64,000 nt of DNA from NCBI GenBank assembly GCA_963777445.1, contig CAVZQR010000016.1, forward strand, positions 4,966-68,965. Reading direction: 5' to 3'. Origin of the DNA: Candidatus Dormiibacterota bacterium. Its GTDB lineage: Bacteria > Chloroflexota > Dormibacteria > Aeolococcales > Aeolococcaceae. The notes under the pieces were generated by a model that was not told the DNA's origin, searched no databases, and was given only the letters and a program-made list of their open reading frames with translations. Positions 1 to 64,000 of this stretch are shown one piece after another. Position numbers and translations under genes: made by a program. The stretch's first letter is position 1. Every line of letters begins with the position of its first letter.

Positions 1-88
1 CCCCGGTCATCCCGCGTCACCGTCGAGCAGCGACTTGCACCGGTCGAGCCAGGGCATCCAGCAGCGGGTGGATTCCCCCACGCAACGA

Positions 89-2002
89 TCAGACGGCGGT
101 TGATTCGTCGCTGACCACGACCGGGAGGGGTGGAGCCGGCGACGCACGCGAGCGTCGCCGGGTGATGCCGGCGCGGACGATGCGCGTCGGGGTGGCCCGC
201 ACGACGCAGTTCCGCCCGGCAGCCTTGGCCGCATACAGTGCCCGATCCGCCGCGGCGATCAGGGTTTTCGCGTCGATTGCGTCGCCTGGGATCGCCGCGA
301 CCCCGAGCGACGCGGTGACCGTTGCGGAGCCAGGGTTGCCCGCGAAACGAGTGGCGATCTCGGTACGCAGCCGATCGGCGACGATCGCCGCTGCGTGCGC
401 ATCGGTCTCGCGGAGGAGCACGCAGAATTCCTCACCACCGTAACGATATGCGGTGTCGGTTTCGCGCAGCGTCGTGGCAAAAGCACTGCCGAACTCCGAC
501 AGGATCTCGTCCCCGGCCTGGTGACCGTGGATGTCGTTGACAGTCTTGAAATTATCGACGTCGAGCATGATGCAAGCGATCGGCCGGTTGTAGCGCTGGC
601 TCCTCGCGATCTCCAAATCCAGGTCCAGTTCGAGGCGGCGCCGATTCGGCAGGTGGGTGAGTGCATCGGTGTGGCTCAGTTCGTCGGCGCTCTGATGGAA
701 GCGCGCCGCCTCGACCGCCGTTGCCGCCTGACCCGCGAGGCTGTGGAGCACGTCGAGACTGCTCTCGTCGATGGCGATGGGTTCGTTGGACATGAGTTCG
801 AGGATTCCGACGATTCGCGCACCGACGATCATCGGTACGGCGAGGGCGGCGATCTGGGTGCCGGCTCGGTACTCGGTCGCCAGCGAGCCGATTGCTTGGG
901 TCGCCAGCATGCGACCAAATTGCCCGGCTCGTCCCACCAGGCCCTCGCCAAGCTGCAGGGACGGGTGTTCGCCCGTCTGACCGCGATCAAGGTCAGTGTC
1001 GTGCACCACGTTGAGCTCGCGACGGTCCTCGTTGATGATCCACATCCGTGCTGCCTCGAACCCGCTGATCGTGAGCGCCGCCTTGCCGACCGCCTCGGCG
1101 ACGTATCGGAGGCTGAGGCTGCCCGAGATCTCTCGCCCTACGTTGACGATGAGCCCGAGCCGTGCCGCCTGCGACCGCGCCTCAGCCTCGATGGCGGCCA
1201 TCAGCGATCGCTCTTCCGCCAGGGTCATGGTCATCTGCCCGAGCTCGGCGGCGACCTCTCTGAGCTCCGGGGGACCGACCCCCGCAGGTTGTGCGGTGAG
1301 GTCGCCGCCCCGAACCTTGCGCATGGTCGTGAGCAGGTCGTCGATGGGCGTCACGACCGCTTGGCGCAACCCTCGGTGCTGGCGGCGGGCGACCAGGATG
1401 GTGAGCACGAGCATCCCGCACCCAATGACCAGCGCGATGAAGACGACGGCGTGCTCGGCGGTCTGCTCGGCAGCGATGTCGGCGTCGACCTGCGCGCTCA
1501 GCGTGTCGCTGTTTGCGCGGTACTCGTCGAAAAGGGCCTTGCCGCTCAACAGAAAGCTCCGCTGCGCGTCCGGGCTTGTCACCGCTCGCTCGATCGCCAA
1601 CGCAGGCGTCACCCATTCACTGAACCAGCGTTGCTGAGCCACCCGCATGGAGAGGATCGCGCCGACGAGATCGGGCCGCGTGGCGAGCTTGAGAGATGCA
1701 CTATCGCCACTGAGGATCTGCTGCCTCCCACCGTAGTAGGCGGAAAGGAACACTTGATCACCGCTGCCGAGGTACCCGCGAATCCCGGTCTCCTCGCCGA
1801 GCATGCCGTTCTGCACCTCGTCGATGGCAAGGCGCCCGGCGATGAGCGCGTTCACGCTGGGTTCGAAATGCCCGAGAACCGCCGCGAAACACATGCCGGT
1901 GACAGCAAGAGTCGCGATGATGAGGACCGAGACCGCGGCAAACGATCGCGCCAACCGCTGCGTGAGGCTGCGATCTGAGGCGGCGCGGGATCTGGCCTGC
2001 AT
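89..2002 (-). CDS. Sensor diguanylate cyclase (periplasmic CHASE3-like sensor, HAMP, GAF, GGDEF)
   Basis: 637-aa ORF. Two hydrophobic helices flank an N-terminal sensor region, followed by a HAMP-like linker and a GAF-like middle. The C-terminal GGDEF domain has 'DALTHLPNRR' and an intact 'YRYGGEEF' active-site motif. Confidence 0.85.
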   Translation of the reverse strand: MQARSRAASDRSLTQRLARSFAAVSVLIIATLAVTGMCFAAVLGHFEPSVNALIAGRLAIDEVQNGMLGEETGIRGYLGSGDQVFLSAYYGGRQQILSGDSASLKLATRPDLVGAILSMRVAQQRWFSEWVTPALAIERAVTSPDAQRSFLLSGKALFDEYRANSDTLSAQVDADIAAEQTAEHAVVFIALVIGCGMLVLTILVARRQHRGLRQAVVTPIDDLLTTMRKVRGGDLTAQPAGVGPPELREVAAELGQMTMTLAEERSLMAAIEAEARSQAARLGLIVNVGREISGSLSLRYVAEAVGKAALTISGFEAARMWIINEDRRELNVVHDTDLDRGQTGEHPSLQLGEGLVGRAGQFGRMLATQAIGSLATEYRAGTQIAALAVPMIVGARIVGILELMSNEPIAIDESSLDVLHSLAGQAATAVEAARFHQSADELSHTDALTHLPNRRRLELDLDLEIARSQRYNRPIACIMLDVDNFKTVNDIHGHQAGDEILSEFGSAFATTLRETDTAYRYGGEEFCVLLRETDAHAAAIVADRLRTEIATRFAGNPGSATVTASLGVAAIPGDAIDAKTLIAAADRALYAAKAAGRNCVVRATPTRIVRAGITRRRSRASPAPPLPVVVSDESTAV

Positions 2003-2149
2003 CAGCAGAGCGTGATCCGCTCACTGCGCTCGGAACGCTGATCGTGCGACTCCGTCACCAACTTGGGTCATCCATTCGCGCAGGCGCGCGTGAGGAGCCT
2101 CCGTCGACGGCGCTTGTCGGTCGAGCGCGACCCGTCCTCTCTGACTGAG

Positions 2150-3283
2150 CTACGTCGGTGCGGCGACGAACCCGACCAGTGGGCCACGCGACCACCGCGC
2201 TGGTCGTTCCACGAAGCGGCCGATGGAAGCCACCTCGCGGCTGATCGCGGGATCGGCTCGCCGCGTGATCCGATCGAATGGCATCACCTTGATCTCGATC
2301 TCGCGACGCGACTGCTCGATCCGCCAGCCGCCGGCGATCCAGCCGTCAACGCAGATGACCGGCCGGATCCATCCGCCGCCCCCGTCGTGGATCCACGCCT
2401 CCGCTGCAGCATCGCCGAGGTGCTCACGCCGACGGTAGCCGAGCAGGTAGGTGTCGAAGTGGCCGAGGAGGCGCACCGCGGGGCGGACGAGGTCGGCGTC
2501 GGCAAGGGCCGGTCCCAGCGTCCAGAGGCCGCGAATCGATCCGGGGAACTCGACCAGCTCGGTGCCGATTGCGGCCATCGACGCTCGTATGACGGTACGT
2601 CGCAGGCCCGACCAGGCGGCGAAATCCGCCTCACCCGCAGGGCCGTATGCGCCGAAGTATCGCCGCGCGAGCTCGCCGAGCGCGGCGTCGCCACGGGGGC
2701 TCTTCAACTCTGGCACCCAGTCGTCCAGAAGCACGAAGCTGTCATCGCGGCCCATTCGCGGTCCGGAACACACGATGCCGAGGGCCGCCGCGTGGTAGAG
2801 GAGATGCAGCAGCATCTGGCCGACCGGTTCCGCGAGAACACCGGCTTCGACCAGGCGTCTGCGTATCTCTCGTCGCGCCATCGGCCCGTTGGCAAGTGCT
2901 GTGCGAATCACCGCGACGCCGCGCGCACAAGTCGCGTCATCGAGGCCGAGGTTCCTCCTGCGACTCGCGCCGAATTGGTTGACGGCAGGGCCGAACACGT
3001 CGATCAGCCAGCGGAGATCGTCAGCCGCACACAGATGCAGTGTCCCGCGCATCAACCACGTGCGCACCACTGAACGCTCCTGCTCGAATGCCCGATTCAC
3101 CGCGCCCGCCGTCAGTCCCTCGCTGCGCACGCGGACCTGATGGCGGGCGGCATCGAAGGCCTGTGCCTGGAGCGCACACACCGAACGCACGACCGTCGCG
3201 ACGTCGCCCGTGACACGCGTGTCGTCAGTGAGGTGCTGCGAGCGCAGACGGGCGAGGCGCAGATGCAGGGTCGGATCGGGCAT
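2150..3283 (-). CDS. Winged-helix DNA-binding domain protein, AlkZ/YcaQ-like DNA glycosylase family
   Basis: 377-aa ORF. The N-terminal 'RLARLRSQHL...VVRSVCALQAQ' (QxQ-type motif) and 'RTWLMRGTLHL' are typical of this family as I recall it. The antisense 336-aa ORF is treated as a shadow. Confidence 0.7.
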   Translation of the reverse strand: MPDPTLHLRLARLRSQHLTDDTRVTGDVATVVRSVCALQAQAFDAARHQVRVRSEGLTAGAVNRAFEQERSVVRTWLMRGTLHLCAADDLRWLIDVFGPAVNQFGASRRRNLGLDDATCARGVAVIRTALANGPMARREIRRRLVEAGVLAEPVGQMLLHLLYHAAALGIVCSGPRMGRDDSFVLLDDWVPELKSPRGDAALGELARRYFGAYGPAGEADFAAWSGLRRTVIRASMAAIGTELVEFPGSIRGLWTLGPALADADLVRPAVRLLGHFDTYLLGYRRREHLGDAAAEAWIHDGGGGWIRPVICVDGWIAGGWRIEQSRREIEIKVMPFDRITRRADPAISREVASIGRFVERPARWSRGPLVGFVAAPT

Positions 3284-3289
3284 CAGCGC

Positions 3290-4489
3290 TCAGAAGAAGT
3301 CGGGCATCCAGGAGCGCCCGCCCGCGATCAGGCCGTCCATCGCGCTCACGGCTGACGCGTCACCCTCGAGCAGCCCAAGCCTGGCGGCGTCCTGCGCACG
3401 CAACGCGCTCGAATACCAGGCCGACAGCGCGCCGATGCCGCAGCGGATCTGACCACTCCCCCCGGGAGTGACCCGGGCCGATCCTCCCTCGACCTCGAGC
3501 ACAACGCGTTCGACTCCGGTCACCGGGTCGGCGACCTCCATGTCCACACGACCGGCAGCCGCTGCCGGCCAGCCCCGCGAGCTCATCGCGAGACCGATGT
3601 CGACGATGCGCTGCATCCAGCAGAGGTAGCCCTGGACCTCGATGTCGCGGTGCGGCTCGGGAAGCAACCACAGCAACTGGGACGCGTCGAAGACCGCCGA
3701 ATGCACGAAGATCACTTCGCGGCTCTGCAACTCCTGGCCGCCGAGGAATCCGAGCAGACCTCGCAACGCGTCGAGCGTTGTGACGACCAACTCCTGGACT
3801 CGCAGGCGGATCCAACTCCCGGCGTGACGATCGGCTTCGTAGCGGACGTATCCGGTGAGGCGGTCTCCCTCGTACCAGCCGTACTCGAAGCGCAGGGTGT
3901 CGGGGTCCCCCGCGTCCCACTCCACCGACAGAAACCAGTCGGGCCGATCAAGGGGGCCGTCCCAATCGGCGAGGTGGGATCGGCGCAGCGCCTCGATGGC
4001 GGAGCGATCAGGCCTCGCACGGACCCTGCCCGAGCCGGAGAACCCGCTCAGCGCCTCGGTGCGAACGATCTGACGGAGTGTCCGGGAGCACACCTCCCAC
4101 CCCCAGCGCCGGTAGAGCCTGACGGTCGCCGCGTGCAGGGGCGCCAGCGCGGCTCCCCGCTCACGCGCGAGGGTGACGCAGTCGCGCATGAGCGCTCCCC
4201 CGACACCGCGACGCCGCCACGCGGGATGGACGGCGACGGCGGTGACTCCGCCTGCGGGCACCGACCTCCCGCCGAAGAATTGCCCGACCGGGAGGAGCAT
4301 GTAGCCACCCGCGACCTCGCCCTCCATGCACGCGAGGCGGAGCGGGACGTGGGGCTCCGCCGCCGTGAGCCAGCGCATGTTCGCGGCCGCGTGACCCGCG
4401 AACAACTCGGCGTCGAGCTCGGCGAAGCGCCGCCGATCGTCGTCGCCGCGCCCGTCGCGAACCTCGATCGAGTCCCTGTCTCGTTCCAT
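3290..4489 (-). CDS. Eis-like GNAT N-acetyltransferase with C-terminal SCP2-like domain
   Basis: The ORF is open to 4567, but ATG 4489 (MERDRD...) avoids overlap with the divergent leuS. GNAT core 'VAVHPAWRRRGVGGALMRDCVTLARERG' and about 400 aa length match the Eis architecture. Confidence 0.75.
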   Translation of the reverse strand: MERDRDSIEVRDGRGDDDRRRFAELDAELFAGHAAANMRWLTAAEPHVPLRLACMEGEVAGGYMLLPVGQFFGGRSVPAGGVTAVAVHPAWRRRGVGGALMRDCVTLARERGAALAPLHAATVRLYRRWGWEVCSRTLRQIVRTEALSGFSGSGRVRARPDRSAIEALRRSHLADWDGPLDRPDWFLSVEWDAGDPDTLRFEYGWYEGDRLTGYVRYEADRHAGSWIRLRVQELVVTTLDALRGLLGFLGGQELQSREVIFVHSAVFDASQLLWLLPEPHRDIEVQGYLCWMQRIVDIGLAMSSRGWPAAAAGRVDMEVADPVTGVERVVLEVEGGSARVTPGGSGQIRCGIGALSAWYSSALRAQDAARLGLLEGDASAVSAMDGLIAGGRSWMPDFF

Positions 4490-4590
4490 GAGCGCCCGAG
4501 TGTACTCGCGGCCGCCGCGCCACCCCGCCCGTCGCAAGCGCGGCCGGCGTCCGTTTGGGCCGGGCATGGACTCGGGATACCCTTTGTGTC

Positions 4591-7032
4591 ATGGACACCG
4601 TCGCAGCCCCTGCCGAGCCTGATCCGGCCCACCTCGACGTGTACGACCACACCACGGTCGAGGCACGCTGGAGGCGGATCTGGGACGAGCGCGGCGACTA
4701 TCGCACCCAGCTCGACGAGCCCGACCGTCCCTTCTACAACCTGATGATGTTCCCCTATCCCTCGGCCGAGGGACTGCACGTCGGGCACATCATCCCCTTC
4801 GCCGGCGGCGACATCTACGGCCGCTGGCGGCGGCTCATGGGGGACACCGTCTTCGAGCCGATGGGGTTCGACGCCTTCGGCATCCACTCCGAAAACTACG
4901 CGATGAAGATCGGTGAGCATCCGGCCGTCGTGATGCGCCGCGCGGTCGCGAACTTTCGGGAGAACCAGCTCGCCCGAATCGGGTCGATGTTCGACTGGAG
5001 CCACCAGGTCAACACCGCGGAGCCTGCGTACTATCGCTGGACCCAGTGGCTGTTCGTCCGGCTCTTCAACGCTGGGCTCATCGAGTGGCGCGAGGGGGCT
5101 GTGAACTGGTGTCCATCGTGCCTCACGGTGCTCGCCGACGAGCAGGTGGAGCAGGGGCGTTGCGAGCGCTGCCACACGCTGGTGCAGACACGCTATCTGC
5201 GCCAGTGGTGGATCAAGATCACGCGTTACGCGCAGGAACTGCTCGATGCGCTCGACACGCTCGACTGGTCGGAGTCGACCAAGACGATGCAGCGCAACTG
5301 GATCGGGCGCAGCGAAGGCGCGACCATCCTGTTCGATCTCGAAGGATGCAGGCGCAAGGACGTGACCGTGTTCACCACGCGTCCGGACACGCTCTTCGGC
5401 GCCACCTTCCTGGTGATCGGCGCCGACCACCCCGAGCTCGAGGATTTCGTGCCCCCGGAACGCATGGGAGAGGTCAACGCGTGGCGCAACAAGTTCCCGC
5501 CGAATGCCGCCGAACCTGACTTCTCGATCGGGATGGAACTCGGCTCGTACGCGATCCACCCACTCACCGGGGCGCGCCTCTCGGTGTGGGCGGCGCCGTA
5601 CGTGCTTGGCGGCTACGGCACCGGGGCGATCATGGCGGTCCCCGGCCACGACGCACGGGACTGGGCGTTTGCGCGCGCGCACTCGCTGCCGATCGTCGAG
5701 GTCATCTCCGGCGGCAACGTCGATGAGGCCCCGTACAACGGCACGGGCACACTGGTCAACAGCCGCGAACTCAACGGTGTGTCGAGCGATGAGGGCAAGC
5801 GGCGCATCGTCGAGCGTCTCAGCGAATTGCGCCGCGGCCAGTCGAGCGTGCAGTACAAGTTGCGCGACTGGCTCATATCGCGACAGCGGTATTGGGGTCC
5901 GCCGATTCCGATCATCCACTGCCCGAAGGACGGCCCGGTCGCGGTGCCGGAAGAGGATCTCCCGGTACTGCTGCCCGACGTGGAGGATTTCCGGCCGCGC
6001 GGCACTGGCCTGTCACCGCTCGCGACCGTGGAGGACTGGGTCAACGTTCCCTGCCCCAAGTGCGGTGAGCCGGCCCGGCGCGAGACGGATGTCAGCGACA
6101 CATTTCTCGACTCCGCCTGGTACCACCTTCGTTACCCATCGACCGACTTCGACGACGTGCCCTTTGACAAGGAGCGAACCGACACGTGGCTCCCGGTCAA
6201 CATGTACATCGGCGGCAACGAGCACGCGGTGCGCCATCTGCTCTACGCGCGTTTCGTGATGCGCGTGCTGCACGACATGGGACTGGTGCCGTCCCCGGAG
6301 CCGTACACGCGCTTTCGCGCACACGGCATGATCATCATGGACGGCGCGAAGATGTCGAAGAGCCGGGGGAATGTGCTCAACCCCGACGAGTACATCGAGC
6401 GGTATGGGGCGGACACGGTGCGCCTCTTCATGATGTATCTCGGTCCGTACACGCTCGGTGGGGACTTCCGCGACAAGGGCATCACCGGGATGACCCGCTT
6501 CATCAACCGCACATGGCGTGCCACACAGCTCGCCACCAACGGTGACAGCGGCGATGAGGCAAAGGAGCGGAGGCGCAACCGCCTGATCAAGCAGGTCGAG
6601 GAGGACATCGCCGAGCTCCGCTACAACACCGCGATCGCGTACCTCATGGAGTTCTCCCGCGATCTCGACCACGAGTGCACGAACGGAAACGCGCGGCGCA
6701 TCGACGCTGAGACCCTCTTGAAGCTGCTGGCGCCCTTTGCGCCCTTTGTCACCGAGGAGCTCTGGGAACGCACGGGGCACGAGGGCTCCGTGCACGAGCG
6801 TGGCACCTGGCCGGCCTACGACGCCGAGCTTGCCGCGCCCCAGCGAGCGACCGTCGCCATCACGGTCAACGGCAAGCGTCGTGGTGAGCTCGATGTGGAA
6901 GCGGGGACCTCTGAAGCCGGCATCACCGCGCTGGCACTCGCCCATCCACGGGTGGTGGAGTTGCTCGGCGGTCGACAGCCCCGCAAGGTGATCGCGGTCG
7001 TCGACCGCATCGTCAACATCGTCACGGCTTGA
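4591..7032 (+). CDS. leuS: Leucine--tRNA ligase
   Basis: Class I signatures 'HVGH' (EGLHVGHIIPF) and 'KMSKS' (GAKMSKSRGN), plus an editing-domain insert. Start taken at ATG 4591 (MDTVAAP); the ORF is open from 4555. Confidence 0.95.
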   Translation: MDTVAAPAEPDPAHLDVYDHTTVEARWRRIWDERGDYRTQLDEPDRPFYNLMMFPYPSAEGLHVGHIIPFAGGDIYGRWRRLMGDTVFEPMGFDAFGIHSENYAMKIGEHPAVVMRRAVANFRENQLARIGSMFDWSHQVNTAEPAYYRWTQWLFVRLFNAGLIEWREGAVNWCPSCLTVLADEQVEQGRCERCHTLVQTRYLRQWWIKITRYAQELLDALDTLDWSESTKTMQRNWIGRSEGATILFDLEGCRRKDVTVFTTRPDTLFGATFLVIGADHPELEDFVPPERMGEVNAWRNKFPPNAAEPDFSIGMELGSYAIHPLTGARLSVWAAPYVLGGYGTGAIMAVPGHDARDWAFARAHSLPIVEVISGGNVDEAPYNGTGTLVNSRELNGVSSDEGKRRIVERLSELRRGQSSVQYKLRDWLISRQRYWGPPIPIIHCPKDGPVAVPEEDLPVLLPDVEDFRPRGTGLSPLATVEDWVNVPCPKCGEPARRETDVSDTFLDSAWYHLRYPSTDFDDVPFDKERTDTWLPVNMYIGGNEHAVRHLLYARFVMRVLHDMGLVPSPEPYTRFRAHGMIIMDGAKMSKSRGNVLNPDEYIERYGADTVRLFMMYLGPYTLGGDFRDKGITGMTRFINRTWRATQLATNGDSGDEAKERRRNRLIKQVEEDIAELRYNTAIAYLMEFSRDLDHECTNGNARRIDAETLLKLLAPFAPFVTEELWERTGHEGSVHERGTWPAYDAELAAPQRATVAITVNGKRRGELDVEAGTSEAGITALALAHPRVVELLGGRQPRKVIAVVDRIVNIVTA

Positions 7033-7462
7033 CCTCGAGACGCATCGGCGCGTGCTCGATGCCGTCCTCGACCCAGCGCTCGCCGCAGATCTCGAACCCG
7101 AAGCGGGCATACCAGTTGACGAGATATGCTTGTGCGCTCAACGTGATCGGCGGCCCTGACAGCGCGATCGCTCGTCTGAGCAGCGCTCCCGAATACCCCC
7201 GACCTCGAGCGTCCGCCAGGGTCGCGACGCGACCGATGCGATGCCCAGCTTCGCCCTCGCTCAGGAGTCGCAGCGTGCTCAGCACGCGGCCCTTGTCGTC
7301 CTCGATCCACAGATGGACGGTCGCCGCGTCGGCGTCGCGAGCATCGATGTCCGCATATGCGCAGTGCTGCTCCACAACGAAGACATCCTGACGGACCGCG
7401 AGAATCCCAAGCAGGGAATGGGGTGACAGCTCAGCCAGGTGAGCTGCGTGGACGTCCGGCAC
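7022..7462 (-). CDS. GNAT family N-acetyltransferase (ElaA-like)
   Basis: 146-aa ORF with 'IGRVATLADARGRGYSGALLRRAI' acetyl-CoA binding motif. It converges on leuS with an 11-nt overlap. Confidence 0.75.
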   Translation of the reverse strand: MPDVHAAHLAELSPHSLLGILAVRQDVFVVEQHCAYADIDARDADAATVHLWIEDDKGRVLSTLRLLSEGEAGHRIGRVATLADARGRGYSGALLRRAIALSGPPITLSAQAYLVNWYARFGFEICGERWVEDGIEHAPMRLEVKP

Positions 7463-7464
7463 GC

Positions 7465-7716
7465 TTATGGGCGCTCGGCTATGCGGCCTGGGATTCGACC
7501 ACCGCGGTGCACGACGAGCACCGGTGGGCAGCCTTGGGAAGTGAGGCTGGCCATCGGGGCATGCGCGCGTGTTCGACTCGGCGGGCTTGGTGAACGTGTC
7601 CGTGCCTGGAGCCGGTTGTAGGGCACGACGAAGAAGAAGTACACGCCGCCGATGACGAACGCGACCGCCAGTTGAACAACGTTGCCCTGGTTGAGAAAGT
7701 CACGAAAGCCTTTCAC
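7465..7716 (-). pseudogene. mscL: Degraded large-conductance mechanosensitive channel gene
   Basis: AAGGAGG lies 5 nt upstream of GTG 7716. The N-terminus 'KGFRDFLNQGNVVQLAVAFVIGG' is the MscL signature, but it joins directly to 'VYFFFVVPYNRL', the end of TM2. About 50-60 residues seen in M. tuberculosis MscL are missing. The C-terminal tail reads sensibly only in other frames. Confidence 0.6.
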
Positions 7717-7738
7717 GATTTCCTCCTTGTCCCTCGAT

Positions 7739-8077
7739 CTAGCCGGATCCCCCGCTCGGAGCACCTGCCGCTGAAGGGCTCAGCATCGTGACACACACCC
7801 CAGTCCAGCAGCGCGTGTTCGAACGGGTGTAACCGCCATGCCCCGGAGGCAGTGGATCCCCCGGCTCGTACACGTACCAGATGGCGCTCGCGACGGGTGA
7901 CGGCTGTGGCAGCGTGTGGAGCACGGCATCTGGAGGATAGACCGCAGTGCCCCAGAACCAGGGGACGCTGGCGGCCACCGAGCGCGTCCGCGCGGCAACG
8001 TCGCTGTCAGCGTAGTAGCGGACCAGCAGGTACTCACTCGGGTACGCGGTGACGAGCGCCGCCTGGGCCGCAGTCCC
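7739..8077 (-). other. Out-of-frame 3' continuation of the upstream GT-C gene (probable frameshift)
   Basis: The +1 frame relative to ORF 8034..9218 is open from about 8077 to 7739. It reads 'TAAQAALVTAYPSEYLLVRYYADSD...VPWFWGTAVYPPDAV...WYVYEPGDPLPPG' with strong third-position G/C bias. A C4/G4 run lies at 8076-8079. Confidence 0.45.
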
Positions 8078-9218
8078 CGGAGATGGCGGCGACTGCCAGC
8101 GGTGTCTCGGGATTGGTGATCGCCAGTGCGGTCGCGGCTGCCACCGCAGTCGTCACAGCCGCGACGCCGAATGCCACGCGGCGCCATGGCAGGATCGCGA
8201 GCCCCGCGCCGAAGAGTGGGTACAACGGCGCCCAGGCAGTGCTCAGATACTTCCCGTCCTCGAGCGGGTGGTAAAGGCTCGCCAGGAGCATCACCCCGAC
8301 ACCGATCGCGACCGCGAGGCCCAGAAACCCGGCGGTCCCGGCACCGGCTGCGGAGAGCCGGCGGCGGTGCACGACAAGCGCGGCCAGCACCAGGCAACCC
8401 GCAACGTCACCCAGGAGCTCCAAAGCACGCAGCGCGGCAAATCCGCTCACCCAGGAGTTGAGGGGCGGCCCCGTGAAGAATTGCTCGAGGCCTCCGAAGG
8501 CGCTCTTGATGCTCAATCTCGGCACCCAGAACGCGCCGGTGCCATGGCTGAGCTGCGCTTTGGCGGCGACGATCCATGGAATCAGGCTCGCCAGGGTCGC
8601 AAGGCCCAGGACGGCCACGAGCACGACGATCGCGAACCTGCGCCGGCGGTGGAGCAGCGCCACGGTGATCACCTGCGCGAACACCGCAAAGAGCGCGAAG
8701 TACACGGTGTAGACGGCGAGAATCGACAGCGCGACGTACAACGCCCAGCGCACCGGCGACGGCCGCTCGAGTGCACGCAGCAGGCAGAGCGTCGAGGCCA
8801 GCACGAGTGTGGTCGCGAGCACGTACATGCGCGCGTCGAGCGAGCTCACCACCAGCGCCGGCGCAGCGGCCCCGATCACAGCTGCCCAGATGCCGCCGCT
8901 GTCACCGGCGATGCGGCGTCCCAGGGCCGCGACGATCGGGATCGCGGCGCTGCCCACGAGGACGGGGAAGAGGCGAAGCACGACCGGGCTGGTCGACACC
9001 ACCGCGAAGAGGCGCTCCACCAGGTAGAAGAGCGGTGGCGCGCTGTCGTTGCGGACGACTTCGATCATCGAGCCGAGGGGGCGCTGGACCGCAAGGGCCG
9101 TGAACGCCTCGTCTCGCCAGAGCGGCTGATAACCGAGCAGGGCCATACGCGCGACGAGCCCGATCCCGGAGATCAGCCAGATCTTTCCCGCATATTCGCG
9201 CAGCATCGATCCCACCAT
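8034..9218 (-). CDS. GT-C fold membrane glycosyltransferase (PMT_2/GT39/ArnT-like), apparently truncated by a frameshift
   Basis: 394-aa polytopic ORF. The first loop carries 'LWRDEAFT' (the DE motif of GT-C enzymes). It is a paralog of the next gene, and its C-terminal domain is found in another frame. Confidence 0.7.
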   Translation of the reverse strand: MVGSMLREYAGKIWLISGIGLVARMALLGYQPLWRDEAFTALAVQRPLGSMIEVVRNDSAPPLFYLVERLFAVVSTSPVVLRLFPVLVGSAAIPIVAALGRRIAGDSGGIWAAVIGAAAPALVVSSLDARMYVLATTLVLASTLCLLRALERPSPVRWALYVALSILAVYTVYFALFAVFAQVITVALLHRRRRFAIVVLVAVLGLATLASLIPWIVAAKAQLSHGTGAFWVPRLSIKSAFGGLEQFFTGPPLNSWVSGFAALRALELLGDVAGCLVLAALVVHRRRLSAAGAGTAGFLGLAVAIGVGVMLLASLYHPLEDGKYLSTAWAPLYPLFGAGLAILPWRRVAFGVAAVTTAVAAATALAITNPETPLAVAAISGDCGPGGARHRVPE

Positions 9219-9252
9219 AGTTGCGCGCCCGTGAGGCGCGCGACCCGGCGGG

Positions 9253-10887
9253 TCAGGGCAGCGACGGAACCCCGGCCTGCGGCACGACCTCGAAGACCAC
9301 GGGGTTGCCCTGGGGATCGGTCGCGCGAACCTGTGCCTCCGCGGCGATGCCGGGGCCCACGGCGGCAGCGATGTCGGCTCGGGATGGGGCGACGATCAGC
9401 GAGTAGACGGCGGCGTTCCCAATCGGGGTCATCGGGGCGACGATCGTCGGCAGCCGGCCGGCGTCCAGGAACTGGACGTCCATCGCGTCGTAGCTGTTCA
9501 GGATGACCAGCGTCGAAGGCCCACCGTCAGTCGGATTGTTGACGGCGGCATTCGCCATGGCGACATCCGCGAATGTGAACGCCACGTAGCGATCAGCCAC
9601 CGGCCGGTTGAGGTAGGTCACCGCCGACGCGATGCCGAGCATCGTCACCGCGATCGCGCAGACCATCCAGCCTGTCTGCGTCACCGAAGTGCCCGACCGC
9701 GGGATTCGCGAAGCAAGCCGCCGTGCAATAGCGATGCCCTCCAGGCAGCCGAGTCCGACGCACGCCGCGATGTATGGCTCGAGGCCGAGCGACCGGAGGA
9801 AATGCGGCGCTCCACCCTCGTTGGCGATCAGCGGCGGGATCAGGAACACGATGAGCCCGAGCAGCACCAGCGCGTACCCGTGGTCGTTGCGCCGCCGCCA
9901 GCAATGCCAGATGCCGAGCAGGAAGGGGATGACGAGCACCGGGCCCAGCAGCGGCAGCGCCGACACGTCGTGGCGCTGATTCGGATCCCCGGCGAAGAGG
10001 AACATGCCCAGTGTCTTGAGAATGTGCACCGGGTAGCTGTCAGTCGAGCCTGACGCGCTGTTGAAGACCGACACGAACGCGGCGCGTCCGAAGTACGACG
10101 AGAAGTCGGTGATCGCCGTGTACACCATCGGCGCCACCACCACCGCGAATGCGATTCCCGCCCAGGCCCAGGTCGCGCGCAGCGACCGGAATCGCTCGGG
10201 GTCGCGGGCCCGCATCCAGAGCAACCAGAGCATCGCCAGCAAGGGCAGCAGCTTCAGGGGTTGGTACGTCCAGAACCCCAGGGCCACGGCGATGCCGGCG
10301 ATCGCCGCGCTCCATCGCGAGGGCCGATCTCCCCAGCGCAGGAGCGCCGCCAGTGCCGCGGCGCCGACCAGGACCGTGAGGATGTTTCTGAACCCGTCGC
10401 GAGAGACCGCGATCATCCACAGTGATCCCGCCGTCCACGCCATCGCCATGAGCGCCGCCCCGCGGCCGAAGCGGCGCACCGCCACGAAGGTGGCGATCAC
10501 CCCGGCGACTCCGACGGCCGCCGCAGCGCCACGCAGGGTGAGCACTGAGGATCCGAAGACCTTGAAAACGGCGGCGACGATGTACGCGTACAGCGCCTCG
10601 CGGCCGCCGTCGCTGTTGAAGAACACGGGGTGATAACCCGGTGTCGTCAGCAGGCTCTGGGCGCTGAGCCCTTCGGCCGCCTCGTCGGGGTAGAGACCCC
10701 CTGGTTGGTTCTGGAGCGCCCAGAAGCGCACGACGATCGCAGCGAGGGTGATCAGGACGGCGGCCGCAGCCTCTACTGCAGTCGCCGTCCCGAGGCGCCG
10801 TACGACGCCCGTTATGCGGGTGATCCGGCCCCCGTCAATTCGAGGCTGGATCGGTGCAACAGCGTCCTGGTGGCGGCGATGCGGCAC
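9253..10887 (-). CDS. GT-C fold membrane glycosyltransferase (PMT_2/GT39/ArnT-like)
   Basis: 544-aa ORF with 'GGLYPDEAAEG' in the first periplasmic loop, multiple TM helices and a C-terminal soluble domain. Confidence 0.75.
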   Translation of the reverse strand: MPHRRHQDAVAPIQPRIDGGRITRITGVVRRLGTATAVEAAAAVLITLAAIVVRFWALQNQPGGLYPDEAAEGLSAQSLLTTPGYHPVFFNSDGGREALYAYIVAAVFKVFGSSVLTLRGAAAAVGVAGVIATFVAVRRFGRGAALMAMAWTAGSLWMIAVSRDGFRNILTVLVGAAALAALLRWGDRPSRWSAAIAGIAVALGFWTYQPLKLLPLLAMLWLLWMRARDPERFRSLRATWAWAGIAFAVVVAPMVYTAITDFSSYFGRAAFVSVFNSASGSTDSYPVHILKTLGMFLFAGDPNQRHDVSALPLLGPVLVIPFLLGIWHCWRRRNDHGYALVLLGLIVFLIPPLIANEGGAPHFLRSLGLEPYIAACVGLGCLEGIAIARRLASRIPRSGTSVTQTGWMVCAIAVTMLGIASAVTYLNRPVADRYVAFTFADVAMANAAVNNPTDGGPSTLVILNSYDAMDVQFLDAGRLPTIVAPMTPIGNAAVYSLIVAPSRADIAAAVGPGIAAEAQVRATDPQGNPVVFEVVPQAGVPSLP

Positions 10888-11054
10888 GCCAGCATCTCCA
10901 GAACGTCATCGAGCTGGTCCCGCAGTACGGTTTCCAGCTCGATAGGGTGGTTGTCTATCTCCCGCAGCAGCGCCGACAGCCGGAGCGCCTTCTGGTCGAT
11001 CTTCGCAACGACCTCCTGCGGGCCTGCCGTTGCGGTCAGGTGATTCAGCTCCAT
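10812..11054 (-). CDS. Small hypothetical protein (helical, 80 aa)
   Basis: GGAGGA lies 6 nt upstream of ATG 11054 and third-position G/C is high. It overlaps the downstream GT-C ORF by 76 nt. No family recognised. Confidence 0.35.
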   Translation of the reverse strand: MELNHLTATAGPQEVVAKIDQKALRLSALLREIDNHPIELETVLRDQLDDVLEMLACRIAATRTLLHRSSLELTGAGSPA

Positions 11055-11264
11055 CCAGATCCTCCGTCTGCGGGTTGGTGGATGTCCTCAAGAGTAGGCA
11101 CCTGAGAGGGGGATGTCCAGCGATCATCCTGTCGCAGAATCCAACGTTCCGCAGCGTCGGCCCGGGCACGGACGGTGGCTCGAATACGCGTGACCAAGGC
11201 TCACGGCGCAGGTCGAGCCCGAGGCCCAAGCACTAGACTGGCGCTGGCCGGTTCGACCGACCGG

Positions 11265-11346
11265 GCGCGGATGGCGGAATCGGTAGACGCGCGGGACTTA
11301 GGATCCCGTGGGGCGACCCGTCCGAGTTCGAGTCTCGGTCCGCGCA
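11265..11346 (+). tRNA. tRNA-Leu (anticodon TAG)
   Basis: Cloverleaf by hand: acceptor GCGCGGA/TCCGCGC plus discriminator A. D-arm 'GGCGGAATCGGTAGACGC'. Anticodon stem CGGGA/TCCCG with loop CTTAGGA. Long variable arm. T-arm CCGAG-TTCGAGT-CTCGG. CCA is not encoded. Confidence 0.9.
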
Positions 11347-11365
11347 CGCTGCCCACCCCAGAAAC

Positions 11366-12685
11366 ATGAGTACCCAGATGACCGACACTCCAGGAATGAC
11401 CGTCACGCTCGAACGCAAGGCCGCTTCCCAGGTCGCCCTCCAGGTAGAGGCCACCGCGGACGAAGTTGAGGCCGCCGTCCAGGCCTCGCTCCGCCGCCTG
11501 GCTGGGCGGGTTCGCATCCCCGGTTTCCGCCCGGGCAAGGCGCCTTCCGCCATGGTGGAGCGCGCCGTCGGGTGGGAGACCATCAGGCACGAGACCGTCG
11601 ACCACCTGGTTCCGGAGCTCTACCGGCGTGCCGTCGACGAGACGGGCGTGGAGCCGGTCGGCGACCCCGAGCTCGATCTCGGCGAGCTCGAGCGCGATCA
11701 GCCGCTGAAGTTCACGGCCACGGTGACCGTGAAGCCCGAGGTGGACCTGCGCGACTACCTTGCGCTCCGGGTCCCGAGGGAGACGACCGAGATCACCGAG
11801 GAGAGCGTCGACCAGGCGATCCAGGAGGCGCGCCGCCGCCATTCGGAGCTCAACGATGTGGACCGGGCCGCGCAGGCCGGGGACGTCATCCGCTGCACAC
11901 TGGTGATGCGCCGAGGCGACGAGGTGCTCACCGGGGGTGATGGCGAGGAGCGGGAGCTGGAGTTGGATCGCGAGCTGGTGATCCCGGCGATCGTCGAAGG
12001 CGTCATCGGTCTGACGGCAGGCGAATCACGCACCTTCGAGACGATCCTTCCCCAGGACTACCGCCAGGAGGAGCTCCGCGGGGCCACGGTCACCATCGAC
12101 GTGACGGTGCATGCCGTCCGCGAACGCACCCTGCCCGCTGAGGACGATGCGCTCGCGGTGGTCGACGGCCACGGTCCCGCGCTCGACGACCTCCGTGAGC
12201 ACTACCGGACGGCGCTGGCCGTGGAGGCTGCCGACCAGGATCGCGAGCGCCACGAGGGCGCCGCCCTGGAGGCGCTCCGCGACCACGTCCGGGTTGACGT
12301 TCCCGAGGCGATGATCGAGCGCGAGATCGAGCGCCAGCTCGCCGATCTCGAATACCGGCTGGCCTCGCTCGGCCTGCCGCTCGACCGCTACATGGAGATG
12401 AGCGGTCAGTCGGTGGACGCGCTCCGCGCCGAGCGCCGCGAATCGGCAGCCAGCCGGGTCCGGCTCGAACTCGCTCTCGACGCTCTCGCCGCCGCTGAGG
12501 GGATCGAGGTGGACGAGACCCAGGTGGAGCGCGAGGCGCGCGCCGTCGCCGAAGGACGGCGGGTCGATGCGGCCCAGCGCAAGCGCCTCGAGGACCTGGC
12601 CCGCCGGGATCTGCGCCGTCGGGCTGCCGGCCAGCGGCTGCTCGAGATCGTGTCCCCGGAGGATTCCAGCTTCGTCGCGACCTGA
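11366..12685 (+). CDS. tig: Trigger factor
   Basis: 439-aa ORF with the ribosome-binding signature 'IPGFRPGKAP' near the N-terminus. It sits upstream of clpP-clpX. Confidence 0.95.
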   Translation: MSTQMTDTPGMTVTLERKAASQVALQVEATADEVEAAVQASLRRLAGRVRIPGFRPGKAPSAMVERAVGWETIRHETVDHLVPELYRRAVDETGVEPVGDPELDLGELERDQPLKFTATVTVKPEVDLRDYLALRVPRETTEITEESVDQAIQEARRRHSELNDVDRAAQAGDVIRCTLVMRRGDEVLTGGDGEERELELDRELVIPAIVEGVIGLTAGESRTFETILPQDYRQEELRGATVTIDVTVHAVRERTLPAEDDALAVVDGHGPALDDLREHYRTALAVEAADQDRERHEGAALEALRDHVRVDVPEAMIEREIERQLADLEYRLASLGLPLDRYMEMSGQSVDALRAERRESAASRVRLELALDALAAAEGIEVDETQVEREARAVAEGRRVDAAQRKRLEDLARRDLRRRAAGQRLLEIVSPEDSSFVAT

Positions 12686-12724
12686 GGCGTGATCTCCGGT
12701 ATCCGTGGGTAAGCTGACCCGCGC

Positions 12725-13711
12725 ATGGGGCAGCCTGTCATCAGCGTTCGCGACCTCGTCAAGACTTACGGGAAGGTCGAGGCTGTCCGCGGCATCGACC
12801 TGGGGGTCGGCGCCGGCGAGATCTTCGGGTTTCTCGGCCCCAACGGTGCGGGGAAGTCGACGACGATCAGCATCTTGTGCACGCTCATCCGCCCGACGTC
12901 GGGGGTCGCCGAGGTCGCCGGCTTCGATGTCGTCAAGGACCCGAGCGCGGTCCGCGCTCGCATCGGCCTGGTCTTCCAGGACCCATCGCTCGACGGCCAG
13001 CTCACCGGGCGAGAGAACCTCGACTTCCACGCGTACCTCTACGGCCTGCCTGCCGCGACACGCAGGCAGCGCATCGATGACGCGCTGTCGATCGTCGAGC
13101 TGACCGATCGCGCCGAGTCGACCGTGCTCACCTACTCGGGTGGCATGCGCCGCCGCCTCGAGATAGCCCGCGGGATCCTTCATTACCCACAGGTCCTGTT
13201 CCTTGACGAGCCGACGCTTGGTCTCGACCCGCAGACACGCAACAAGATCTGGGACTACCTGCAGGCGGTGCGTATTCGGGAGCACATCACCATCTTCATG
13301 ACCACGCACTACATGGACGAGGCGGAGTTCTGCGATCGGATCGCGATCATCGACCAGGGCAAGATCGTCGCCCTTGGCACTCCGTCGGAACTCAAGACGA
13401 GGGTGGGCGGCGACGTTGTCACCATCACCACTCCGGACGTCTCCGCCGCTGCCGAACAGCTGCACCGGGTCATGAGCCTCGAATCGACCCAGGTCGACGG
13501 CACGCTGCAGGTCGAGGTCGCGGATTCCGCGTCGTTCATGCCGCGACTCTTCGCCGAGCTGAGCGTGCCGATCACCGCGGTGAGCGCCCGCCGCCCGAGC
13601 CTCGACGACGTATTCCTCAAGCTCACCGGTCGCGCCATCCGTGAGCAGGGAAACACGTCGCTGGATACGATGCGAAACATGGGCAGGATATGGGGAGGTG
13701 GCCGCCGATGA
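12725..13711 (+). CDS. ABC transporter ATP-binding protein (ABC-2/DrrA-like exporter)
   Basis: Walker A 'GPNGAGKST', signature 'YSGGMRRRL', Walker B 'VLFLDEPT'. Confidence 0.9.
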   Translation: MGQPVISVRDLVKTYGKVEAVRGIDLGVGAGEIFGFLGPNGAGKSTTISILCTLIRPTSGVAEVAGFDVVKDPSAVRARIGLVFQDPSLDGQLTGRENLDFHAYLYGLPAATRRQRIDDALSIVELTDRAESTVLTYSGGMRRRLEIARGILHYPQVLFLDEPTLGLDPQTRNKIWDYLQAVRIREHITIFMTTHYMDEAEFCDRIAIIDQGKIVALGTPSELKTRVGGDVVTITTPDVSAAAEQLHRVMSLESTQVDGTLQVEVADSASFMPRLFAELSVPITAVSARRPSLDDVFLKLTGRAIREQGNTSLDTMRNMGRIWGGGRR

Positions 13712-14595
13712 CGGAACAGGCGCTGACCGCTCCGACGCTTCCGCAGGCACGGGCGGTGAACATTCGCGGTGCGACGCTGCGCGCGATCTACATCATCTGG
13801 AAGCGCGACATCATCCGCTACTGGCGCGATCGCATGCGCGTGGTCGCATCGCTCGCGCAACCGGTGCTGTTTCTGTTTGTCTTCGGCAGCGGACTCAGCT
13901 CGTCGCTGCGCGGGAGCACCGGCGGATTCGGCGGTCCCAACTCGTCATTGCAATACGTGCAGTTCATCTTTCCGGGAATCATCGGGATGTCGGTCCTTTT
14001 CACGTCGATCTTCGGCGCGATGTCGATCGTCTGGGATCGAGAGTTCGGGTTCTTGAAAGAGGTGCTCGTGGCGCCGATCCATCGCTCCGCGGTGGCCATC
14101 GGCAAGACGCTTGGGGGCGCGACCCAGGCGATGTTCCAGGGCATCGTCATCCTGATTCTCGCCCCGTTGGTGGGTGTCAAGTTGACGTTCCTGGGCGTGG
14201 CTGAGCTGATCCCGATGATCTTTCTGTTCGCGTTCGCGCTCAGCGCTCTCGGGGTTGCGGTCGCGGCCCGGATGCGCACCATGCAGGGGTTCCAGATGGT
14301 GATGAACTTCCTGATGATGCCGATGTTCTTCCTCGCCGGTGCGCTGTTCCCTCTCGGTGGCAACCTCCCGGCGTGGCTTTCTGTGCTGACACGCTTCGAC
14401 CCCGCCAGCTACGGCATCGATGCGCTCCGGCGCACCGTGCTCAGCGCCTCGGGCGTCCCCTCGAGGGTCCTGGACAGCCTCGGCCTGACCGTGTTCGGTC
14501 ATCCGCTGTCGGTGTGGACCGAGGAGGCGGTGCTCGTCGCCTTCGGGGTGCTCATGCTGAGCCTGGCCGTGTACGGATTCCGACAGCGCGACTAA
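13708..14595 (+). CDS. ABC-2 type transporter permease
   Basis: ATGA overlap with the ATPase stop (13708-13711). About 6 TM helices and ABC-2 permease-like sequence. The ORF is open from 13690. Confidence 0.85.
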
Positions 14596-14606
14596 AAAAG
14601 GCCACC

Positions 14607-14612
14607 TATAAT
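14607..14612 (+). promoter_or_regulatory. Candidate -10 box (TATAAT) upstream of clpP
   Basis: A perfect TATAAT sits in the only AT-rich patch of the region (ACTAAAAAAGGCCACCTATAATGGAAAACGT). It lies 9 nt before the clpP ATG. No good -35 and no Shine-Dalgarno were seen. Confidence 0.3.
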
Positions 14613-14621
14613 GGAAAACGT

Positions 14622-15323
14622 ATGAATCCGACCAATCTGATCCCGTACGTCATCGAGACCACGAATCGGGGCGAACGCGGGATGGACATCTACTCGCGGT
14701 TGCTCAAAGACCGAATCATCTTCATCGGGACGCCCATCGACGACCAGGTGGCCAACGTCGTCATGGCGCAGTTGCTCTTCCTGGCCGGTGAGGACCCCGA
14801 GAAGGACATCTGGCTGTACATCAACTCCCCGGGTGGATCTGTGTATGCCGGCCTGGCCATCTACGACACGATGCAGTACGTCGAGCCGCGAGTCGGCACG
14901 ATTTGCATGGGCATCGCGGCGTCCATGGCAGCCATCCTGCTCGCCGGCGGCGCAGCGGGAATGCGTCTCAGCCTCCCGAACACCCGCGTGCTCATCCATC
15001 AGCCCTCGGGCGGATTCAGCGGTCAGGCGACCGACATCCAGATCCACGCGCAGGAGATCCTCCGCGTGCGCCGCCGCCTCGACGAGATCCTGGCGCACCA
15101 CAGTGGCAAGCCCATCGAGGTCGTCAACCACAACTCCGATCGCGACTTCTTCATGAGCGCCGAGGAGGCCAAGGAATACGGCCTCATCGATGAGATCATT
15201 CAGGGCCGCATCAAGAGCGGTGGCGCTCCCAACGGTGAGAGCAGCAACGGCGGGCGGCCGCCCGGCGCGCCGCCCGAGGCAGAGACACCCCAGGCGGGTG
15301 GCGGCGCAACAGCGCACGCATAA
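14622..15323 (+). CDS. clpP: ATP-dependent Clp protease proteolytic subunit
   Basis: Start at ATG 14622 ([28 protein letters not shown]). Catalytic Ser in 'GIAASMAA', His in 'LIHQP', Asp in 'SDRDFFMS'. About 37 aa of Gly/Pro-rich C-terminal tail. The upstream part of ORF 14373.. overlaps the permease. Confidence 0.93.
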
Positions 15324-15374
15324 CGGAGACCGAACGGTCGTTGGTAGGAATGCAGACAAACCAAGGGGTATGCG

Positions 15375-16664
<1,290 letters not shown>

Positions 16665-16681
16665 GGGTGAGCCGCCGATCC

Positions 16682-17254
16682 ATGGCATTGGCCGTGGCGG
16701 CTGTGGGTGTCTTCCTGGCGGTGACCCTGATCACCCTGACGCACGTGGTCACCAATGGCGCGTCGGGCTGCGCGATCGCCGCACCAGCCCCGAGCCTGCC
16801 GGCCGCGCTGCGAGCACTCGGTGGCTTCGACCAGTCGTACGACGCGGGCGATCTCCAGCAATTGGCTCAGGTGGGCCAGAACGCCGCATCCGTGGTGAGC
16901 CCGAACCTTGACGGAGCCACGCCGCTCGAACCCGTGAGCGTGGCCGCGGCCGCGCCGGGACACCCGGCTGCCGTCGTCGTGCCGCTCGCCGCCCAGGATG
17001 GCACCGGGAGCGGGGTGCGCCTCGTCGGGCTCGTGTCGTTCTACGTCGGCTGCGGCGGGCGGGCGTACTTCGGGGCGGTCACCGATATCTCCACACAAGG
17101 CTCGGGTGCTCCCCTGAGCTTCCCCGCCGTGGGGGAAAGCGCGGCTGCCGCTCAGCTCGCGACCTCGACCCCACAGCTCGTCTACACGGCCTCGCCATTC
17201 ACACCCGAATGGCGCAATGCGCAATCCGGGGCGACCATCGCCGCAGGCGAGTAA
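16682..17254 (+). CDS. Hypothetical membrane-anchored/secreted protein
   Basis: ATG 16682 gives an N-terminal TM/signal helix 'MALAVAAVGVFLAVTLITL' followed by an Ala/Gly/Ser-rich domain. No family recognised. Confidence 0.5.
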   Translation: MALAVAAVGVFLAVTLITLTHVVTNGASGCAIAAPAPSLPAALRALGGFDQSYDAGDLQQLAQVGQNAASVVSPNLDGATPLEPVSVAAAAPGHPAAVVVPLAAQDGTGSGVRLVGLVSFYVGCGGRAYFGAVTDISTQGSGAPLSFPAVGESAAAAQLATSTPQLVYTASPFTPEWRNAQSGATIAAGE

Positions 17255-17285
17255 CACCCGGTCGGCCCATATACTCAATCGCCCA

Positions 17286-19934
17286 ATGGAAAAGCATTTC
17301 GACTGGTCCAGCGTGGAACCGAAGTGGCGGGAGCGCTGGAGGGATCTCGGCGTGGGACACGCCGATGTCACAAGCACCAAACCGCCATTCGTCATCGCGC
17401 TCCCACCTCCCAACATCACCGGCGCCCTGCACATGGGACACGCATCGACGTTCTCCATCCAGGACACCGTGTGTCGCCACCGGCGGATGCGCGGCTTCGA
17501 GGTCGAATGGTGTCCGGGGACCGATCACGCGGCAATCGCGACGCAGAACGTCATCGAGCGGCAGCTTGCCGATGAGGGCACGAGCAAGGAGGAGCTCGGC
17601 CGAGCCGCGTTCCAGGCGCGCGTCGACGCGTGGTACGAGGAATACGGCGGGCGCATCTACGAACAGATGCGGCGGATGGGCTACACCTGCGACTGGGAGC
17701 GTTCCCGTTTCACGCTTGACGACCAGTACGTCCGCGCCATCCGGCTCGTGTTCAAGACGCTCTTCGACGAAGGGCTCATCTACAGGGGCCCGCGAATCGT
17801 CAACTGGTGTCCGCGCTGCCGCTCCGCCATCAGCGACGAGGAGATCGACTGGCAGGAGCACACGGATCCACTCTATTACCTGAAGTATCCCGTCGACGGT
17901 GGGCTCAGCATCACGGTCGCGACCGTGCGACCGGAGACGATGCTCGGCGATACGGGCGTCGCGGTCGCACCCGGTGACCCTCGTTACGCGGCGCTGATCG
18001 GAAAGCACGTGACCCTGCCGCTGACCTGGCGGGTCGTGCCGATCTTTGCCGATCCCGCGGTGCGGCCCGAGTTCGGTACCGGAGCGCTCAAGGTGACCCC
18101 CGGACACGACCCGACCGACTACGAGATAGGAGTGCGGCACTCACTGCCGATCATCAACGTCATCGCCCTTGACGGCACCATGGATGTGCCGTCGCTCCCG
18201 CAGTTCCACGGCATGCCTGCCGAACAGGCGAGGATCGCCGTCTCGCAAGCACTGCGTGAGATCGGCGTGCTCGTGAAACAGGAGCCGTACCTTCACGAGG
18301 TGGGTCATTGCGATCGCTGCGGCACCATCCTCGAGCCGCTCGTGAGTGAGCAATGGTGGGTGCACATGGCGTCGCTGGCAGCGCCGGGAATCGGAGCCGT
18401 GGAAAGTGGTGAGATCGTCTTCCACCCCGCGCGTTACTCGGACGTCTATCTGCACTGGATGCGCAACATCAAGGACTGGTGCATCAGCAGGCAGATCTGG
18501 CTCGGTCATGCCATTCCGGTGTCGACCTGCGCCAACGGTCACCGCTTCGCCTGGATCGAGCCACCGCACGCGTGTCCCGAGTGCGGCGACGCGTCGCTCA
18601 CCAACGATCCGGACGTGCTCGACACCTGGTTCAGCAGCGGTCTCTGGCCGTTCGCCATCTTCGGATGGCCCGAGCACACGCCTGAGCTGGAGCGGTTCTA
18701 CCCGACCGACGTTCTCGCAACCGATCGCGGGATCATCTTCCTCTGGGTTGCCCGAATGATCATGACGGGCATCAAGTTCACCGGTCGGAACCCCTTCAGC
18801 GATGTGCTGATCACCAGCACCATCCAGGCCGCTGACGGAAGCCGGATGAGCAAGTCCAAGGGCAACGTCATCGATCCGCTCGACCTCATCGATCGGTTCG
18901 GTGCCGACGCCGTTCGAGCGTGGGCGGCCGCGGTGGGAACGAGCGGCCAGGACATGCGATTCGACGAGGACCGCATCGCCTCGTACCAGCGATTCGCCAA
19001 CAAGCTGTGGCAGGTCACCAACGGTTTTCTCGTCGCCAAGGTCGGCAATGGATCGATCGCCGAACTGGACGTCCATCCGCCCAAGCCCGAGACGCTTCGC
19101 CCCGAGGATCGATGGATGCTGGCCGAGCTCGCGGCCGTGGTTCGCGAGTGCGATGCGGGCTTCGTGGCGTTTCGCTTCCACGACGCGGTCGAACGTCTCT
19201 ATGACACCGCGTGGCATTCCTTCTGTGATTGGTACGTCGAGATCATCAAGCTGCGTCTTGCCGATGCCGGCGATCACGAATCGCGTCGGGCCGCGGTGTG
19301 GACAGCGGTCACGACGCTCGACGTGCTCCTGCGCCTGCTCCACCCGTTCATGCCGTTCGTGACCGAGGAGTGCGCGCAGCAACTGCCGAACGCCGCACCG
19401 ACGTTGCAGCAGCGTTCCTGGCCGGAGGAGGACCCGCTCTGGAGTGATGGCGAGACCGCGGCAGCACACCAGGAGATCGCCGAGGCCATCGAGCTCGTGC
19501 AGCGGATCCGGGCGCTCGGCCACACCCATCGCGTGCCGCGTGGCACCCGCGATCGGATCCGTGTCGTGGTTCGCACCGCCGACAACCGGGGGACGAGCAG
19601 GCACATCACGCGCCTGATCGGAGGGCTCGTGCCCGCCATGGTGGTGGAGAGCCACGAGCGTGGCGTCGATCCAGTGGTCGTGGTTTCGGGTAGGCTCCAC
19701 GCCGAGGTGGTGATCGCCGACACCGCCGCCGACGCAAGTGCGACAGCACGTCAGATCGGCCTGCTCGAGGCAAACGTGTCGCGGCTTCAGGCACAGCTCG
19801 CGAACCCGGCGTTCGTGAACGGGGCACCGGCCCAGGTCGTGGACGAGACGCGCCGGCGGCTCGCCGAAGCCCTCGGCCAGCTGGACGTGCTCCGCCGGGG
19901 CCCGACAGGAGGATCCACCGATGCTGCTGGTTGA
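17286..19934 (+). CDS. valS: Valine--tRNA ligase
   Basis: 'PPPNITGALHMGH' (HIGH) and 'SRMSKSKGN' (KMSKS), plus a C-terminal coiled-coil. Start at ATG 17286 (MEKHFDW). Confidence 0.95.
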   Translation: MEKHFDWSSVEPKWRERWRDLGVGHADVTSTKPPFVIALPPPNITGALHMGHASTFSIQDTVCRHRRMRGFEVEWCPGTDHAAIATQNVIERQLADEGTSKEELGRAAFQARVDAWYEEYGGRIYEQMRRMGYTCDWERSRFTLDDQYVRAIRLVFKTLFDEGLIYRGPRIVNWCPRCRSAISDEEIDWQEHTDPLYYLKYPVDGGLSITVATVRPETMLGDTGVAVAPGDPRYAALIGKHVTLPLTWRVVPIFADPAVRPEFGTGALKVTPGHDPTDYEIGVRHSLPIINVIALDGTMDVPSLPQFHGMPAEQARIAVSQALREIGVLVKQEPYLHEVGHCDRCGTILEPLVSEQWWVHMASLAAPGIGAVESGEIVFHPARYSDVYLHWMRNIKDWCISRQIWLGHAIPVSTCANGHRFAWIEPPHACPECGDASLTNDPDVLDTWFSSGLWPFAIFGWPEHTPELERFYPTDVLATDRGIIFLWVARMIMTGIKFTGRNPFSDVLITSTIQAADGSRMSKSKGNVIDPLDLIDRFGADAVRAWAAAVGTSGQDMRFDEDRIASYQRFANKLWQVTNGFLVAKVGNGSIAELDVHPPKPETLRPEDRWMLAELAAVVRECDAGFVAFRFHDAVERLYDTAWHSFCDWYVEIIKLRLADAGDHESRRAAVWTAVTTLDVLLRLLHPFMPFVTEECAQQLPNAAPTLQQRSWPEEDPLWSDGETAAAHQEIAEAIELVQRIRALGHTHRVPRGTRDRIRVVVRTADNRGTSRHITRLIGGLVPAMVVESHERGVDPVVVVSGRLHAEVVIADTAADASATARQIGLLEANVSRLQAQLANPAFVNGAPAQVVDETRRRLAEALGQLDVLRRGPTGGSTDAAG

Positions 19935-20388
19935 CCTGGGGACGCTCCTCACCGGGGTGCTGGTCGTCGTCATCGCCTACCTGGTTGTGCTCTGGCTCGC
20001 CCTGGCTTTCTACGTCGTCCGCGACGCCAGGCGGCGCACGACATCGCCCGGATTCACGCTCTTCGCGATGCTGCTCGGCTTCGTGCCGCCCTTCCTCGGT
20101 GCCCTGATCTACTTCATGGTGCGTCCGCCCATGACGATGGAGCAGGTGCGTTCGCTGGCGATCGAGGAGCAGGTGCTGCTCGAGCCACCGGTCGAGGGAG
20201 TGCCCACGAGGCCCTGCCCGACCTGCGGGCGCGAGATCGAGCAGGAGTTCATTCTGTGCCCGTACTGCCGGACCCAGTTCGCGCGGCGTTGCACGGGATG
20301 CGATCGCAGCCTCCGGCTCGGCTGGGGGGTCTGCCCCTACTGCGCCACCGAGGTCGGAGCGCCGGCGCTGGCCCGTACCGGGAGGTAG
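19921..20388 (+). CDS. Membrane protein with C-terminal double zinc-ribbon
   Basis: Two N-terminal TM helices, then 'CPTCGREIEQEFILCPYC' and 'CTGCDRSLRLGWGVCPYC'. It overlaps the valS stop by 14 nt. Confidence 0.7.
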   Translation: MLLVDLGTLLTGVLVVVIAYLVVLWLALAFYVVRDARRRTTSPGFTLFAMLLGFVPPFLGALIYFMVRPPMTMEQVRSLAIEEQVLLEPPVEGVPTRPCPTCGREIEQEFILCPYCRTQFARRCTGCDRSLRLGWGVCPYCATEVGAPALARTGR

Positions 20389-20395
20389 CGTCACG

Positions 20396-22063
20396 ATGCT
20401 GGGCGGTGGGCTCCAGCTCGCGCTCATCCCCGCGCCGTTGATCGCAGCGGCGATCGTCGTGTTCGCGCTCTCGCCGCGGCAGGCGCGTGCTGCACAGGTC
20501 GTCGCCGGAGCGGGCATTGCAGCGACGATCGCGTTGCTCGCGGTGGAGGCGGCGTTTCTCAACGGCAGCGGGCGCATCGAGACCTCGCTCGGGATGCCTG
20601 TCGCTGGAATCGCCTACCTCCTCAGGCTCGATCTGCCCGGCGCGACGCTCGGTCTTGCGGCATCCGCCGCCGGTCTCCTGATGGTGCTCGAGAGCGACCG
20701 TCAGACCCGCGAGGTCAGCGCGCTGCTCGTCTGCGTCGCGGGCACGCTCGTCGCGGCGCTCGCCGGCAACGTGGTGATGCTGGCCGGTGGTGTCGAGATC
20801 GCCGGAGTCGGGACCCTGCTCATGACCAGCGCCGCGCGCGGTCGTCCCGGTCGCGGCGGCCTGGTCGCGATCGGCCTCGAACACCTCGCCTCGCTCGGCC
20901 TCGTTGTGGCCGCCGTGCAGCTCCTGAGCGTCGCCGGAACCACCGATTTCGCGGTCATACCGGCAGGAGCAATGGGCGCGACGATCGCCGGGCCGTGGGC
21001 AGCGGCCGGCGCGATCCGACTGCTCTCTCCCGCATTCGTCCCGATCCGCGGAACCCGAACGCCGACAGCCGCATGGGCGACAACCGGCGCCCTCCCCTGC
21101 GGAGCGATCGTGCTCCTCCGGCTTCGCGAGGCGGCAGCCGGTCCCCTTCCGCACTCGATCGCGATCGGCCTGGCGGCGGTTGGCGGGGCGGTGGCGATCC
21201 TGGCAGTGGTTGTCGCCCTGCGCGCGTCGGGCGCACCGGCGGTCGTTGGCCGAGCGCTCTGCGTCATCGCCGCGGCCCCGGTGATCGCGCTGACCGGCAT
21301 TGCCGGCGCTGCAGCCGGCGCGGGTGTTGCGGCCGGAATCTGCTCTGTGCTGCTGGCCACGGCGCTGACGCCGGCCTGGGAACACATCGGCCGGGGTCGG
21401 TCGGGGACATCCCTCGCCGCGTTCGCCCTCGGGGCCGCCGGGTCCCTGCCGATCGGGTTCGGGATCACGGCGCTGCTCCTGGAGCTCTCGGCGACGGTTG
21501 CGATCGGCCGGCCCGCGACTCCGCTCCTCGCCGCGCTCGGTCTGGCCGGCGTGCTCGGGGCGGCCGCGGCGGTCCAGGCAGCATGGCGGGTCCTGACCTC
21601 GGGACGAAGCGCCGCGAGCACCAGGTATCCATCGCTGCTCGGGGCGGTCGCCGTGGTCGTATCGCTGGTTGCGGCCGTCGTGCCCGGGACGGTGGCGACC
21701 TCTGTGCTCGCGGCGCTCAACCCAGGCGGTCTCTCGGAGCCGATCGGCGCCGCTGCGATCCGGACCAACGCCGGCGACTGGTCGGGCGGATACGTCGTGG
21801 TCGCATTTGCCATCGTCGCTGCGGGCGTCTGGGCGCTTGCCACGCTCGCGGGCTGGTCGCTCCTGCGCGAATCGCCCGCTCACCACGTCGCGTCTGCGAC
21901 AGGCTCGGTCGGGCTCCGGGCCGTCCGACGGTTGCGTCCGGCGGCCGTTCGCGGCAGCACATGGCTGCGCCAGACGGACGACTGGCTCGTGGCGCAGCCC
22001 CAGCTCTTGTTGGTCTTCGTGGGAGCGGTCCTGGCAATCGTGCTGCTCCCGCTGTTCCACTGA
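20396..22063 (+). CDS. Polytopic membrane protein, divergent NuoL/MrpA/HyfB-like antiporter-type subunit
   Basis: 555 aa, very hydrophobic. 'GGVEIAGVGTLLM' and 'GAIRLLSPAFVPIRGTRTPTAAWATTGALPCGAIVLLRL' resemble TM5 and TM7-8 signatures of the Proton_antipo_M family by eye. Third-position G/C is high. The antisense ORF is Arg/Asp/Gly-rich nonsense. Confidence 0.6.
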   Translation: MLGGGLQLALIPAPLIAAAIVVFALSPRQARAAQVVAGAGIAATIALLAVEAAFLNGSGRIETSLGMPVAGIAYLLRLDLPGATLGLAASAAGLLMVLESDRQTREVSALLVCVAGTLVAALAGNVVMLAGGVEIAGVGTLLMTSAARGRPGRGGLVAIGLEHLASLGLVVAAVQLLSVAGTTDFAVIPAGAMGATIAGPWAAAGAIRLLSPAFVPIRGTRTPTAAWATTGALPCGAIVLLRLREAAAGPLPHSIAIGLAAVGGAVAILAVVVALRASGAPAVVGRALCVIAAAPVIALTGIAGAAAGAGVAAGICSVLLATALTPAWEHIGRGRSGTSLAAFALGAAGSLPIGFGITALLLELSATVAIGRPATPLLAALGLAGVLGAAAAVQAAWRVLTSGRSAASTRYPSLLGAVAVVVSLVAAVVPGTVATSVLAALNPGGLSEPIGAAAIRTNAGDWSGGYVVVAFAIVAAGVWALATLAGWSLLRESPAHHVASATGSVGLRAVRRLRPAAVRGSTWLRQTDDWLVAQPQLLLVFVGAVLAIVLLPLFH

Positions 22064-22710
22064 TGGGGGTTTCCGCACCGCTTCTCTCAGTGGCAGGGGT
22101 GATCGCAGCGGTGGTTGCGATGATGGTGGACGGGCGCCGGGCGGCGGCCATCGCGATCGTCTTTCTCACCGCGGGGCTCGCCCCGACCGCGGCGACCTTC
22201 GGCGGCGCGCCGGGGGCCGCCGTCCTCGGCGCATGCGCAATCGCGGCGGTGGTGCTCGCCTACGCAGGTTGGCTCGGCGGCCGCGTCCTCCCGTGGCTCA
22301 CCGGCCTCGATCCGACCATCCCGGCCTTCGCGCCCGCCGACAGGCTCTTCGGACCCCGGAGCGCCCGGGCGTTTGGAGCCGCGGTTGCGTTGCCGGTTGC
22401 GTCATGGGTCAGCTTCAACGTGCCTGTCGGCCAGGTGACCGCCGTCGAGGGTCTGCTCTTTCCCATCGTGTACGCCTGGACCTGCGGGGTCATCCGGCTG
22501 CTGGTCGCTCGAACCCTCGAGGACCTGGCAGTCGGGGTCGCGATGGTGGGCATCGCGACTGGAACTGCCTGGCTGCTCCGCAGCGGGAACGATTCCTTTC
22601 CTGGATCGGTCCTCGCCTGCTCGGTTGCACCGCTGGCGGCTTTCCTCGCCGGTTGGCTGCACGGTCGAAGCTCGCGCCGGTCCCGCCCGCTTGTTGATGC
22701 CGAAGCGTGA
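22063..22710 (+). CDS. Polytopic membrane protein (HyfE/HycP-sized, NuoK-like?)
   Basis: TGATG overlap with the upstream stop. 215 aa, about 6 TM helices. Assignment rests on size and context only. Confidence 0.5.
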   Translation: MGVSAPLLSVAGVIAAVVAMMVDGRRAAAIAIVFLTAGLAPTAATFGGAPGAAVLGACAIAAVVLAYAGWLGGRVLPWLTGLDPTIPAFAPADRLFGPRSARAFGAAVALPVASWVSFNVPVGQVTAVEGLLFPIVYAWTCGVIRLLVARTLEDLAVGVAMVGIATGTAWLLRSGNDSFPGSVLACSVAPLAAFLAGWLHGRSSRRSRPLVDAEA

Positions 22711-23951
22711 ACCCCGCTGTCATCGCCGCGACGTGGCTTGGCCTCGGCCTCGTGGCTTCAGCGCTTCTCCGCCGCCCCACGGCGCGGCTGGTGGCGGTTG
22801 TTCCGCTCATCGGTGCGGGGCTGACCCTCCTGGCCGCTCGGTCCACGACGGTGGCAGTGCCGCTCGGCGGCCTAGGCGGAATCAGCGGCCTCGACAGAGC
22901 CGGCCAGGGGGTCCTGGTTTCGGCGGGCATCTCGATGGCCCTGGTGATGCTCCTCCAGCCCTCACTGGATGTGTCGGTTGGACGGACCATCGGCGTCGTC
23001 GGGGCGGCCGCGACGATCGCCATGGCCAGCAGTGATCCGCTGGTCACGGCGCTGGCGCTGACTGCCGCGATCGCGACCCTGGTCCTTCGCTGGATCGGGC
23101 AGTCGCCGGGCAAGGCGACCCTTGCAGCCGGGCGGGTTGCCGGCACGGGCACCGCGGCGATGGTTGCGGCGTCGCCGTTCCTGCCACTCACCGGGTTCAC
23201 GACCGGAGCCCGTCCCATTGTCGTCGCGGCGCTGCTTGCCACCGGCGTCGCCGCCCTCCTCGCGGTGTACCCGCTCGGCGGCTGGGCTGCGGGGATCATC
23301 CGGTCGCTCGACCCCATTGATGTCGCGCCGTGGCAGGTCCTCCTGGTGCCGGTGGTGCTGATCATCGCCGAGCGGATTCCAGGAGGGGTGCTCGGCGATG
23401 GAAGTCCGATCTTCGAGCACCTTCTCCTCGTCGTCGGGCTGGGCAGTGCCGTCTGGGGCGGATTCTGGGCCGCTCGCGGTTCGCCAGCGATGCGCTATGG
23501 GCGCGTCTTCATGGCCGACATCGCGCTCTGCGTCGCCGCCGTCGAGGGGGCAGCGGCATCTCCGGCCCTGACCGGTGCGCTGATCATCGTGGTCACGCAT
23601 CTCTGCCTGGCGCCGATCCTCCTGCGACCGGAGCGCGCCGGCCTGCTCTGGCCGAGACGGGTCGCCTGGGCCCTGCTCAGTGGGGTCCCTCCGTCGCCGA
23701 CCTTCTGGGGCCGGCTGCTGCTCCTCGAGGCACTCGCCGCGGGCAACGTCGGGTCGACGATCGCCGCGGTGATCGCGATGGCATCGATCTTCATCGCCAC
23801 CGTCATGGCGTGCTCGAGCAGGGCGGTCGTCACGCCCGCCCGAGGGTGGCGGGGACGGCTTCCGGAGCTCGCTGCCTGGTTGCTGCTTGCAGTTGGGATC
23901 GCGATCGGACTGGCCCCGCAGTCACTCACGCGATTTGTGTTCGGAAGCTGA
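22707..23951 (+). CDS. Polytopic membrane protein, divergent NuoN/MrpD/HyfF-like antiporter-type subunit
   Basis: GTGA overlap with the upstream stop. 'LLATGVAALLAVYPLGGWAAG' and 'LSGVPPSPTFWGRLLLLEA' resemble 'GxxxKxxxxPFHxWLPDA' and 'SLAGxPPxxGFxxK' by eye. Confidence 0.6.
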   Translation: MNPAVIAATWLGLGLVASALLRRPTARLVAVVPLIGAGLTLLAARSTTVAVPLGGLGGISGLDRAGQGVLVSAGISMALVMLLQPSLDVSVGRTIGVVGAAATIAMASSDPLVTALALTAAIATLVLRWIGQSPGKATLAAGRVAGTGTAAMVAASPFLPLTGFTTGARPIVVAALLATGVAALLAVYPLGGWAAGIIRSLDPIDVAPWQVLLVPVVLIIAERIPGGVLGDGSPIFEHLLLVVGLGSAVWGGFWAARGSPAMRYGRVFMADIALCVAAVEGAAASPALTGALIIVVTHLCLAPILLRPERAGLLWPRRVAWALLSGVPPSPTFWGRLLLLEALAAGNVGSTIAAVIAMASIFIATVMACSSRAVVTPARGWRGRLPELAAWLLLAVGIAIGLAPQSLTRFVFGS

Positions 23952-23956
23952 GCGAG

Positions 23957-24694
23957 ATGGATCCACTCGGGCTCCTGCTCGAAATCGTCGCACTCGCCGT
24001 GTACCCCGGCGGCCTGTTCCTCGCGGTGATGGCCCGGATCATCTATCGCGGTGCCGGCCTGGCGCCGGGCACTGCGCTCGACGTCCGGGGATTTGCTGCG
24101 ATCGCGGCGGCGGTCGCGGCAGCGGCGATGGCACCCCTGCCCGGTACCCCGGCGGCGTCGCTGCCACCTGCTGGAGGGGCGACGCCGAACCTGCTGGCGG
24201 CGGTGCTCCTGGTTGTGGTCGCGGGGTCGCTGGTTGCGCCGGCGCCCTGGTCGCACCGGAGGATCATTCTGGTGACCTTCGCGGGGGCCTCGCTCGTCCT
24301 CCTCGGGCTCGTGGCGACCTCCTTGTCCACCACCGATATCTCCGGTTCGACCGGCGGCGTGAACGCTGCGGCTCGCATCCTCACCGTGATCGCCGTGCTG
24401 GTCGCGCTGCCCGTGCTGCTGAAGCCCCAGAGCGCGGCCGGGTCGGTGGCGGCCCGCGCCATCGTGGTCGCCGCGTCGCTCGTGGTTGTCCTCGCCATCG
24501 TGATTCCTCCGGCCCAGCAGTGGCCCGCGGCTCCCCTCTGGGTCGTCGGGCTGGTCGTTGCGGTGGGGGTCTATGCGCTCCTGCTGCGGCTCGGGCAAGC
24601 CCTCGCCGGGAAGGAGCATCTGTCCGTGGTGACGGTCGCCTGGCTGTGTTCGATCGCCGCGTCGGTGACGGCCGTGATCGCGGCGCGGCCATAA
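23957..24694 (+). CDS. Polytopic membrane protein (short NuoH/HycD-like?)
   Basis: Starts 5 nt after the upstream stop. 245 aa. The N-terminus 'LAVYPGGLFLAVMARIIYRGAGLAPG' is reminiscent of the HycD/NuoH N-terminus. The resemblance is weak. Confidence 0.45.
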   Translation: MDPLGLLLEIVALAVYPGGLFLAVMARIIYRGAGLAPGTALDVRGFAAIAAAVAAAAMAPLPGTPAASLPPAGGATPNLLAAVLLVVVAGSLVAPAPWSHRRIILVTFAGASLVLLGLVATSLSTTDISGSTGGVNAAARILTVIAVLVALPVLLKPQSAAGSVAARAIVVAASLVVVLAIVIPPAQQWPAAPLWVVGLVVAVGVYALLLRLGQALAGKEHLSVVTVAWLCSIAASVTAVIAARP

Positions 24695-24805
24695 AGCCTT
24701 GTGCGCGAACGCCGACTTCGTCAACTGGGCGTCGCGTCGCGGTGCTAGCATGGAACGTGAGTTGGCGCGAGATTTCGATGCGGCCGTTGCGCACGTGACC
24801 GCCAC

Positions 24806-25465
24806 GTGATTGGAATCGTGCTCGCGTCCCGGTCGCCTCGGCGGCGCGAGTTGCTGACCCGGGCGGGGATCCGTTTCCGGATCATGGAACCTCCCGAGGA
24901 CGTCGCTCTTCCCGTCGGCGTGAGCGCTGAGCTTGCGGTGCAGCTGGTCGCCCGCCAAAAAGCTGTCGCGGTGAGCAAGCTCGTTCCAGAAGGAACCTAC
25001 CTCCTGAGCGCCGACACGATCGTGGTCGGCCCACGCGGTCCGCTCGGCAAGCCCCGGACGCCGGAGATGGCCCGTGAGATGCTGAGCGATCTCCGTGGCA
25101 AGCGCCACACAGTGCTGACGGGTGTGTGCGCGATGTGCACCGGGAGCGACCATGAGGCGCTCGGCGTGAGCAGATCCGCCGTGAAGTTCTGCGACTTCAC
25201 CGACGACGCACTGGACATGTACGTCGCCTCCGGCGAGCCCCTCGACCGTGCCGGCGCGTATGCGATCCAGGGTGGCGGCTCGGACTTCGTCGAGGCGGTT
25301 GCCGGGCGGATTGACACGGTCATCGGGCTCGACGTCGGGCTGGCGCTTCGCCTGCTTGGCGAGATCGGCTACCCCGACCCGCTCCCGCGCACCACCGACA
25401 TCATGCTGACCGCGTCGCGGCAGCGGCGACCGCTGGCGCCGCTTCGCACCGCTACCAGGGTCTGA
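24806..25465 (+). CDS. maf: Maf-like nucleoside triphosphate pyrophosphatase (septum formation protein)
   Basis: 'IVLASRSPRRRELL' N-terminal signature and 'YAIQG' near the C-terminus. GTG start. Confidence 0.9.
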   Translation: MIGIVLASRSPRRRELLTRAGIRFRIMEPPEDVALPVGVSAELAVQLVARQKAVAVSKLVPEGTYLLSADTIVVGPRGPLGKPRTPEMAREMLSDLRGKRHTVLTGVCAMCTGSDHEALGVSRSAVKFCDFTDDALDMYVASGEPLDRAGAYAIQGGGSDFVEAVAGRIDTVIGLDVGLALRLLGEIGYPDPLPRTTDIMLTASRQRRPLAPLRTATRV

Positions 25466-25485
25466 CCGTTTCGCGGGGCAGGCGG

Positions 25486-26415
25486 ATGCGGGCACTCGCG
25501 GCACACCTGACGGGAGTGCTCGCAGTCTCGATCCTGGCGCCGATAGCGCTGGTCCTTACAGCGTGCAGCAGCCAAGCCGCGCAGCTTTCGGTGACGCTCG
25601 CTTCGGACTTTGGGGCGTCATACACTCCCGGGACGAGCGATGCCGACTTCGTGATAACGGTGCAAAACCTCGGTCCCGGCAATGCATCCGGCGTTGTGAT
25701 CCACGCGCTCATGCCCGCTGCGTTTCAGTACGCCGTGACCAACTCGATCACCACCAACGGCGCTGCGCGGACCACACCGGTTGACCCGCAGGTGGGTGTC
25801 ACCAACCCGGAGTGGGGCGTGTGGTCACTCTCCTCGCCGACATCGCCGAACGGCACGACCGACAACGCGTCGGTCACGATCGACTTCGGGGTCAACATCA
25901 CCGCGCAGCCTGACACCTACAGCCTCGCCGCCCAGGTGGTGGACGACAGTCTCACCGACACGGTGCAGAGTCACCCGCTTCCGATCGCCATCAATGAGGC
26001 ACCCCGCCTCAGCGTGTCCGCATCGGTCGGGCCGACCTCGGTGCATCCCAATGGGCAGGTCACGTACCGGGTCACGGTCACCAACAAGGGCACCGGGATC
26101 GCTCCGACGGTCGACGTGCTGGTCACGCTGCCGCCGGTGCTGCAGTACCAGTCCACGATCACTCCGTTCGGTGGGAACTCTTCAGTGGAGTCGTTGATCT
26201 CACCGGTCCTGGGCGCCTACCTGGTCTTCTATGGCGGCTTCGAGATACCCCCCCAGACCACCCTCGGCCCGGGGACGCTCACCATCGAGTTCATCGCGCA
26301 GTGCATCCCACTTCCCGGGAAGGGTGTCTTCACCATTCAGGTCGCGGTCACCGACGCGTTGCGGGACCGGGTGGGCCTCGCCAACGTGGCGCCGCTGAAC
26401 GTCCTCAGCTCGTAG
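25486..26415 (+). CDS. DUF11 repeat-containing lipoprotein
   Basis: Signal peptide with lipobox 'LVLTAC'. Two repeats of the DUF11 type: 'ITVQNLGPGNASGVVIHALMP' and 'YRVTVTNKGTGIAPTVDVLVTLP'. Confidence 0.7.
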   Translation: MRALAAHLTGVLAVSILAPIALVLTACSSQAAQLSVTLASDFGASYTPGTSDADFVITVQNLGPGNASGVVIHALMPAAFQYAVTNSITTNGAARTTPVDPQVGVTNPEWGVWSLSSPTSPNGTTDNASVTIDFGVNITAQPDTYSLAAQVVDDSLTDTVQSHPLPIAINEAPRLSVSASVGPTSVHPNGQVTYRVTVTNKGTGIAPTVDVLVTLPPVLQYQSTITPFGGNSSVESLISPVLGAYLVFYGGFEIPPQTTLGPGTLTIEFIAQCIPLPGKGVFTIQVAVTDALRDRVGLANVAPLNVLSS

Positions 26416-26529
26416 ATCTCGGGTCTGCGGAAGGCCTGTCGGCGCTCGCACGTGATAACCTCGCGTATCGCGCCCGGTATCAGCCGGCGTTCCTCAGTGG
26501 AGTGAACCCGCTCCCGGCGAGAGAGGCAT

Positions 26530-27120
26530 ATGTACGCAATCCTTCAACACGGCGGTCACCAGTACCGTGTCGCTTCGGGCGACCGGATCCTTGTCGATCG
26601 CATTCCAGTCGAGGTCGGGTCGACCGTGACCCTCGAGTCGGTGCTGCTGCTCGGTGACGGCGCCGAGACCGACGTGGCCAAGGGCTCGCCCGTCGAGGCT
26701 TCGGTCACCGCCACCGTCATCGCACACCGGCGCGGTCGCAAGATCCGTGTCTTCTCGTACAAGCCCAAGAAGCGCCACCGGCGCACCCTCGGGTACCGCA
26801 GCCAGCTCACCGAGTTGCTCATCGACGAGGTCGGACGTGGCAAGGCGGAAGCAAAGCCGAAGGCGGCCGCGCCCAAGCGCGCGGCGGCGCCGAAGCCGGC
26901 GAAGGCCGAGGTGATCGAGGCGGTCGCAGACGAAGCCGTGGCGGTCGCCGCTGAAGCTGAGGCCGTCGACGCCGAGGTGGCTGTCGCCGAGCTCGCGGTG
27001 GAGGAGGCGGTTGCGGCCGAGACCGAGGGGCCCGCTGCCGAGGAGCCCGCCGCGAAGCCGGCCGCTCCGAAGCGAGCACGGACCCCCAAAGCAAAGAAGG
27101 ACCCAGGCGATGGCGCATAA
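26530..27120 (+). CDS. rplU: 50S ribosomal protein L21 with long Ala/Glu/Lys/Pro-rich C-terminal extension
   Basis: '[14 protein letters not shown]' N-terminus and a core of about 100 aa, then about 95 aa of low-complexity tail. Confidence 0.9.
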
Positions 27121-27427
27121 GAAAGGCGGCGGGAGCTCCCGCAACGGACGTGATTCGAAGGCGAAGCGCCTCGGCGTGAAGCGTCACACCGGTGAGGTCG
27201 TTCTTGCCGGCACCATCCTGGTCCGTCAGCGCGGCACCAAGATTCTCGCGGGCGAGCACGTCGGCGTCGGTCGCGATCACACGCTCTTCGCCCTGCGCAC
27301 GGGCACGGTCGCCTACGATCACGCCCGCCACGACAGGACTCGCGCCAACGTTCGCGCGATGCCGATCTTCTCGGTCGGCGAGATGATCGAAGAGGCTGAC
27401 GAGGAGCCGGTCGCAGCGACCGGCTGA
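27110..27427 (+). CDS. rpmA: 50S ribosomal protein L27
   Basis: '[24 protein letters not shown]' signature. 11-nt overlap with rplU. About 18 aa acidic C-terminal tail. Confidence 0.9.
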
Positions 27428-28722
<1,295 letters not shown>

Positions 28723-28723
<1 letters not shown>

Positions 28724-29337
28724 TGGCGATCCTGGTCTTCGGTGGCACCTTCGACCCGGTGCACAACGGCCACCTCGCGATCGCTCGCCAGGCGCGTGTC
28801 GCAACGGGCGCTGAGGCCGTGTGGTTCGTGCCCGCCGCGCTCGCGCCCCTGCGCGACCCGCCCCGGGCGACACCCGAGCAGCGATTCGAACTGCTCCGGG
28901 CAGCCGTTGGCTCGCCTGGTGAGGAGGGCCTGGCCGTGCTCGACACCGCCGTGCGTCGTGGCGGGGTCTCGTACACGGCGGACGTCATGGACGCGCTCCG
29001 AGCGCAGTTTCCCGAGCTCGAGCTCACGGTGCTGCTTGGCGCCGACGCGGCTCGGACGATCATGCGCTGGCGTCGCGCCGAAGACCTGCTGGGCACCGAG
29101 CGTTTCGTGATCGCCAATCGGACCGGTCCACCATCGCTCGACCAGGCCGAGGTGAGCCGGATCGGTTATCCCGCGGCTCGAACCACGCTGCTCAGCGTCG
29201 ACTCGCCGGACATCAGCGCGTCCGATGTCCGTGACCGGTGCGCCAGGGGCGAGTCGCTCGACGGTCTGGTCCCGGCAGGGGTCGCCGCCCTCATCGCCGC
29301 GAAAGGAATGTACCGCCAGAATCGGGACGATGCATAA
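28723..29337 (+). CDS. nadD: Nicotinate-nucleotide adenylyltransferase
   Basis: 'LVFGGTFDPVHNGHL' signature. The ATG shares one base with the obg TGA. Confidence 0.9.
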
Positions 29338-29689
29338 TGCGGATCGGATGACCTCCACCGATCTGGCCGGCATCATCGCCGCCGCCGCCACCGACAAGAA
29401 GGCGCGTGACGTGGTCATTCTCGACATCCGCGGGAAGACAACCATCGCTGACTATTTCGTGATCTGCGAGGGCGACACCGACCGCCAGGTTCGCGCCATC
29501 ACTGACAATATCACTGACGTCTGCAAGGGGCACGGAGTGCGCGCACTCGCGGTCGCGGGTCTCAAGGACGCGTCGTGGGCGTGCGCGGATTTCGATGCGG
29601 TGATCGCGCACGTCTTTCTCCCGGGCGAGCGAACCTTCTACGACCTCGAGGGTTTGTGGGGCGATCCGGCGGGCGAACGCGCGGTCTGA
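29330..29689 (+). CDS. rsfS: Ribosome silencing factor RsfS (iojap-like)
   Basis: 'KKARDVVILDIRGKTTIADYFVICEGDTDRQVRAI' is typical of RsfS. An alternative start is ATG 29348. Confidence 0.85.
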   Translation: MHNADRMTSTDLAGIIAAAATDKKARDVVILDIRGKTTIADYFVICEGDTDRQVRAITDNITDVCKGHGVRALAVAGLKDASWACADFDAVIAHVFLPGERTFYDLEGLWGDPAGERAV

Positions 29690-29716
29690 TGCCCGCACGG
29701 CGCTGACCGGCAGGCG

Positions 29717-31096
29717 CTATCCGGTGAACGCCGGCAGCGGGTGCATGATCGAAGCGGCCAGGTTGAGCAACCCGAACAGCAGCGCCACGGCGCTGAACGC
29801 GATGGCACCCCAGAGCACGATCCTCTCGACGATCATGTGATCGCGTCCACCGATCGACATGATCGGTGGGAGGATGCATCCGAGGAGAGCGCCGGCGACC
29901 AGCCCGCCGATGTGCGCGTAGTTGTTGACGCCAAGCGAGGGCCCGAACACGAACGTCAGCACGACGTTGAGCACGATGACGGTCACCGCATAGTTGCGCA
30001 CCGTGTGCGTGATCCCGACCGGCACATTCTTTCCCTGCACCCTTCCGACCATCAGCAGCAGGCCGATCAGACCCGCGATACCGCCTGAGGCACCAAGGGA
30101 GATGCTGGTGGGGGTGATTCCCGGCAAGCCGGGCGCGAGCGTGCTCGCGGCGACCCACAGGAGCCCGCCCGCGATGGCCGTGATCAGGAACACTCCGAGC
30201 AGGACCAGCCGGCCGTAGAGCTGCTCGACGAGCCTGCCGATGAACAGCATCGCGATGCTGTTGAAGAGCACGTGATACACGCTGCTGGGGTCGTGGAGGA
30301 AGGAGCTGCTGACGAAGCGCCACCACGCTTCCCCGCATGCAGGGCTCTGGCCGAAGGCGGGGTAGAACGCGGCGTTGGGAAGCGCGCCCCAGGAGCAGAT
30401 GTCCGGGCCGCTCGCCGTCGAATGCAGCGACAGGGTGGTGTACTCGAGCACCCAGATCACGACGAAGATCGCGATCAGCGCGTACGTGAGATACGGCTGC
30501 GAAACCATCGCTCGGCGCACGGGCGCGACGTAACCGCCGGCCACCGCCTGGCGCTCGGCGAGGTCGACGGCGGCAAGGGTCGGCGTCGGGGCGCCCTCGT
30601 GCACCGACCGCGCCCGGGCGCGAAGCTCGCCCACAGCGGGCATGCCGGGTGGGATCGGCAGCACAGCGCCGGCATTGGCGACGGCCGTGTCGATCCAGGC
30701 CACGCCGAGGCGCACCGGGTCACCGGGGGTGGTCGCGGCCGACAGCGTCCCGGCCAGCGGGCCGAGCGCGATCAGGAGGATGTCGCACACCTGCGCGCCC
30801 TGCTCATGGAGGCGGCTCAGCCCCCAGCGGCGCGCCGCGTCGCAGCGGGCAGCCAGGTCGGGTCCGGCAGCAGCCGGGTCAGACGGCGGCTCGTAGAACG
30901 CGACCAGGGCGGCGCGGGGGCCGGTCCACATCGCCGCGGCGAGCACGTAATGTCCGAGCAGCTCGCCAAGCCGGCCGTCTCGCTGGTCGGCAACGCGGAG
31001 CCGGTAGCGGGTCACCAGGTCGTGGGCGATCGCCAGGACGACCGGGCTTGGTCCCGGCGGCGGCGCGGCGTAGTTGGGTGGTGCCGCGTCCGTCAC
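29717..31096 (-). CDS. Rhomboid family intramembrane serine protease with about 200-aa cytoplasmic N-terminal domain
   Basis: 'WWRFVSSSFLHD', catalytic 'GASGGIAGLIG' and 'YAHIGGLVAG'. The ORF is open to 31834. I place the start at GTG 31096 because the region beyond it is better explained by a divergent plus-strand ORF. The start is uncertain. Confidence 0.7.
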   Translation of the reverse strand: MTDAAPPNYAAPPPGPSPVVLAIAHDLVTRYRLRVADQRDGRLGELLGHYVLAAAMWTGPRAALVAFYEPPSDPAAAGPDLAARCDAARRWGLSRLHEQGAQVCDILLIALGPLAGTLSAATTPGDPVRLGVAWIDTAVANAGAVLPIPPGMPAVGELRARARSVHEGAPTPTLAAVDLAERQAVAGGYVAPVRRAMVSQPYLTYALIAIFVVIWVLEYTTLSLHSTASGPDICSWGALPNAAFYPAFGQSPACGEAWWRFVSSSFLHDPSSVYHVLFNSIAMLFIGRLVEQLYGRLVLLGVFLITAIAGGLLWVAASTLAPGLPGITPTSISLGASGGIAGLIGLLLMVGRVQGKNVPVGITHTVRNYAVTVIVLNVVLTFVFGPSLGVNNYAHIGGLVAGALLGCILPPIMSIGGRDHMIVERIVLWGAIAFSAVALLFGLLNLAASIMHPLPAFTG

Positions 31097-31167
31097 TCGG
31101 TTCAGTCTACCGATCGCACCCCGCGACACCCTCGTACCGGTTTGCGCTTTTCGGCTATGGTCTCGCG

Positions 31168-31960
31168 ATGCCACCGGGCAGGAGCGCCGCGACGATCCAG
31201 CCGAAGATGACCCTCGGCGCTCTGTATCGCTGCCTCCTTGATCGTCTGGACACCCGCCCCGGGTTGCGCGTCGCCATCCACTTCGAGGAGCGGACTTCAA
31301 TCGTCGTCGAGCACGCCGCCGCTGGGACCGAGCCGAAGGCGGGTGGAGCAACGAACCTTTGACGCGGACCTGACGGTTCGCGGCGGACAGGTCGCCGCCG
31401 CGACGCTCACTGCCGGCGCCGTCGGCGCCGAGACGCTCGTGGTCCGGATTGCGGAAACCGACGGCGAGAGCAGTTACGCGATCGCCGGTGAGGGTTCCGG
31501 GATGCTGCGCGTCCGTCCGGATCTTTTCGATCTCCACGCGTTCGGAGCCAGGCTCGACGGCGTGCCGGTGAACGATGCGGTCATCGACCAGGAGACGCCC
31601 GACGGATCCGGCCGGATCGTGGTCGACGCTGAGATCGACAGCGACGCGTTCGCCAGCTTGCTGGGTGCCCTCGGCGGCGGGGAGTCGGAGCACCCCGATC
31701 TCCCGCTGCTCTCGCACTCGACGGTGCTCTCGGCCGCCGCGGATGTCACCCTCGACTACTGGTGGTCGCTCCTCGGCCTCGACGAGGTCGAGGGCAGTCC
31801 GGCACGGCACAACGTCGTCGTCTGTCACGTGCACGCGTCGTTTGCACCGCTCAAGGCTGATGAATCCGACACCGGAATCGACGCCGACCCGGGGTTACCG
31901 GCGCTCGACGATCTCGACGCGGTCTGGGAACGTGCCCGCCAGCGGAGGACCGGCTCCTAG
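31168..31960 (+). other. Hypothetical protein gene with split reading frame (31168..31362 then about 31343..31960)
   Basis: Frame 1 reads 'MPPGRSAATIQPKMTLGALYRCLLDRLDTRPGLRVAIHFEERTSIVVEHAAAGTEPKAGG' and stops at 31362. The +1 frame continues with 'VEQRTFDADLTVRGGQ...'. Both have coding-like third positions. No family recognised. Confidence 0.35.
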
Positions 31961-31963
31961 TCG

Positions 31964-34477
31964 CTAATGCGTAGGCGTCGGGCCGGGTGAGGGTGTTGGG
32001 GTGGGTCCGGGCGACGGGCTCGGTGGAGTTGGGGGCGGAGCCGGCGAAGGTCCGGCGTAGGTGCACGTCTGGGTCGGGAGGGGAGTGGGCACGTAGTACG
32101 TGCAGTTCGTGTTGGCGCCGGGCTGCGTACCGGGGAGATAGAAGTCGGCGTCATCACCGCTGCCGCCGGTGGTTCCGACGATAACGTTGGCCGGCTGCTT
32201 GTACCACGTGTCCGGAACACCTTTGAGCGCGGCTGTCATGTACGAGTGCCAGATCGGGGCCGCACCGCTGTACCCCGAAACGACGCCGTCGAGATGGCCG
32301 CAGTCCGGGAAGTCGGTGTATTGCGGCTTCAGACCCCAGTGCGCCAGGTCGCGCGGGCTGTAGGGATACGTGTAATCCGACGTCCCCTCGACGGTGTTGC
32401 CCCTGGCGATCTGGTTCCTCACGTACGCATAGTCCTTCGGCTGGAGGCAGCTGCGCTGCGCGTTGCCGACCCAGACAGCGGTGAGCAGGTTCGGCGTCCA
32501 GCCAACCGTCAGGTTGTCCATGAAGAAGTCGGCGGTTCCGGTCTTGGCGCTCACCCGGCGCGGATTCAGCGTCAGGTACCCGTTGCGCCCGAACTCCCGG
32601 ATCCGGTTGTTGTCGTTGCTGGTGATCTCATCCATGATGTAGGCGACGTTGGCCGGGATCACCTGGTGTCCGGCGGCCGCGGCGTTGTATGTCCAGACGA
32701 CCTGCCCGGTTGCCTGGGCGGCGATGCTGGTCACCGGCATGGGGTTGTGCTGGACTCCGAGATCACCGAGCGTCGCCGCCCCGTCGGCGAGATCGAGGAG
32801 CGTGATGCCGCAGGTGAGCGATCCGAGCGTCGCCGCCCACTGGGTCGATGACGGCCAGTTCGTGTGTACCTTGCCGTTGAGTGTGCAGTTCTGATTGAGG
32901 GAGGTCACGCCCATTGCGAGCTCGGTGTTCGCGATGTACTGCGTGCCGGTCGCGTATTCGGTCTTGACCGCGGGAATGTTGAACGAGTTCCCGAGGCAGA
33001 GCTTGAGCTGGCAGACACCATGGGTGCGGCGGTCGTCGTCGAACGGCGAGTACGGAGCGCTGCCCGGGATCGGAAACTTGTAGTAGTCGTCGAGGATCGG
33101 CGTGGTCATCGTGAACTTGGTTGACGCGATCGCCGCCGTGTAGGTGAACAGCTTGGTGGTCGATCCCATGTTCAGCTGAACCGCTGCGGCCTGGTTCAGC
33201 TGACCGAAATGCGGATCCGAGTAATTCCACGTCCCGACCATGGCGAGGACCTCACCGTTCTGCGGGTTCAGGCTCACCAGTGCGCCGTCGCCCATGTTCT
33301 CGGCCACACGCTCCTTGCTCACCAGGTTGTGGACGGTGCTGTATGCGAGGTTCTGCTTGGCCTGGTCGATGGTGGTGTGGATCTCGTACCCGCCTGGGCT
33401 CGCATACTGCGGGAAGTTCGAGTTCAGGTAGGTTTCGAGGTAGTCGACGAAGTCCAGATCGAGGTTGGGGTCGGGCTCGGACGCCGTCCAGGAATGGACT
33501 GTGAGCGGCTCGGCGAATGCCGCGATCCCCTGGGCCTGGGTGATGTAGCCGTTCGCCTGCATGGCCTGCAGAACCGCCTTCTGACGGTTCTTCGCGAGTG
33601 GGTTGACCGTCTGGTTCGCCGCATGCACCAGCGGGTTGTATGCGGACGGCGACTGCGGCAGGCCGGCGAGCATGGCCGACTGCGCGAGGTCGAGCTGGCT
33701 GGCGGGCTTCTGGAAATACATCTCGGCGGCACTCCCGATACCGACTGAGAAGTTGCCGTAGAAGATCCGGTTCACGTACATGTCGAGGACTTCGCTCTTG
33801 GTGAAGTTCAGCGCGATCTCGTTGCCGAGCACGATCTCCTTGATCTTGTAATCGATGCTCTGAGGTGGATCTGCACCGCCGTACAGGCTGATCTTCGCGA
33901 GCTGCTCTGTGATCGTCGAACCACCCTGGAGGGCCGCGCCACGATGGGTGACGTCGGCGACGCCCGCCTCGACGAGGCGGGCAAGATCCCACGAGCCCTC
34001 CGTGTAGAAGTTGTGGTCCTCGATGGCGACGATCGCCTGCTTGAAATACGGCGAGATGCCGGCGAGGTCGACGTGGATGTGCCGGTAGCCCTCGTTGTGG
34101 AACACGTGGATGAGCCCGCCCGTGGAGTCGAAGACGTCGGTGTCGATCTGCGGCTCCATGTCGGAGATGGTCGTCGCGTCGGGCAGCTGACCCTTGTATG
34201 CGTTGTAGCCGGCGAACACCGCGCCGACCGTCCCGGCGCCGATCGCGGCGAAGATGGTGATCCCGATGAGGACGATGCGGAGCGCACGTCCGCGCTTGCG
34301 CGGCGTGCGCAGGTGGCGGTAGGCGCTGGCCCGCCGGCGGCGGAGCTCGGCGCGGGCAGCGGCCTCGGTGGCTCCGATCCCGGGATTGGTCGAGCCGTTG
34401 GCGCGAAGTGAAGTCCGGGAGCCGTTCGGCAGGCCCGCCCGGCGGCGCCGGGCTTCCGGGGTCTGGTCGAGGCTCAT
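31964..34477 (-). CDS. Class A penicillin-binding protein (transglycosylase/transpeptidase, PBP1A-type)
   Basis: GT51 motifs 'AIEDHNFY' and 'GGSTITEQL'. Transpeptidase motifs 'STTK', 'SFN' and 'KTGTA'. N-terminal TM anchor. Pro/Thr/Ser-rich C-terminal tail. Confidence 0.9.
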   Translation of the reverse strand: MSLDQTPEARRRRAGLPNGSRTSLRANGSTNPGIGATEAAARAELRRRRASAYRHLRTPRKRGRALRIVLIGITIFAAIGAGTVGAVFAGYNAYKGQLPDATTISDMEPQIDTDVFDSTGGLIHVFHNEGYRHIHVDLAGISPYFKQAIVAIEDHNFYTEGSWDLARLVEAGVADVTHRGAALQGGSTITEQLAKISLYGGADPPQSIDYKIKEIVLGNEIALNFTKSEVLDMYVNRIFYGNFSVGIGSAAEMYFQKPASQLDLAQSAMLAGLPQSPSAYNPLVHAANQTVNPLAKNRQKAVLQAMQANGYITQAQGIAAFAEPLTVHSWTASEPDPNLDLDFVDYLETYLNSNFPQYASPGGYEIHTTIDQAKQNLAYSTVHNLVSKERVAENMGDGALVSLNPQNGEVLAMVGTWNYSDPHFGQLNQAAAVQLNMGSTTKLFTYTAAIASTKFTMTTPILDDYYKFPIPGSAPYSPFDDDRRTHGVCQLKLCLGNSFNIPAVKTEYATGTQYIANTELAMGVTSLNQNCTLNGKVHTNWPSSTQWAATLGSLTCGITLLDLADGAATLGDLGVQHNPMPVTSIAAQATGQVVWTYNAAAAGHQVIPANVAYIMDEITSNDNNRIREFGRNGYLTLNPRRVSAKTGTADFFMDNLTVGWTPNLLTAVWVGNAQRSCLQPKDYAYVRNQIARGNTVEGTSDYTYPYSPRDLAHWGLKPQYTDFPDCGHLDGVVSGYSGAAPIWHSYMTAALKGVPDTWYKQPANVIVGTTGGSGDDADFYLPGTQPGANTNCTYYVPTPLPTQTCTYAGPSPAPPPTPPSPSPGPTPTPSPGPTPTH

Positions 34478-34585
34478 GCCGGCACCGTCGAATGCATTGG
34501 CGAGATGGTCTCCTGACTCCGCAGCGCTGTGACGCGCCGGCAGTGCTGTCGGGTTCCCGGGTGAAACGCCACGGTCCGAGCCGGG

Positions 34586-34738
34586 TTACGCCGGGCGCAT
34601 TGCGACGGCAAGGATGAACAGGGCGGCGAAGAGCACGACGATGGCCGCCCCGGCGAGGAGCGCACCACGGCCTTCCTCGATCCAGAAGGGACCCACCCGG
34701 CGCCGGCCTGGGGCGCCCTGGTCCAGCGGTACCGCCAT
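34586..34738 (-). CDS. Possible small single-TM protein (50 aa)
   Basis: GGAGG lies just upstream of ATG 34738. C-terminal TM 'ALLAGAAIVVLFAALFILAVA'. It sits upstream of and co-directional with the PBP gene. Weak support. Confidence 0.3.
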   Translation of the reverse strand: MAVPLDQGAPGRRRVGPFWIEEGRGALLAGAAIVVLFAALFILAVAMRPA

Positions 34739-34836
34739 CGCCTCCAACCGTACCAGCAGGGTCCCTGGAACGGTCGTATGACAATCCGTCACGGGTGCCG
34801 GAACGTCAAACCGGCCCATGACACAATCCGAAGCCG

Positions 34837-36153
34837 ATGGCAGTGACTGCGCCTGTTTCCGCGCCCGCTTCCAGTCCGATCGCGCTGCCTCCCGCCCCGA
34901 GGACCGCTGAGGAGACAGGGCTCCCATTCAGCTTTGTCTGCGACCTGGTCCTCAAGGTGCTGTATTTCAACGGCAGCATGCTGGGTCGCGACATCGCGAA
35001 CCACCTGTGCCTTCCCTTCTCGTTCGTGGATGCCACCTCGCGATTTCTCGCCGACGAAGGCTATTGCTCGTCGACCGGTGTGCATACCGCGACCCTTGAT
35101 CCCGGGGAGCCGATCAACGCCGGCATGCAGCACATGATCTCGACCACGGGCCGCCAGCGTGCCCGTGAGCTGCTCGAGATCAACCAGTACGCCGGTCCCG
35201 CCCCGGTGCCGATCAGCGACTACACGGCGATGGCCGAGCGCCAGTCGCACGTGGATGGGCAGGTCAACCGTGCCCGCCTCCACGACGCCTTCAGCCATCT
35301 CGTCCTTTCGGAGGTCGTCCTCGACCACCTCGGACCCGCGCTGAGCGCGCGCCAGGCCGTGTTCCTGTACGGGCCGCCCGGCAACGGCAAGACCACGATC
35401 GCCGAAGCGGCTGCCTCGCTGCTCGGGGCGCCGATGTTCATCCCTCGTGCCCTCTACGTCCACGGCGAGGTGATCCGCTTCTACGACCCGATCCACCACG
35501 AGCCCATCGACCGCGAGCTGCCGCCCCACGATCGTCGCTGGCAACTTGCCAAGCGGCCCGCCGTCAAGGTCGGCGGCGAGCTGACCCCGCGGATGCTCGA
35601 GCTGGGCTTCGACCACACCCTCGGCTTCTACGAGGCGTCGATGCAGCTCAAGGCCAACGGCGGGCTGTTCCTGATCGACGACTTCGGCCGCCAGCAGAAC
35701 ATGTCCCCACGCGACCTGCTCAACCGGCTCATCGTGCCGCTCGAGAAGAAGGTCGACTACCTCAACATCCCGCGCGCCGGATCGAGCATCCCGGTGCCGT
35801 TCACCTGCATGGTCATGCTCTCGACCAACCTGCGCCCCCAGAACCTCATGGACGAGGCATTCCTGCGCCGGGTGCGCTTCAAGGTGCACGTCCCCGACCC
35901 CACCGTCGACGAGTACAAGGAAATCTGGCGGCGCAACTGTGTCGACAACAACCTGCGCATGGATGAGGGGCTCATCGACCGGCTGCTCGAGAAGCACTAT
36001 CACGCCAAGGGCAGGCCGCTGCACGGCACCCACCCTCGCGACCTGCTCAACCACGTGATCCACGCCGCGCTGTATCTCGGCAAGCCCGTCGAGCTCAACA
36101 GCGAGCTGCTCGAACTCGCCTGCGAGACCTATTTCGTCGACTCCGACGAGTAG
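34837..36153 (+). CDS. AAA+ ATPase with unrecognised N-terminal domain
   Basis: Walker A 'GPPGNGKTT', Walker B 'LFLIDDFG', sensor and Arg-finger region 'STNLRPQNLMDEAFLRRV'. About 190-aa N-terminal domain ('FVCDLVLKVLYFNGSMLGRDIANHL', possibly winged-helix-like). Confidence 0.8.
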   Translation: MAVTAPVSAPASSPIALPPAPRTAEETGLPFSFVCDLVLKVLYFNGSMLGRDIANHLCLPFSFVDATSRFLADEGYCSSTGVHTATLDPGEPINAGMQHMISTTGRQRARELLEINQYAGPAPVPISDYTAMAERQSHVDGQVNRARLHDAFSHLVLSEVVLDHLGPALSARQAVFLYGPPGNGKTTIAEAAASLLGAPMFIPRALYVHGEVIRFYDPIHHEPIDRELPPHDRRWQLAKRPAVKVGGELTPRMLELGFDHTLGFYEASMQLKANGGLFLIDDFGRQQNMSPRDLLNRLIVPLEKKVDYLNIPRAGSSIPVPFTCMVMLSTNLRPQNLMDEAFLRRVRFKVHVPDPTVDEYKEIWRRNCVDNNLRMDEGLIDRLLEKHYHAKGRPLHGTHPRDLLNHVIHAALYLGKPVELNSELLELACETYFVDSDE

Positions 36154-36199
36154 GCGCCGGCGCGCATTGCTCCATGCCTCGCGGCGAGAATAGGAGCGC

Positions 36200-36682
36200 A
36201 TGCCCAAGACACACAGCTACGCGCTGACCGTGACCTGGACCGGCAACACCGGTACCGGGACCAGCGGCTATCAGGCATTCGAGCGCTCGCACGACGTGAG
36301 CATCGCGGGCAAGCCGTCGATACTCGGGAGCGCCGACCCGGCCTTTCGGGGTGCGACGGACCGCTGGAATCCCGAGGAGCTGCTGGTCGCGTCGCTCTCG
36401 CAGTGCCACATGCTCTGGTATCTCGTGCTCTGCGCCAAGGAGGGGATCGTGGTCACCGACTACGTCGATCATGCCACCGGCACGCTGGTCGAGACACCTG
36501 ACGGAGGCGGTCACTTCGAGGAGGTCTCGCTGCATCCCACTGTCACCATCGCCACGCCGGAGAAGTCCGACCGCGCGATTGGGCTGCACGAGCGTGCGCA
36601 TGCGCTGTGCTATGTCGCCAACTCGGTCAACTTCACGGTGCACACCGAGCCGTCGGTTGTGATTGCTGTCGACGTCGGTTAG
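36200..36682 (+). CDS. OsmC family peroxiredoxin-like protein
   Basis: 160 aa with the two conserved Cys contexts 'SLSQCHMLW' and '[10 protein letters not shown]'. Confidence 0.85.
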
Positions 36683-37311
36683 ACCGGGACCGACTCCGCG
36701 GCGTCTTTTCTCAGGATCGCGCCCGCGGGCCGGCGTTCGATGATCTGGTCGATCATCCCGTATGCGACCGCCTGCTCTGCGGTCATGTGGTAGTCCCGCT
36801 CGATATCCCTGCCGATCTGCTCCGAGTCGCGCCCCGTGTGCCGGTGATAGAGATCGATCAGCAGCGCACGCTGGCGAAGGATCTCGCGGGCGTGGACGTC
36901 GAGGTCGGTCGCCTGCCCCTGCATCCCCTGCGCCCACGGCTGGTGGATGACCACCAGTGAGTTGGGCAGGGCGAGACGCCGGCCGGGGGCGCCGGCCGAG
37001 AGCAGCAGCGATGCGCCGCTCGCGGCCATGCCGAGGCACGTCGTCTCAACCAGCGGACGGACGTACTGCATGGCGTCGTACATCGCCAGCGCCGCGGTCA
37101 TGGAGCCACCCGGGCTGTTGACGTACAGGTGCACGTCGCGCTCCGGATCCTCGCCTTCGAGGAAGAGCAGCTGCGCCGTGACCAGGTTGGCCAGATCGTC
37201 GTCGATGACGCCGCCGACGAAGATGATCCGGTCGCGCAGAAGCCGCGAGTAGATGTCGTACGAGCGCTCACCGCGCGTCGTGCTCTCAACGACGGTGGGG
37301 ACGAGAGTCAT
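36679..37311 (-). CDS. clpP: ATP-dependent Clp protease proteolytic subunit paralog
   Basis: '[24 protein letters not shown]', Ser in 'GMAASGAS', His in 'VIHQP', Asp in 'IERDYHMT'. ATGA overlap with the upstream HTH gene. Confidence 0.9.
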
Positions 37312-37745
37312 CGCAAGCCCTCTGCTGTGGGTGGAACGAAGCCGATGCGGCGGCGGGTCGGCTCCGCCTGGTTCATGGCGAGGAAGGCACCGAACTGCGC
37401 CACGGTCCTGAGCGAGGCGGCGTCCAGTCCCGACGTGACTGCGCGGAGCTGGCGCCGGGGATCGGTGGGCCACGCGGGCTCGCTCTGCGGCCAGGCGCCG
37501 AGGCGGCGTCCGAGGTCGGTGTACACGGCGGCGATCGGCACGGCAAGCGCATAGGCGATGGCGATCAGCAGGTCGGCGGAGACGTCCTTGAGCCCGCGCT
37601 CGACCTCGGAGAGGTATGCCGGCGAGCACCCCGCCTCGCTGGCGAGCTCGCCGAGGCTCCGGCCCTGGCCCTCGCGATGGCCACGAAGCACGCCGCCCAG
37701 CTCGCGCCGGACCTCGTCGGCAGTTACGCTCAGAGCAGAACTCAC
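37308..37745 (-). CDS. clgR: XRE-family HTH regulator, ClgR-like
   Basis: '[56 protein letters not shown]' closely resembles actinobacterial ClgR, whose HTH core contains 'SPGYLSELERGRKEVSSELL'. It is translationally coupled to clpP. GTG start. Confidence 0.75.
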
Positions 37746-37758
37746 AACGCTCAGAGCA
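37726..37758 (-). promoter_or_regulatory. Two perfect 12-bp direct repeats (ACGCTCAGAGCA) 21 bp apart at the clgR start; candidate ClgR operators
   Basis: Copies at 37726-37737 and 37747-37758. Each contains CGC-N5-GCA, one mismatch from the CGC-N5-GCG core reported for ClgR boxes. One copy lies just upstream of the GTG and one within codons 3-7. Confidence 0.4.
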
Positions 37759-37828
37759 TATCACCGCCACGCCCCGAGGGCGCGCTGCGGACGTGGCTCG
37801 GCATGGTCGCGGCTATCCTTGCCTCCTG

Positions 37829-38470
37829 ATGGCGACGCTCCTCTCCGTCAATGTCGGCCGCGCCGCGGCAAGTCGATATACCGACACCGGCATCACTGGG
37901 ATCGACAAGCGGCCGGCGACCGAATCGGTTGCGCTCCGCGACCCCGGTCCCGGAACGGGTGTGAGCGGTGCTGCCGGGGACGCCATCGGCGATCCCGGCT
38001 CTCACGGGGGGACGGATCAGGCGGTCTACGCCTACGCCCGCGAGGACCTGGACCAGTGGCAGGCAGAGCTCGGGCGGCCACTCACCAATGGCGTCTTCGG
38101 CGAGAACCTCACAACGTCCGGGCTCGACGTGAGCCGAGCTCTGGTCGGCGAGCGCTGGCAGATCGGCGACGCGTGCGTGCTCGAGGTGACCTCGCCACGC
38201 ATCCCGTGCCGGACATTCGCCGGGTGGCTCGAAGAACAGCTCTGGGTCAAGCGCTTCACCCAGCGAGGCGCCCCGGGCGCATATCTCCGGGTGATCTCAC
38301 CAGGTTCCGTGGCCGCCGGTGACGAGATCGCGGTGCTCCATCGCCCGGCCCACGAGGTGACCATCGCGATGATGTTCCGAGCGCTGACGACGGACAAGGT
38401 GCTTCAGCCTCAGCTTGCAGCCGCGGGCGACGCGCTTCCCGAACACCTGCGGCGGCGCCTCGTACCCTGA
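37829..38470 (+). CDS. MOSC domain-containing protein
   Basis: 213 aa. 'GENLTTSGLD', 'LEVTSPRIPCRTF' (conserved Cys) and 'GAYLRVISPGSVAAGDEI'. Confidence 0.8.
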   Translation: MATLLSVNVGRAAASRYTDTGITGIDKRPATESVALRDPGPGTGVSGAAGDAIGDPGSHGGTDQAVYAYAREDLDQWQAELGRPLTNGVFGENLTTSGLDVSRALVGERWQIGDACVLEVTSPRIPCRTFAGWLEEQLWVKRFTQRGAPGAYLRVISPGSVAAGDEIAVLHRPAHEVTIAMMFRALTTDKVLQPQLAAAGDALPEHLRRRLVP

Positions 38471-38544
38471 CCCGGGTGCGAGCGCAGCGGACGCAGAGAG
38501 GGGCCGTCACCCCGCGACCCCGGCGCCGGTTCAGGGAAAACACG

Positions 38545-39585
38545 ATGAACTGGGGATACGATTCCCGTCGCCCCTTCATGCACAGACTGCCTCCGTATGC
38601 CCGCATCGCCCTGGTCGCATTGACGGCCGCCGTCGCGGTGGGGACGCTGGCAACGACCTCTCGTCTCCCCATAGCGCCATCAGGGGTTGCGGCCGCCACC
38701 CGCCCCCCGGGTCGCCTGGCCCAGGCGTCGGGGCCCGACATGAACGTTGCGAACGCCGTCGTGAGCTTCTGGACGCCTGAGACCATGCCGGCGGGCGCCC
38801 CGCCGGTCCGGGGCCGCGCGGGCATCCTCGTCGACATGGACACCGGCGAGATCCTCTGGGAACGACAGCAGGATCTCGAACTGGCCCCCGCCAGCTTGAC
38901 CAAGGTGTTGACGTCGCTGGTCGCGCTCGAGAACTTCAGTCCCGGCCAGGAGGTGACCGTGACCGCCGATGCGCTGGGCCAGTCGTCAGCCGACACCCTC
39001 ATGGGCCTGAAGGCGGGTGAGACCCTGACCGTCGAGCAGTTGCTCGACGGCATGCTGCTCCCGAGCGGGGACGATGCCGCGAGTGCGATCGCCGTCGACA
39101 CCGTGGGTGAGGCGCGATTCGTCGCGGCGATGAATGCGCAGGTGGTCGCCCTCGGTCTCGCCGACTCACATTTCTCCGCCACCGCGGGGCTCGATGACCC
39201 GGCGCTGTATTCGTCCGCCTACGACCTCGCGGCCATCGCCGACTACACGTATCAACAATTCCCGCTCTTCGATCAGATCGTCGATACCCGGACCATCAAC
39301 CTGCCGGCCACCGCGGAACACCCGGCGTTCCACCTGCGCAACCTCGACTCCCTGCTCCAGGCATATCCGGCGGCTGTGGGCATCAAGCCCGGGTGGACGG
39401 GCAATGCCGGCGCCTGCCTGATCGGGATGGCCGTGCGCGACGGGCATCACCTGCTGGCGGTGATGTTGAGCGCCAACTATCCGGCGCGCATCGAGAGCCG
39501 CCTCTTCGACTGGGGGTTTCAGCTGGAAGGGCTCCCCCCGTTGCTGCCGCCGAACCCGGCAGCGAAGGCAACGCAGGCCGCCTGA
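38545..39585 (+). CDS. D-alanyl-D-alanine carboxypeptidase (S11 serine peptidase)
   Basis: N-terminal TM/signal. 'PASLTKVLT' (SxxK), 'LPSGDDAA' (SxN-like) and 'KPGWTG' (KTG-like). Confidence 0.8.
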   Translation: MNWGYDSRRPFMHRLPPYARIALVALTAAVAVGTLATTSRLPIAPSGVAAATRPPGRLAQASGPDMNVANAVVSFWTPETMPAGAPPVRGRAGILVDMDTGEILWERQQDLELAPASLTKVLTSLVALENFSPGQEVTVTADALGQSSADTLMGLKAGETLTVEQLLDGMLLPSGDDAASAIAVDTVGEARFVAAMNAQVVALGLADSHFSATAGLDDPALYSSAYDLAAIADYTYQQFPLFDQIVDTRTINLPATAEHPAFHLRNLDSLLQAYPAAVGIKPGWTGNAGACLIGMAVRDGHHLLAVMLSANYPARIESRLFDWGFQLEGLPPLLPPNPAAKATQAA

Positions 39586-39616
39586 TGTCCAGATTGAGCG
39601 TCTCGCTCGCCGGGCG

Positions 39617-40045
39617 ATGGCCGACGCTCCGAACGCCGTCGACCGCTTTCGCGACGCCGTCGACCGGCGTGACGTCGCGGCGATGGTCGACGCGATGGCG
39701 CCCGACATCGAGCTGAACAGCCCCACCGTGATGCGCCCGGTCGTGGGCCGCGAGCGCGTTCGCGCGGTCTTCGACATCCTCACCGCGCTGTTCGAGGATT
39801 TCGAATACATCAGGATCTTCGACGGCGACATGGTCACCGCTGACGCGAACATCGCGTCAACTCGCGCGCTGATGTTTCGCTGTCGCATCGGTGATGAGCA
39901 GATCGAGGGCATCGACGTGCTCGACATCGATCACTCGGATCAAATCGCCCGATTCACGGTGCTCGTGCGCCCCATGTCCGGCCTTCGCAAGCTCGCCAAC
40001 TCCGTCGCAGAGCGGATGCGGGCGAGCGGGCCGCCGCCAACCTGA
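39617..40045 (+). CDS. NTF2-like (SnoaL-like) domain protein
   Basis: 142 aa. 'VDRFRDAVDRRDVAAMVDAMAPDIELNSP' is typical of the SnoaL_2/NTF2 fold. Confidence 0.65.
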   Translation: MADAPNAVDRFRDAVDRRDVAAMVDAMAPDIELNSPTVMRPVVGRERVRAVFDILTALFEDFEYIRIFDGDMVTADANIASTRALMFRCRIGDEQIEGIDVLDIDHSDQIARFTVLVRPMSGLRKLANSVAERMRASGPPPT

Positions 40046-40063
40046 CCCACCGCGCCATGCCGC

Positions 40064-40597
40064 CTATTTGATGACGGTGAAACCGGCTGCCATCGTCCCC
40101 CCCCAGGGTGCCGAGGCGATGAGGCGGAGGTTGGGAAGGCGGGCGATGCAGTTGACGTTCCAGGGGTAGAGGGGTGAGGCAATGCGCAGTGAACCGACGA
40201 AGACGGCGTCTGTCTGCGCGACCGCGGCCTCGGCCGTGGCGGGGTCGGTGCAGGCGTTGGCGAGAGCAGTCTCGAACGGAATGTCCAGCGCGCCAAAGGA
40301 GTATCCGTTGGGAACCAGCGGAGAAAGGTCGGTGAGTCCCGCCATCCACATGCCCGCGTCGTCGCCGCCATTGGTCAGCACGAGGCTCCCTTGAGGGAGC
40401 ATCTTCGACATCGCCGAAAGGACGCTCAGATCCGCCGGGGTTACGAGCGAGCGCGTCGCGATCTCATTCTTGTAGACGTGGAGCTCAGTGGCAGCACCGA
40501 CCACGACTGCAACGATCGACAGCACGCCCAGCGCCGCGCCGGCAGCCGTCGAGCTTCTGGGCCACGGCTCCGATCTTTTCGCGAACCACGGTTGCAA
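40064..40597 (-). CDS. TM helix plus extracytoplasmic domain; probable C-terminal part of the upstream membrane protein
   Basis: Same reading frame as ORF 40601..42214, separated only by TGA (40603-40601) plus one codon. 'VTPADLSVLSAMSKMLPQGSLVLTNGGDDAGMWMAGLT' looks like the periplasmic domain of large glycan-locus membrane proteins. Confidence 0.5.
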   Translation of the reverse strand: MQPWFAKRSEPWPRSSTAAGAALGVLSIVAVVVGAATELHVYKNEIATRSLVTPADLSVLSAMSKMLPQGSLVLTNGGDDAGMWMAGLTDLSPLVPNGYSFGALDIPFETALANACTDPATAEAAVAQTDAVFVGSLRIASPLYPWNVNCIARLPNLRLIASAPWGGTMAAGFTVIK

Positions 40598-40600
40598 TGG

Positions 40601-42214
40601 TCAGCCGGCGGATCGCAGCGATCCAGGCGATGACCCGCCACAATCGCCACCACGGCGCGACGGATGCGGAACCACTGGCGGAAGGAAGGCCATCTGATCG
40701 AACAGTCCGAGCGGATACAGGACGACGGAGTTCGGTTCCCAGAAGTTCATCCAGGCAACTGTTCGAGCGGACGGTGCACGAGGAGGGCAATCGCCGCAGA
40801 CGACGATTGCGGCGGCAGACATGCCCACCCAGAGCCGTCGGGTCCGCGACAACGTGCGCATCAGGTCGCCGACGGCAAAGAGACCAAACGCCAGCACCAG
40901 CGGGATCAACCAATACTCGATACCGAGAACCCGGTCGGTGTCACCCCAGGGGTAGATGCTGTTCCAGATGCGGTGCAGATAGTGGAGATACAGGTCGTCC
41001 GCCATGATGAGCAAGAGCAGCACCTGCGCAACCAGCACCCAGAGCATCCTGCGCCGGATGAGCATGGCGATTGCCCCGATGCAGAAGAGCGCGAGCGCAG
41101 CCGGCCCGAGGAGGTCGGTCTGCGCGATCAGCACGAGGATGTGGTGCGGCTTCAGGGGCATGTGCGTGGTCGAGAGCACGAACTGCGGCGGCTGGGTGCG
41201 GGTCACCGGCGGCAAATGGGGTATCCGCGTCAACACGGTCACCACCACGGCACCGGCGGCTGCCGCACCGAGGGCGATGCCCAACCGGATGAAACCGGTT
41301 CGCGGTGACGCTCGCACGGCTTTCAGCAGCGCCGCCGCGAGCAGTCCGCACGCCACGACCAGCGCCGTGATCGCTTCGAGTCCGTGGATCACCCAGATCG
41401 ATGCGGTGATGGCGACCAGCAGGATGGCGTTGTCCCGGGTACTTCGTCCGCGAATGACGCGGAGTGACGCGACGATGAACGGAACGATGAGCGTCGAGTC
41501 GACGATCTCCGGGAACCGCCCGATGATCGCCTGACCACCCGGGAAGATGAGCCCGATCGCGAAGAAGGGGACCACGGCGGCGAGCGCGACCGAGTCGGTG
41601 GCCTCGAGGGTCAGGAACGTGAGCGCGAGCGGGAGCACCGCGAGGGTCGCGGTGATGATCGGTGCCATCGCTCCTGCGGGAGAGGGCGCTCCGAGCCACG
41701 ACACCACCGCCGCCGTCGCCTCGAAACCAGGCCGTGCTCGAATGAAATCAGACCCCTCGAGCGGGATGGGAAACAGCGGCAGCACGTCGTGCGTTCGCAC
41801 GATCGCGTTGACGACGCTCCCGTGAGCCGGCGCATCCCAGTCGGGTGGCAGCACCTGTAAGTGCAGTGCCCATGCGAACACCCCGGCGCTGGTCAAGCCG
41901 ACAATCAACGCGGGAACCGGCAGCCACCAAGGGTGTTCCGCAGCGAGCGCGGGTTCGACGCGCCGCCAGCGCACCAGCGCCGCGATGCCGAGCGCCACCA
42001 GCACCGGGAAGACCGTGAGCGGTTCGAACGGGACGTGCACGTCGTGCAGGGCGAGTCCGTAGATCCCGATGAATCCCGCGGACAATCCGGGAGCCATCGC
42101 GAGCCGCTGCCAGGCACGCCAGGTTGGAGCGAGGAGCGTGGCAAGCGCGAAGCCGGGGAGGAAGGCAATCGCCACCACCCCGGGAAGGGTTTGCGCAAAA
42201 TCCTGGAAAGGCAC
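40601..42214 (-). CDS. Polytopic membrane protein of the glycan locus (polymerase/GT-C-like; family not recognised)
   Basis: 537 aa, at least 12 predicted TM helices. The last 60-70 codons have poor third-position bias. Confidence 0.6.
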   Translation of the reverse strand: MPFQDFAQTLPGVVAIAFLPGFALATLLAPTWRAWQRLAMAPGLSAGFIGIYGLALHDVHVPFEPLTVFPVLVALGIAALVRWRRVEPALAAEHPWWLPVPALIVGLTSAGVFAWALHLQVLPPDWDAPAHGSVVNAIVRTHDVLPLFPIPLEGSDFIRARPGFEATAAVVSWLGAPSPAGAMAPIITATLAVLPLALTFLTLEATDSVALAAVVPFFAIGLIFPGGQAIIGRFPEIVDSTLIVPFIVASLRVIRGRSTRDNAILLVAITASIWVIHGLEAITALVVACGLLAAALLKAVRASPRTGFIRLGIALGAAAAGAVVVTVLTRIPHLPPVTRTQPPQFVLSTTHMPLKPHHILVLIAQTDLLGPAALALFCIGAIAMLIRRRMLWVLVAQVLLLLIMADDLYLHYLHRIWNSIYPWGDTDRVLGIEYWLIPLVLAFGLFAVGDLMRTLSRTRRLWVGMSAAAIVVCGDCPPRAPSARTVAWMNFWEPNSVVLYPLGLFDQMAFLPPVVPHPSRRGGDCGGSSPGSLRSAG

Positions 42215-42226
42215 GCCGGATCGAGC

Positions 42227-43606
42227 TCAGCGACCCTTGAGCGTGGCTACCGCAAAGACCGTGCGCGCCATGATGAGCAGGTCGAGTGCGACCGACTGCC
42301 GCTTGATGTAATACAGGTCGTACGAGAGCTTGATCGTCGATCCACCGACGTCGCCCGCGTAGCCATAGTTCACCTGTGCCCAGCCGGTGAGCCCAGGCCG
42401 CACCGAGAGTCTCGTGTTGTAGTAGGGGATGCTCTCGCGCAGCGTCTCGACATACTGCGGCTGTTCGGGTCGAGGACCGACGACACTCATGTCGCCGCGC
42501 AGGATGTTCCATGCCTGTGGCATCTCGTCGAGATGCAGGCGCCGAAGCACCGCACCCACCTTCGTGATGCGCGTGTCGTCCTCGGCCGTCCAGTGCAACT
42601 CCTCGGTCGTGGGAACACGCATGGTCCGGAGTTTCACGATCTCGAACTGCTTGCCGAAGTGGCCGACCCTGACCTGGCGATGAAAGATCGGCCCGCGATC
42701 CTCGAGCTTGATCGCCACCCAGACGAAGGGGAGGAGGATTCCGAGAAGGACAAGCCCGATCACGCCGGCCACGATGTCCACGACCCGCTTGAAGAGCGCG
42801 TACACCCGTGAGGTCTCGCCTCGCTGCTGCAGGGAGAGCAGCCACGTCTGGCGAAGCCGCTCGACCAGCAACCGACCGGTCAACTCCTCGTAGACGTCGG
42901 CGACCGATCGTACGACCATGCCGCGGTCGTAGCAGTCCACCAGCCCCTGGAAGAGATCCGTCGGCAGATCCTCCTCGGCGCCGAGGACGATCTGATCGGC
43001 GTCGTGCATCGCGGCGGTGTTGGCGAGGCGTGCCCCTGCATCGGGGTCGGCCGGGTGAATGGTGCCGACCACGCGGTAGAGCCCGGCCATCTGCTCGTCG
43101 ACCTCGGACCAGACCCGTTCGACGATGTCGGCGTCCGCAACCAGGAGGATCCGGCCGGCGAAGATCGCCCGCGCAAACACTCGCCGATAGAACAGGCGCC
43201 AGCACAGCACGGTGATGGCGGCGACCGGAACCCAGATGAGGATCGTCGGCCTGGTGACACCGTACGGCACCGCAAAGAACACAACGAGCAGGGCAATCGT
43301 CTCAAGCGTCACGGTGATCGCAACGACCCGGAAGATGCCGCGGACGCTGACGGCCTGGTGGAGGTCGTACGCGTCGACCATGAGCGCAGCGCCGAGCCAG
43401 ATGCCGGTCGCGATGGCCACGCCGGCCCAGGGAATGGTCAGTGCAGCGTGCTGGATCGGCCCCGAGCGGAGGTTGAACGCGATAATCAGCGAGGCCGCCA
43501 CGAGGACAGAGTCGCCCGCAGCGAGGAGCAATTTCCGTTCTGAAGCGAGGATTCCCCGCCGGCCGGCCGCAGCTGTGGCGCCCGGAACGTCCTGGGCGAT
43601 CATCAA
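42227..43606 (-). CDS. Polyprenyl-phosphate glycosyl-1-phosphate transferase (WbaP/EpsB-type priming enzyme)
   Basis: N-terminal TM block. The C-terminal bacterial sugar transferase domain has 'KRVVDIVAGVIGLVLL', 'RGPIFHRQVRVG', 'KLRTM', 'LDEMPQAWNILRGDMSVVGPRP' and 'RPGLTGWAQV'. Confidence 0.9.
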   Translation of the reverse strand: MMIAQDVPGATAAAGRRGILASERKLLLAAGDSVLVAASLIIAFNLRSGPIQHAALTIPWAGVAIATGIWLGAALMVDAYDLHQAVSVRGIFRVVAITVTLETIALLVVFFAVPYGVTRPTILIWVPVAAITVLCWRLFYRRVFARAIFAGRILLVADADIVERVWSEVDEQMAGLYRVVGTIHPADPDAGARLANTAAMHDADQIVLGAEEDLPTDLFQGLVDCYDRGMVVRSVADVYEELTGRLLVERLRQTWLLSLQQRGETSRVYALFKRVVDIVAGVIGLVLLGILLPFVWVAIKLEDRGPIFHRQVRVGHFGKQFEIVKLRTMRVPTTEELHWTAEDDTRITKVGAVLRRLHLDEMPQAWNILRGDMSVVGPRPEQPQYVETLRESIPYYNTRLSVRPGLTGWAQVNYGYAGDVGGSTIKLSYDLYYIKRQSVALDLLIMARTVFAVATLKGR

Positions 43607-43649
43607 AACAAGCCTAACGGTTTACCGTGCGGCTGAGAGATTGCCCTCG

Positions 43650-46133
43650 ATGAATGACGCAACGCCCACCGACCTCCCGTTCGTCAGCGTGGTCATTCCC
43701 GTATTCAATGAAGAGCGACACATCGAGGCGTGTATCGCTTCAGTCCTGGCGCAGGACTATCCGGCCGATCGATACGAGGTCATCGTCGCGGACGGAGGCT
43801 CGACGGATCGCACCAGGGCGATCGTGCAGGCGATTGCGGCCCGCAATCGCAATGTGCGCCTCATCGACAATCCGGGGCGGCTCCAGGCGGCGGGGCTCAA
43901 CCGGGCCATCCTGGCGAGCCGGGGCTCGATCATCGCCCGGCAGGACGGGCATGCCGAGTGGGGAAGCAATCATCTGCGCCGTTCGGTGGAATTGCTCCTT
44001 GCGACGGGCGCTGACAACGTTGGGGGGCTCCAGGAGGCCGCCGGCACTGGTGTTTCCGGACGCGCGATCGCTCGCGCGATGGGCTCGCCGTTTGGCGTGG
44101 GCGGCGCCGCCTTCAGATATTCGGCTCGCGAGCAGGAGATGGCGACGGTCTTTCTTGGGACCTTCCGGCGCAGCGCCTTCGAGCGAGTGGGTCTGTTCGA
44201 CGAGGCCTATCCGCCGCATGAGGACTACGAGCTCAACCACCGGATCCGGTCCAGCGGCGGGCGGATCCTGTATGCGCCGGACATCCGCACCCGCTACCAC
44301 GTGCGCGACGGCCTGGTGCCCCTCGCCCGCCAGTACTACCGCTACGGCAGAGGAAAGGTTCGGGTTGCCCGCGCCAGCCCCGGGGTGATCCGCCCCCATC
44401 ATCTCGCGGCCCCGGCGCTGGTGGCGGCCGTCCCGGTGATGGCACTGCTTGCGGCCACCCGTCGTGGACGACGGCTGAGTCTGGCGGGCGCCGCAGTGTA
44501 CGCCGCAGCCTGCGTCATCGCCGGGCAGCTTGCCGGGGCCGGGGAGCCTGCGACGGTCCGGGTGCGGATCCCCGCCACCTTCGTGGTGATGCACTTGGCC
44601 TGGGGCCTCGGCTTCTGGGCCGGGTTGGCGGAGGCCGCGCGAGGGGCTAGCAACCGGGGGTGGCTCGCCGCCATCGCTCCCGGTGGCATCGTCCGTCGCG
44701 CAGCAAGAGCGTCCCTGACCCGTATTCTTGGCCCGTGGCTGAAAGGACATCGAACGCCGGTGGCAGATCGCCCCAATCCGCTGTGCATGGTCGGCGCGGG
44801 CTATGTCGGCCTGGTCACCGCCGCTTGCCTCGCCGACGCCGGGGTCGACGTCCGGCTGCTCGACATCGATGCCGCACGTCTCGCGCTGCTACGCCGGGGC
44901 ACTGCACCGATCCACGAGCCGCTGCTCGACGAGCTCCTGGCCGAGGTCCTCGCCAATGGCAGGCTGGAGCTGCACGAGGATGCGGCCACCGCAATGAAGG
45001 GGGCCCGGATCATCATGCTCGCGGTCGGCACGCCGCCTCTGGGCGATGGCCGGGCGGACCTCACCCAGGTCCGCGCTGCCTTGAGCCAGGCGGTGCAGCA
45101 CGCCGGGCCCGAAACGGTGATCGTGATCAAGAGCACGGTGCCTCCGGGGACAACCGCATCGCTGCGCTCGCTCTGCCGCCGCAATGGTCGGGTCGTGCCG
45201 CTTGCTGTATGCCCGGAGTTCCTCGCCGAGGGCAGTGCGGTCCGCGACTTCCGCCAGCCGCCCCAGGTGGTGATCGGCGGCGACGATCCGGAGGCCTGCG
45301 AGCGTGTGGCTCGGCTGTTCGGACATCTCGACGCGCCCATCCGGATCACGGATTCGACGAGCGCGGAACTCATCAAATATGGCGTCAATGCCTTTCTGGC
45401 CCTGAAGATCTCGTTCATCAACGAGATGGCTCAGCTCTGCGAATTCACCGGCGCCGACGTGAGCTCGGTTGCCGACGGCATCGGCACCGACGAGCGCATC
45501 GGCCGCGCCTTCCTGGGAGCGGGCCTGGGATTCGGGGGCTCGTGCTTCCCCAAGGACGTGCGCGCCCTGGATCAGGCGGCGAGCTACCACGGGCAGAGCT
45601 TCCAGCTCCTGAGGGCAGCCGTCGAGGTGAACCAGCAGGCTCGCAGCCGGTTTGTGGCGAAGATCCAGCGAGCCCTCAACGGCAAGCTGGCGAAGCGACG
45701 GATCGCGGTGCTCGGCCTCTCGTTCAAGCCGGGGACGGACGACGTCCGCCAGGCCGCGTCGATCGATGTCATCCGCCACCTTGAGGATCTCGGCGCCTCG
45801 GTGGTGGCGACTGACCCGGTCGCGATGGTGAACGCGCGGCCGCTGCTCCCTCGCACGGATCTCGTCGACGACCCCTACGCATGCATCGCCGGGGCCGACG
45901 CGGTGGTCGTGGTCACGGAGTGGCCGGAATACGTCGGCCTGGACTGGGCTCGAGCCGCGACGCTGGTCCGCCGCCACCTCGTGGTCGACGGCCGCAACTG
46001 CCTGCCCGTGGATGAGCTTGTCGACCTCGGCTTCACGTACATCGGCGTCGGCCGGCCGATTCGCAAGCCCCGGCCGGTCAAGGGCGCGAAGCATGGCGCC
46101 AAGGTCGCCCCGGAGCTTGTCGCCGTGCCATGA
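43650..46133 (+). CDS. Fusion ORF: GT2 glycosyltransferase (N) plus UDP-glucose 6-dehydrogenase family (C)
   Basis: GT2 part: '[14 protein letters not shown]', 'VADGGSTD' and C-terminal TM helices. There is no stop before '[18 protein letters not shown]' (Rossmann start, 44787) or '[14 protein letters not shown]' (catalytic Cys). A possible internal start is GTG 44760. The ORF is open from 43212 but that part overlaps the divergent gene. Confidence 0.75.
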
Positions 46134-47083
46134 CCTGGGTCCCTTCGCGCGTCGTCGTCACCGGCGGCGCGGGATTCCTCGGGTCGCACCTGACGGACCG
46201 GTTGCTCGCCGACGGCGCCGAGGTGATCTGCGTCGACAACCTGATCACGGGGAGCAGGCGCAACCTCAGCCATCTCGAGGGAGATCCGCGCTTCACGCTG
46301 CGCATCGATGACGTCGCGGCTGCCTGGAGCGTCGACGGCCCCGTCGACGCGGTCCTGCACTTCGCCTCGCTGGCATCGCCGGTCGACTACCTGCGCCATC
46401 CGCTTGCCACCCTCGAGGTCGGCACGCTCGGCACCATGAACGCGCTCCACATCGCGGAGGACAAGGGGGCGCGCTTCCTGCTCGCCTCGACGAGCGAGGT
46501 GTACGGCGACCCGGCCGTGCACCCCCAGCCGGAGACCTACTGGGGCAATGTCAACCCAATCGGTCCGCGCAGCGTGTATGACGAGTCAAAGCGCGTCTCA
46601 GAGGCGTTCACCATGGCGTTCAACAGCGCCCGTGGCGTCGACGTGCGCATCGCGCGAATCTTCAACACGTTCGGGCCACGCATGCGCGAGCAGGACGGCC
46701 GCGCGGTGCCGCAGTTCATCACCCAGGCGCTGGCCGGGGAGCCCATCACGGTCTACGGGGACGGGTCGCAGACGCGCAGCCTCTGCTACGTCGACGACCT
46801 CATCGAGGGGTTGATTCGACTGCTGCGCTCGAACTACACGATGCCGGTCAACCTCGGCAACCCGCACGAGGTCACAATGCGGCAACTCGCCGAGTTGGTG
46901 CGGGACACCTGCTCGAGTGAGTCGCCCATCGAGTTGCACCCACTCCCCGTCGACGATCCGAAACGGCGGTGTCCCGATGTGACCGTGGCGCGACGCGAGC
47001 TCGAGTGGCAGGCGATGGTCCCGCTCGAGGAGGGGCTTCGCCGTACGGTGTCGTGGTGGCAGACGGGTCGCGGAGCGGACTGA
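46130..47083 (+). CDS. UDP-glucuronate decarboxylase (UDP-xylose synthase-like SDR)
   Basis: '[14 protein letters not shown]', 'YDESKR' and '[10 protein letters not shown]' are typical of UXS. ATGA overlap with the upstream ORF. Confidence 0.88.
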
Positions 47084-47087
47084 GCGC

Positions 47088-47750
47088 CTACGGACGTGCC
47101 GGCGTTGCGCCGGCTGAGGGTTTGCGGGCGATCGTCACCGTGTCGAATGCGATGGTCAGCGGGTAGCCGGTCATTGCCTTGAGCCGGTTGAGCGCCCGCC
47201 CTCTCGGCCCCCGTCCGGCGTTGAAGGACTTGCCCGGGTACCACGCCAGCGGTCGCTGTTCCAGGCAGTCGAACGCCGACAGTTCGACGCTGAGGCCCGC
47301 CTCGTCGCAGAGCGCGCGCATGCCCTCCGGGTAGATGCGCCAGCAGTCGATCGGCGCCTCGTGGTACGGCCAGCTCACGGGGTTGACGGTCAGCACCAGG
47401 CCCCCCGGCTTGCAGACTCGGGCCAGCTCGCGGAGCCAGAGCCACGGCTTGCGGACGTGCTCGATCACCTGGCCCGAGACGACGATGTCGAACGTTCCTT
47501 CGGGCGCCTCGATCGCGTAGTCGGAGGTCATCCGGTAGGTGAGCTCGCTGCCGCTGCCGGTGCCCCACAGCCGCCCGCCGTGCGCGTCGACCTCCGACGC
47601 GAGATCGGCCGTGGACCAGGTCACCTGAACGGCCACCTCCCGCCGGTACGTGGACGGGTCACCATCCGGACCGAGTTCGAGCACGTGCGCGCCTGGGGCG
47701 AAGAGGGGCAGCAGGTGCTTGCGGAACATGAGAACGCTGTTCAGATGCAT
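47088..47750 (-). CDS. Class I SAM-dependent methyltransferase
   Basis: Motif I-like 'HVLELGPDG' and 'DIVVSGQVIEHVRKPWLWLRELARVCKPGGLV'. Confidence 0.75.
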   Translation of the reverse strand: MHLNSVLMFRKHLLPLFAPGAHVLELGPDGDPSTYRREVAVQVTWSTADLASEVDAHGGRLWGTGSGSELTYRMTSDYAIEAPEGTFDIVVSGQVIEHVRKPWLWLRELARVCKPGGLVLTVNPVSWPYHEAPIDCWRIYPEGMRALCDEAGLSVELSAFDCLEQRPLAWYPGKSFNAGRGPRGRALNRLKAMTGYPLTIAFDTVTIARKPSAGATPARP

Positions 47751-49129
47751 GGGCGACGGTTCCTCCAGGATCCTGAGGGGTCACGGCTGTCCGCAGAAGG
47801 TTGCGATTCGCGCCGACGCCGGCGCTCGAGGAGGGAGACATACAGCCGGCGGTACGCATCGACGAACCGTTGCGGGGTGTACCTGGCCTCGTATCGACGG
47901 CGTGCCGCGTTGCCCATGGCCGCCCGACGTAACGGGTCCTCGAGGATCGCGGCGAGCGCCTCGGCCAGAGCGGCGGAATCGCCAGGTGGAACCAGTCGCC
48001 CCGTGGCGCCGTCAACCACCTGCTCGGGAATGCCCGCCACCCTGCTCGCAACAACCGGGCGACCGGCGGCCATCGCATCAAGGATCACAATCGGCATGTC
48101 CTCGTGGCTGATCGACGGAAGCACGACGACATCCGCCGCCTCATACAGCGACCAGCGGTCGTTGCGCTGACCGAGGAAACGAACGCGGTCGCCGAGGTCC
48201 ATCGCAGCGCACTGCGCTTCGAGCGCATCTCTTTCGGGGCCGACGCCGGCCACCAACACCATGGTTCGCTCGCGCATTTGGGTGGGGAGCTGAGGCAGCG
48301 CGTCGAGCAGATATGTGTGGCCCTTCCGCTTCTCGAGGCGGGCCATCACGAGGAGAACCAGACGGTCGTCTGATATCCCGAGGTCATGGCGTATATCGGC
48401 ACGCGATGCCGCTACGACTCCGAGCTCGGCTGCATTGGGGATCACGGTGTGCTGGTCGTCGCCAAGATGCAGCACGGATGCCAGCGCGTGCGATGCGACA
48501 ACCGAGGCGGTGACGAACACGTCGACCGACTGCACCACCAATCGATCCACCGGATAGTCGAGCATACGACTCGGCCGGTTGTATGGAATGGCGACGTTGT
48601 TCACCACGTAAACGACCACTGGAACGCGAGCGGCGCGTGCGGCGATCGCCGCGGCGCTGCACGAGATTGCGCCGGGGTAGCCACCGTTGTTGATGTGGAC
48701 GACGTCCGGTCTACCGGCGCGAAATATCGCATACAGGCGGCCGATGTCCCACACCATGCAGAGTTGGCGCAGCGGGAGCAGCGAGACCCCGCCTCGAAGC
48801 GCCCTGGCGACCCGGCGCGATCGGCCTCGCGAGAGCGCCTGCTTGAGATCGGCCGGATCGGGCAGCCGAAGACGCCTGGCCCGCACTCTTGTCGAAGCTA
48901 GCGCGCGCAGCCCTGCCTCGTACTCGGACCCGGCGCGGTAGGTGAAGCTCGGGTCCACGTCAGCGCTCTCGAAAGCTGCCTCGAGGTGGAGCAGAAGAGC
49001 GATTTCGCTGCCGCCGAACCAATAGCAGTCAGTGTGGTAGTGGATGTGCATTGGTTGACCTGCCACGAGGCTCGTACTGTACCCGTTCATTTTCAGGTTA
49101 GCATTCGATGCAATGGCCGCATCCGCCAT
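47741..49129 (-). CDS. GT4 family glycosyltransferase (GT-B fold)
   Basis: 'LVMARLEKRKGHTYLLDAL', 'VLVAGVGPERDALE' and 'VVLPSISHEDMPIVILDAMAAGRPVVASRVAGIPE'. The start may be internal (ATG 49090 or 49051). Confidence 0.85.
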   Translation of the reverse strand: MADAAIASNANLKMNGYSTSLVAGQPMHIHYHTDCYWFGGSEIALLLHLEAAFESADVDPSFTYRAGSEYEAGLRALASTRVRARRLRLPDPADLKQALSRGRSRRVARALRGGVSLLPLRQLCMVWDIGRLYAIFRAGRPDVVHINNGGYPGAISCSAAAIAARAARVPVVVYVVNNVAIPYNRPSRMLDYPVDRLVVQSVDVFVTASVVASHALASVLHLGDDQHTVIPNAAELGVVAASRADIRHDLGISDDRLVLLVMARLEKRKGHTYLLDALPQLPTQMRERTMVLVAGVGPERDALEAQCAAMDLGDRVRFLGQRNDRWSLYEAADVVVLPSISHEDMPIVILDAMAAGRPVVASRVAGIPEQVVDGATGRLVPPGDSAALAEALAAILEDPLRRAAMGNAARRRYEARYTPQRFVDAYRRLYVSLLERRRRRESQPSADSRDPSGSWRNRRPCI

Positions 49130-50894
49130 CTTCGTTCACGATCCTGGCGAATACCGGCTCACTGATCCCGGGACGGTTGTCGCCCTCACCGCGTCAGCGT
49201 TCGAAGCATGCAAGCGCGCTGGGCTCTCACCCACTGTGCTCGACGATCACACGCTGCGTCCCGAATTCTGCCGGGATCCCGACGCCTATCAGCGATGGCA
49301 GTTGGACTGGCTCACCCGATTGGACGCGGCGTGCCAGCTCAACGGCGTCGCACGATCTTGCGCTCACCTGATGGTGCCCCCGGTCGACTCGCTTGTGATG
49401 ACGGCACAGATGCTGGCTGGTGCTGTCGACACGCTTGCGCCGGAGTTGATCACGTATGTAGGCAAGGTCGCCCCTGTGGAGGCGACCGGCTTTCACAACG
49501 GACATCTCCAGTTCTGGCCAAGTCTGGGCGATGCCCCGCTCGCCGGCCGGCTTCTTCCCATGATCGCCCGGGCACGTTCGCTCAGCTACGACACGCGTCC
49601 CGCCGATGGGCCGGCGCGGGCCGGCACGCCACCCCAGTCACTGCTCGCGCGTGCGCGGCGCGAAGTCTCACGCACGCTTGGACCTTATCGTCGCGTGTAC
49701 CGGCGGCATATCAAGAGGCGCACCCATCCAACGACAACGCTGATGCTGTGGTACGCGGGATATGGTGCCGACCGATTCGCCGACGACGAGCGCAGTGCGG
49801 GACACGACACCGCTTTCATCACCCGCGGAGCCGGGTCTTTTCGCATCGTCGACCCCGGGCTCCCTCCGGGTCACGCGCGGGGACGTCGCATCGACTTGAC
49901 CGTTCGGCCGGTCACCGCTCTCGATCCGGCACTCATGTCGCTGCTTGAGGAAGTCGACGATTGGGCCGGTGTCCCGGGCGCCTCGAGGATTCTCGAGAGT
50001 AGGTTGGCTGTCTTTCTGCATGGGATCTGCGTCACCGTCGCCGATGCGGCGCGACGGGCACAGCGCGACCTCGCGGCTTTCGCCATCGACCGAGTCGCGG
50101 CCGCGAATCCCAGCTCTTTGGAGGAGTTCGCGTGCCTCAATGCCGCTCGGGCCGCGCGCATCCCGCGGATGCTCGTTCAGCACGGCGACCACCTGCTCGC
50201 GTATGGATTCTGGTTGGTCGTGGAAACCGTGAACTTCGATGAATTGGCGGCGAGCGACCCGACGATGGCTGATGAGCTCACCGACGCCGCGACCAGGCTG
50301 GGCGTCGTTGCGCCTCGAGTCACGTACTACGCTCCTCGAATCAGGGCGCTGCTGGAGGGCGCGCGATCGCATCGCCGTCTCGCCGCAGGGGAGGGCCGGA
50401 TCTGTTACCTGCCGTCGTTCTTGCTCGGTGACTCCAGGTATGTCAGCGGCTGCAGCTTCGACGACGCTTGGTATCACCGCTGGCACCTCCGCATCCTTGA
50501 CCTGATGGGAACCAGACCAGACCTTCGGTTCACATGGAAAGGACTCCCCTCAAGCGATCAGGCCGTCGACCCGATTCCCTCGATAATTGCCGAGCGAGGC
50601 CTTCGCAACGTCGCGTACGAAACGCGCCCCTTCACGTCGGTGATCAGTGCGTTCGATCGGATCTTCACCGACTTTCCGAGCACAGCACTCTATGAGAGCG
50701 TCCATCTCGGCAAGCCGGTCCTGGCAGTGACGTTTCCTCGGTTTTTCTCGGTGCGCCCGACGGCGGCCGCGCGGTTTGCGCAGGTATTGCGCGAGTGCGA
50801 CACAGAGGAGCAGGCTCTTTCGCAGATCAGCGGTTTTCTCGATGCGGACCCGAACCTTTGGGTGCTCCCTGAGCAGAACCTCGCTCTCCCTTGA
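49113..50894 (+). CDS. Hypothetical protein, 593 aa (no family recognised; C-terminal third GT-B-like)
   Basis: Long ORF with coding-like composition. C-terminal 'RFTWKGLPSSD...IFTDFPSTALYESVHLGKPVLAV' resembles the nucleotide-sugar-binding half of GT-B/capsule-synthesis enzymes by eye. Confidence 0.55.
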   Translation: MAASAIFVHDPGEYRLTDPGTVVALTASAFEACKRAGLSPTVLDDHTLRPEFCRDPDAYQRWQLDWLTRLDAACQLNGVARSCAHLMVPPVDSLVMTAQMLAGAVDTLAPELITYVGKVAPVEATGFHNGHLQFWPSLGDAPLAGRLLPMIARARSLSYDTRPADGPARAGTPPQSLLARARREVSRTLGPYRRVYRRHIKRRTHPTTTLMLWYAGYGADRFADDERSAGHDTAFITRGAGSFRIVDPGLPPGHARGRRIDLTVRPVTALDPALMSLLEEVDDWAGVPGASRILESRLAVFLHGICVTVADAARRAQRDLAAFAIDRVAAANPSSLEEFACLNAARAARIPRMLVQHGDHLLAYGFWLVVETVNFDELAASDPTMADELTDAATRLGVVAPRVTYYAPRIRALLEGARSHRRLAAGEGRICYLPSFLLGDSRYVSGCSFDDAWYHRWHLRILDLMGTRPDLRFTWKGLPSSDQAVDPIPSIIAERGLRNVAYETRPFTSVISAFDRIFTDFPSTALYESVHLGKPVLAVTFPRFFSVRPTAAARFAQVLRECDTEEQALSQISGFLDADPNLWVLPEQNLALP

Positions 50895-51414
50895 CCACCC
50901 GGAGCAGGAAGGTCAGCTCGTCGAGCGGGAAGATCGGCGAGACGTGTTGCTCGTAGCGCTCCGGCCAGCGATTCGCCAGACGAGCCAGCAGGCCGCGCGC
51001 GCCTGTCGACGGAAACCGTTCGTTGAAGACGACGCGTTGAATCGAAAATCGAGCGGTCGAATAGTGATACTCGCTGAAGAAGGCATGCGCCGGATCGAAG
51101 TAGCCGAGCGAATCGACGGCGAACGCGTGGCGGTGTGTCGGATCCACGGCGGCCCAGCGGGAGCGGAAATACGGCACATCGATCCGCACCAGACACCCGG
51201 GCTTGCCGATCCGGTGAATCTCCTCGAGCGTGGTGACGACATTGGCGAGATGCTCGAGAACATTGTCGAGATAGATCTCATCGGCTGTTGAGGCTTCGAA
51301 TGGATACGGGACGACATCGAGATCGTGAATCACGTCGGCGCCCGATGCGGGGTTGATGTCAACGCCAATGGCGCCTGGCCTCTTTTTGGAGCCGCAGCCG
51401 AGATCGAGGATCAT
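50827..51414 (-). CDS. Class I SAM-dependent methyltransferase
   Basis: 'ILDLGCGSKKRPGAIGVD' (motif I) and 'IYLDNVLEHLANVVTTLEEIHRIGKPGCLV'. Convergent 68-nt overlap with the 593-aa ORF. Confidence 0.75.
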   Translation of the reverse strand: MILDLGCGSKKRPGAIGVDINPASGADVIHDLDVVPYPFEASTADEIYLDNVLEHLANVVTTLEEIHRIGKPGCLVRIDVPYFRSRWAAVDPTHRHAFAVDSLGYFDPAHAFFSEYHYSTARFSIQRVVFNERFPSTGARGLLARLANRWPERYEQHVSPIFPLDELTFLLRVVKGERGSAQGAPKGSGPHRENR

Positions 51415-51449
51415 TCGAAGCGACCGGCTGCCAGGGCCGACTTGGCATC

Positions 51450-52815
51450 ATGACCACCGATGAGCAGTACGGAGTGAGCGGCACCCGGGGGCGTCCCGCC
51501 GGTTCGGCGAGGATTCGAATCGGCTTCTACAGTCACGCATCTCGCATCGGCGGGGCTGAGACGTACGTTCGCGATGTCGTCGGCGGGATGGATACCGAGA
51601 TCTTCGAGGTGCACGTCTTCGTGCCCCCGTGGCGGGAGTTCATCGAGTTTCTGGGTGTTCAGGAGCGGCAAGATCTGAAATTGCACGTGGTGAGGATAGT
51701 CGAGCCTGCGACCGCGTTTCCTGGGCGGAGATCTGGCGAGCTCAACGAGCGTGCGCAGCCGAGCTTCGGCACCGAGTTCGAATCCTTCGCGGATCCGCAG
51801 CCTCGCGCTGGCCTTGCGCCTTCCGCCGGCGACGCTGCGTCTCGGGCACGATGCGCTCCGCTACGCGAGCCTCCCACTGAACCGTCCCAGGCTCGAAGCG
51901 GCCTTCAAGCCCTACGACCTCGACGTCATCCATGCAATCAACGGGGGCTATCCCGGAGCCACGAGCGCTCTGGCTGCGGTGCTCGCAGGGCGGACGTCGG
52001 CCAGACGGCGTGTGATGACCGTCTGCAGCACCCCGATGCCGCGAAGCGTCCTGGAACCCCTGGAACGGCGGGTGGATCGGCGCCTGGCGGGCGCCCTCGA
52101 CGCCGTGGTCGTGCCTGCCCGACGGCCGGCGGACGCGCTCGTGAGCCGCGGCTTCCGGCGCGAGACCATGGAGATCATCCCCTGGGGAGCGAGATCGATC
52201 CCATACGGCGTCGACCCCGGGGCACGGGAGCGGCTGGGCCTCCCCGCTGACGTCCCGGTCATCGTCTGCCTGGCGAACTTCACTCCCACGAAGGGGCAGA
52301 CGGTCATCGTTGATGCGATGAGCGCGATCGCTGCCCGGTTCCCGGGAGCTCGGGCCATCCTCGCCGGGGACGGGCCGGAGCTCCCGGCGCTGCGGGAGCG
52401 AGCGGCGTCCCGGGGCGTGGCCGGGAGTGTGCTCTTCCCTGGATCCTTCAAAGAGCCCTGGGACCTGCTTCGAGCAGCCGACGTGTTCGTGCTCGCCTCG
52501 GAGATCGAGGGATTGCCCTTGGTGGTTCTCGAGGCGATGAGCCAGGGTGTGCCGGTGGTCGCGACTGATGTCGGCGGTATGCCAGAGGCAGTTATCGACG
52601 ATGTGACAGGATCTCTCATCCCACCACGCGCCACTGCGGCCTTGACGGAGGCGATCACGCGCATCCTCAGCGATCCTGACCTGGCGCTTCGAATGCGCAG
52701 GGCCGCCCTGGCTCGATTCGAGCAGCGATTCACGATGCCGCGAATGCTCGAGGCGCACCGCGATCTCTATCTCAGGCTCGCAGGCGCGGCTCCGGATGGC
52801 GCCCGACGGCCGTAG
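51450..52815 (+). pseudogene. GT4 glycosyltransferase interrupted by a +1 frameshift near 51.72-51.80 kb
   Basis: The N-terminal GT4 domain ('RIGFYSHASRIGGAETYVRDV') is in the frame of 51450. The remainder ('DLDVIHAINGGYPG', 'EIEGLPLVVLEAMSQGVPVVATDVGGMPE') is in the frame of 51751. Confidence 0.7.
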
Positions 52816-52825
52816 ACTGCCCCGG

Positions 52826-53659
52826 ATGAGCTCGGTGCCGGAACCGGATGCGGCCGACACGGTCGAGGGGCCGGCGGCTCACGAAACCCACTGGGCGGCA
52901 TACGACGCGGCCGGTATCCAACGGCTGCTCGCGGTTGAGGATCGACACTTCTGGTTCCGCGCGCGGAATCTGATCATTGCCGCCCTGGTCAGCGATCCGA
53001 TCGAGAGTCTCCCGAACGGCTTTCGCATTCTCGAAGTCGGGTGCGGCAGCGGCAACGTGCTTCGCGTGCTCAAGCGTGCTGCGGCGGGACGTGGCAGCGT
53101 TGAGGGACTGGAGGTGAGTGGACCTGCGTCCGAGGCCGCGCGCAAGCGCACGGGGCTGACCGTCACCAACGGGCACCTTGCGGATCTGCGCAGCACCGAG
53201 CCCTACGACATCATCGCCGCCTTCGATGTTCTCGAACACATCAGTGATGATGCCGGGGTCTTGCAGCAGATGCGCTCACGCCTCACGAGAGGCGGTCGCG
53301 TGGTGCTGACCGTCCCCGCCCATCCGAAGCTGTGGAGTTCCTTCGACGAAGCCTCCGAGCACATGCGTCGCTACACCCCGGCGAGCCTTACCAAAGTGCT
53401 CCGGTCGGCCGGCTTCGACATCGAATACCTCAGCTACTTCATGTTTCCGCTCTACCCGGTGATGTGGTTGCGCAGGCGGATCTCACTGAGACGGCAGCAT
53501 GATTTTGGCGCTGTGTTCGACTCGGAGTTCCAGATCGTTCCGGTGGTCAACGATGTGGCGTATCAGGTGCTGCGCCGTGAAGCGTTCGTCATACGTCATC
53601 GGCGCAAGTTGCCCATCGGGACGTCGCTCACCGTGATCGCGCGGCCTCGCACGCGCTGA
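52826..53659 (+). CDS. Class I SAM-dependent methyltransferase
   Basis: 'RILEVGCGSGNVL' and 'DIIAAFDVLEHISDDAGVLQQMRSRLTRGGRVVL'. ATG 52826 follows the GT4 stop. Confidence 0.8.
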   Translation: MSSVPEPDAADTVEGPAAHETHWAAYDAAGIQRLLAVEDRHFWFRARNLIIAALVSDPIESLPNGFRILEVGCGSGNVLRVLKRAAAGRGSVEGLEVSGPASEAARKRTGLTVTNGHLADLRSTEPYDIIAAFDVLEHISDDAGVLQQMRSRLTRGGRVVLTVPAHPKLWSSFDEASEHMRRYTPASLTKVLRSAGFDIEYLSYFMFPLYPVMWLRRRISLRRQHDFGAVFDSEFQIVPVVNDVAYQVLRREAFVIRHRRKLPIGTSLTVIARPRTR

Positions 53660-53675
53660 CGCTCGGAGATCCGAA

Positions 53676-54701
53676 TCAGGTGGTCAGCATCTCGGTCTGA
53701 GCGACCGCCTGCCGGCCCGACGTCTCGTTGTATGCCGCGGCGGTGAGCTCGAGCCCGCGAACAAAGTCGGTCGGGCGGTACGCCATGAACGACTGCAGCC
53801 GCGATACGTCGAGGATCACGCCCCGGACGTCGAAATCGCGCCCGGGAGCGAATTCGATGCGCGCGGGTTTCCCGGCGGCATCGCTGACGGCGCGCACGAT
53901 CTCGAGGACGGTGAGGCCGCGCCCGGAGCCGACGTTGACGGTGCCGACGTCCAGGCCACCCAGAACAACTCGAGCAACGACATCGGCGACGTCCGCGACG
54001 AAGACGTAATCGCGAAGTGCTAACCCATCGCCGAAGATGCGAATCGGCTGTTCGCGGCTGATCCTGTCGAGGAAGATCGCAACTGCACCCTGGTCGCGGT
54101 CGTGCGCCTGATACGGACCGTAGACATTGGCGCAGCGCACGATACGCAGCGTCGCATGCGACCTCCGCGCGGACATCTGTGCATAGACTTCAGCCGCGAG
54201 GTGCAGTGCGCCATACGGCGAGATGGGCCGCGTCGGGTCAGATTCGCTCACGGGAAGGTGAGCGGGGTCACCGTAGACTGCGCCGCCGGAGGATATGTAT
54301 GTCAGCGAAACCTGGGGTCGGTCACGAAGCGATTCCAGGAGCGTGAGCAGGGGCAGCAACATCCCCTTGGTGGCCTCGATCGGATTTGCCTCGGCCGACG
54401 GGGGCGTCAGGCCTCCTGCGGAGAAGACGACATGGTCGATGTCGCGTATCGCTTCTTCGACGATCCCGGGTTCACGGGCGTCGCCCACGACCATGCGGGC
54501 ACCGTCGGCGCGTCCCGCCTCGCTGCGCCACGTGCGCGAACGGGTCAGGCCCGTCACGTCGACTCCGTCAGTGAGCAGCCTGCCGCCGATGGAGGCTCCG
54601 AGAAAGCCCCAGCCGACAATCAGGACGCGCGGCGTGACCTTCCCCGATCCTGCCATTCGCGGAGTATAGCCCCGGCCCCCACGCTGGGATCCAGGTGCCA
54701 T
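53676..54701 (-). CDS. NAD-dependent epimerase/dehydratase family protein (extended SDR) with atypical active site
   Basis: 'VLIVGWGFLGASIG' Rossmann motif. The usual 'YxxxK' appears as 'PYGALHLAAE' (Lys position is His). An alternative start is ATG 54656. Confidence 0.75.
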   Translation of the reverse strand: MAPGSQRGGRGYTPRMAGSGKVTPRVLIVGWGFLGASIGGRLLTDGVDVTGLTRSRTWRSEAGRADGARMVVGDAREPGIVEEAIRDIDHVVFSAGGLTPPSAEANPIEATKGMLLPLLTLLESLRDRPQVSLTYISSGGAVYGDPAHLPVSESDPTRPISPYGALHLAAEVYAQMSARRSHATLRIVRCANVYGPYQAHDRDQGAVAIFLDRISREQPIRIFGDGLALRDYVFVADVADVVARVVLGGLDVGTVNVGSGRGLTVLEIVRAVSDAAGKPARIEFAPGRDFDVRGVILDVSRLQSFMAYRPTDFVRGLELTAAAYNETSGRQAVAQTEMLTT

Positions 54702-54707
54702 GCGGCC

Positions 54708-55670
54708 TCAGGAGGGGGAGTTCTCGTCTCCGTCAGTTGTCTCGGCGACCACGTACGTCGGCCGTTCCATGAGACGAAAGTGCATCCGGGCGACGTATTC
54801 ACCCATGATCCCAAGGATCAACAACTGGACTCCGGAGAAGATCGCGATGATGGACGCGAGGAACGGGAACCCCGGTACCGAGTTGCCACCGACGAAGTAG
54901 CGGACCACCACCACGGCAAACACCACGACACCGAAGATGGTGAAGAGGAAGCCGACCATGCTGGCAACCCGAAGGGGCCGGCTGGTGAATCCGGTCATCA
55001 TGTTCAGCGCATGGTGCACGAGCCGTCCGAAGGTGTAGTTGGATCGGCCTTCGGATCGCGGCTCTTGACGAACGCCGATCGCGGCGAATCGGCTCGTCGC
55101 CCACGTCAGCAGCACGTCGACCGAGATGTCGGGACTCTGAAACCTTTCGAAAGCTCGCCGCAGTTCTGTACGGAAGACACGAAACGAGCTCACGCTTCTC
55201 GCCGCGGGGGCTCCCATCGCCTCCTGCAGCGCGAATTTCGTGATGCGCGAGGCGGCTGAGCGCCAGAGACTGTGCTTCTCCGAGATCGGCGAGCCGTACA
55301 CCACGTCGATATCGTCGGTGAGCTTCTCGAGAAGCCGGCCGATCTCTTCGGGAGGATTCTGCAGATCGTCATCCAGCGTGACGATGATCTGATAGCGGGC
55401 CGCGCGGATCCCCACGAGCAGGGCGTTGTGCTGACCGAAGTTACGCATGAGACGTATGCCGCGGATCCGGCTGTCAGCCTTTGCTGCTGTTGCGATTGCG
55501 TCCCAGCTTCGATCTGGGCTTCCGTCGTCGACGAGGATGATCTCGTGTGCCGGCGCCAGGCTGTCGAGCACCGCGTTGAGGCGTGGGAGGAGCAGTGGGA
55601 GCGACCTTTCGGACCGGTGCACGGGAATCACCGCCGAGATGCCCGGAGCGAGCTGCGTTGTTGGCGGCAC
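54708..55670 (-). CDS. GT2 polyprenyl-phosphate sugar synthase (GtrB/ArnC/DPM1-like)
   Basis: 'ISAVIPVHRSE', 'ILVDDGSPD', 'RNFGQHNALLVG', 'VTLDDDLQNPPEEI' and two C-terminal TM helices. Confidence 0.85.
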   Translation of the reverse strand: MPPTTQLAPGISAVIPVHRSERSLPLLLPRLNAVLDSLAPAHEIILVDDGSPDRSWDAIATAAKADSRIRGIRLMRNFGQHNALLVGIRAARYQIIVTLDDDLQNPPEEIGRLLEKLTDDIDVVYGSPISEKHSLWRSAASRITKFALQEAMGAPAARSVSSFRVFRTELRRAFERFQSPDISVDVLLTWATSRFAAIGVRQEPRSEGRSNYTFGRLVHHALNMMTGFTSRPLRVASMVGFLFTIFGVVVFAVVVVRYFVGGNSVPGFPFLASIIAIFSGVQLLILGIMGEYVARMHFRLMERPTYVVAETTDGDENSPS

Positions 55671-55675
55671 CTGTC

Positions 55676-57976
55676 CTACCCCACCGCCACGATGGTGGCA
55701 TCCGGGTTTGTCAAGACGATCCTGCCGAGCTGTAGCACTGCGGGATCGGCGTTGTGGTGGAGACGATCGATGAGCAGGAAGCGCACGCCATATTGATCAG
55801 TCAGGACTCGCAACGCTGACACATCCGCGTGGTCGAACACTTCGTCATTCAACATCACGCGGTGCAGGAACGCCACGAAACCTGGTGTCAGGGGCGGATT
55901 GTCGAGCCCATAGTCGTCGGGTGTGTACGGCTCCACGAACACCTGCCGCTCCGAGAACGCAGAGTAGTAGTAGTAGCGCCCGTCGGATCCGCTCGGATTG
56001 ATCCAGTGGTTGCTGACCGCGAAGATCGTGTTCACAGGGGTATTGTCCTGCAGCCAGTTGAGGGCCACGACCAGACCCGGTGTCAAGCCGCGCACTTTCT
56101 GAGGATCGGGTTGGGTAACGGTGACGGGCTTACCGGTCAGGGCCCTTTCGGCGGTGGCGGCAAGTTGAATCGGCGAGGTGAGCGCGCTCGCCGCAAGCAG
56201 TGGGAGCAGCCCCAGCGCCAGCGCCCCGGAGATTGGCGTGCGGCGAACTCTGAGCTCCACCGCGCAGACCACCACGAAGATGACCGCAAGGAGGACGATC
56301 GCGGCGTACCGGAGGATGAGACCGGCGGGGTGTGCAAGTGTCGGCGTCGTGAAGCCGACAACCAGGAGGATCAGGCAACTCCAGCCTGCGAGCGCAAGCA
56401 GGGCTGTCCGCCTGGAAACCGGGATCGCACTCCCGAGGTCGTCCCACGCGAGGCGCAACCCCGCAGCCGCGACGATGACTCCAGCCGGATAGGCGGTGTC
56501 CAGAAAGTAGAGTTCACTCGCACCGATCTGATGGACGACGTTCGCGATGAGGACGCCGGCTGCGAAGAGGAACAGACAGAGCCTGAGTTTGCGAATCTCG
56601 GCTCGATGACGCGGCGTGAGGAGATACAAGATGCCCGCGAGCGGGAGCACGATGCCGGCAAACCCCGCCACATAGGCGAGAGGAAGGACGACGGTGCGCA
56701 AGGTGGGGCTTGAAATTGAGGTGGCCAGCGTCCCAGTCACGGTGTGACTTATCGAGACAAACGGATCGATCACAGTGCCCGGCACCCCTCTCCCGTAGAC
56801 GATGAGAAAGGTGGCGGCGAAGATCACCACAGCGAGTACGAGCGTCGCGAGCGCGGTGACCGGTGTGGCGCGCCGAGCAACGAATTCCCAGAAGGCGTAG
56901 AGCCCGACCCCGACGATCACGACCGGAAGTACGGTCGCCTTCGCCCCGGATGCACCGACCATGATCAGGGCGATGACCACCCACGCGCCGAGAGCGTCGA
57001 TTCCTCGCCAGGACGCGGCCTGCAGGCGCTCAGCAATCAGGTACAGGAGCGCCATGAAGAACATCAGCCCGAACGGGAATGTCCAGCTTGCCCACAGGTG
57101 GAAGTTGAACTGATCGAAGAACGGGCTCGCCTGGTTCAAATCCGTGGTGAGATCGAGCGCGCCGAGCAGGAACGCGACGATGATTGCGAGCGCGCCGGTC
57201 CACGCCGATCGGCCGAGGAACCGCCCGACGACAAAGAGTTGGCATCCGAGTACGAGAATTGTTGGGAACACGTCCAGCCGGAACCCGATGACGGGGATGC
57301 TCACGCCCGTGACCTGATTGATTGCAGCCATGTGGTCGAAGACGAACCACTCGTAGTGGAGCGGAACGCCCGACAGACCCGGGCTGGTCGCTGGCCAGTG
57401 GTTCCTCACTTCAGCGATGAGTTCGATGAAGTTCGGAAAGTCGACGTAGTAAGACACCGAATGCGATGTGGACGGCAGCGGAACCTGTGGGAGAAACGCC
57501 AGTGCCAGGTAGACAACGCCAACCGACAACGCCACGGCGGCGGTCCACATCAGCCGGCCCGACATCTGCTCGCCTTGCGTTTCGAGCGCGCGCACGCCGC
57601 GCCGCCTCCATATTACGTAGGCGCAGGGGATTATCACGACGATGGGATAGACGACGAAAAGGCCGCGCGCGCCGAGCGCAGCAGTCGCGCTGAATGCGAG
57701 GATCTCCAATGTCTGCCCGAGCGGCCAGCCCAGGGCGATGGTCGTGAGCAACCCGCGGTGGCTTCGCTGCAGAGCCCAGAGCAAAGCAGTTCCCGGAAGC
57801 AGTACGAAACTGACTTCGTAGCCAGCGAACTTGGCGATATCTCCGGCGCTGACGCCCGAAATGATCCAGATCGCCAGAACCACCAGCAGGACGAAGGCAA
57901 AGGGTGCGAATCCGCGGCGCGGCATCGGAGCAGTATCGCGCAATACCTGGCGCGCCTCTTCGGTAGTTGTGCTCAT
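55676..57976 (-). CDS. Large polytopic membrane protein with C-terminal soluble domain (GT-C-like glycosyltransferase candidate)
   Basis: 766 aa, at least 14 TM helices, then a soluble domain of about 190 aa. It lies immediately upstream of the GtrB-like gene. The family assignment is inferred from architecture and context. Confidence 0.55.
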   Translation of the reverse strand: MSTTTEEARQVLRDTAPMPRRGFAPFAFVLLVVLAIWIISGVSAGDIAKFAGYEVSFVLLPGTALLWALQRSHRGLLTTIALGWPLGQTLEILAFSATAALGARGLFVVYPIVVIIPCAYVIWRRRGVRALETQGEQMSGRLMWTAAVALSVGVVYLALAFLPQVPLPSTSHSVSYYVDFPNFIELIAEVRNHWPATSPGLSGVPLHYEWFVFDHMAAINQVTGVSIPVIGFRLDVFPTILVLGCQLFVVGRFLGRSAWTGALAIIVAFLLGALDLTTDLNQASPFFDQFNFHLWASWTFPFGLMFFMALLYLIAERLQAASWRGIDALGAWVVIALIMVGASGAKATVLPVVIVGVGLYAFWEFVARRATPVTALATLVLAVVIFAATFLIVYGRGVPGTVIDPFVSISHTVTGTLATSISSPTLRTVVLPLAYVAGFAGIVLPLAGILYLLTPRHRAEIRKLRLCLFLFAAGVLIANVVHQIGASELYFLDTAYPAGVIVAAAGLRLAWDDLGSAIPVSRRTALLALAGWSCLILLVVGFTTPTLAHPAGLILRYAAIVLLAVIFVVVCAVELRVRRTPISGALALGLLPLLAASALTSPIQLAATAERALTGKPVTVTQPDPQKVRGLTPGLVVALNWLQDNTPVNTIFAVSNHWINPSGSDGRYYYYSAFSERQVFVEPYTPDDYGLDNPPLTPGFVAFLHRVMLNDEVFDHADVSALRVLTDQYGVRFLLIDRLHHNADPAVLQLGRIVLTNPDATIVAVG

Positions 57977-59490
57977 TGGGTTGCGGGGGAGACGTTGCTC
58001 CGTGAACGCAGCAGCACCACCGCGACGACTCCCCAGACCAGGGCTGTAGCGCCGCAGCGGAGCAGAATGGCCACAACGTCGAGGTGGCCTGGATGCAAAC
58101 CCGAAACACCCATGTCGAGCACGACGGTCACCGCGACCGCAACCACCAGCACCAGCGCCATCTTCAGGTAGAGCGAGCCGCGCTGACGGACACCACTATC
58201 CCAGATGTATGGAGCAGCCGCCTCGAAGATAACCACGGCCACGAGGAACTGCACCCAGACGTCATTGATCGCGATTGCCTGCGGGCCCCACCCGGCCCGC
58301 AGAACACCCACGTTCGCGACGATATTGACTAAAAGTGCGACGATCCAAATGGAGAGGTGGCGCTTCTGACGGTTGACCCGCTTTGAATCGAGCACGAGCG
58401 AGGGAACGGTGGCGATCGGTAGGAGCAGGATCGTCAGCGCCAGGATGTCGAACAACCGGATGGAGCCCGCAAAGGTGGGGAGGAACGCCATGACAAGCGG
58501 TGCAAACCCCGCCTGGCCGAGGCCCGCGACGCCTGCCGCGATGAGCGCCATCGCGATCGTGATCCGCTCGGCGTGGCGAGACCACGTCGGCCCGCTGGCG
58601 CCACGGCTGAGCTCCCGCCAAATGGTCGGCAACAGCACCGCCTGGATACCGCCGATCGCGCTGGTGGCGACTGCAATCGGGGCAGCGGCGAACGTGTAGA
58701 GGCCCAGGATGGACGAGGACGCTGCGATCGCGATGGACGAACTGCCCACGAGACGATAGGCCCAGTAGACCTCCGCGAGCAGACCAAGCGGGAATCCGAC
58801 GCGCAGGAAGGGGCGCGCCGCCCGCGTGTCGAACGACGGACGCAGTCGCAACGGCGGACGGAAGACGAAGTAGAGCACCGCGGTCAGCAGTGAGGCCAGG
58901 GCGGGCGCGAGGAACACGCCGGTAGTCCCGAGGGCGGCGACCAGCGCGACCAGGAGAAGCGGGCCGAGGATGGCCTGGGCGACGGCCACCTTGCCGACGA
59001 CATCGAACCGAGAGCGCGCCGACCACAACGTGGAGAGAAAGCTGCTGCCGCTCGATGCGATCACCGCGACCGGCGCGAGGAACAAGCCGAGCCGGACCGC
59101 ACCGGGGGAAAGGAAGAGCCCGACAATCGCGAGCGCAACACCGGGCAGCGCGGAGACGACCAGTTCAAACGACACGCCGACGTTCTGCGCGCGCCGTGCC
59201 TCATCGCTCTCGCTGCGGGCGAGATGGTCGATGAATGCCCGAATCGAGCCTTCGAAGACACCGCTCCGCATCAACGTCGCGTATAGGTAGATGAGCAGAA
59301 CGAACTGCCCGTCCCCATATCGAGCCGGACCAAGCCAGTGGGCAGCGAGGAACCCTGCGCCGACGGCGAGCACTGAGCCGATCAGCGATGCGCCGGACAG
59401 GCCCGACGCCGAGCGCAGGATCCGCCGCAACCCGAGGCTCTCGAGCGGATCGGGTACTCCGGCTTCAACGGGAAGCTGCTCCCCGGTCAC
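57973..59490 (-). CDS. Wzx-like oligosaccharide flippase (polysaccharide biosynthesis protein, MOP superfamily)
   Basis: Start placed at GTG 59490 (GTGA overlap with the upstream GT2 stop). About 12-14 TM helices. N-terminal 'LRRILRSASGLSGASLIGSVLAVGAGFLAAHWLGPARYG' is typical of Wzx/RfbX. Confidence 0.72.
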   Translation of the reverse strand: MTGEQLPVEAGVPDPLESLGLRRILRSASGLSGASLIGSVLAVGAGFLAAHWLGPARYGDGQFVLLIYLYATLMRSGVFEGSIRAFIDHLARSESDEARRAQNVGVSFELVVSALPGVALAIVGLFLSPGAVRLGLFLAPVAVIASSGSSFLSTLWSARSRFDVVGKVAVAQAILGPLLLVALVAALGTTGVFLAPALASLLTAVLYFVFRPPLRLRPSFDTRAARPFLRVGFPLGLLAEVYWAYRLVGSSSIAIAASSSILGLYTFAAAPIAVATSAIGGIQAVLLPTIWRELSRGASGPTWSRHAERITIAMALIAAGVAGLGQAGFAPLVMAFLPTFAGSIRLFDILALTILLLPIATVPSLVLDSKRVNRQKRHLSIWIVALLVNIVANVGVLRAGWGPQAIAINDVWVQFLVAVVIFEAAAPYIWDSGVRQRGSLYLKMALVLVVAVAVTVVLDMGVSGLHPGHLDVVAILLRCGATALVWGVVAVVLLRSRSNVSPATQ

Positions 59491-60470
59491 CACCGACGGC
59501 GGCGAGCGGCGTCGCCAATCCTGACCGCGAGGGCGGGTGAGGCGAGGATGAGTTCGGCTTCGATGATGAAGCGAGGCGATCCGGGCAGGCTCGCGAGCGC
59601 AGCCCCTCTCGCCTTCCACGGGCGCCGCTCGCGTGCGTGAGCGTAGGCCGCAGCCAATGACCGCCGGCTCTTCATCCACGAGAGGGCTTCCTGCGCGACG
59701 ACCCGCTGCTGGTCGTTGCCGGCTTCCTTCACCGCTCGCTCGAGGACCCGTGCGTAGGTGTCGAAGATATCGGTCCGGTGACTCAGCCCAGAGGAATCCA
59801 CGCGGTAGAGGAGGGTGGGCGCAGTTGCGCCATGGACCCTCAGCCCCGCTCTGATCAGGCGTATCCAGAGATCCCAGTCCTCCGCGCCCGAGACACCGTC
59901 GCGAAAGCCACCGGCCGCCTCATACGCCGCACGGGGAAACAGCGCGCCGATAGACACGAAGTTGTGGCGCAGGATGCCGAGCAGTTGGTGTTGCGGCTCC
60001 GGGATGGGAAAGTGGTCGCGCTGGGTTGCTCCTCGAACCCCCTCGCCGGGATGCCAGCGCAGCGCGTCCGCGCACACGATGCCGCCGGTTCGCGCGTGGA
60101 GCGCTGCGAGTGACGAGAGATGATTCGGCAACCAGACGTCGTCAGCATCCAGCAGAGCGATCAACGGGGCGTCGATGCGAGCTATGGCCGCGCGCCGAGC
60201 GGCCGCCGGGCCGGAATTGCGCTCCAGACGGACGACCTCGACCGGCAGCAATCCCTGCCATCGCTTCGCGAGCGCAGCGGTGCCGTCGTCCGAGTGGTCG
60301 TCGCCCACGATCACAGCGGCCGGAACGAGCGTCTGGGAGGCCACGGACGCGAGCGCGGCACCGAGCGTCCCCGCGGAGTTGTAGGCCGGGATCACGACAC
60401 CGATCGCGTTGACGGGGCCCGGCGAGGCGACGGCAGCGGCGCGAGGCTGCCGTTGCGGCTCCGTCGTCAT
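59487..60470 (-). CDS. GT2 family glycosyltransferase
   Basis: 'IGVVIPAYNSAGTLGAALASV', 'GDDHSDDGT' and 'LLDADDVWLPNHL'. Start taken at ATG 60470 to avoid overlap with the divergent gene. The ORF is open to 60551. Confidence 0.8.
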   Translation of the reverse strand: MTTEPQRQPRAAAVASPGPVNAIGVVIPAYNSAGTLGAALASVASQTLVPAAVIVGDDHSDDGTAALAKRWQGLLPVEVVRLERNSGPAAARRAAIARIDAPLIALLDADDVWLPNHLSSLAALHARTGGIVCADALRWHPGEGVRGATQRDHFPIPEPQHQLLGILRHNFVSIGALFPRAAYEAAGGFRDGVSGAEDWDLWIRLIRAGLRVHGATAPTLLYRVDSSGLSHRTDIFDTYARVLERAVKEAGNDQQRVVAQEALSWMKSRRSLAAAYAHARERRPWKARGAALASLPGSPRFIIEAELILASPALAVRIGDAARRRRW

Positions 60471-60499
60471 CGGCCCAAGGGTACCCGCAGGAATCGGCG

Positions 60500-61615
60500 G
60501 TGGGTTGCGACTGGCGCTCTCTATCATCTCCACTCGTGAGCGCCCACACATACGGCAACCCGGAATTCCAGATCGCAGCGAGGGCTGTCGGGCCCGGTCA
60601 TCCGTGCTACGTCATCGCCGAGGCGGGCTCGAACCACAACCGCGACCTCGACACAGCATTCCGGCTCATCGATGTTGCGGCCGAGGCGGGCGCAGACGCC
60701 GTCAAGTTCCAGACCTACACGGCCGAGGGGCTCTACTCGCGGCGCACACCGGACATGCGCTACCTGAAGGATCAGGGGCTGGTCGGCGACCGGGAGTCGG
60801 TGTGGGAGTTGATCAAGCGTGTCGAGATCCCGTGGGAGTGGCACCACGACCTGGCTGCCCACGCGGCAGCGGCGAGGATCACGTTCTTTTCGACACCCTT
60901 CCAGGAGGAGGCGGTCGATCTCCTCGAGGGGATCGGTGTTCCGGCCTTCAAGATCGCCTCGTACGAGATCAACCATCTGCCCCTGATCGAGCGAGCGGCT
61001 CGAACCGGAAAGCCGCTGCTCATCTCGACGGGCATGGCCTCGCTCGGCGACATCGAACGTGCACTCGATACCGCCGCCGCCGCCGGGGCACGCGACCTGA
61101 TGGTGATGCATTGCGCCGTGAACTACCCGCCGCGGTTCGAGGACCTCAACCTCCGCGCCATTCCCACCCTGGAATCGGCGTTCCACATCCCGGTGGGCTG
61201 GTCGGATCACACCCCGGGCCACACCGCGGATGTGGTCGCCGTCGCACTCGGCGCCTGCGCAGTGGAGAAGCACTTCACGCTGAGCCGCAACCAGGCGGGT
61301 CCGGACCATCCCTTCGCGCTCGAGCCGGACGAGCTCGCTGCCATGGTCAAAGCCATCCGTGAGACCGAGGCATCACTTGGATCGAGCGTCAAGCGTGTCA
61401 CCGAAGCCGAGGCGGAGATGTTCCGGCTCGGGCGCCGCAGCCTCGTTGCCAGCCGCGATGTCGCCGCCGGGGCAGCGCTCACCCGAGATGATCTTGCGAT
61501 CAAACGGCCGGGCTTCGGCATCCCCGTGCACGACATCGACCAGGTGATCGGACGCCACGTCGCGCACCCTGTAGCGCAGGACGAGGTGCTCCAATGGGAC
61601 GACCTGGTTCGTTGA
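60500..61615 (+). CDS. N-acetylneuraminate synthase family protein (NeuB/PseI/LegI-like) with C-terminal SAF domain
   Basis: 'CYVIAEAGSNHNRDLDTAFRLIDVAAEAGADAVKFQTY' and 'GWSDHTPG'. SAF-like 'RRSLVASRDVAAGAALTRDDLAIKRPG'. GTG 60500 has AGGA 7 nt upstream. An alternative start is GTG 60536. Confidence 0.85.
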   Translation: MGCDWRSLSSPLVSAHTYGNPEFQIAARAVGPGHPCYVIAEAGSNHNRDLDTAFRLIDVAAEAGADAVKFQTYTAEGLYSRRTPDMRYLKDQGLVGDRESVWELIKRVEIPWEWHHDLAAHAAAARITFFSTPFQEEAVDLLEGIGVPAFKIASYEINHLPLIERAARTGKPLLISTGMASLGDIERALDTAAAAGARDLMVMHCAVNYPPRFEDLNLRAIPTLESAFHIPVGWSDHTPGHTADVVAVALGACAVEKHFTLSRNQAGPDHPFALEPDELAAMVKAIRETEASLGSSVKRVTEAEAEMFRLGRRSLVASRDVAAGAALTRDDLAIKRPGFGIPVHDIDQVIGRHVAHPVAQDEVLQWDDLVR

Positions 61616-62088
61616 CGGTCGAACGCAAAACTCCTGACGTGACGTTGCGCGCGGCACGTGAGGATGACGTCACTTTGGTTAGAGCGTTGCGGAACGACGC
61701 CGACGCCGTCCGGTTCAGCGCGAGCGCACGTCCCGTCTCCGACGCCGAGCATGCTCGCTGGTTCCGTTCGGCACTCGCCGATCCACTCACGCACCTCTGG
61801 GTGGCCGAGGAGAACCGTGTCGCGGTCGGTCAGGTGCGCGTGGATGTCGACGGCGAAACCGGGGTGTTCTCGATCGCCGTCGCGGCCGCAGCGCGCGGGC
61901 GTGGCCTCGGTCAGGCGATGCTCCGGCTCGCGCTCGCGGAAATCGAACGGCAACCTCGTATCACCACCATGAGAGCCGTGACGCACCCCGACAACCCGGC
62001 TTCGATACGCGCATTTGAACAGGTCGGGTTCAGGCGTCGCGAGGTCGCTGAGGATGGGTTCGTCGTCCTCGAACTGGAGCTGGGCTGA
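61594..62088 (+). CDS. GNAT N-acetyltransferase (PseH-like by context)
   Basis: 'IAVAAAARGRGLGQAMLRLAL' and 'NPASIRAFEQVGFRR'. It follows the NeuB-like gene with a 22-nt overlap. Confidence 0.75.
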   Translation: MGRPGSLTVERKTPDVTLRAAREDDVTLVRALRNDADAVRFSASARPVSDAEHARWFRSALADPLTHLWVAEENRVAVGQVRVDVDGETGVFSIAVAAAARGRGLGQAMLRLALAEIERQPRITTMRAVTHPDNPASIRAFEQVGFRRREVAEDGFVVLELELG

Positions 62089-62098
62089 TGTCCTGGTC

Positions 62099-63049
62099 AT
62101 GAGGGCGCTGGTGCTCGGCTGTGGGTCGATCGGAGCCCGGCATGCGCGCAATCTCGCCTGGCTCGATGTCGAGCTGATGGTCAGCGACCCCGCTGCGGAT
62201 CGTGCTCTGGCTGTCGCCGGCGAGTTGGGTGCGACCGTCGTTGAACGAAGCGAAGCTTCCGCCGACATTGCGATTGTCGCAACACCAACGATAGAACACG
62301 CGGCGGACCTCGAGTGGTGCCTCGCCCGGGGCATGCACACGTTCGTCGAGAAGCCGCTTGCGGCCACGCGCGAGGAACTGGAGCGCGCCGTCGCCTCCGC
62401 GGGAGCAAGTGATCGGGTCACGATGGTCGCCTGCAATCTGCGCTTCACCGAAGGCTACCGATCTCTGCGGTCAAACCTTGCTCACATCGGCCGGATCATC
62501 AGCATCGTCGCGGACTTCGGCTGGTATCTCCCCGCGTGGCGCCCGCGGGATGACTACAGGGCCGGCTACGGGGCCACGCGGGCGACCGGCGGGGGCATCG
62601 TCCTCGACGCGGGAATTCATGAACTCGACTATGTGCTCGACCTCGCCGGTCCTGTCAGCCTGGTCGGAGGCCTCTGGACCGCGAGCGGTTCGCTCGGCAT
62701 CGAGGTGGAAGATGCGGCGGACATTCAGCTCCGCCACGTGAACGGGTGTATCTCGCAGATTCACGTCGACTATCTGCGACGAGCCTATACGCGGACGTGC
62801 ACGCTCGTGGGCGCTGACGGTACCCTGGTGTGGAACTTCGCGGACGGTACGATCACGGTGACCCGCGAACCCGGTGAACCCCCGCTCGAGGTCTCCGAAC
62901 TGGACCGTGACCGGAACACGATGTACGTCGAGGAGATGCGGCACTTTCTCAAGTGCGTCGCGACGGGTCATAACGAGGTGAACCCCGTCGCCTCGGCGGC
63001 GGCAACGACCGCCGTGGCACTGCAGGTGCTCGAGCAAGGTGGATCATGA
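62099..63049 (+). CDS. Gfo/Idh/MocA family oxidoreductase
   Basis: ATG 62099 gives 'MRALVLGCGSIGARHARNL' (Rossmann) and 'VEKPLA'. The ORF is open from 62015 but that part overlaps the GNAT gene. Confidence 0.8.
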   Translation: MRALVLGCGSIGARHARNLAWLDVELMVSDPAADRALAVAGELGATVVERSEASADIAIVATPTIEHAADLEWCLARGMHTFVEKPLAATREELERAVASAGASDRVTMVACNLRFTEGYRSLRSNLAHIGRIISIVADFGWYLPAWRPRDDYRAGYGATRATGGGIVLDAGIHELDYVLDLAGPVSLVGGLWTASGSLGIEVEDAADIQLRHVNGCISQIHVDYLRRAYTRTCTLVGADGTLVWNFADGTITVTREPGEPPLEVSELDRDRNTMYVEEMRHFLKCVATGHNEVNPVASAAATTAVALQVLEQGGS

Positions 63050-63060
63050 CAGGAGAGACA

Positions 63061-64000
63061 ATGACCAACGCTGCGGCCGACACACTGCTTGATCGCGCGC
63101 GCCGCGTTCTCCCGGGGGTCGCGCAAACCTACAGCAAGGGTCCGGATCAGTTCGTGGAGGGCCTGTACCCGGTATTCCTGGAGAGTGGTGACGGCTGCCG
63201 CGTGCGCGACCGCGAAGGGCGCGAGTGGATCGACTACCCCCTCGCCCTGGGCCCGATCATCCTCGGCTACAACGACCCAGAGGTCAACGCTGCGGTCCAC
63301 GCCCAGGTTGAGCGCGGCCCGGTCTTCTCGCTCTGCAACCCGCTCGAGGTCGAGGTCGCCGAACGGCTGGTGGCGATGATTCCGGCTGCGGAGGGGGTTC
63401 GATTTCTCAAGACGGGCTCCGAGGCGACGACCGCAGCGGTGCGGCTCGCGCGTGCGTACACCGGGCGCGATCGGGTCGCTCAGTGCGGCTATCACGGCTG
63501 GCACGATTGGTGCATCGGGCACACCTTGCGGAATGCGGGTATCCCCTCCTCATCGCGGGCGCTGACTCACCAGTGGAATTACAACGACATCAACTCGTTG
63601 GAGCGGATCTTTGCCGACCACCCCGGTGAGGTTGCGGCAATCGTCATGGAGCCGATCGGCGTCGAGGATCCGGCTGTCGGATTTCTCGAGGCTGTGCGCG
63701 ACCTTGCGCACCGCTCGGGATCCCTCCTGATCTACGACGAGATCATCACCGGCTTCCGGCTCGCGCCGGGAGGGGCTCAGGAGTATTTCGGAGTCACACC
63801 GGACCTGGCCGCGTTCGGCAAGGGGATCGCCAACGGCTATCCACTCGCGGCGGTGGTCGGACGAGCGGACATCATGGAGCAGATCGCCACGACGACGTTC
63901 ATCTCGAGCACATTTGGTGGCGATGCCGTGTCGCTGGCGGCCGCGTCGGCGACGCTCGCGCGCATTCAAGCCGGGGGAGTGTGTGAGCACCTCTGGCTCG
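63061..64000 (+). CDS. Class III PLP-dependent aminotransferase (glutamate-1-semialdehyde aminomutase-like), 3'-truncated by the window end
   Basis: Hand translation from ATG 63061 (AGGAGAG upstream): 'MTNAAADTLLDRARRVLPGVAQTYSKGPDQF...GYHGWHDW...LIYDEIITGFR...AAFGKGIANGYPLAAV' (PLP-lysine context). It is absent from the ORF track because no stop is reached. Confidence 0.85.
   Translation, partial: MTNAAADTLLDRARRVLPGVAQTYSKGPDQFVEGLYPVFLESGDGCRVRDREGREWIDYPLALGPIILGYNDPEVNAAVHAQVERGPVFSLCNPLEVEVAERLVAMIPAAEGVRFLKTGSEATTAAVRLARAYTGRDRVAQCGYHGWHDWCIGHTLRNAGIPSSSRALTHQWNYNDINSLERIFADHPGEVAAIVMEPIGVEDPAVGFLEAVRDLAHRSGSLLIYDEIITGFRLAPGGAQEYFGVTPDLAAFGKGIANGYPLAAVVGRADIMEQIATTTFISSTFGGDAVSLAAASATLARIQAGGVCEHLWL

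Follow-up and report, generated by a model that had tools for sequence, protein, structure and literature searches.

A set of highly divergent antiporter-like membrane proteins encoded between valS and maf in Dormibacteria

The locus described here raises the question of what a cluster of genes resembling the membrane arm of a respiratory complex might do directly after a tRNA synthetase gene, with no apparent redox partner beside it. In the 64,000-nucleotide stretch of Candidatus Dormiibacterota DNA that was analyzed (the window), five tightly packed ORFs in the same orientation occupy positions 19921-24694, immediately after valS (valyl-tRNA synthetase, 17217..19934, plus strand, assigned from ORF and translation), which is upstream context and lies outside the module. 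The valS stop (19934) overlaps the ORF1 ATG (19921) by 14 nt, with AGGAGG upstream of ORF1; a 7-nt gap separates the ORF1 stop (20388) from the ORF2 ATG (20396), with GGGAGG upstream of ORF2; the ORF2 stop and ORF3 start share TGATG (22061-22065); the ORF3 stop and ORF4 start share GTGA (22707-22710); and 5 nt separate the ORF4 stop (23951) from the ORF5 ATG (23957). The head-to-tail layout and all junctions given in a preliminary description of this DNA were reproduced, and the peptide motifs quoted there were found in the ORF2 and ORF4 translations. Tight and overlapping junctions agree with the proposal of a single unit; however, this unit is not indivisible, as the zinc-ribbon gene (ORF1) and ORF5 are each missing from some lineages. 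Such junctions suggest co-transcription and translational coupling with valS, which may in turn provide constitutive, housekeeping-level expression.

Orthologues in the same order were present in 52 GTDB species genomes and approximately 10 metagenome loci. All labelled loci belonged to Dormibacteria, and each Dormibacteria genome sampled had the cluster. The gene order was valS-(ORF1)-ORF2-ORF3-ORF4-(ORF5)-maf, with ORF1 and ORF5 optional; valS and maf flank the core of ORF2, ORF3, and ORF4 across the full set of ~60 related loci, and valS was immediately 5' of the cluster in every locus reaching that far. The set is vertically inherited within Dormibacteria at one fixed site, between valS and maf. 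Values of dN/dS were 0.03-0.40 for the module genes vs 0.06-0.13 for valS, by which the module genes are shown to be under purifying selection. The module ORFs are real genes and not chance ORFs of high-GC DNA, given their GC3 (0.83-0.90 for ORF1, ORF2, and ORF4), their same-order orthologues, and dN/dS values near those of valS. A crude GC3-based gene call kept three of the five (ORF1, ORF2, and ORF4). The same call dropped two long minus-strand ORFs antisense to the region (20249-22078 and 23495-25504), which are read as high-GC chance ORFs.

Pfam, NCBIfam, and PDB sequence searches returned no match for either ORF2 (20396..22063, plus strand, 555 aa) or ORF4 (22707..23951, plus strand, 414 aa). 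The antiporter-like character ascribed to both proteins in the preliminary description was therefore invisible to Pfam but was recovered by profile-profile comparison (ORF2 and ORF4) and by Foldseek (ORF4). ORF2 matched the E. coli paralogues by HHalign with 95.5% probability (E = 1.3e-8), and when combined with distant orthologues it matched 16 NuoL/M/N/Hyf/Hyc references with 97.8% probability (E = 8.4e-13). ORF4 gave HHalign E-values of 1.2e-5 to 7.9e-9, the best of these against 16 antiporter-like references, and the two proteins matched each other (E = 4.9e-7), i.e. they are paralogues. The AF2 model of ORF4 (pLDDT 80, pTM 0.86), a predicted 14-helix subunit of the NuoN/NuoM/MrpD type, contains broken helices at 169-184/193-198 and 314-323/331-344 that correspond to the discontinuous TM7 and TM12. 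Its top Foldseek match in the PDB was MrpD (6z16_D, E = 3e-9); NuoN, NuoM, NdhB, and HycC were matched with TM-scores of 0.73-0.80, and NuoL, NdhD, and MbsH were also among the matches. Residues P189, W193, R263, P328, and F333 of ORF4 coincide with family-invariant positions, and E134 of ORF2 was aligned with the invariant TM5 Glu. The motifs previously picked out by eye align with the TM5, TM7, and TM12 signatures in HHalign, with residue mapping of ORF2 past TM8 being of low confidence. ORF2 is the long form (NuoL/MrpA/HyfB type) with a C-terminal extension, its hydropathy profile having additional segments at 409-442, 462-491, and 529-555; about 12 of its homologues carry the COG-type JGI name 'formate hydrogenlyase subunit 3/MnhD'. 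The assignment of ORF2 (NuoL/M/N, MrpA/D, HyfB/D/F) and of ORF4 as very divergent antiporter-like proteins, made from sequence profiles and, for ORF4, the predicted structure, is well supported.

ORF5 (23957..24694, plus strand, 245 aa), an eight-helix membrane subunit with short loops that most lineages possess, probably has a NuoH/ND1/HycD-like fold. This assignment is based upon one medium-confidence AF2 model (pLDDT 79, pTM 0.81; the five models span 50 to 79) and marginal Foldseek E-values. Nearly all of the top 50 PDB matches were NuoH/ND1/NdhA/MbsM (TM-score 0.56-0.63, vs 0.2 for the next fold type), which favors the earlier reading as a shortened NuoH/HycD; against it, the best E-value was 6.3e-3, and an 11-member NuoH-family profile gave non-significant values (E = 0.04-0.12), as did the other sequence profiles. 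ORF5 is the fastest-evolving of the five, its only family-wide invariants being P17, P65, R140, and P152.

ORF3 (22063..22710, plus strand, 215 aa) is a polytopic membrane subunit with approximately 6-7 hydrophobic segments; it belongs to the conserved core of the module and is located between the two antiporter-like genes in all related loci compared. Invariant residues in the core clade are D23, R25, D83, R99, R102, R145, D154, and R173, and dN/dS was 0.07-0.19. No significant match was obtained to Pfam, PDB, HyfE, NuoK, NuoJ, NuoA, or NuoH profiles (E = 0.34-0.79 against a 7-member HyfE profile and 0.16-0.63 against the NuoK, NuoJ, and NuoA families), while the same method recovered HyfE vs NuoK at E = 1e-5. 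The HyfE signature residues (MENG, PELVE) were not found in ORF3. The suggestion that ORF3 is a HyfE/HycP-like partner is accordingly not supported, the likeness being limited to size, helix count, and gene position.

These assignments show that the locus encodes a set of membrane proteins whose ancestry lies in the complex I/group-4 hydrogenase/Mrp superfamily, namely in its membrane arm, and the support for identifying the module in this way is good. That the products are unrelated membrane proteins merely sharing a valS operon and forming no complex might be proposed from the coming and going of ORF1 and ORF5 across lineages. However, ORF2, ORF3, and ORF4 always follow one another in this order, their start and stop codons overlapping, and families so far known solely from multisubunit assemblies account for two or three of the products; this explanation is regarded as highly improbable.

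ORF1 (19921..20388, plus strand, 155 aa) is a small membrane protein with two hydrophobic N-terminal helices, a weak Pfam match to PLDc_N (residues 23-68), and a C-terminal double zinc ribbon (DZR, PF12773, E = 1.3e-8, residues 99-141). It was 60-99% identical between loci with dN/dS of 0.03-0.14, was missing in the large metE-valS clade, and was present in locus L067; it is an accessory part restricted to some clades. Its predicted zinc binding invites comparison with DAB (DabA/DabB) and cyanobacterial CUP systems, which likewise employ antiporter-like subunits apart from any classical respiratory complex. DAB systems are distinguished by the pairing of such stand-alone subunits with a zinc protein, and ORF1 could on this basis be the catalytic partner in vectorial CO2 hydration or other non-redox chemistry in the style of DabAB or CupA-NdhD3/F3. 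Yet the zinc ribbon of ORF1 is a 50-residue structural domain, not one resembling carbonic anhydrase, no DabA (PF10070) or CupA partner gene was detected by Pfam in the window flanks, and a whole clade keeps ORF2 to ORF5 without ORF1. DabB, furthermore, is a single subunit recognized by Pfam PF00361, whereas the antiporter-like proteins of the module escape Pfam recognition. Of the explanations weighed, this is the least probable.

A Pfam scan of the genes called at ~1-14.6 and 25.5-40.6 kb of the window, apart from a few stretches (~14.4-15.3 kb and the 16550-17254 ORF), revealed neither NuoB/C/D/I nor hydrogenase genes, nor any for the small Mrp subunits. Likewise, Pfam annotation of the ~60 related loci showed no redox-arm gene in whatever portion of the 8-10 kb flanks was available. 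The reported lack of peripheral-arm genes near the cluster was upheld within ~20 kb of it in the window and in the flanks of these loci, with stand-alone status judged from gene neighbourhoods. Alternatively, the module could belong to a split enzyme as its membrane arm, with a peripheral module encoded elsewhere (NuoB/C/D/I-like, hydrogenase, CO dehydrogenase, or other) docking on ORF5; the best structural matches of ORF5, NuoH/ND1/MbsM, are the subunit carrying the peripheral arm. This is considered improbable, in that none of the ~60 loci has a peripheral-arm gene near the cluster, L067 has no ORF5, and where ORF5 occurs it falls ~80 residues short of the length of NuoH, its modelled loops being short. 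In complex I, acidic residues and long loops form the quinone cavity and the E-channel; both are missing from ORF5, in which R140 is the sole charged residue conserved family-wide.

In canonical subunits a Lys/Glu relay carries protons. HHalign mapping and column counts over 27 sequences both show other residues at several of the canonical Lys/Glu sites, which bears out the substitutions noted earlier. The TM5 Glu, TM7 Lys, and TM8 Lys map in ORF4 to Leu, Leu, and Val, respectively, and the TM12 Lys position is occupied by R336 (Arg in 27/27 sequences). ORF2 has a hydrophobic residue at the TM7 Lys position, adjoining a conserved Arg, and retains the TM5 Glu only in the clade of the window. 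Lys counts for ORF1 to ORF5 were 0, 0, 0, 1, and 2; part of the Lys-to-Arg pattern is compositional, because Lys is scarce throughout this 68% GC genome (valS has 17 K vs 77 R). Judged from these alignments, the canonical Lys/Glu relay is dismantled in the module. Classical proton hopping has therefore probably been lost, and the function of the module is probably not classical proton pumping.

The near-complete loss of relay residues, including the ORF2 TM5 Glu beyond the core clade, argues against any ion translocation and favors a structural or scaffolding relic, in which the fold was kept, transport was lost, and the proteins would serve as a membrane platform, e.g. for the zinc-ribbon protein or neighbouring envelope/cell-shape machinery. 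Consistent with this, the module subunits have diverged more rapidly than the genes around them (35-59% identical to their counterparts in the window, vs 56-70% for valS and 86-94% for clpX), and in L067 the cluster is directly upstream of maf-mreB-mreC-mreD-pbp2-rodA. The latter adjacency says little, however, because the valS ... maf-mre neighbourhood is presumably an old synteny block, as the Bacillus gene order suggests. Moreover, buried charges invariant across the family (R64, D271, and R336 of ORF4; R242 of ORF2), and others that deviate in just one or two sequences each (R143 and R263 of ORF4; D79 and R208 of ORF2), exceed the needs of a passive scaffold. A relic is judged unlikely. 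The explanation toward which we lean overall, with modest confidence, is a stand-alone, redox-independent derivative whose antiporter-like scaffold would still handle ions, the activity itself being a guess.

Comparison with known systems places this derivative among several relatives. Like Mrp (Mnh/Pha/Sha), it appears redox-independent, combines a long (MrpA) and a short (MrpD) antiporter-like subunit, the latter being the best structural match of ORF4, and encodes small polytopic subunits between and after the antiporter-like genes. It differs in having four or five genes vs six or seven, no Pfam-detectable MrpB/C/E/F/G homologue, a replaced MrpA/D Lys/Glu relay, and the NuoH-like-looking ORF5; we know of no NuoH-like subunit in Mrp. 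Among the membrane arms of group-4 [NiFe] hydrogenases, formate hydrogenlyases, and Ehr complexes (E. coli HyfB-C-D-E-F and HycC-D, mycobacterial HycD-P-Q), the order antiporter-like, ~215-aa polytopic, antiporter-like recalls hyfD-hyfE-hyfF, and both the probably NuoH/HycD-like subunit and the structural match of ORF4 to HycC are shared features. In contrast, neither hydrogenase subunit (large or small) is encoded next to the module, nor is a NuoB/C/D/I-like or Fe-S protein; ORF3 does not match the HyfE profile and has none of its signature Glu residues, and no HycD-type sequence signature is detectable in ORF5. Complex I (NuoH, A, J, K, N, M, L) is resembled in fold by ORF4 (NuoN/M/L) and ORF5 (NuoH), and in the extra C-terminal helices of ORF2, as in NuoL, but it has three antiporter-like subunits rather than two; in the module, NuoA/J/K are not detectable, the peripheral arm is absent, and the relay residues are lost.

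By analogy with complex I or Mrp, the subunits are probably assembled side by side, with ORF5-ORF3-ORF4-ORF2 or something close to it as their order. ORF3, for which no relative is detectable, leaves this comparison with the complex I architecture incomplete. The remaining Arg/Asp/His/Glu residues could conceivably support ion conduction or sensing, or the assembly might perform slow cation/proton exchange. The Dormibacteria module is a new lineage-specific offshoot of a well-known machine, one that has neither an adjacent redox partner nor the Lys/Glu relay.

Five plus-strand genes follow valS in the window (19921-24694), and both the reading frames and all of their junctions were exactly as the preliminary description had them. 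The end of valS (19934, plus strand) overlaps by 14 nt the start of ORF1 (19921-20388), which encodes a small zinc-ribbon membrane protein and is separated by a 7-nt gap from the antiporter-like ORF2 (20396-22063). ORF2 is joined to the polytopic ORF3 (22063-22710) through TGATG at 22061-22065, ORF3 to the second antiporter-like gene, ORF4 (22707-23951), through GTGA at 22707-22710, and a gap of 5 nt precedes ORF5 (23957-24694), after which a 111-nt spacer leads to maf (24806-25465). We infer that the cluster is co-transcribed with valS. Searching window 14-28 kb for promoters, terminators, and Rfam families returned nothing. With its GC content of 64-73%, the window contains long ORFs that arose by chance on either strand. 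ORF1-5 are real genes, as established from the coding GC3 pattern (present in the cluster ORFs where the crude gene call measured GC3), syntenic orthologues, and dN/dS. The latter was 0.03-0.14 for ORF1, 0.14-0.31 for ORF2, 0.07-0.19 for ORF3, 0.10-0.19 for ORF4, and 0.16-0.40 for ORF5, compared with 0.06-0.13 for valS, so that across the five genes (0.03-0.40) the purifying selection on which the preliminary description had made its proposal depend was found. Two antisense ORFs of 609 aa (20249-22078, minus strand) and 669 aa (23495-25504, minus strand) overlap the cluster; both were dropped by the GC3-based gene call and were taken as chance ORFs of high-GC sequence. An AT skew of -0.24 to -0.33 (T in large excess over A) across 20001-24000 was confined to the cluster, probably because ORF2-5 are very hydrophobic and rich in Ala, Gly, Leu, and Val, which make up 56-61% of their residues.

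In a set of 5.8 billion proteins, ORF2, ORF4, and ORF5 each had only approximately 120-130 clusters of homologues, and those carrying a taxonomic name were nearly all from Candidatus Dormibacteria/Dormibacterota. The valS-adjacent homologues that the preliminary description had suggested seeking were found: 52 GTDB species genomes and several metagenome contigs carry the orthologues with their order preserved. When the ORF2 profile was run as a full HMM search against 1.84 billion representatives, only 95 proteins reached E<=1e-3, and a Pfam scan of 10 of the most distant full-length relatives among these identified no domain in any. Six of the most distant ORF2 matches were traced to contigs, and all occupied the identical genomic position. 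One distant clade has the order metE-valS-ORF2'-ORF3'-ORF4'-ORF5'-maf (primes denoting distant orthologues) and no zinc-ribbon gene, while L067, a locus on a 2.7-Mb contig (JGI 3300060356; 13549-20639), has the order valS-zinc ribbon-ORF2'-ORF3'-ORF4'-maf-mreB-mreC-mreD-pbp2-rodA and no ORF5. The invariant core is therefore ORF2-ORF3-ORF4, with ORF1 and ORF5 accessory; of the single five-gene unit originally proposed, the three central genes are constant, and the two outer genes are dispensable in some lineages.

L067 is the most distant relative, and its maf directly precedes mreB-mreC-mreD-pbp2-rodA. In the window and in those further traced loci that extend beyond maf, a DUF11/CARDB gene follows maf directly, in most of them with rplU as well, and the rod-shape genes are therefore missing at that position in most Dormibacteria. 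The DUF11/CARDB-repeat surface protein (window 25486-26415, plus strand) lies directly 3' of maf in all inspected loci with called genes, with the exception of L067, where it is placed after the mre-rodA genes. The Dormibacteria-type locus was also present in MAGs labelled by NCBI as Saccharimonadales, Acidiferrales, Binatia, or Verrucomicrobiae (loci L005, L028, L038, L043, and L052, and protein P0455). L005, L028, and L038 have ClpX of 99-100% identity, with less similarity in the remaining carriers; these labels look like misassignments. Names with palsa_, bog_, and fen_ among the MAGs of the lineage suggest an origin in the Stordalen Mire peat sites. Three apparent ORF4-ORF5 fusion proteins (P0100, P0103, and P0111) were rejected as natural fusions; they are gene calls disrupted by frameshifts and contain Arg/Gly-rich stretches read out of frame.

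The antiporter-like superfamily (Pfam PF00361, Proton_antipo_M), comprising NuoL/M/N, MrpA/D, HyfB/D/F, and HycC, was used as the reference family for ORF2 and ORF4. The one feature recognised by Pfam and NCBIfam scans of ORF1-5 was the ORF1 double zinc ribbon, and the Proton_antipo, Oxidored_q2, and NADHdh models named in the preliminary description had no match in ORF2-5. At E<=1, PF00361 and the NCBIfam NuoL/M/N models gave nothing, the single exception being a NuoN match at E 0.07 that covered 38 residues of ORF4; Pfam scans of 21 ORF2 homologues and 19 ORF3 orthologues were without match, and PDB sequence and profile searches with ORF2, ORF3, ORF4, and ORF5 were empty at E<=10. Profile-profile homology to bona fide antiporter-like members was detected for both ORF2 and ORF4 with HHalign, using a reference alignment of seven E. 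coli paralogues and later of 16 NuoL/M/N/Hyf/Hyc sequences from four phyla. With the first alignments ORF2 matched the references at E 1.3e-8 and ORF4 at E 1.2e-5; with distant orthologues and the 16 references these values became E 8.4e-13 (97.8% probability) and E 7.9e-9 (95.8% probability), respectively. The sequence motifs first picked out by eye fall on the TM5, TM7, and TM12 signatures in these alignments. Paralogy between ORF2 and ORF4 was significant only once distant orthologues joined the alignments, moving from E 0.2 to E 4.9e-7 over 345 columns.

The AlphaFold (AF2) model of ORF4, built from 21 sequences (pLDDT 80, pTM 0.86), contains 14 main helices, of which helices 7 and 12 are interrupted, with breaks at 184-193 and 323-331. 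Foldseek comparison against the PDB returned MrpD, NuoN, NuoM, NuoL, NdhB/D, HycC, and MbsH at E values down to 3e-9, with query TM-scores of 0.73-0.80 to MrpD, NuoN, NuoM, NdhB, and HycC. The 14-helix core with discontinuous TM7 and TM12, superposable on solved members, is thus present in the ORF4 model, and ORF2 would be expected to share the antiporter-like fold by its homology to ORF4. ORF2 is a long form with extra hydrophobic segments at 409-442, 462-491, and 529-555, reminiscent of the long subunits NuoL and MrpA. The gene set is lineage-specific, vertically inherited, under selection, and derived from the membrane arm of complex I or Mrp.

Proton-relay residues were mapped through the HHalign alignments, with column counts from 27 sequences, the distant clades among them. 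The preliminary description had noted substitutions at canonical Lys/His positions, and this held for TM7, TM8, and TM12 in ORF4 and for TM7 and TM8 in ORF2. In ORF4 the TM5 Glu is replaced by Leu, the TM7 Lys by Leu, and the TM8 Lys by Val. R263 preserves the Arg of 'KRLLAYS', and the TM11 His is mostly retained as H298. The TM12 'PP..F' is retained as well (P328, P329, F333), and the Lys/Glu expected after 'GxPPxxGF' is Arg in ORF4 (R336 in 27/27 sequences). In ORF2, for which mapping in the TM12 region is unreliable, E134 aligns to the invariant TM5 Glu; it does not vary within the core clade, the clade of orthologues to which the window belongs, and six distant orthologues have E/A/V/A/Q/Q there. 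The TM7 Lys of ORF2 falls on position 207, which is variable and hydrophobic and adjoins the conserved R208, and the TM8 position falls on P234; neither ORF2 nor ORF4 therefore has the TM7 Lys or the TM8 Lys/His. Charged residues invariant in all sequences are R64 and D271 of ORF4, R242 of ORF2, and R140 of ORF5, while R143 of ORF4 and D79 of ORF2 differ in one sequence. Lysine accounts for 3 of 1584 residues in ORF1-5 and for 11 of 1239 in three further membrane proteins encoded in the window; since the whole genome is Lys-poor, this scarcity is partly compositional. As read from the aligned residues, the classical proton relay is dismantled. As to activity, the favoured reading, albeit a tentative one, is that the cluster proteins have a residual or altered role in handling ions, and a purely structural role of the cluster ranks second.

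The preliminary description had assigned four membrane subunits, an assignment that largely stood for ORF2, ORF4, and ORF5 and found no support for ORF3 as a HyfE-like protein, the profiles being non-significant. The model of ORF5 from 50 sequences (pLDDT 79, against 50-70 for the other four models; pTM 0.81) shows eight helices with short loops. Nearly all of its top 50 Foldseek matches were NuoH/ND1/NdhA/MbsM chains with TM-scores of 0.56-0.63, the first unrelated fold having a TM-score of 0.2; the best E value was 6.3e-3, and none reached E<=1e-3. Against an 11-member NuoH/HycD/HyfC profile, HHalign gave only E 0.04-0.12. ORF5 had no Pfam match (including PF00146, NADHdh) or PDB sequence match, no Pfam match was recorded for its 120 listed homologues, and only P17, P65, R140, and P152 are conserved family-wide; neither the NuoH/ND1/HycD sequence profile nor the conserved charged residues of that family were recovered. 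From this medium-confidence model, a NuoH-like fold of ORF5 is moderately probable. ORF3 gave E 0.34-0.79 against the HyfE profile and E 0.16-0.63 against NuoK, NuoJ, and NuoA (0.5-0.6 for NuoK, of the PF00420 Oxidored_q2 family), and nothing significant was found for ORF3 or ORF5 against NuoA, NuoJ, NuoK, NuoH, and antiporter-like profiles. A HyfE-versus-NuoK control reached E 9.6e-6, and the profile method is therefore able to detect such relationships. The two intramembrane Glu of HyfE (MENG, PELVE) have no counterpart in ORF3, and its likeness to HyfE extends no further than length, number of helices, and a location between two antiporter-like genes, as in hyfD-hyfE-hyfF. A single-sequence ORF3-HyfE hint at E 0.035 around 'LFGP' vanished against the HyfE family profile and was judged to be chance. 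ORF1 carries a positively charged RDARRR loop between its two helices, and by the positive-inside rule its zinc-ribbon domain would lie outside the cytoplasm, an unusual location for a Cys4 zinc ribbon.

The called genes at approximately 1-14.6 kb and 25.5-40.6 kb were scanned with Pfam, the scan leaving aside approximately 14.4-15.3 kb and ORF 16550-17254, while clpX, valS, maf, rplU, and obg were identified from translations or tblastn matches to Pfam-annotated orthologues in related loci. The scanned neighbours were housekeeping and envelope genes only, including GGDEF, AlkZ, GNAT, leuS, glycosyltransferases, tig, an ABC transporter, DUF11, rhomboid, PBP1, and a DD-carboxypeptidase. Consistent with the original observation that peripheral-arm genes are lacking, no NuoB/C/D/I, hydrogenase, Fe-S, or Mrp small-subunit genes were detected among scanned window neighbours up to approximately 20 kb away, or in 8-10 kb of flanking sequence at related loci where contigs extend that far. 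The same regions contained no NuoB/NuoD-type docking partners for ORF5, and the MrpB, C, E, F, and G families were not found by Pfam in ORF3 and its 18 orthologues. The cluster is without an adjacent redox module. A split enzyme, in which the peripheral redox module would be encoded elsewhere, ranks third among the readings, after ion handling and a structural role. DabA (PF10070), the partner of DabB in the CO2-uptake system, was absent from the scanned neighbour genes and the related loci, and chemistry of that type is unlikely. ORF 16550-17254 (plus strand), between clpX and valS, has a hydrophobic N-terminal segment from approximately residue 45; no obvious counterpart was called in the related locus L001, and L067 has an unrelated-looking 277-aa lipoprotein-like gene there. 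Two adjoining PMT_2/GT87-type membrane glycosyltransferases lie at window 8034-10887 (minus strand).

The module is a highly divergent, previously undescribed variant of the complex I/Mrp membrane arm and not a new kind of system; literature searches yielded no description of it, and it is in neither Pfam nor NCBIfam. We infer that the cluster products assemble into one complex, which presumably has a non-classical activity. Beyond the favoured ion-handling role, it is conceivable though improbable that a complex-I-type arm including a NuoH-like subunit acts alone, with no redox module and a fixed Arg replacing the proton-carrying Lys. Such an arm could be a repurposed machine with a new activity, for example one that handles anions or lipid headgroups at its broken helices, or one that senses voltage or ions and acts via the zinc-ribbon protein. 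Alternatively, it could be a surviving side branch in which NuoH-type and antiporter-type subunits associate without a hydrogenase or Q module, which, if true, would be relevant to the evolutionary assembly of complex I.

To our knowledge, respiratory complexes, CO2-uptake modules, and Mrp antiporters are the only systems with antiporter-like subunits, and a NuoH-type subunit is found solely where a redox arm docks. In the present case an entire bacterial lineage retains a module of such parts at a housekeeping locus, under selection, with neither a redox partner nor the residues considered indispensable to proton transfer. Provided that its proteins assemble and are active, the module would allow a natural test of what each feature of the antiporter-like fold is needed for, and would add an unannotated family missed by the Pfam and NCBIfam models used; because these models miss the family, almost every source record seen calls its members 'hypothetical protein'. 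An inactive module would be a clear case of a bioenergetic machine converted to another use. The family can now be annotated, and it provides a conserved marker locus so far seen only in Dormibacteria.
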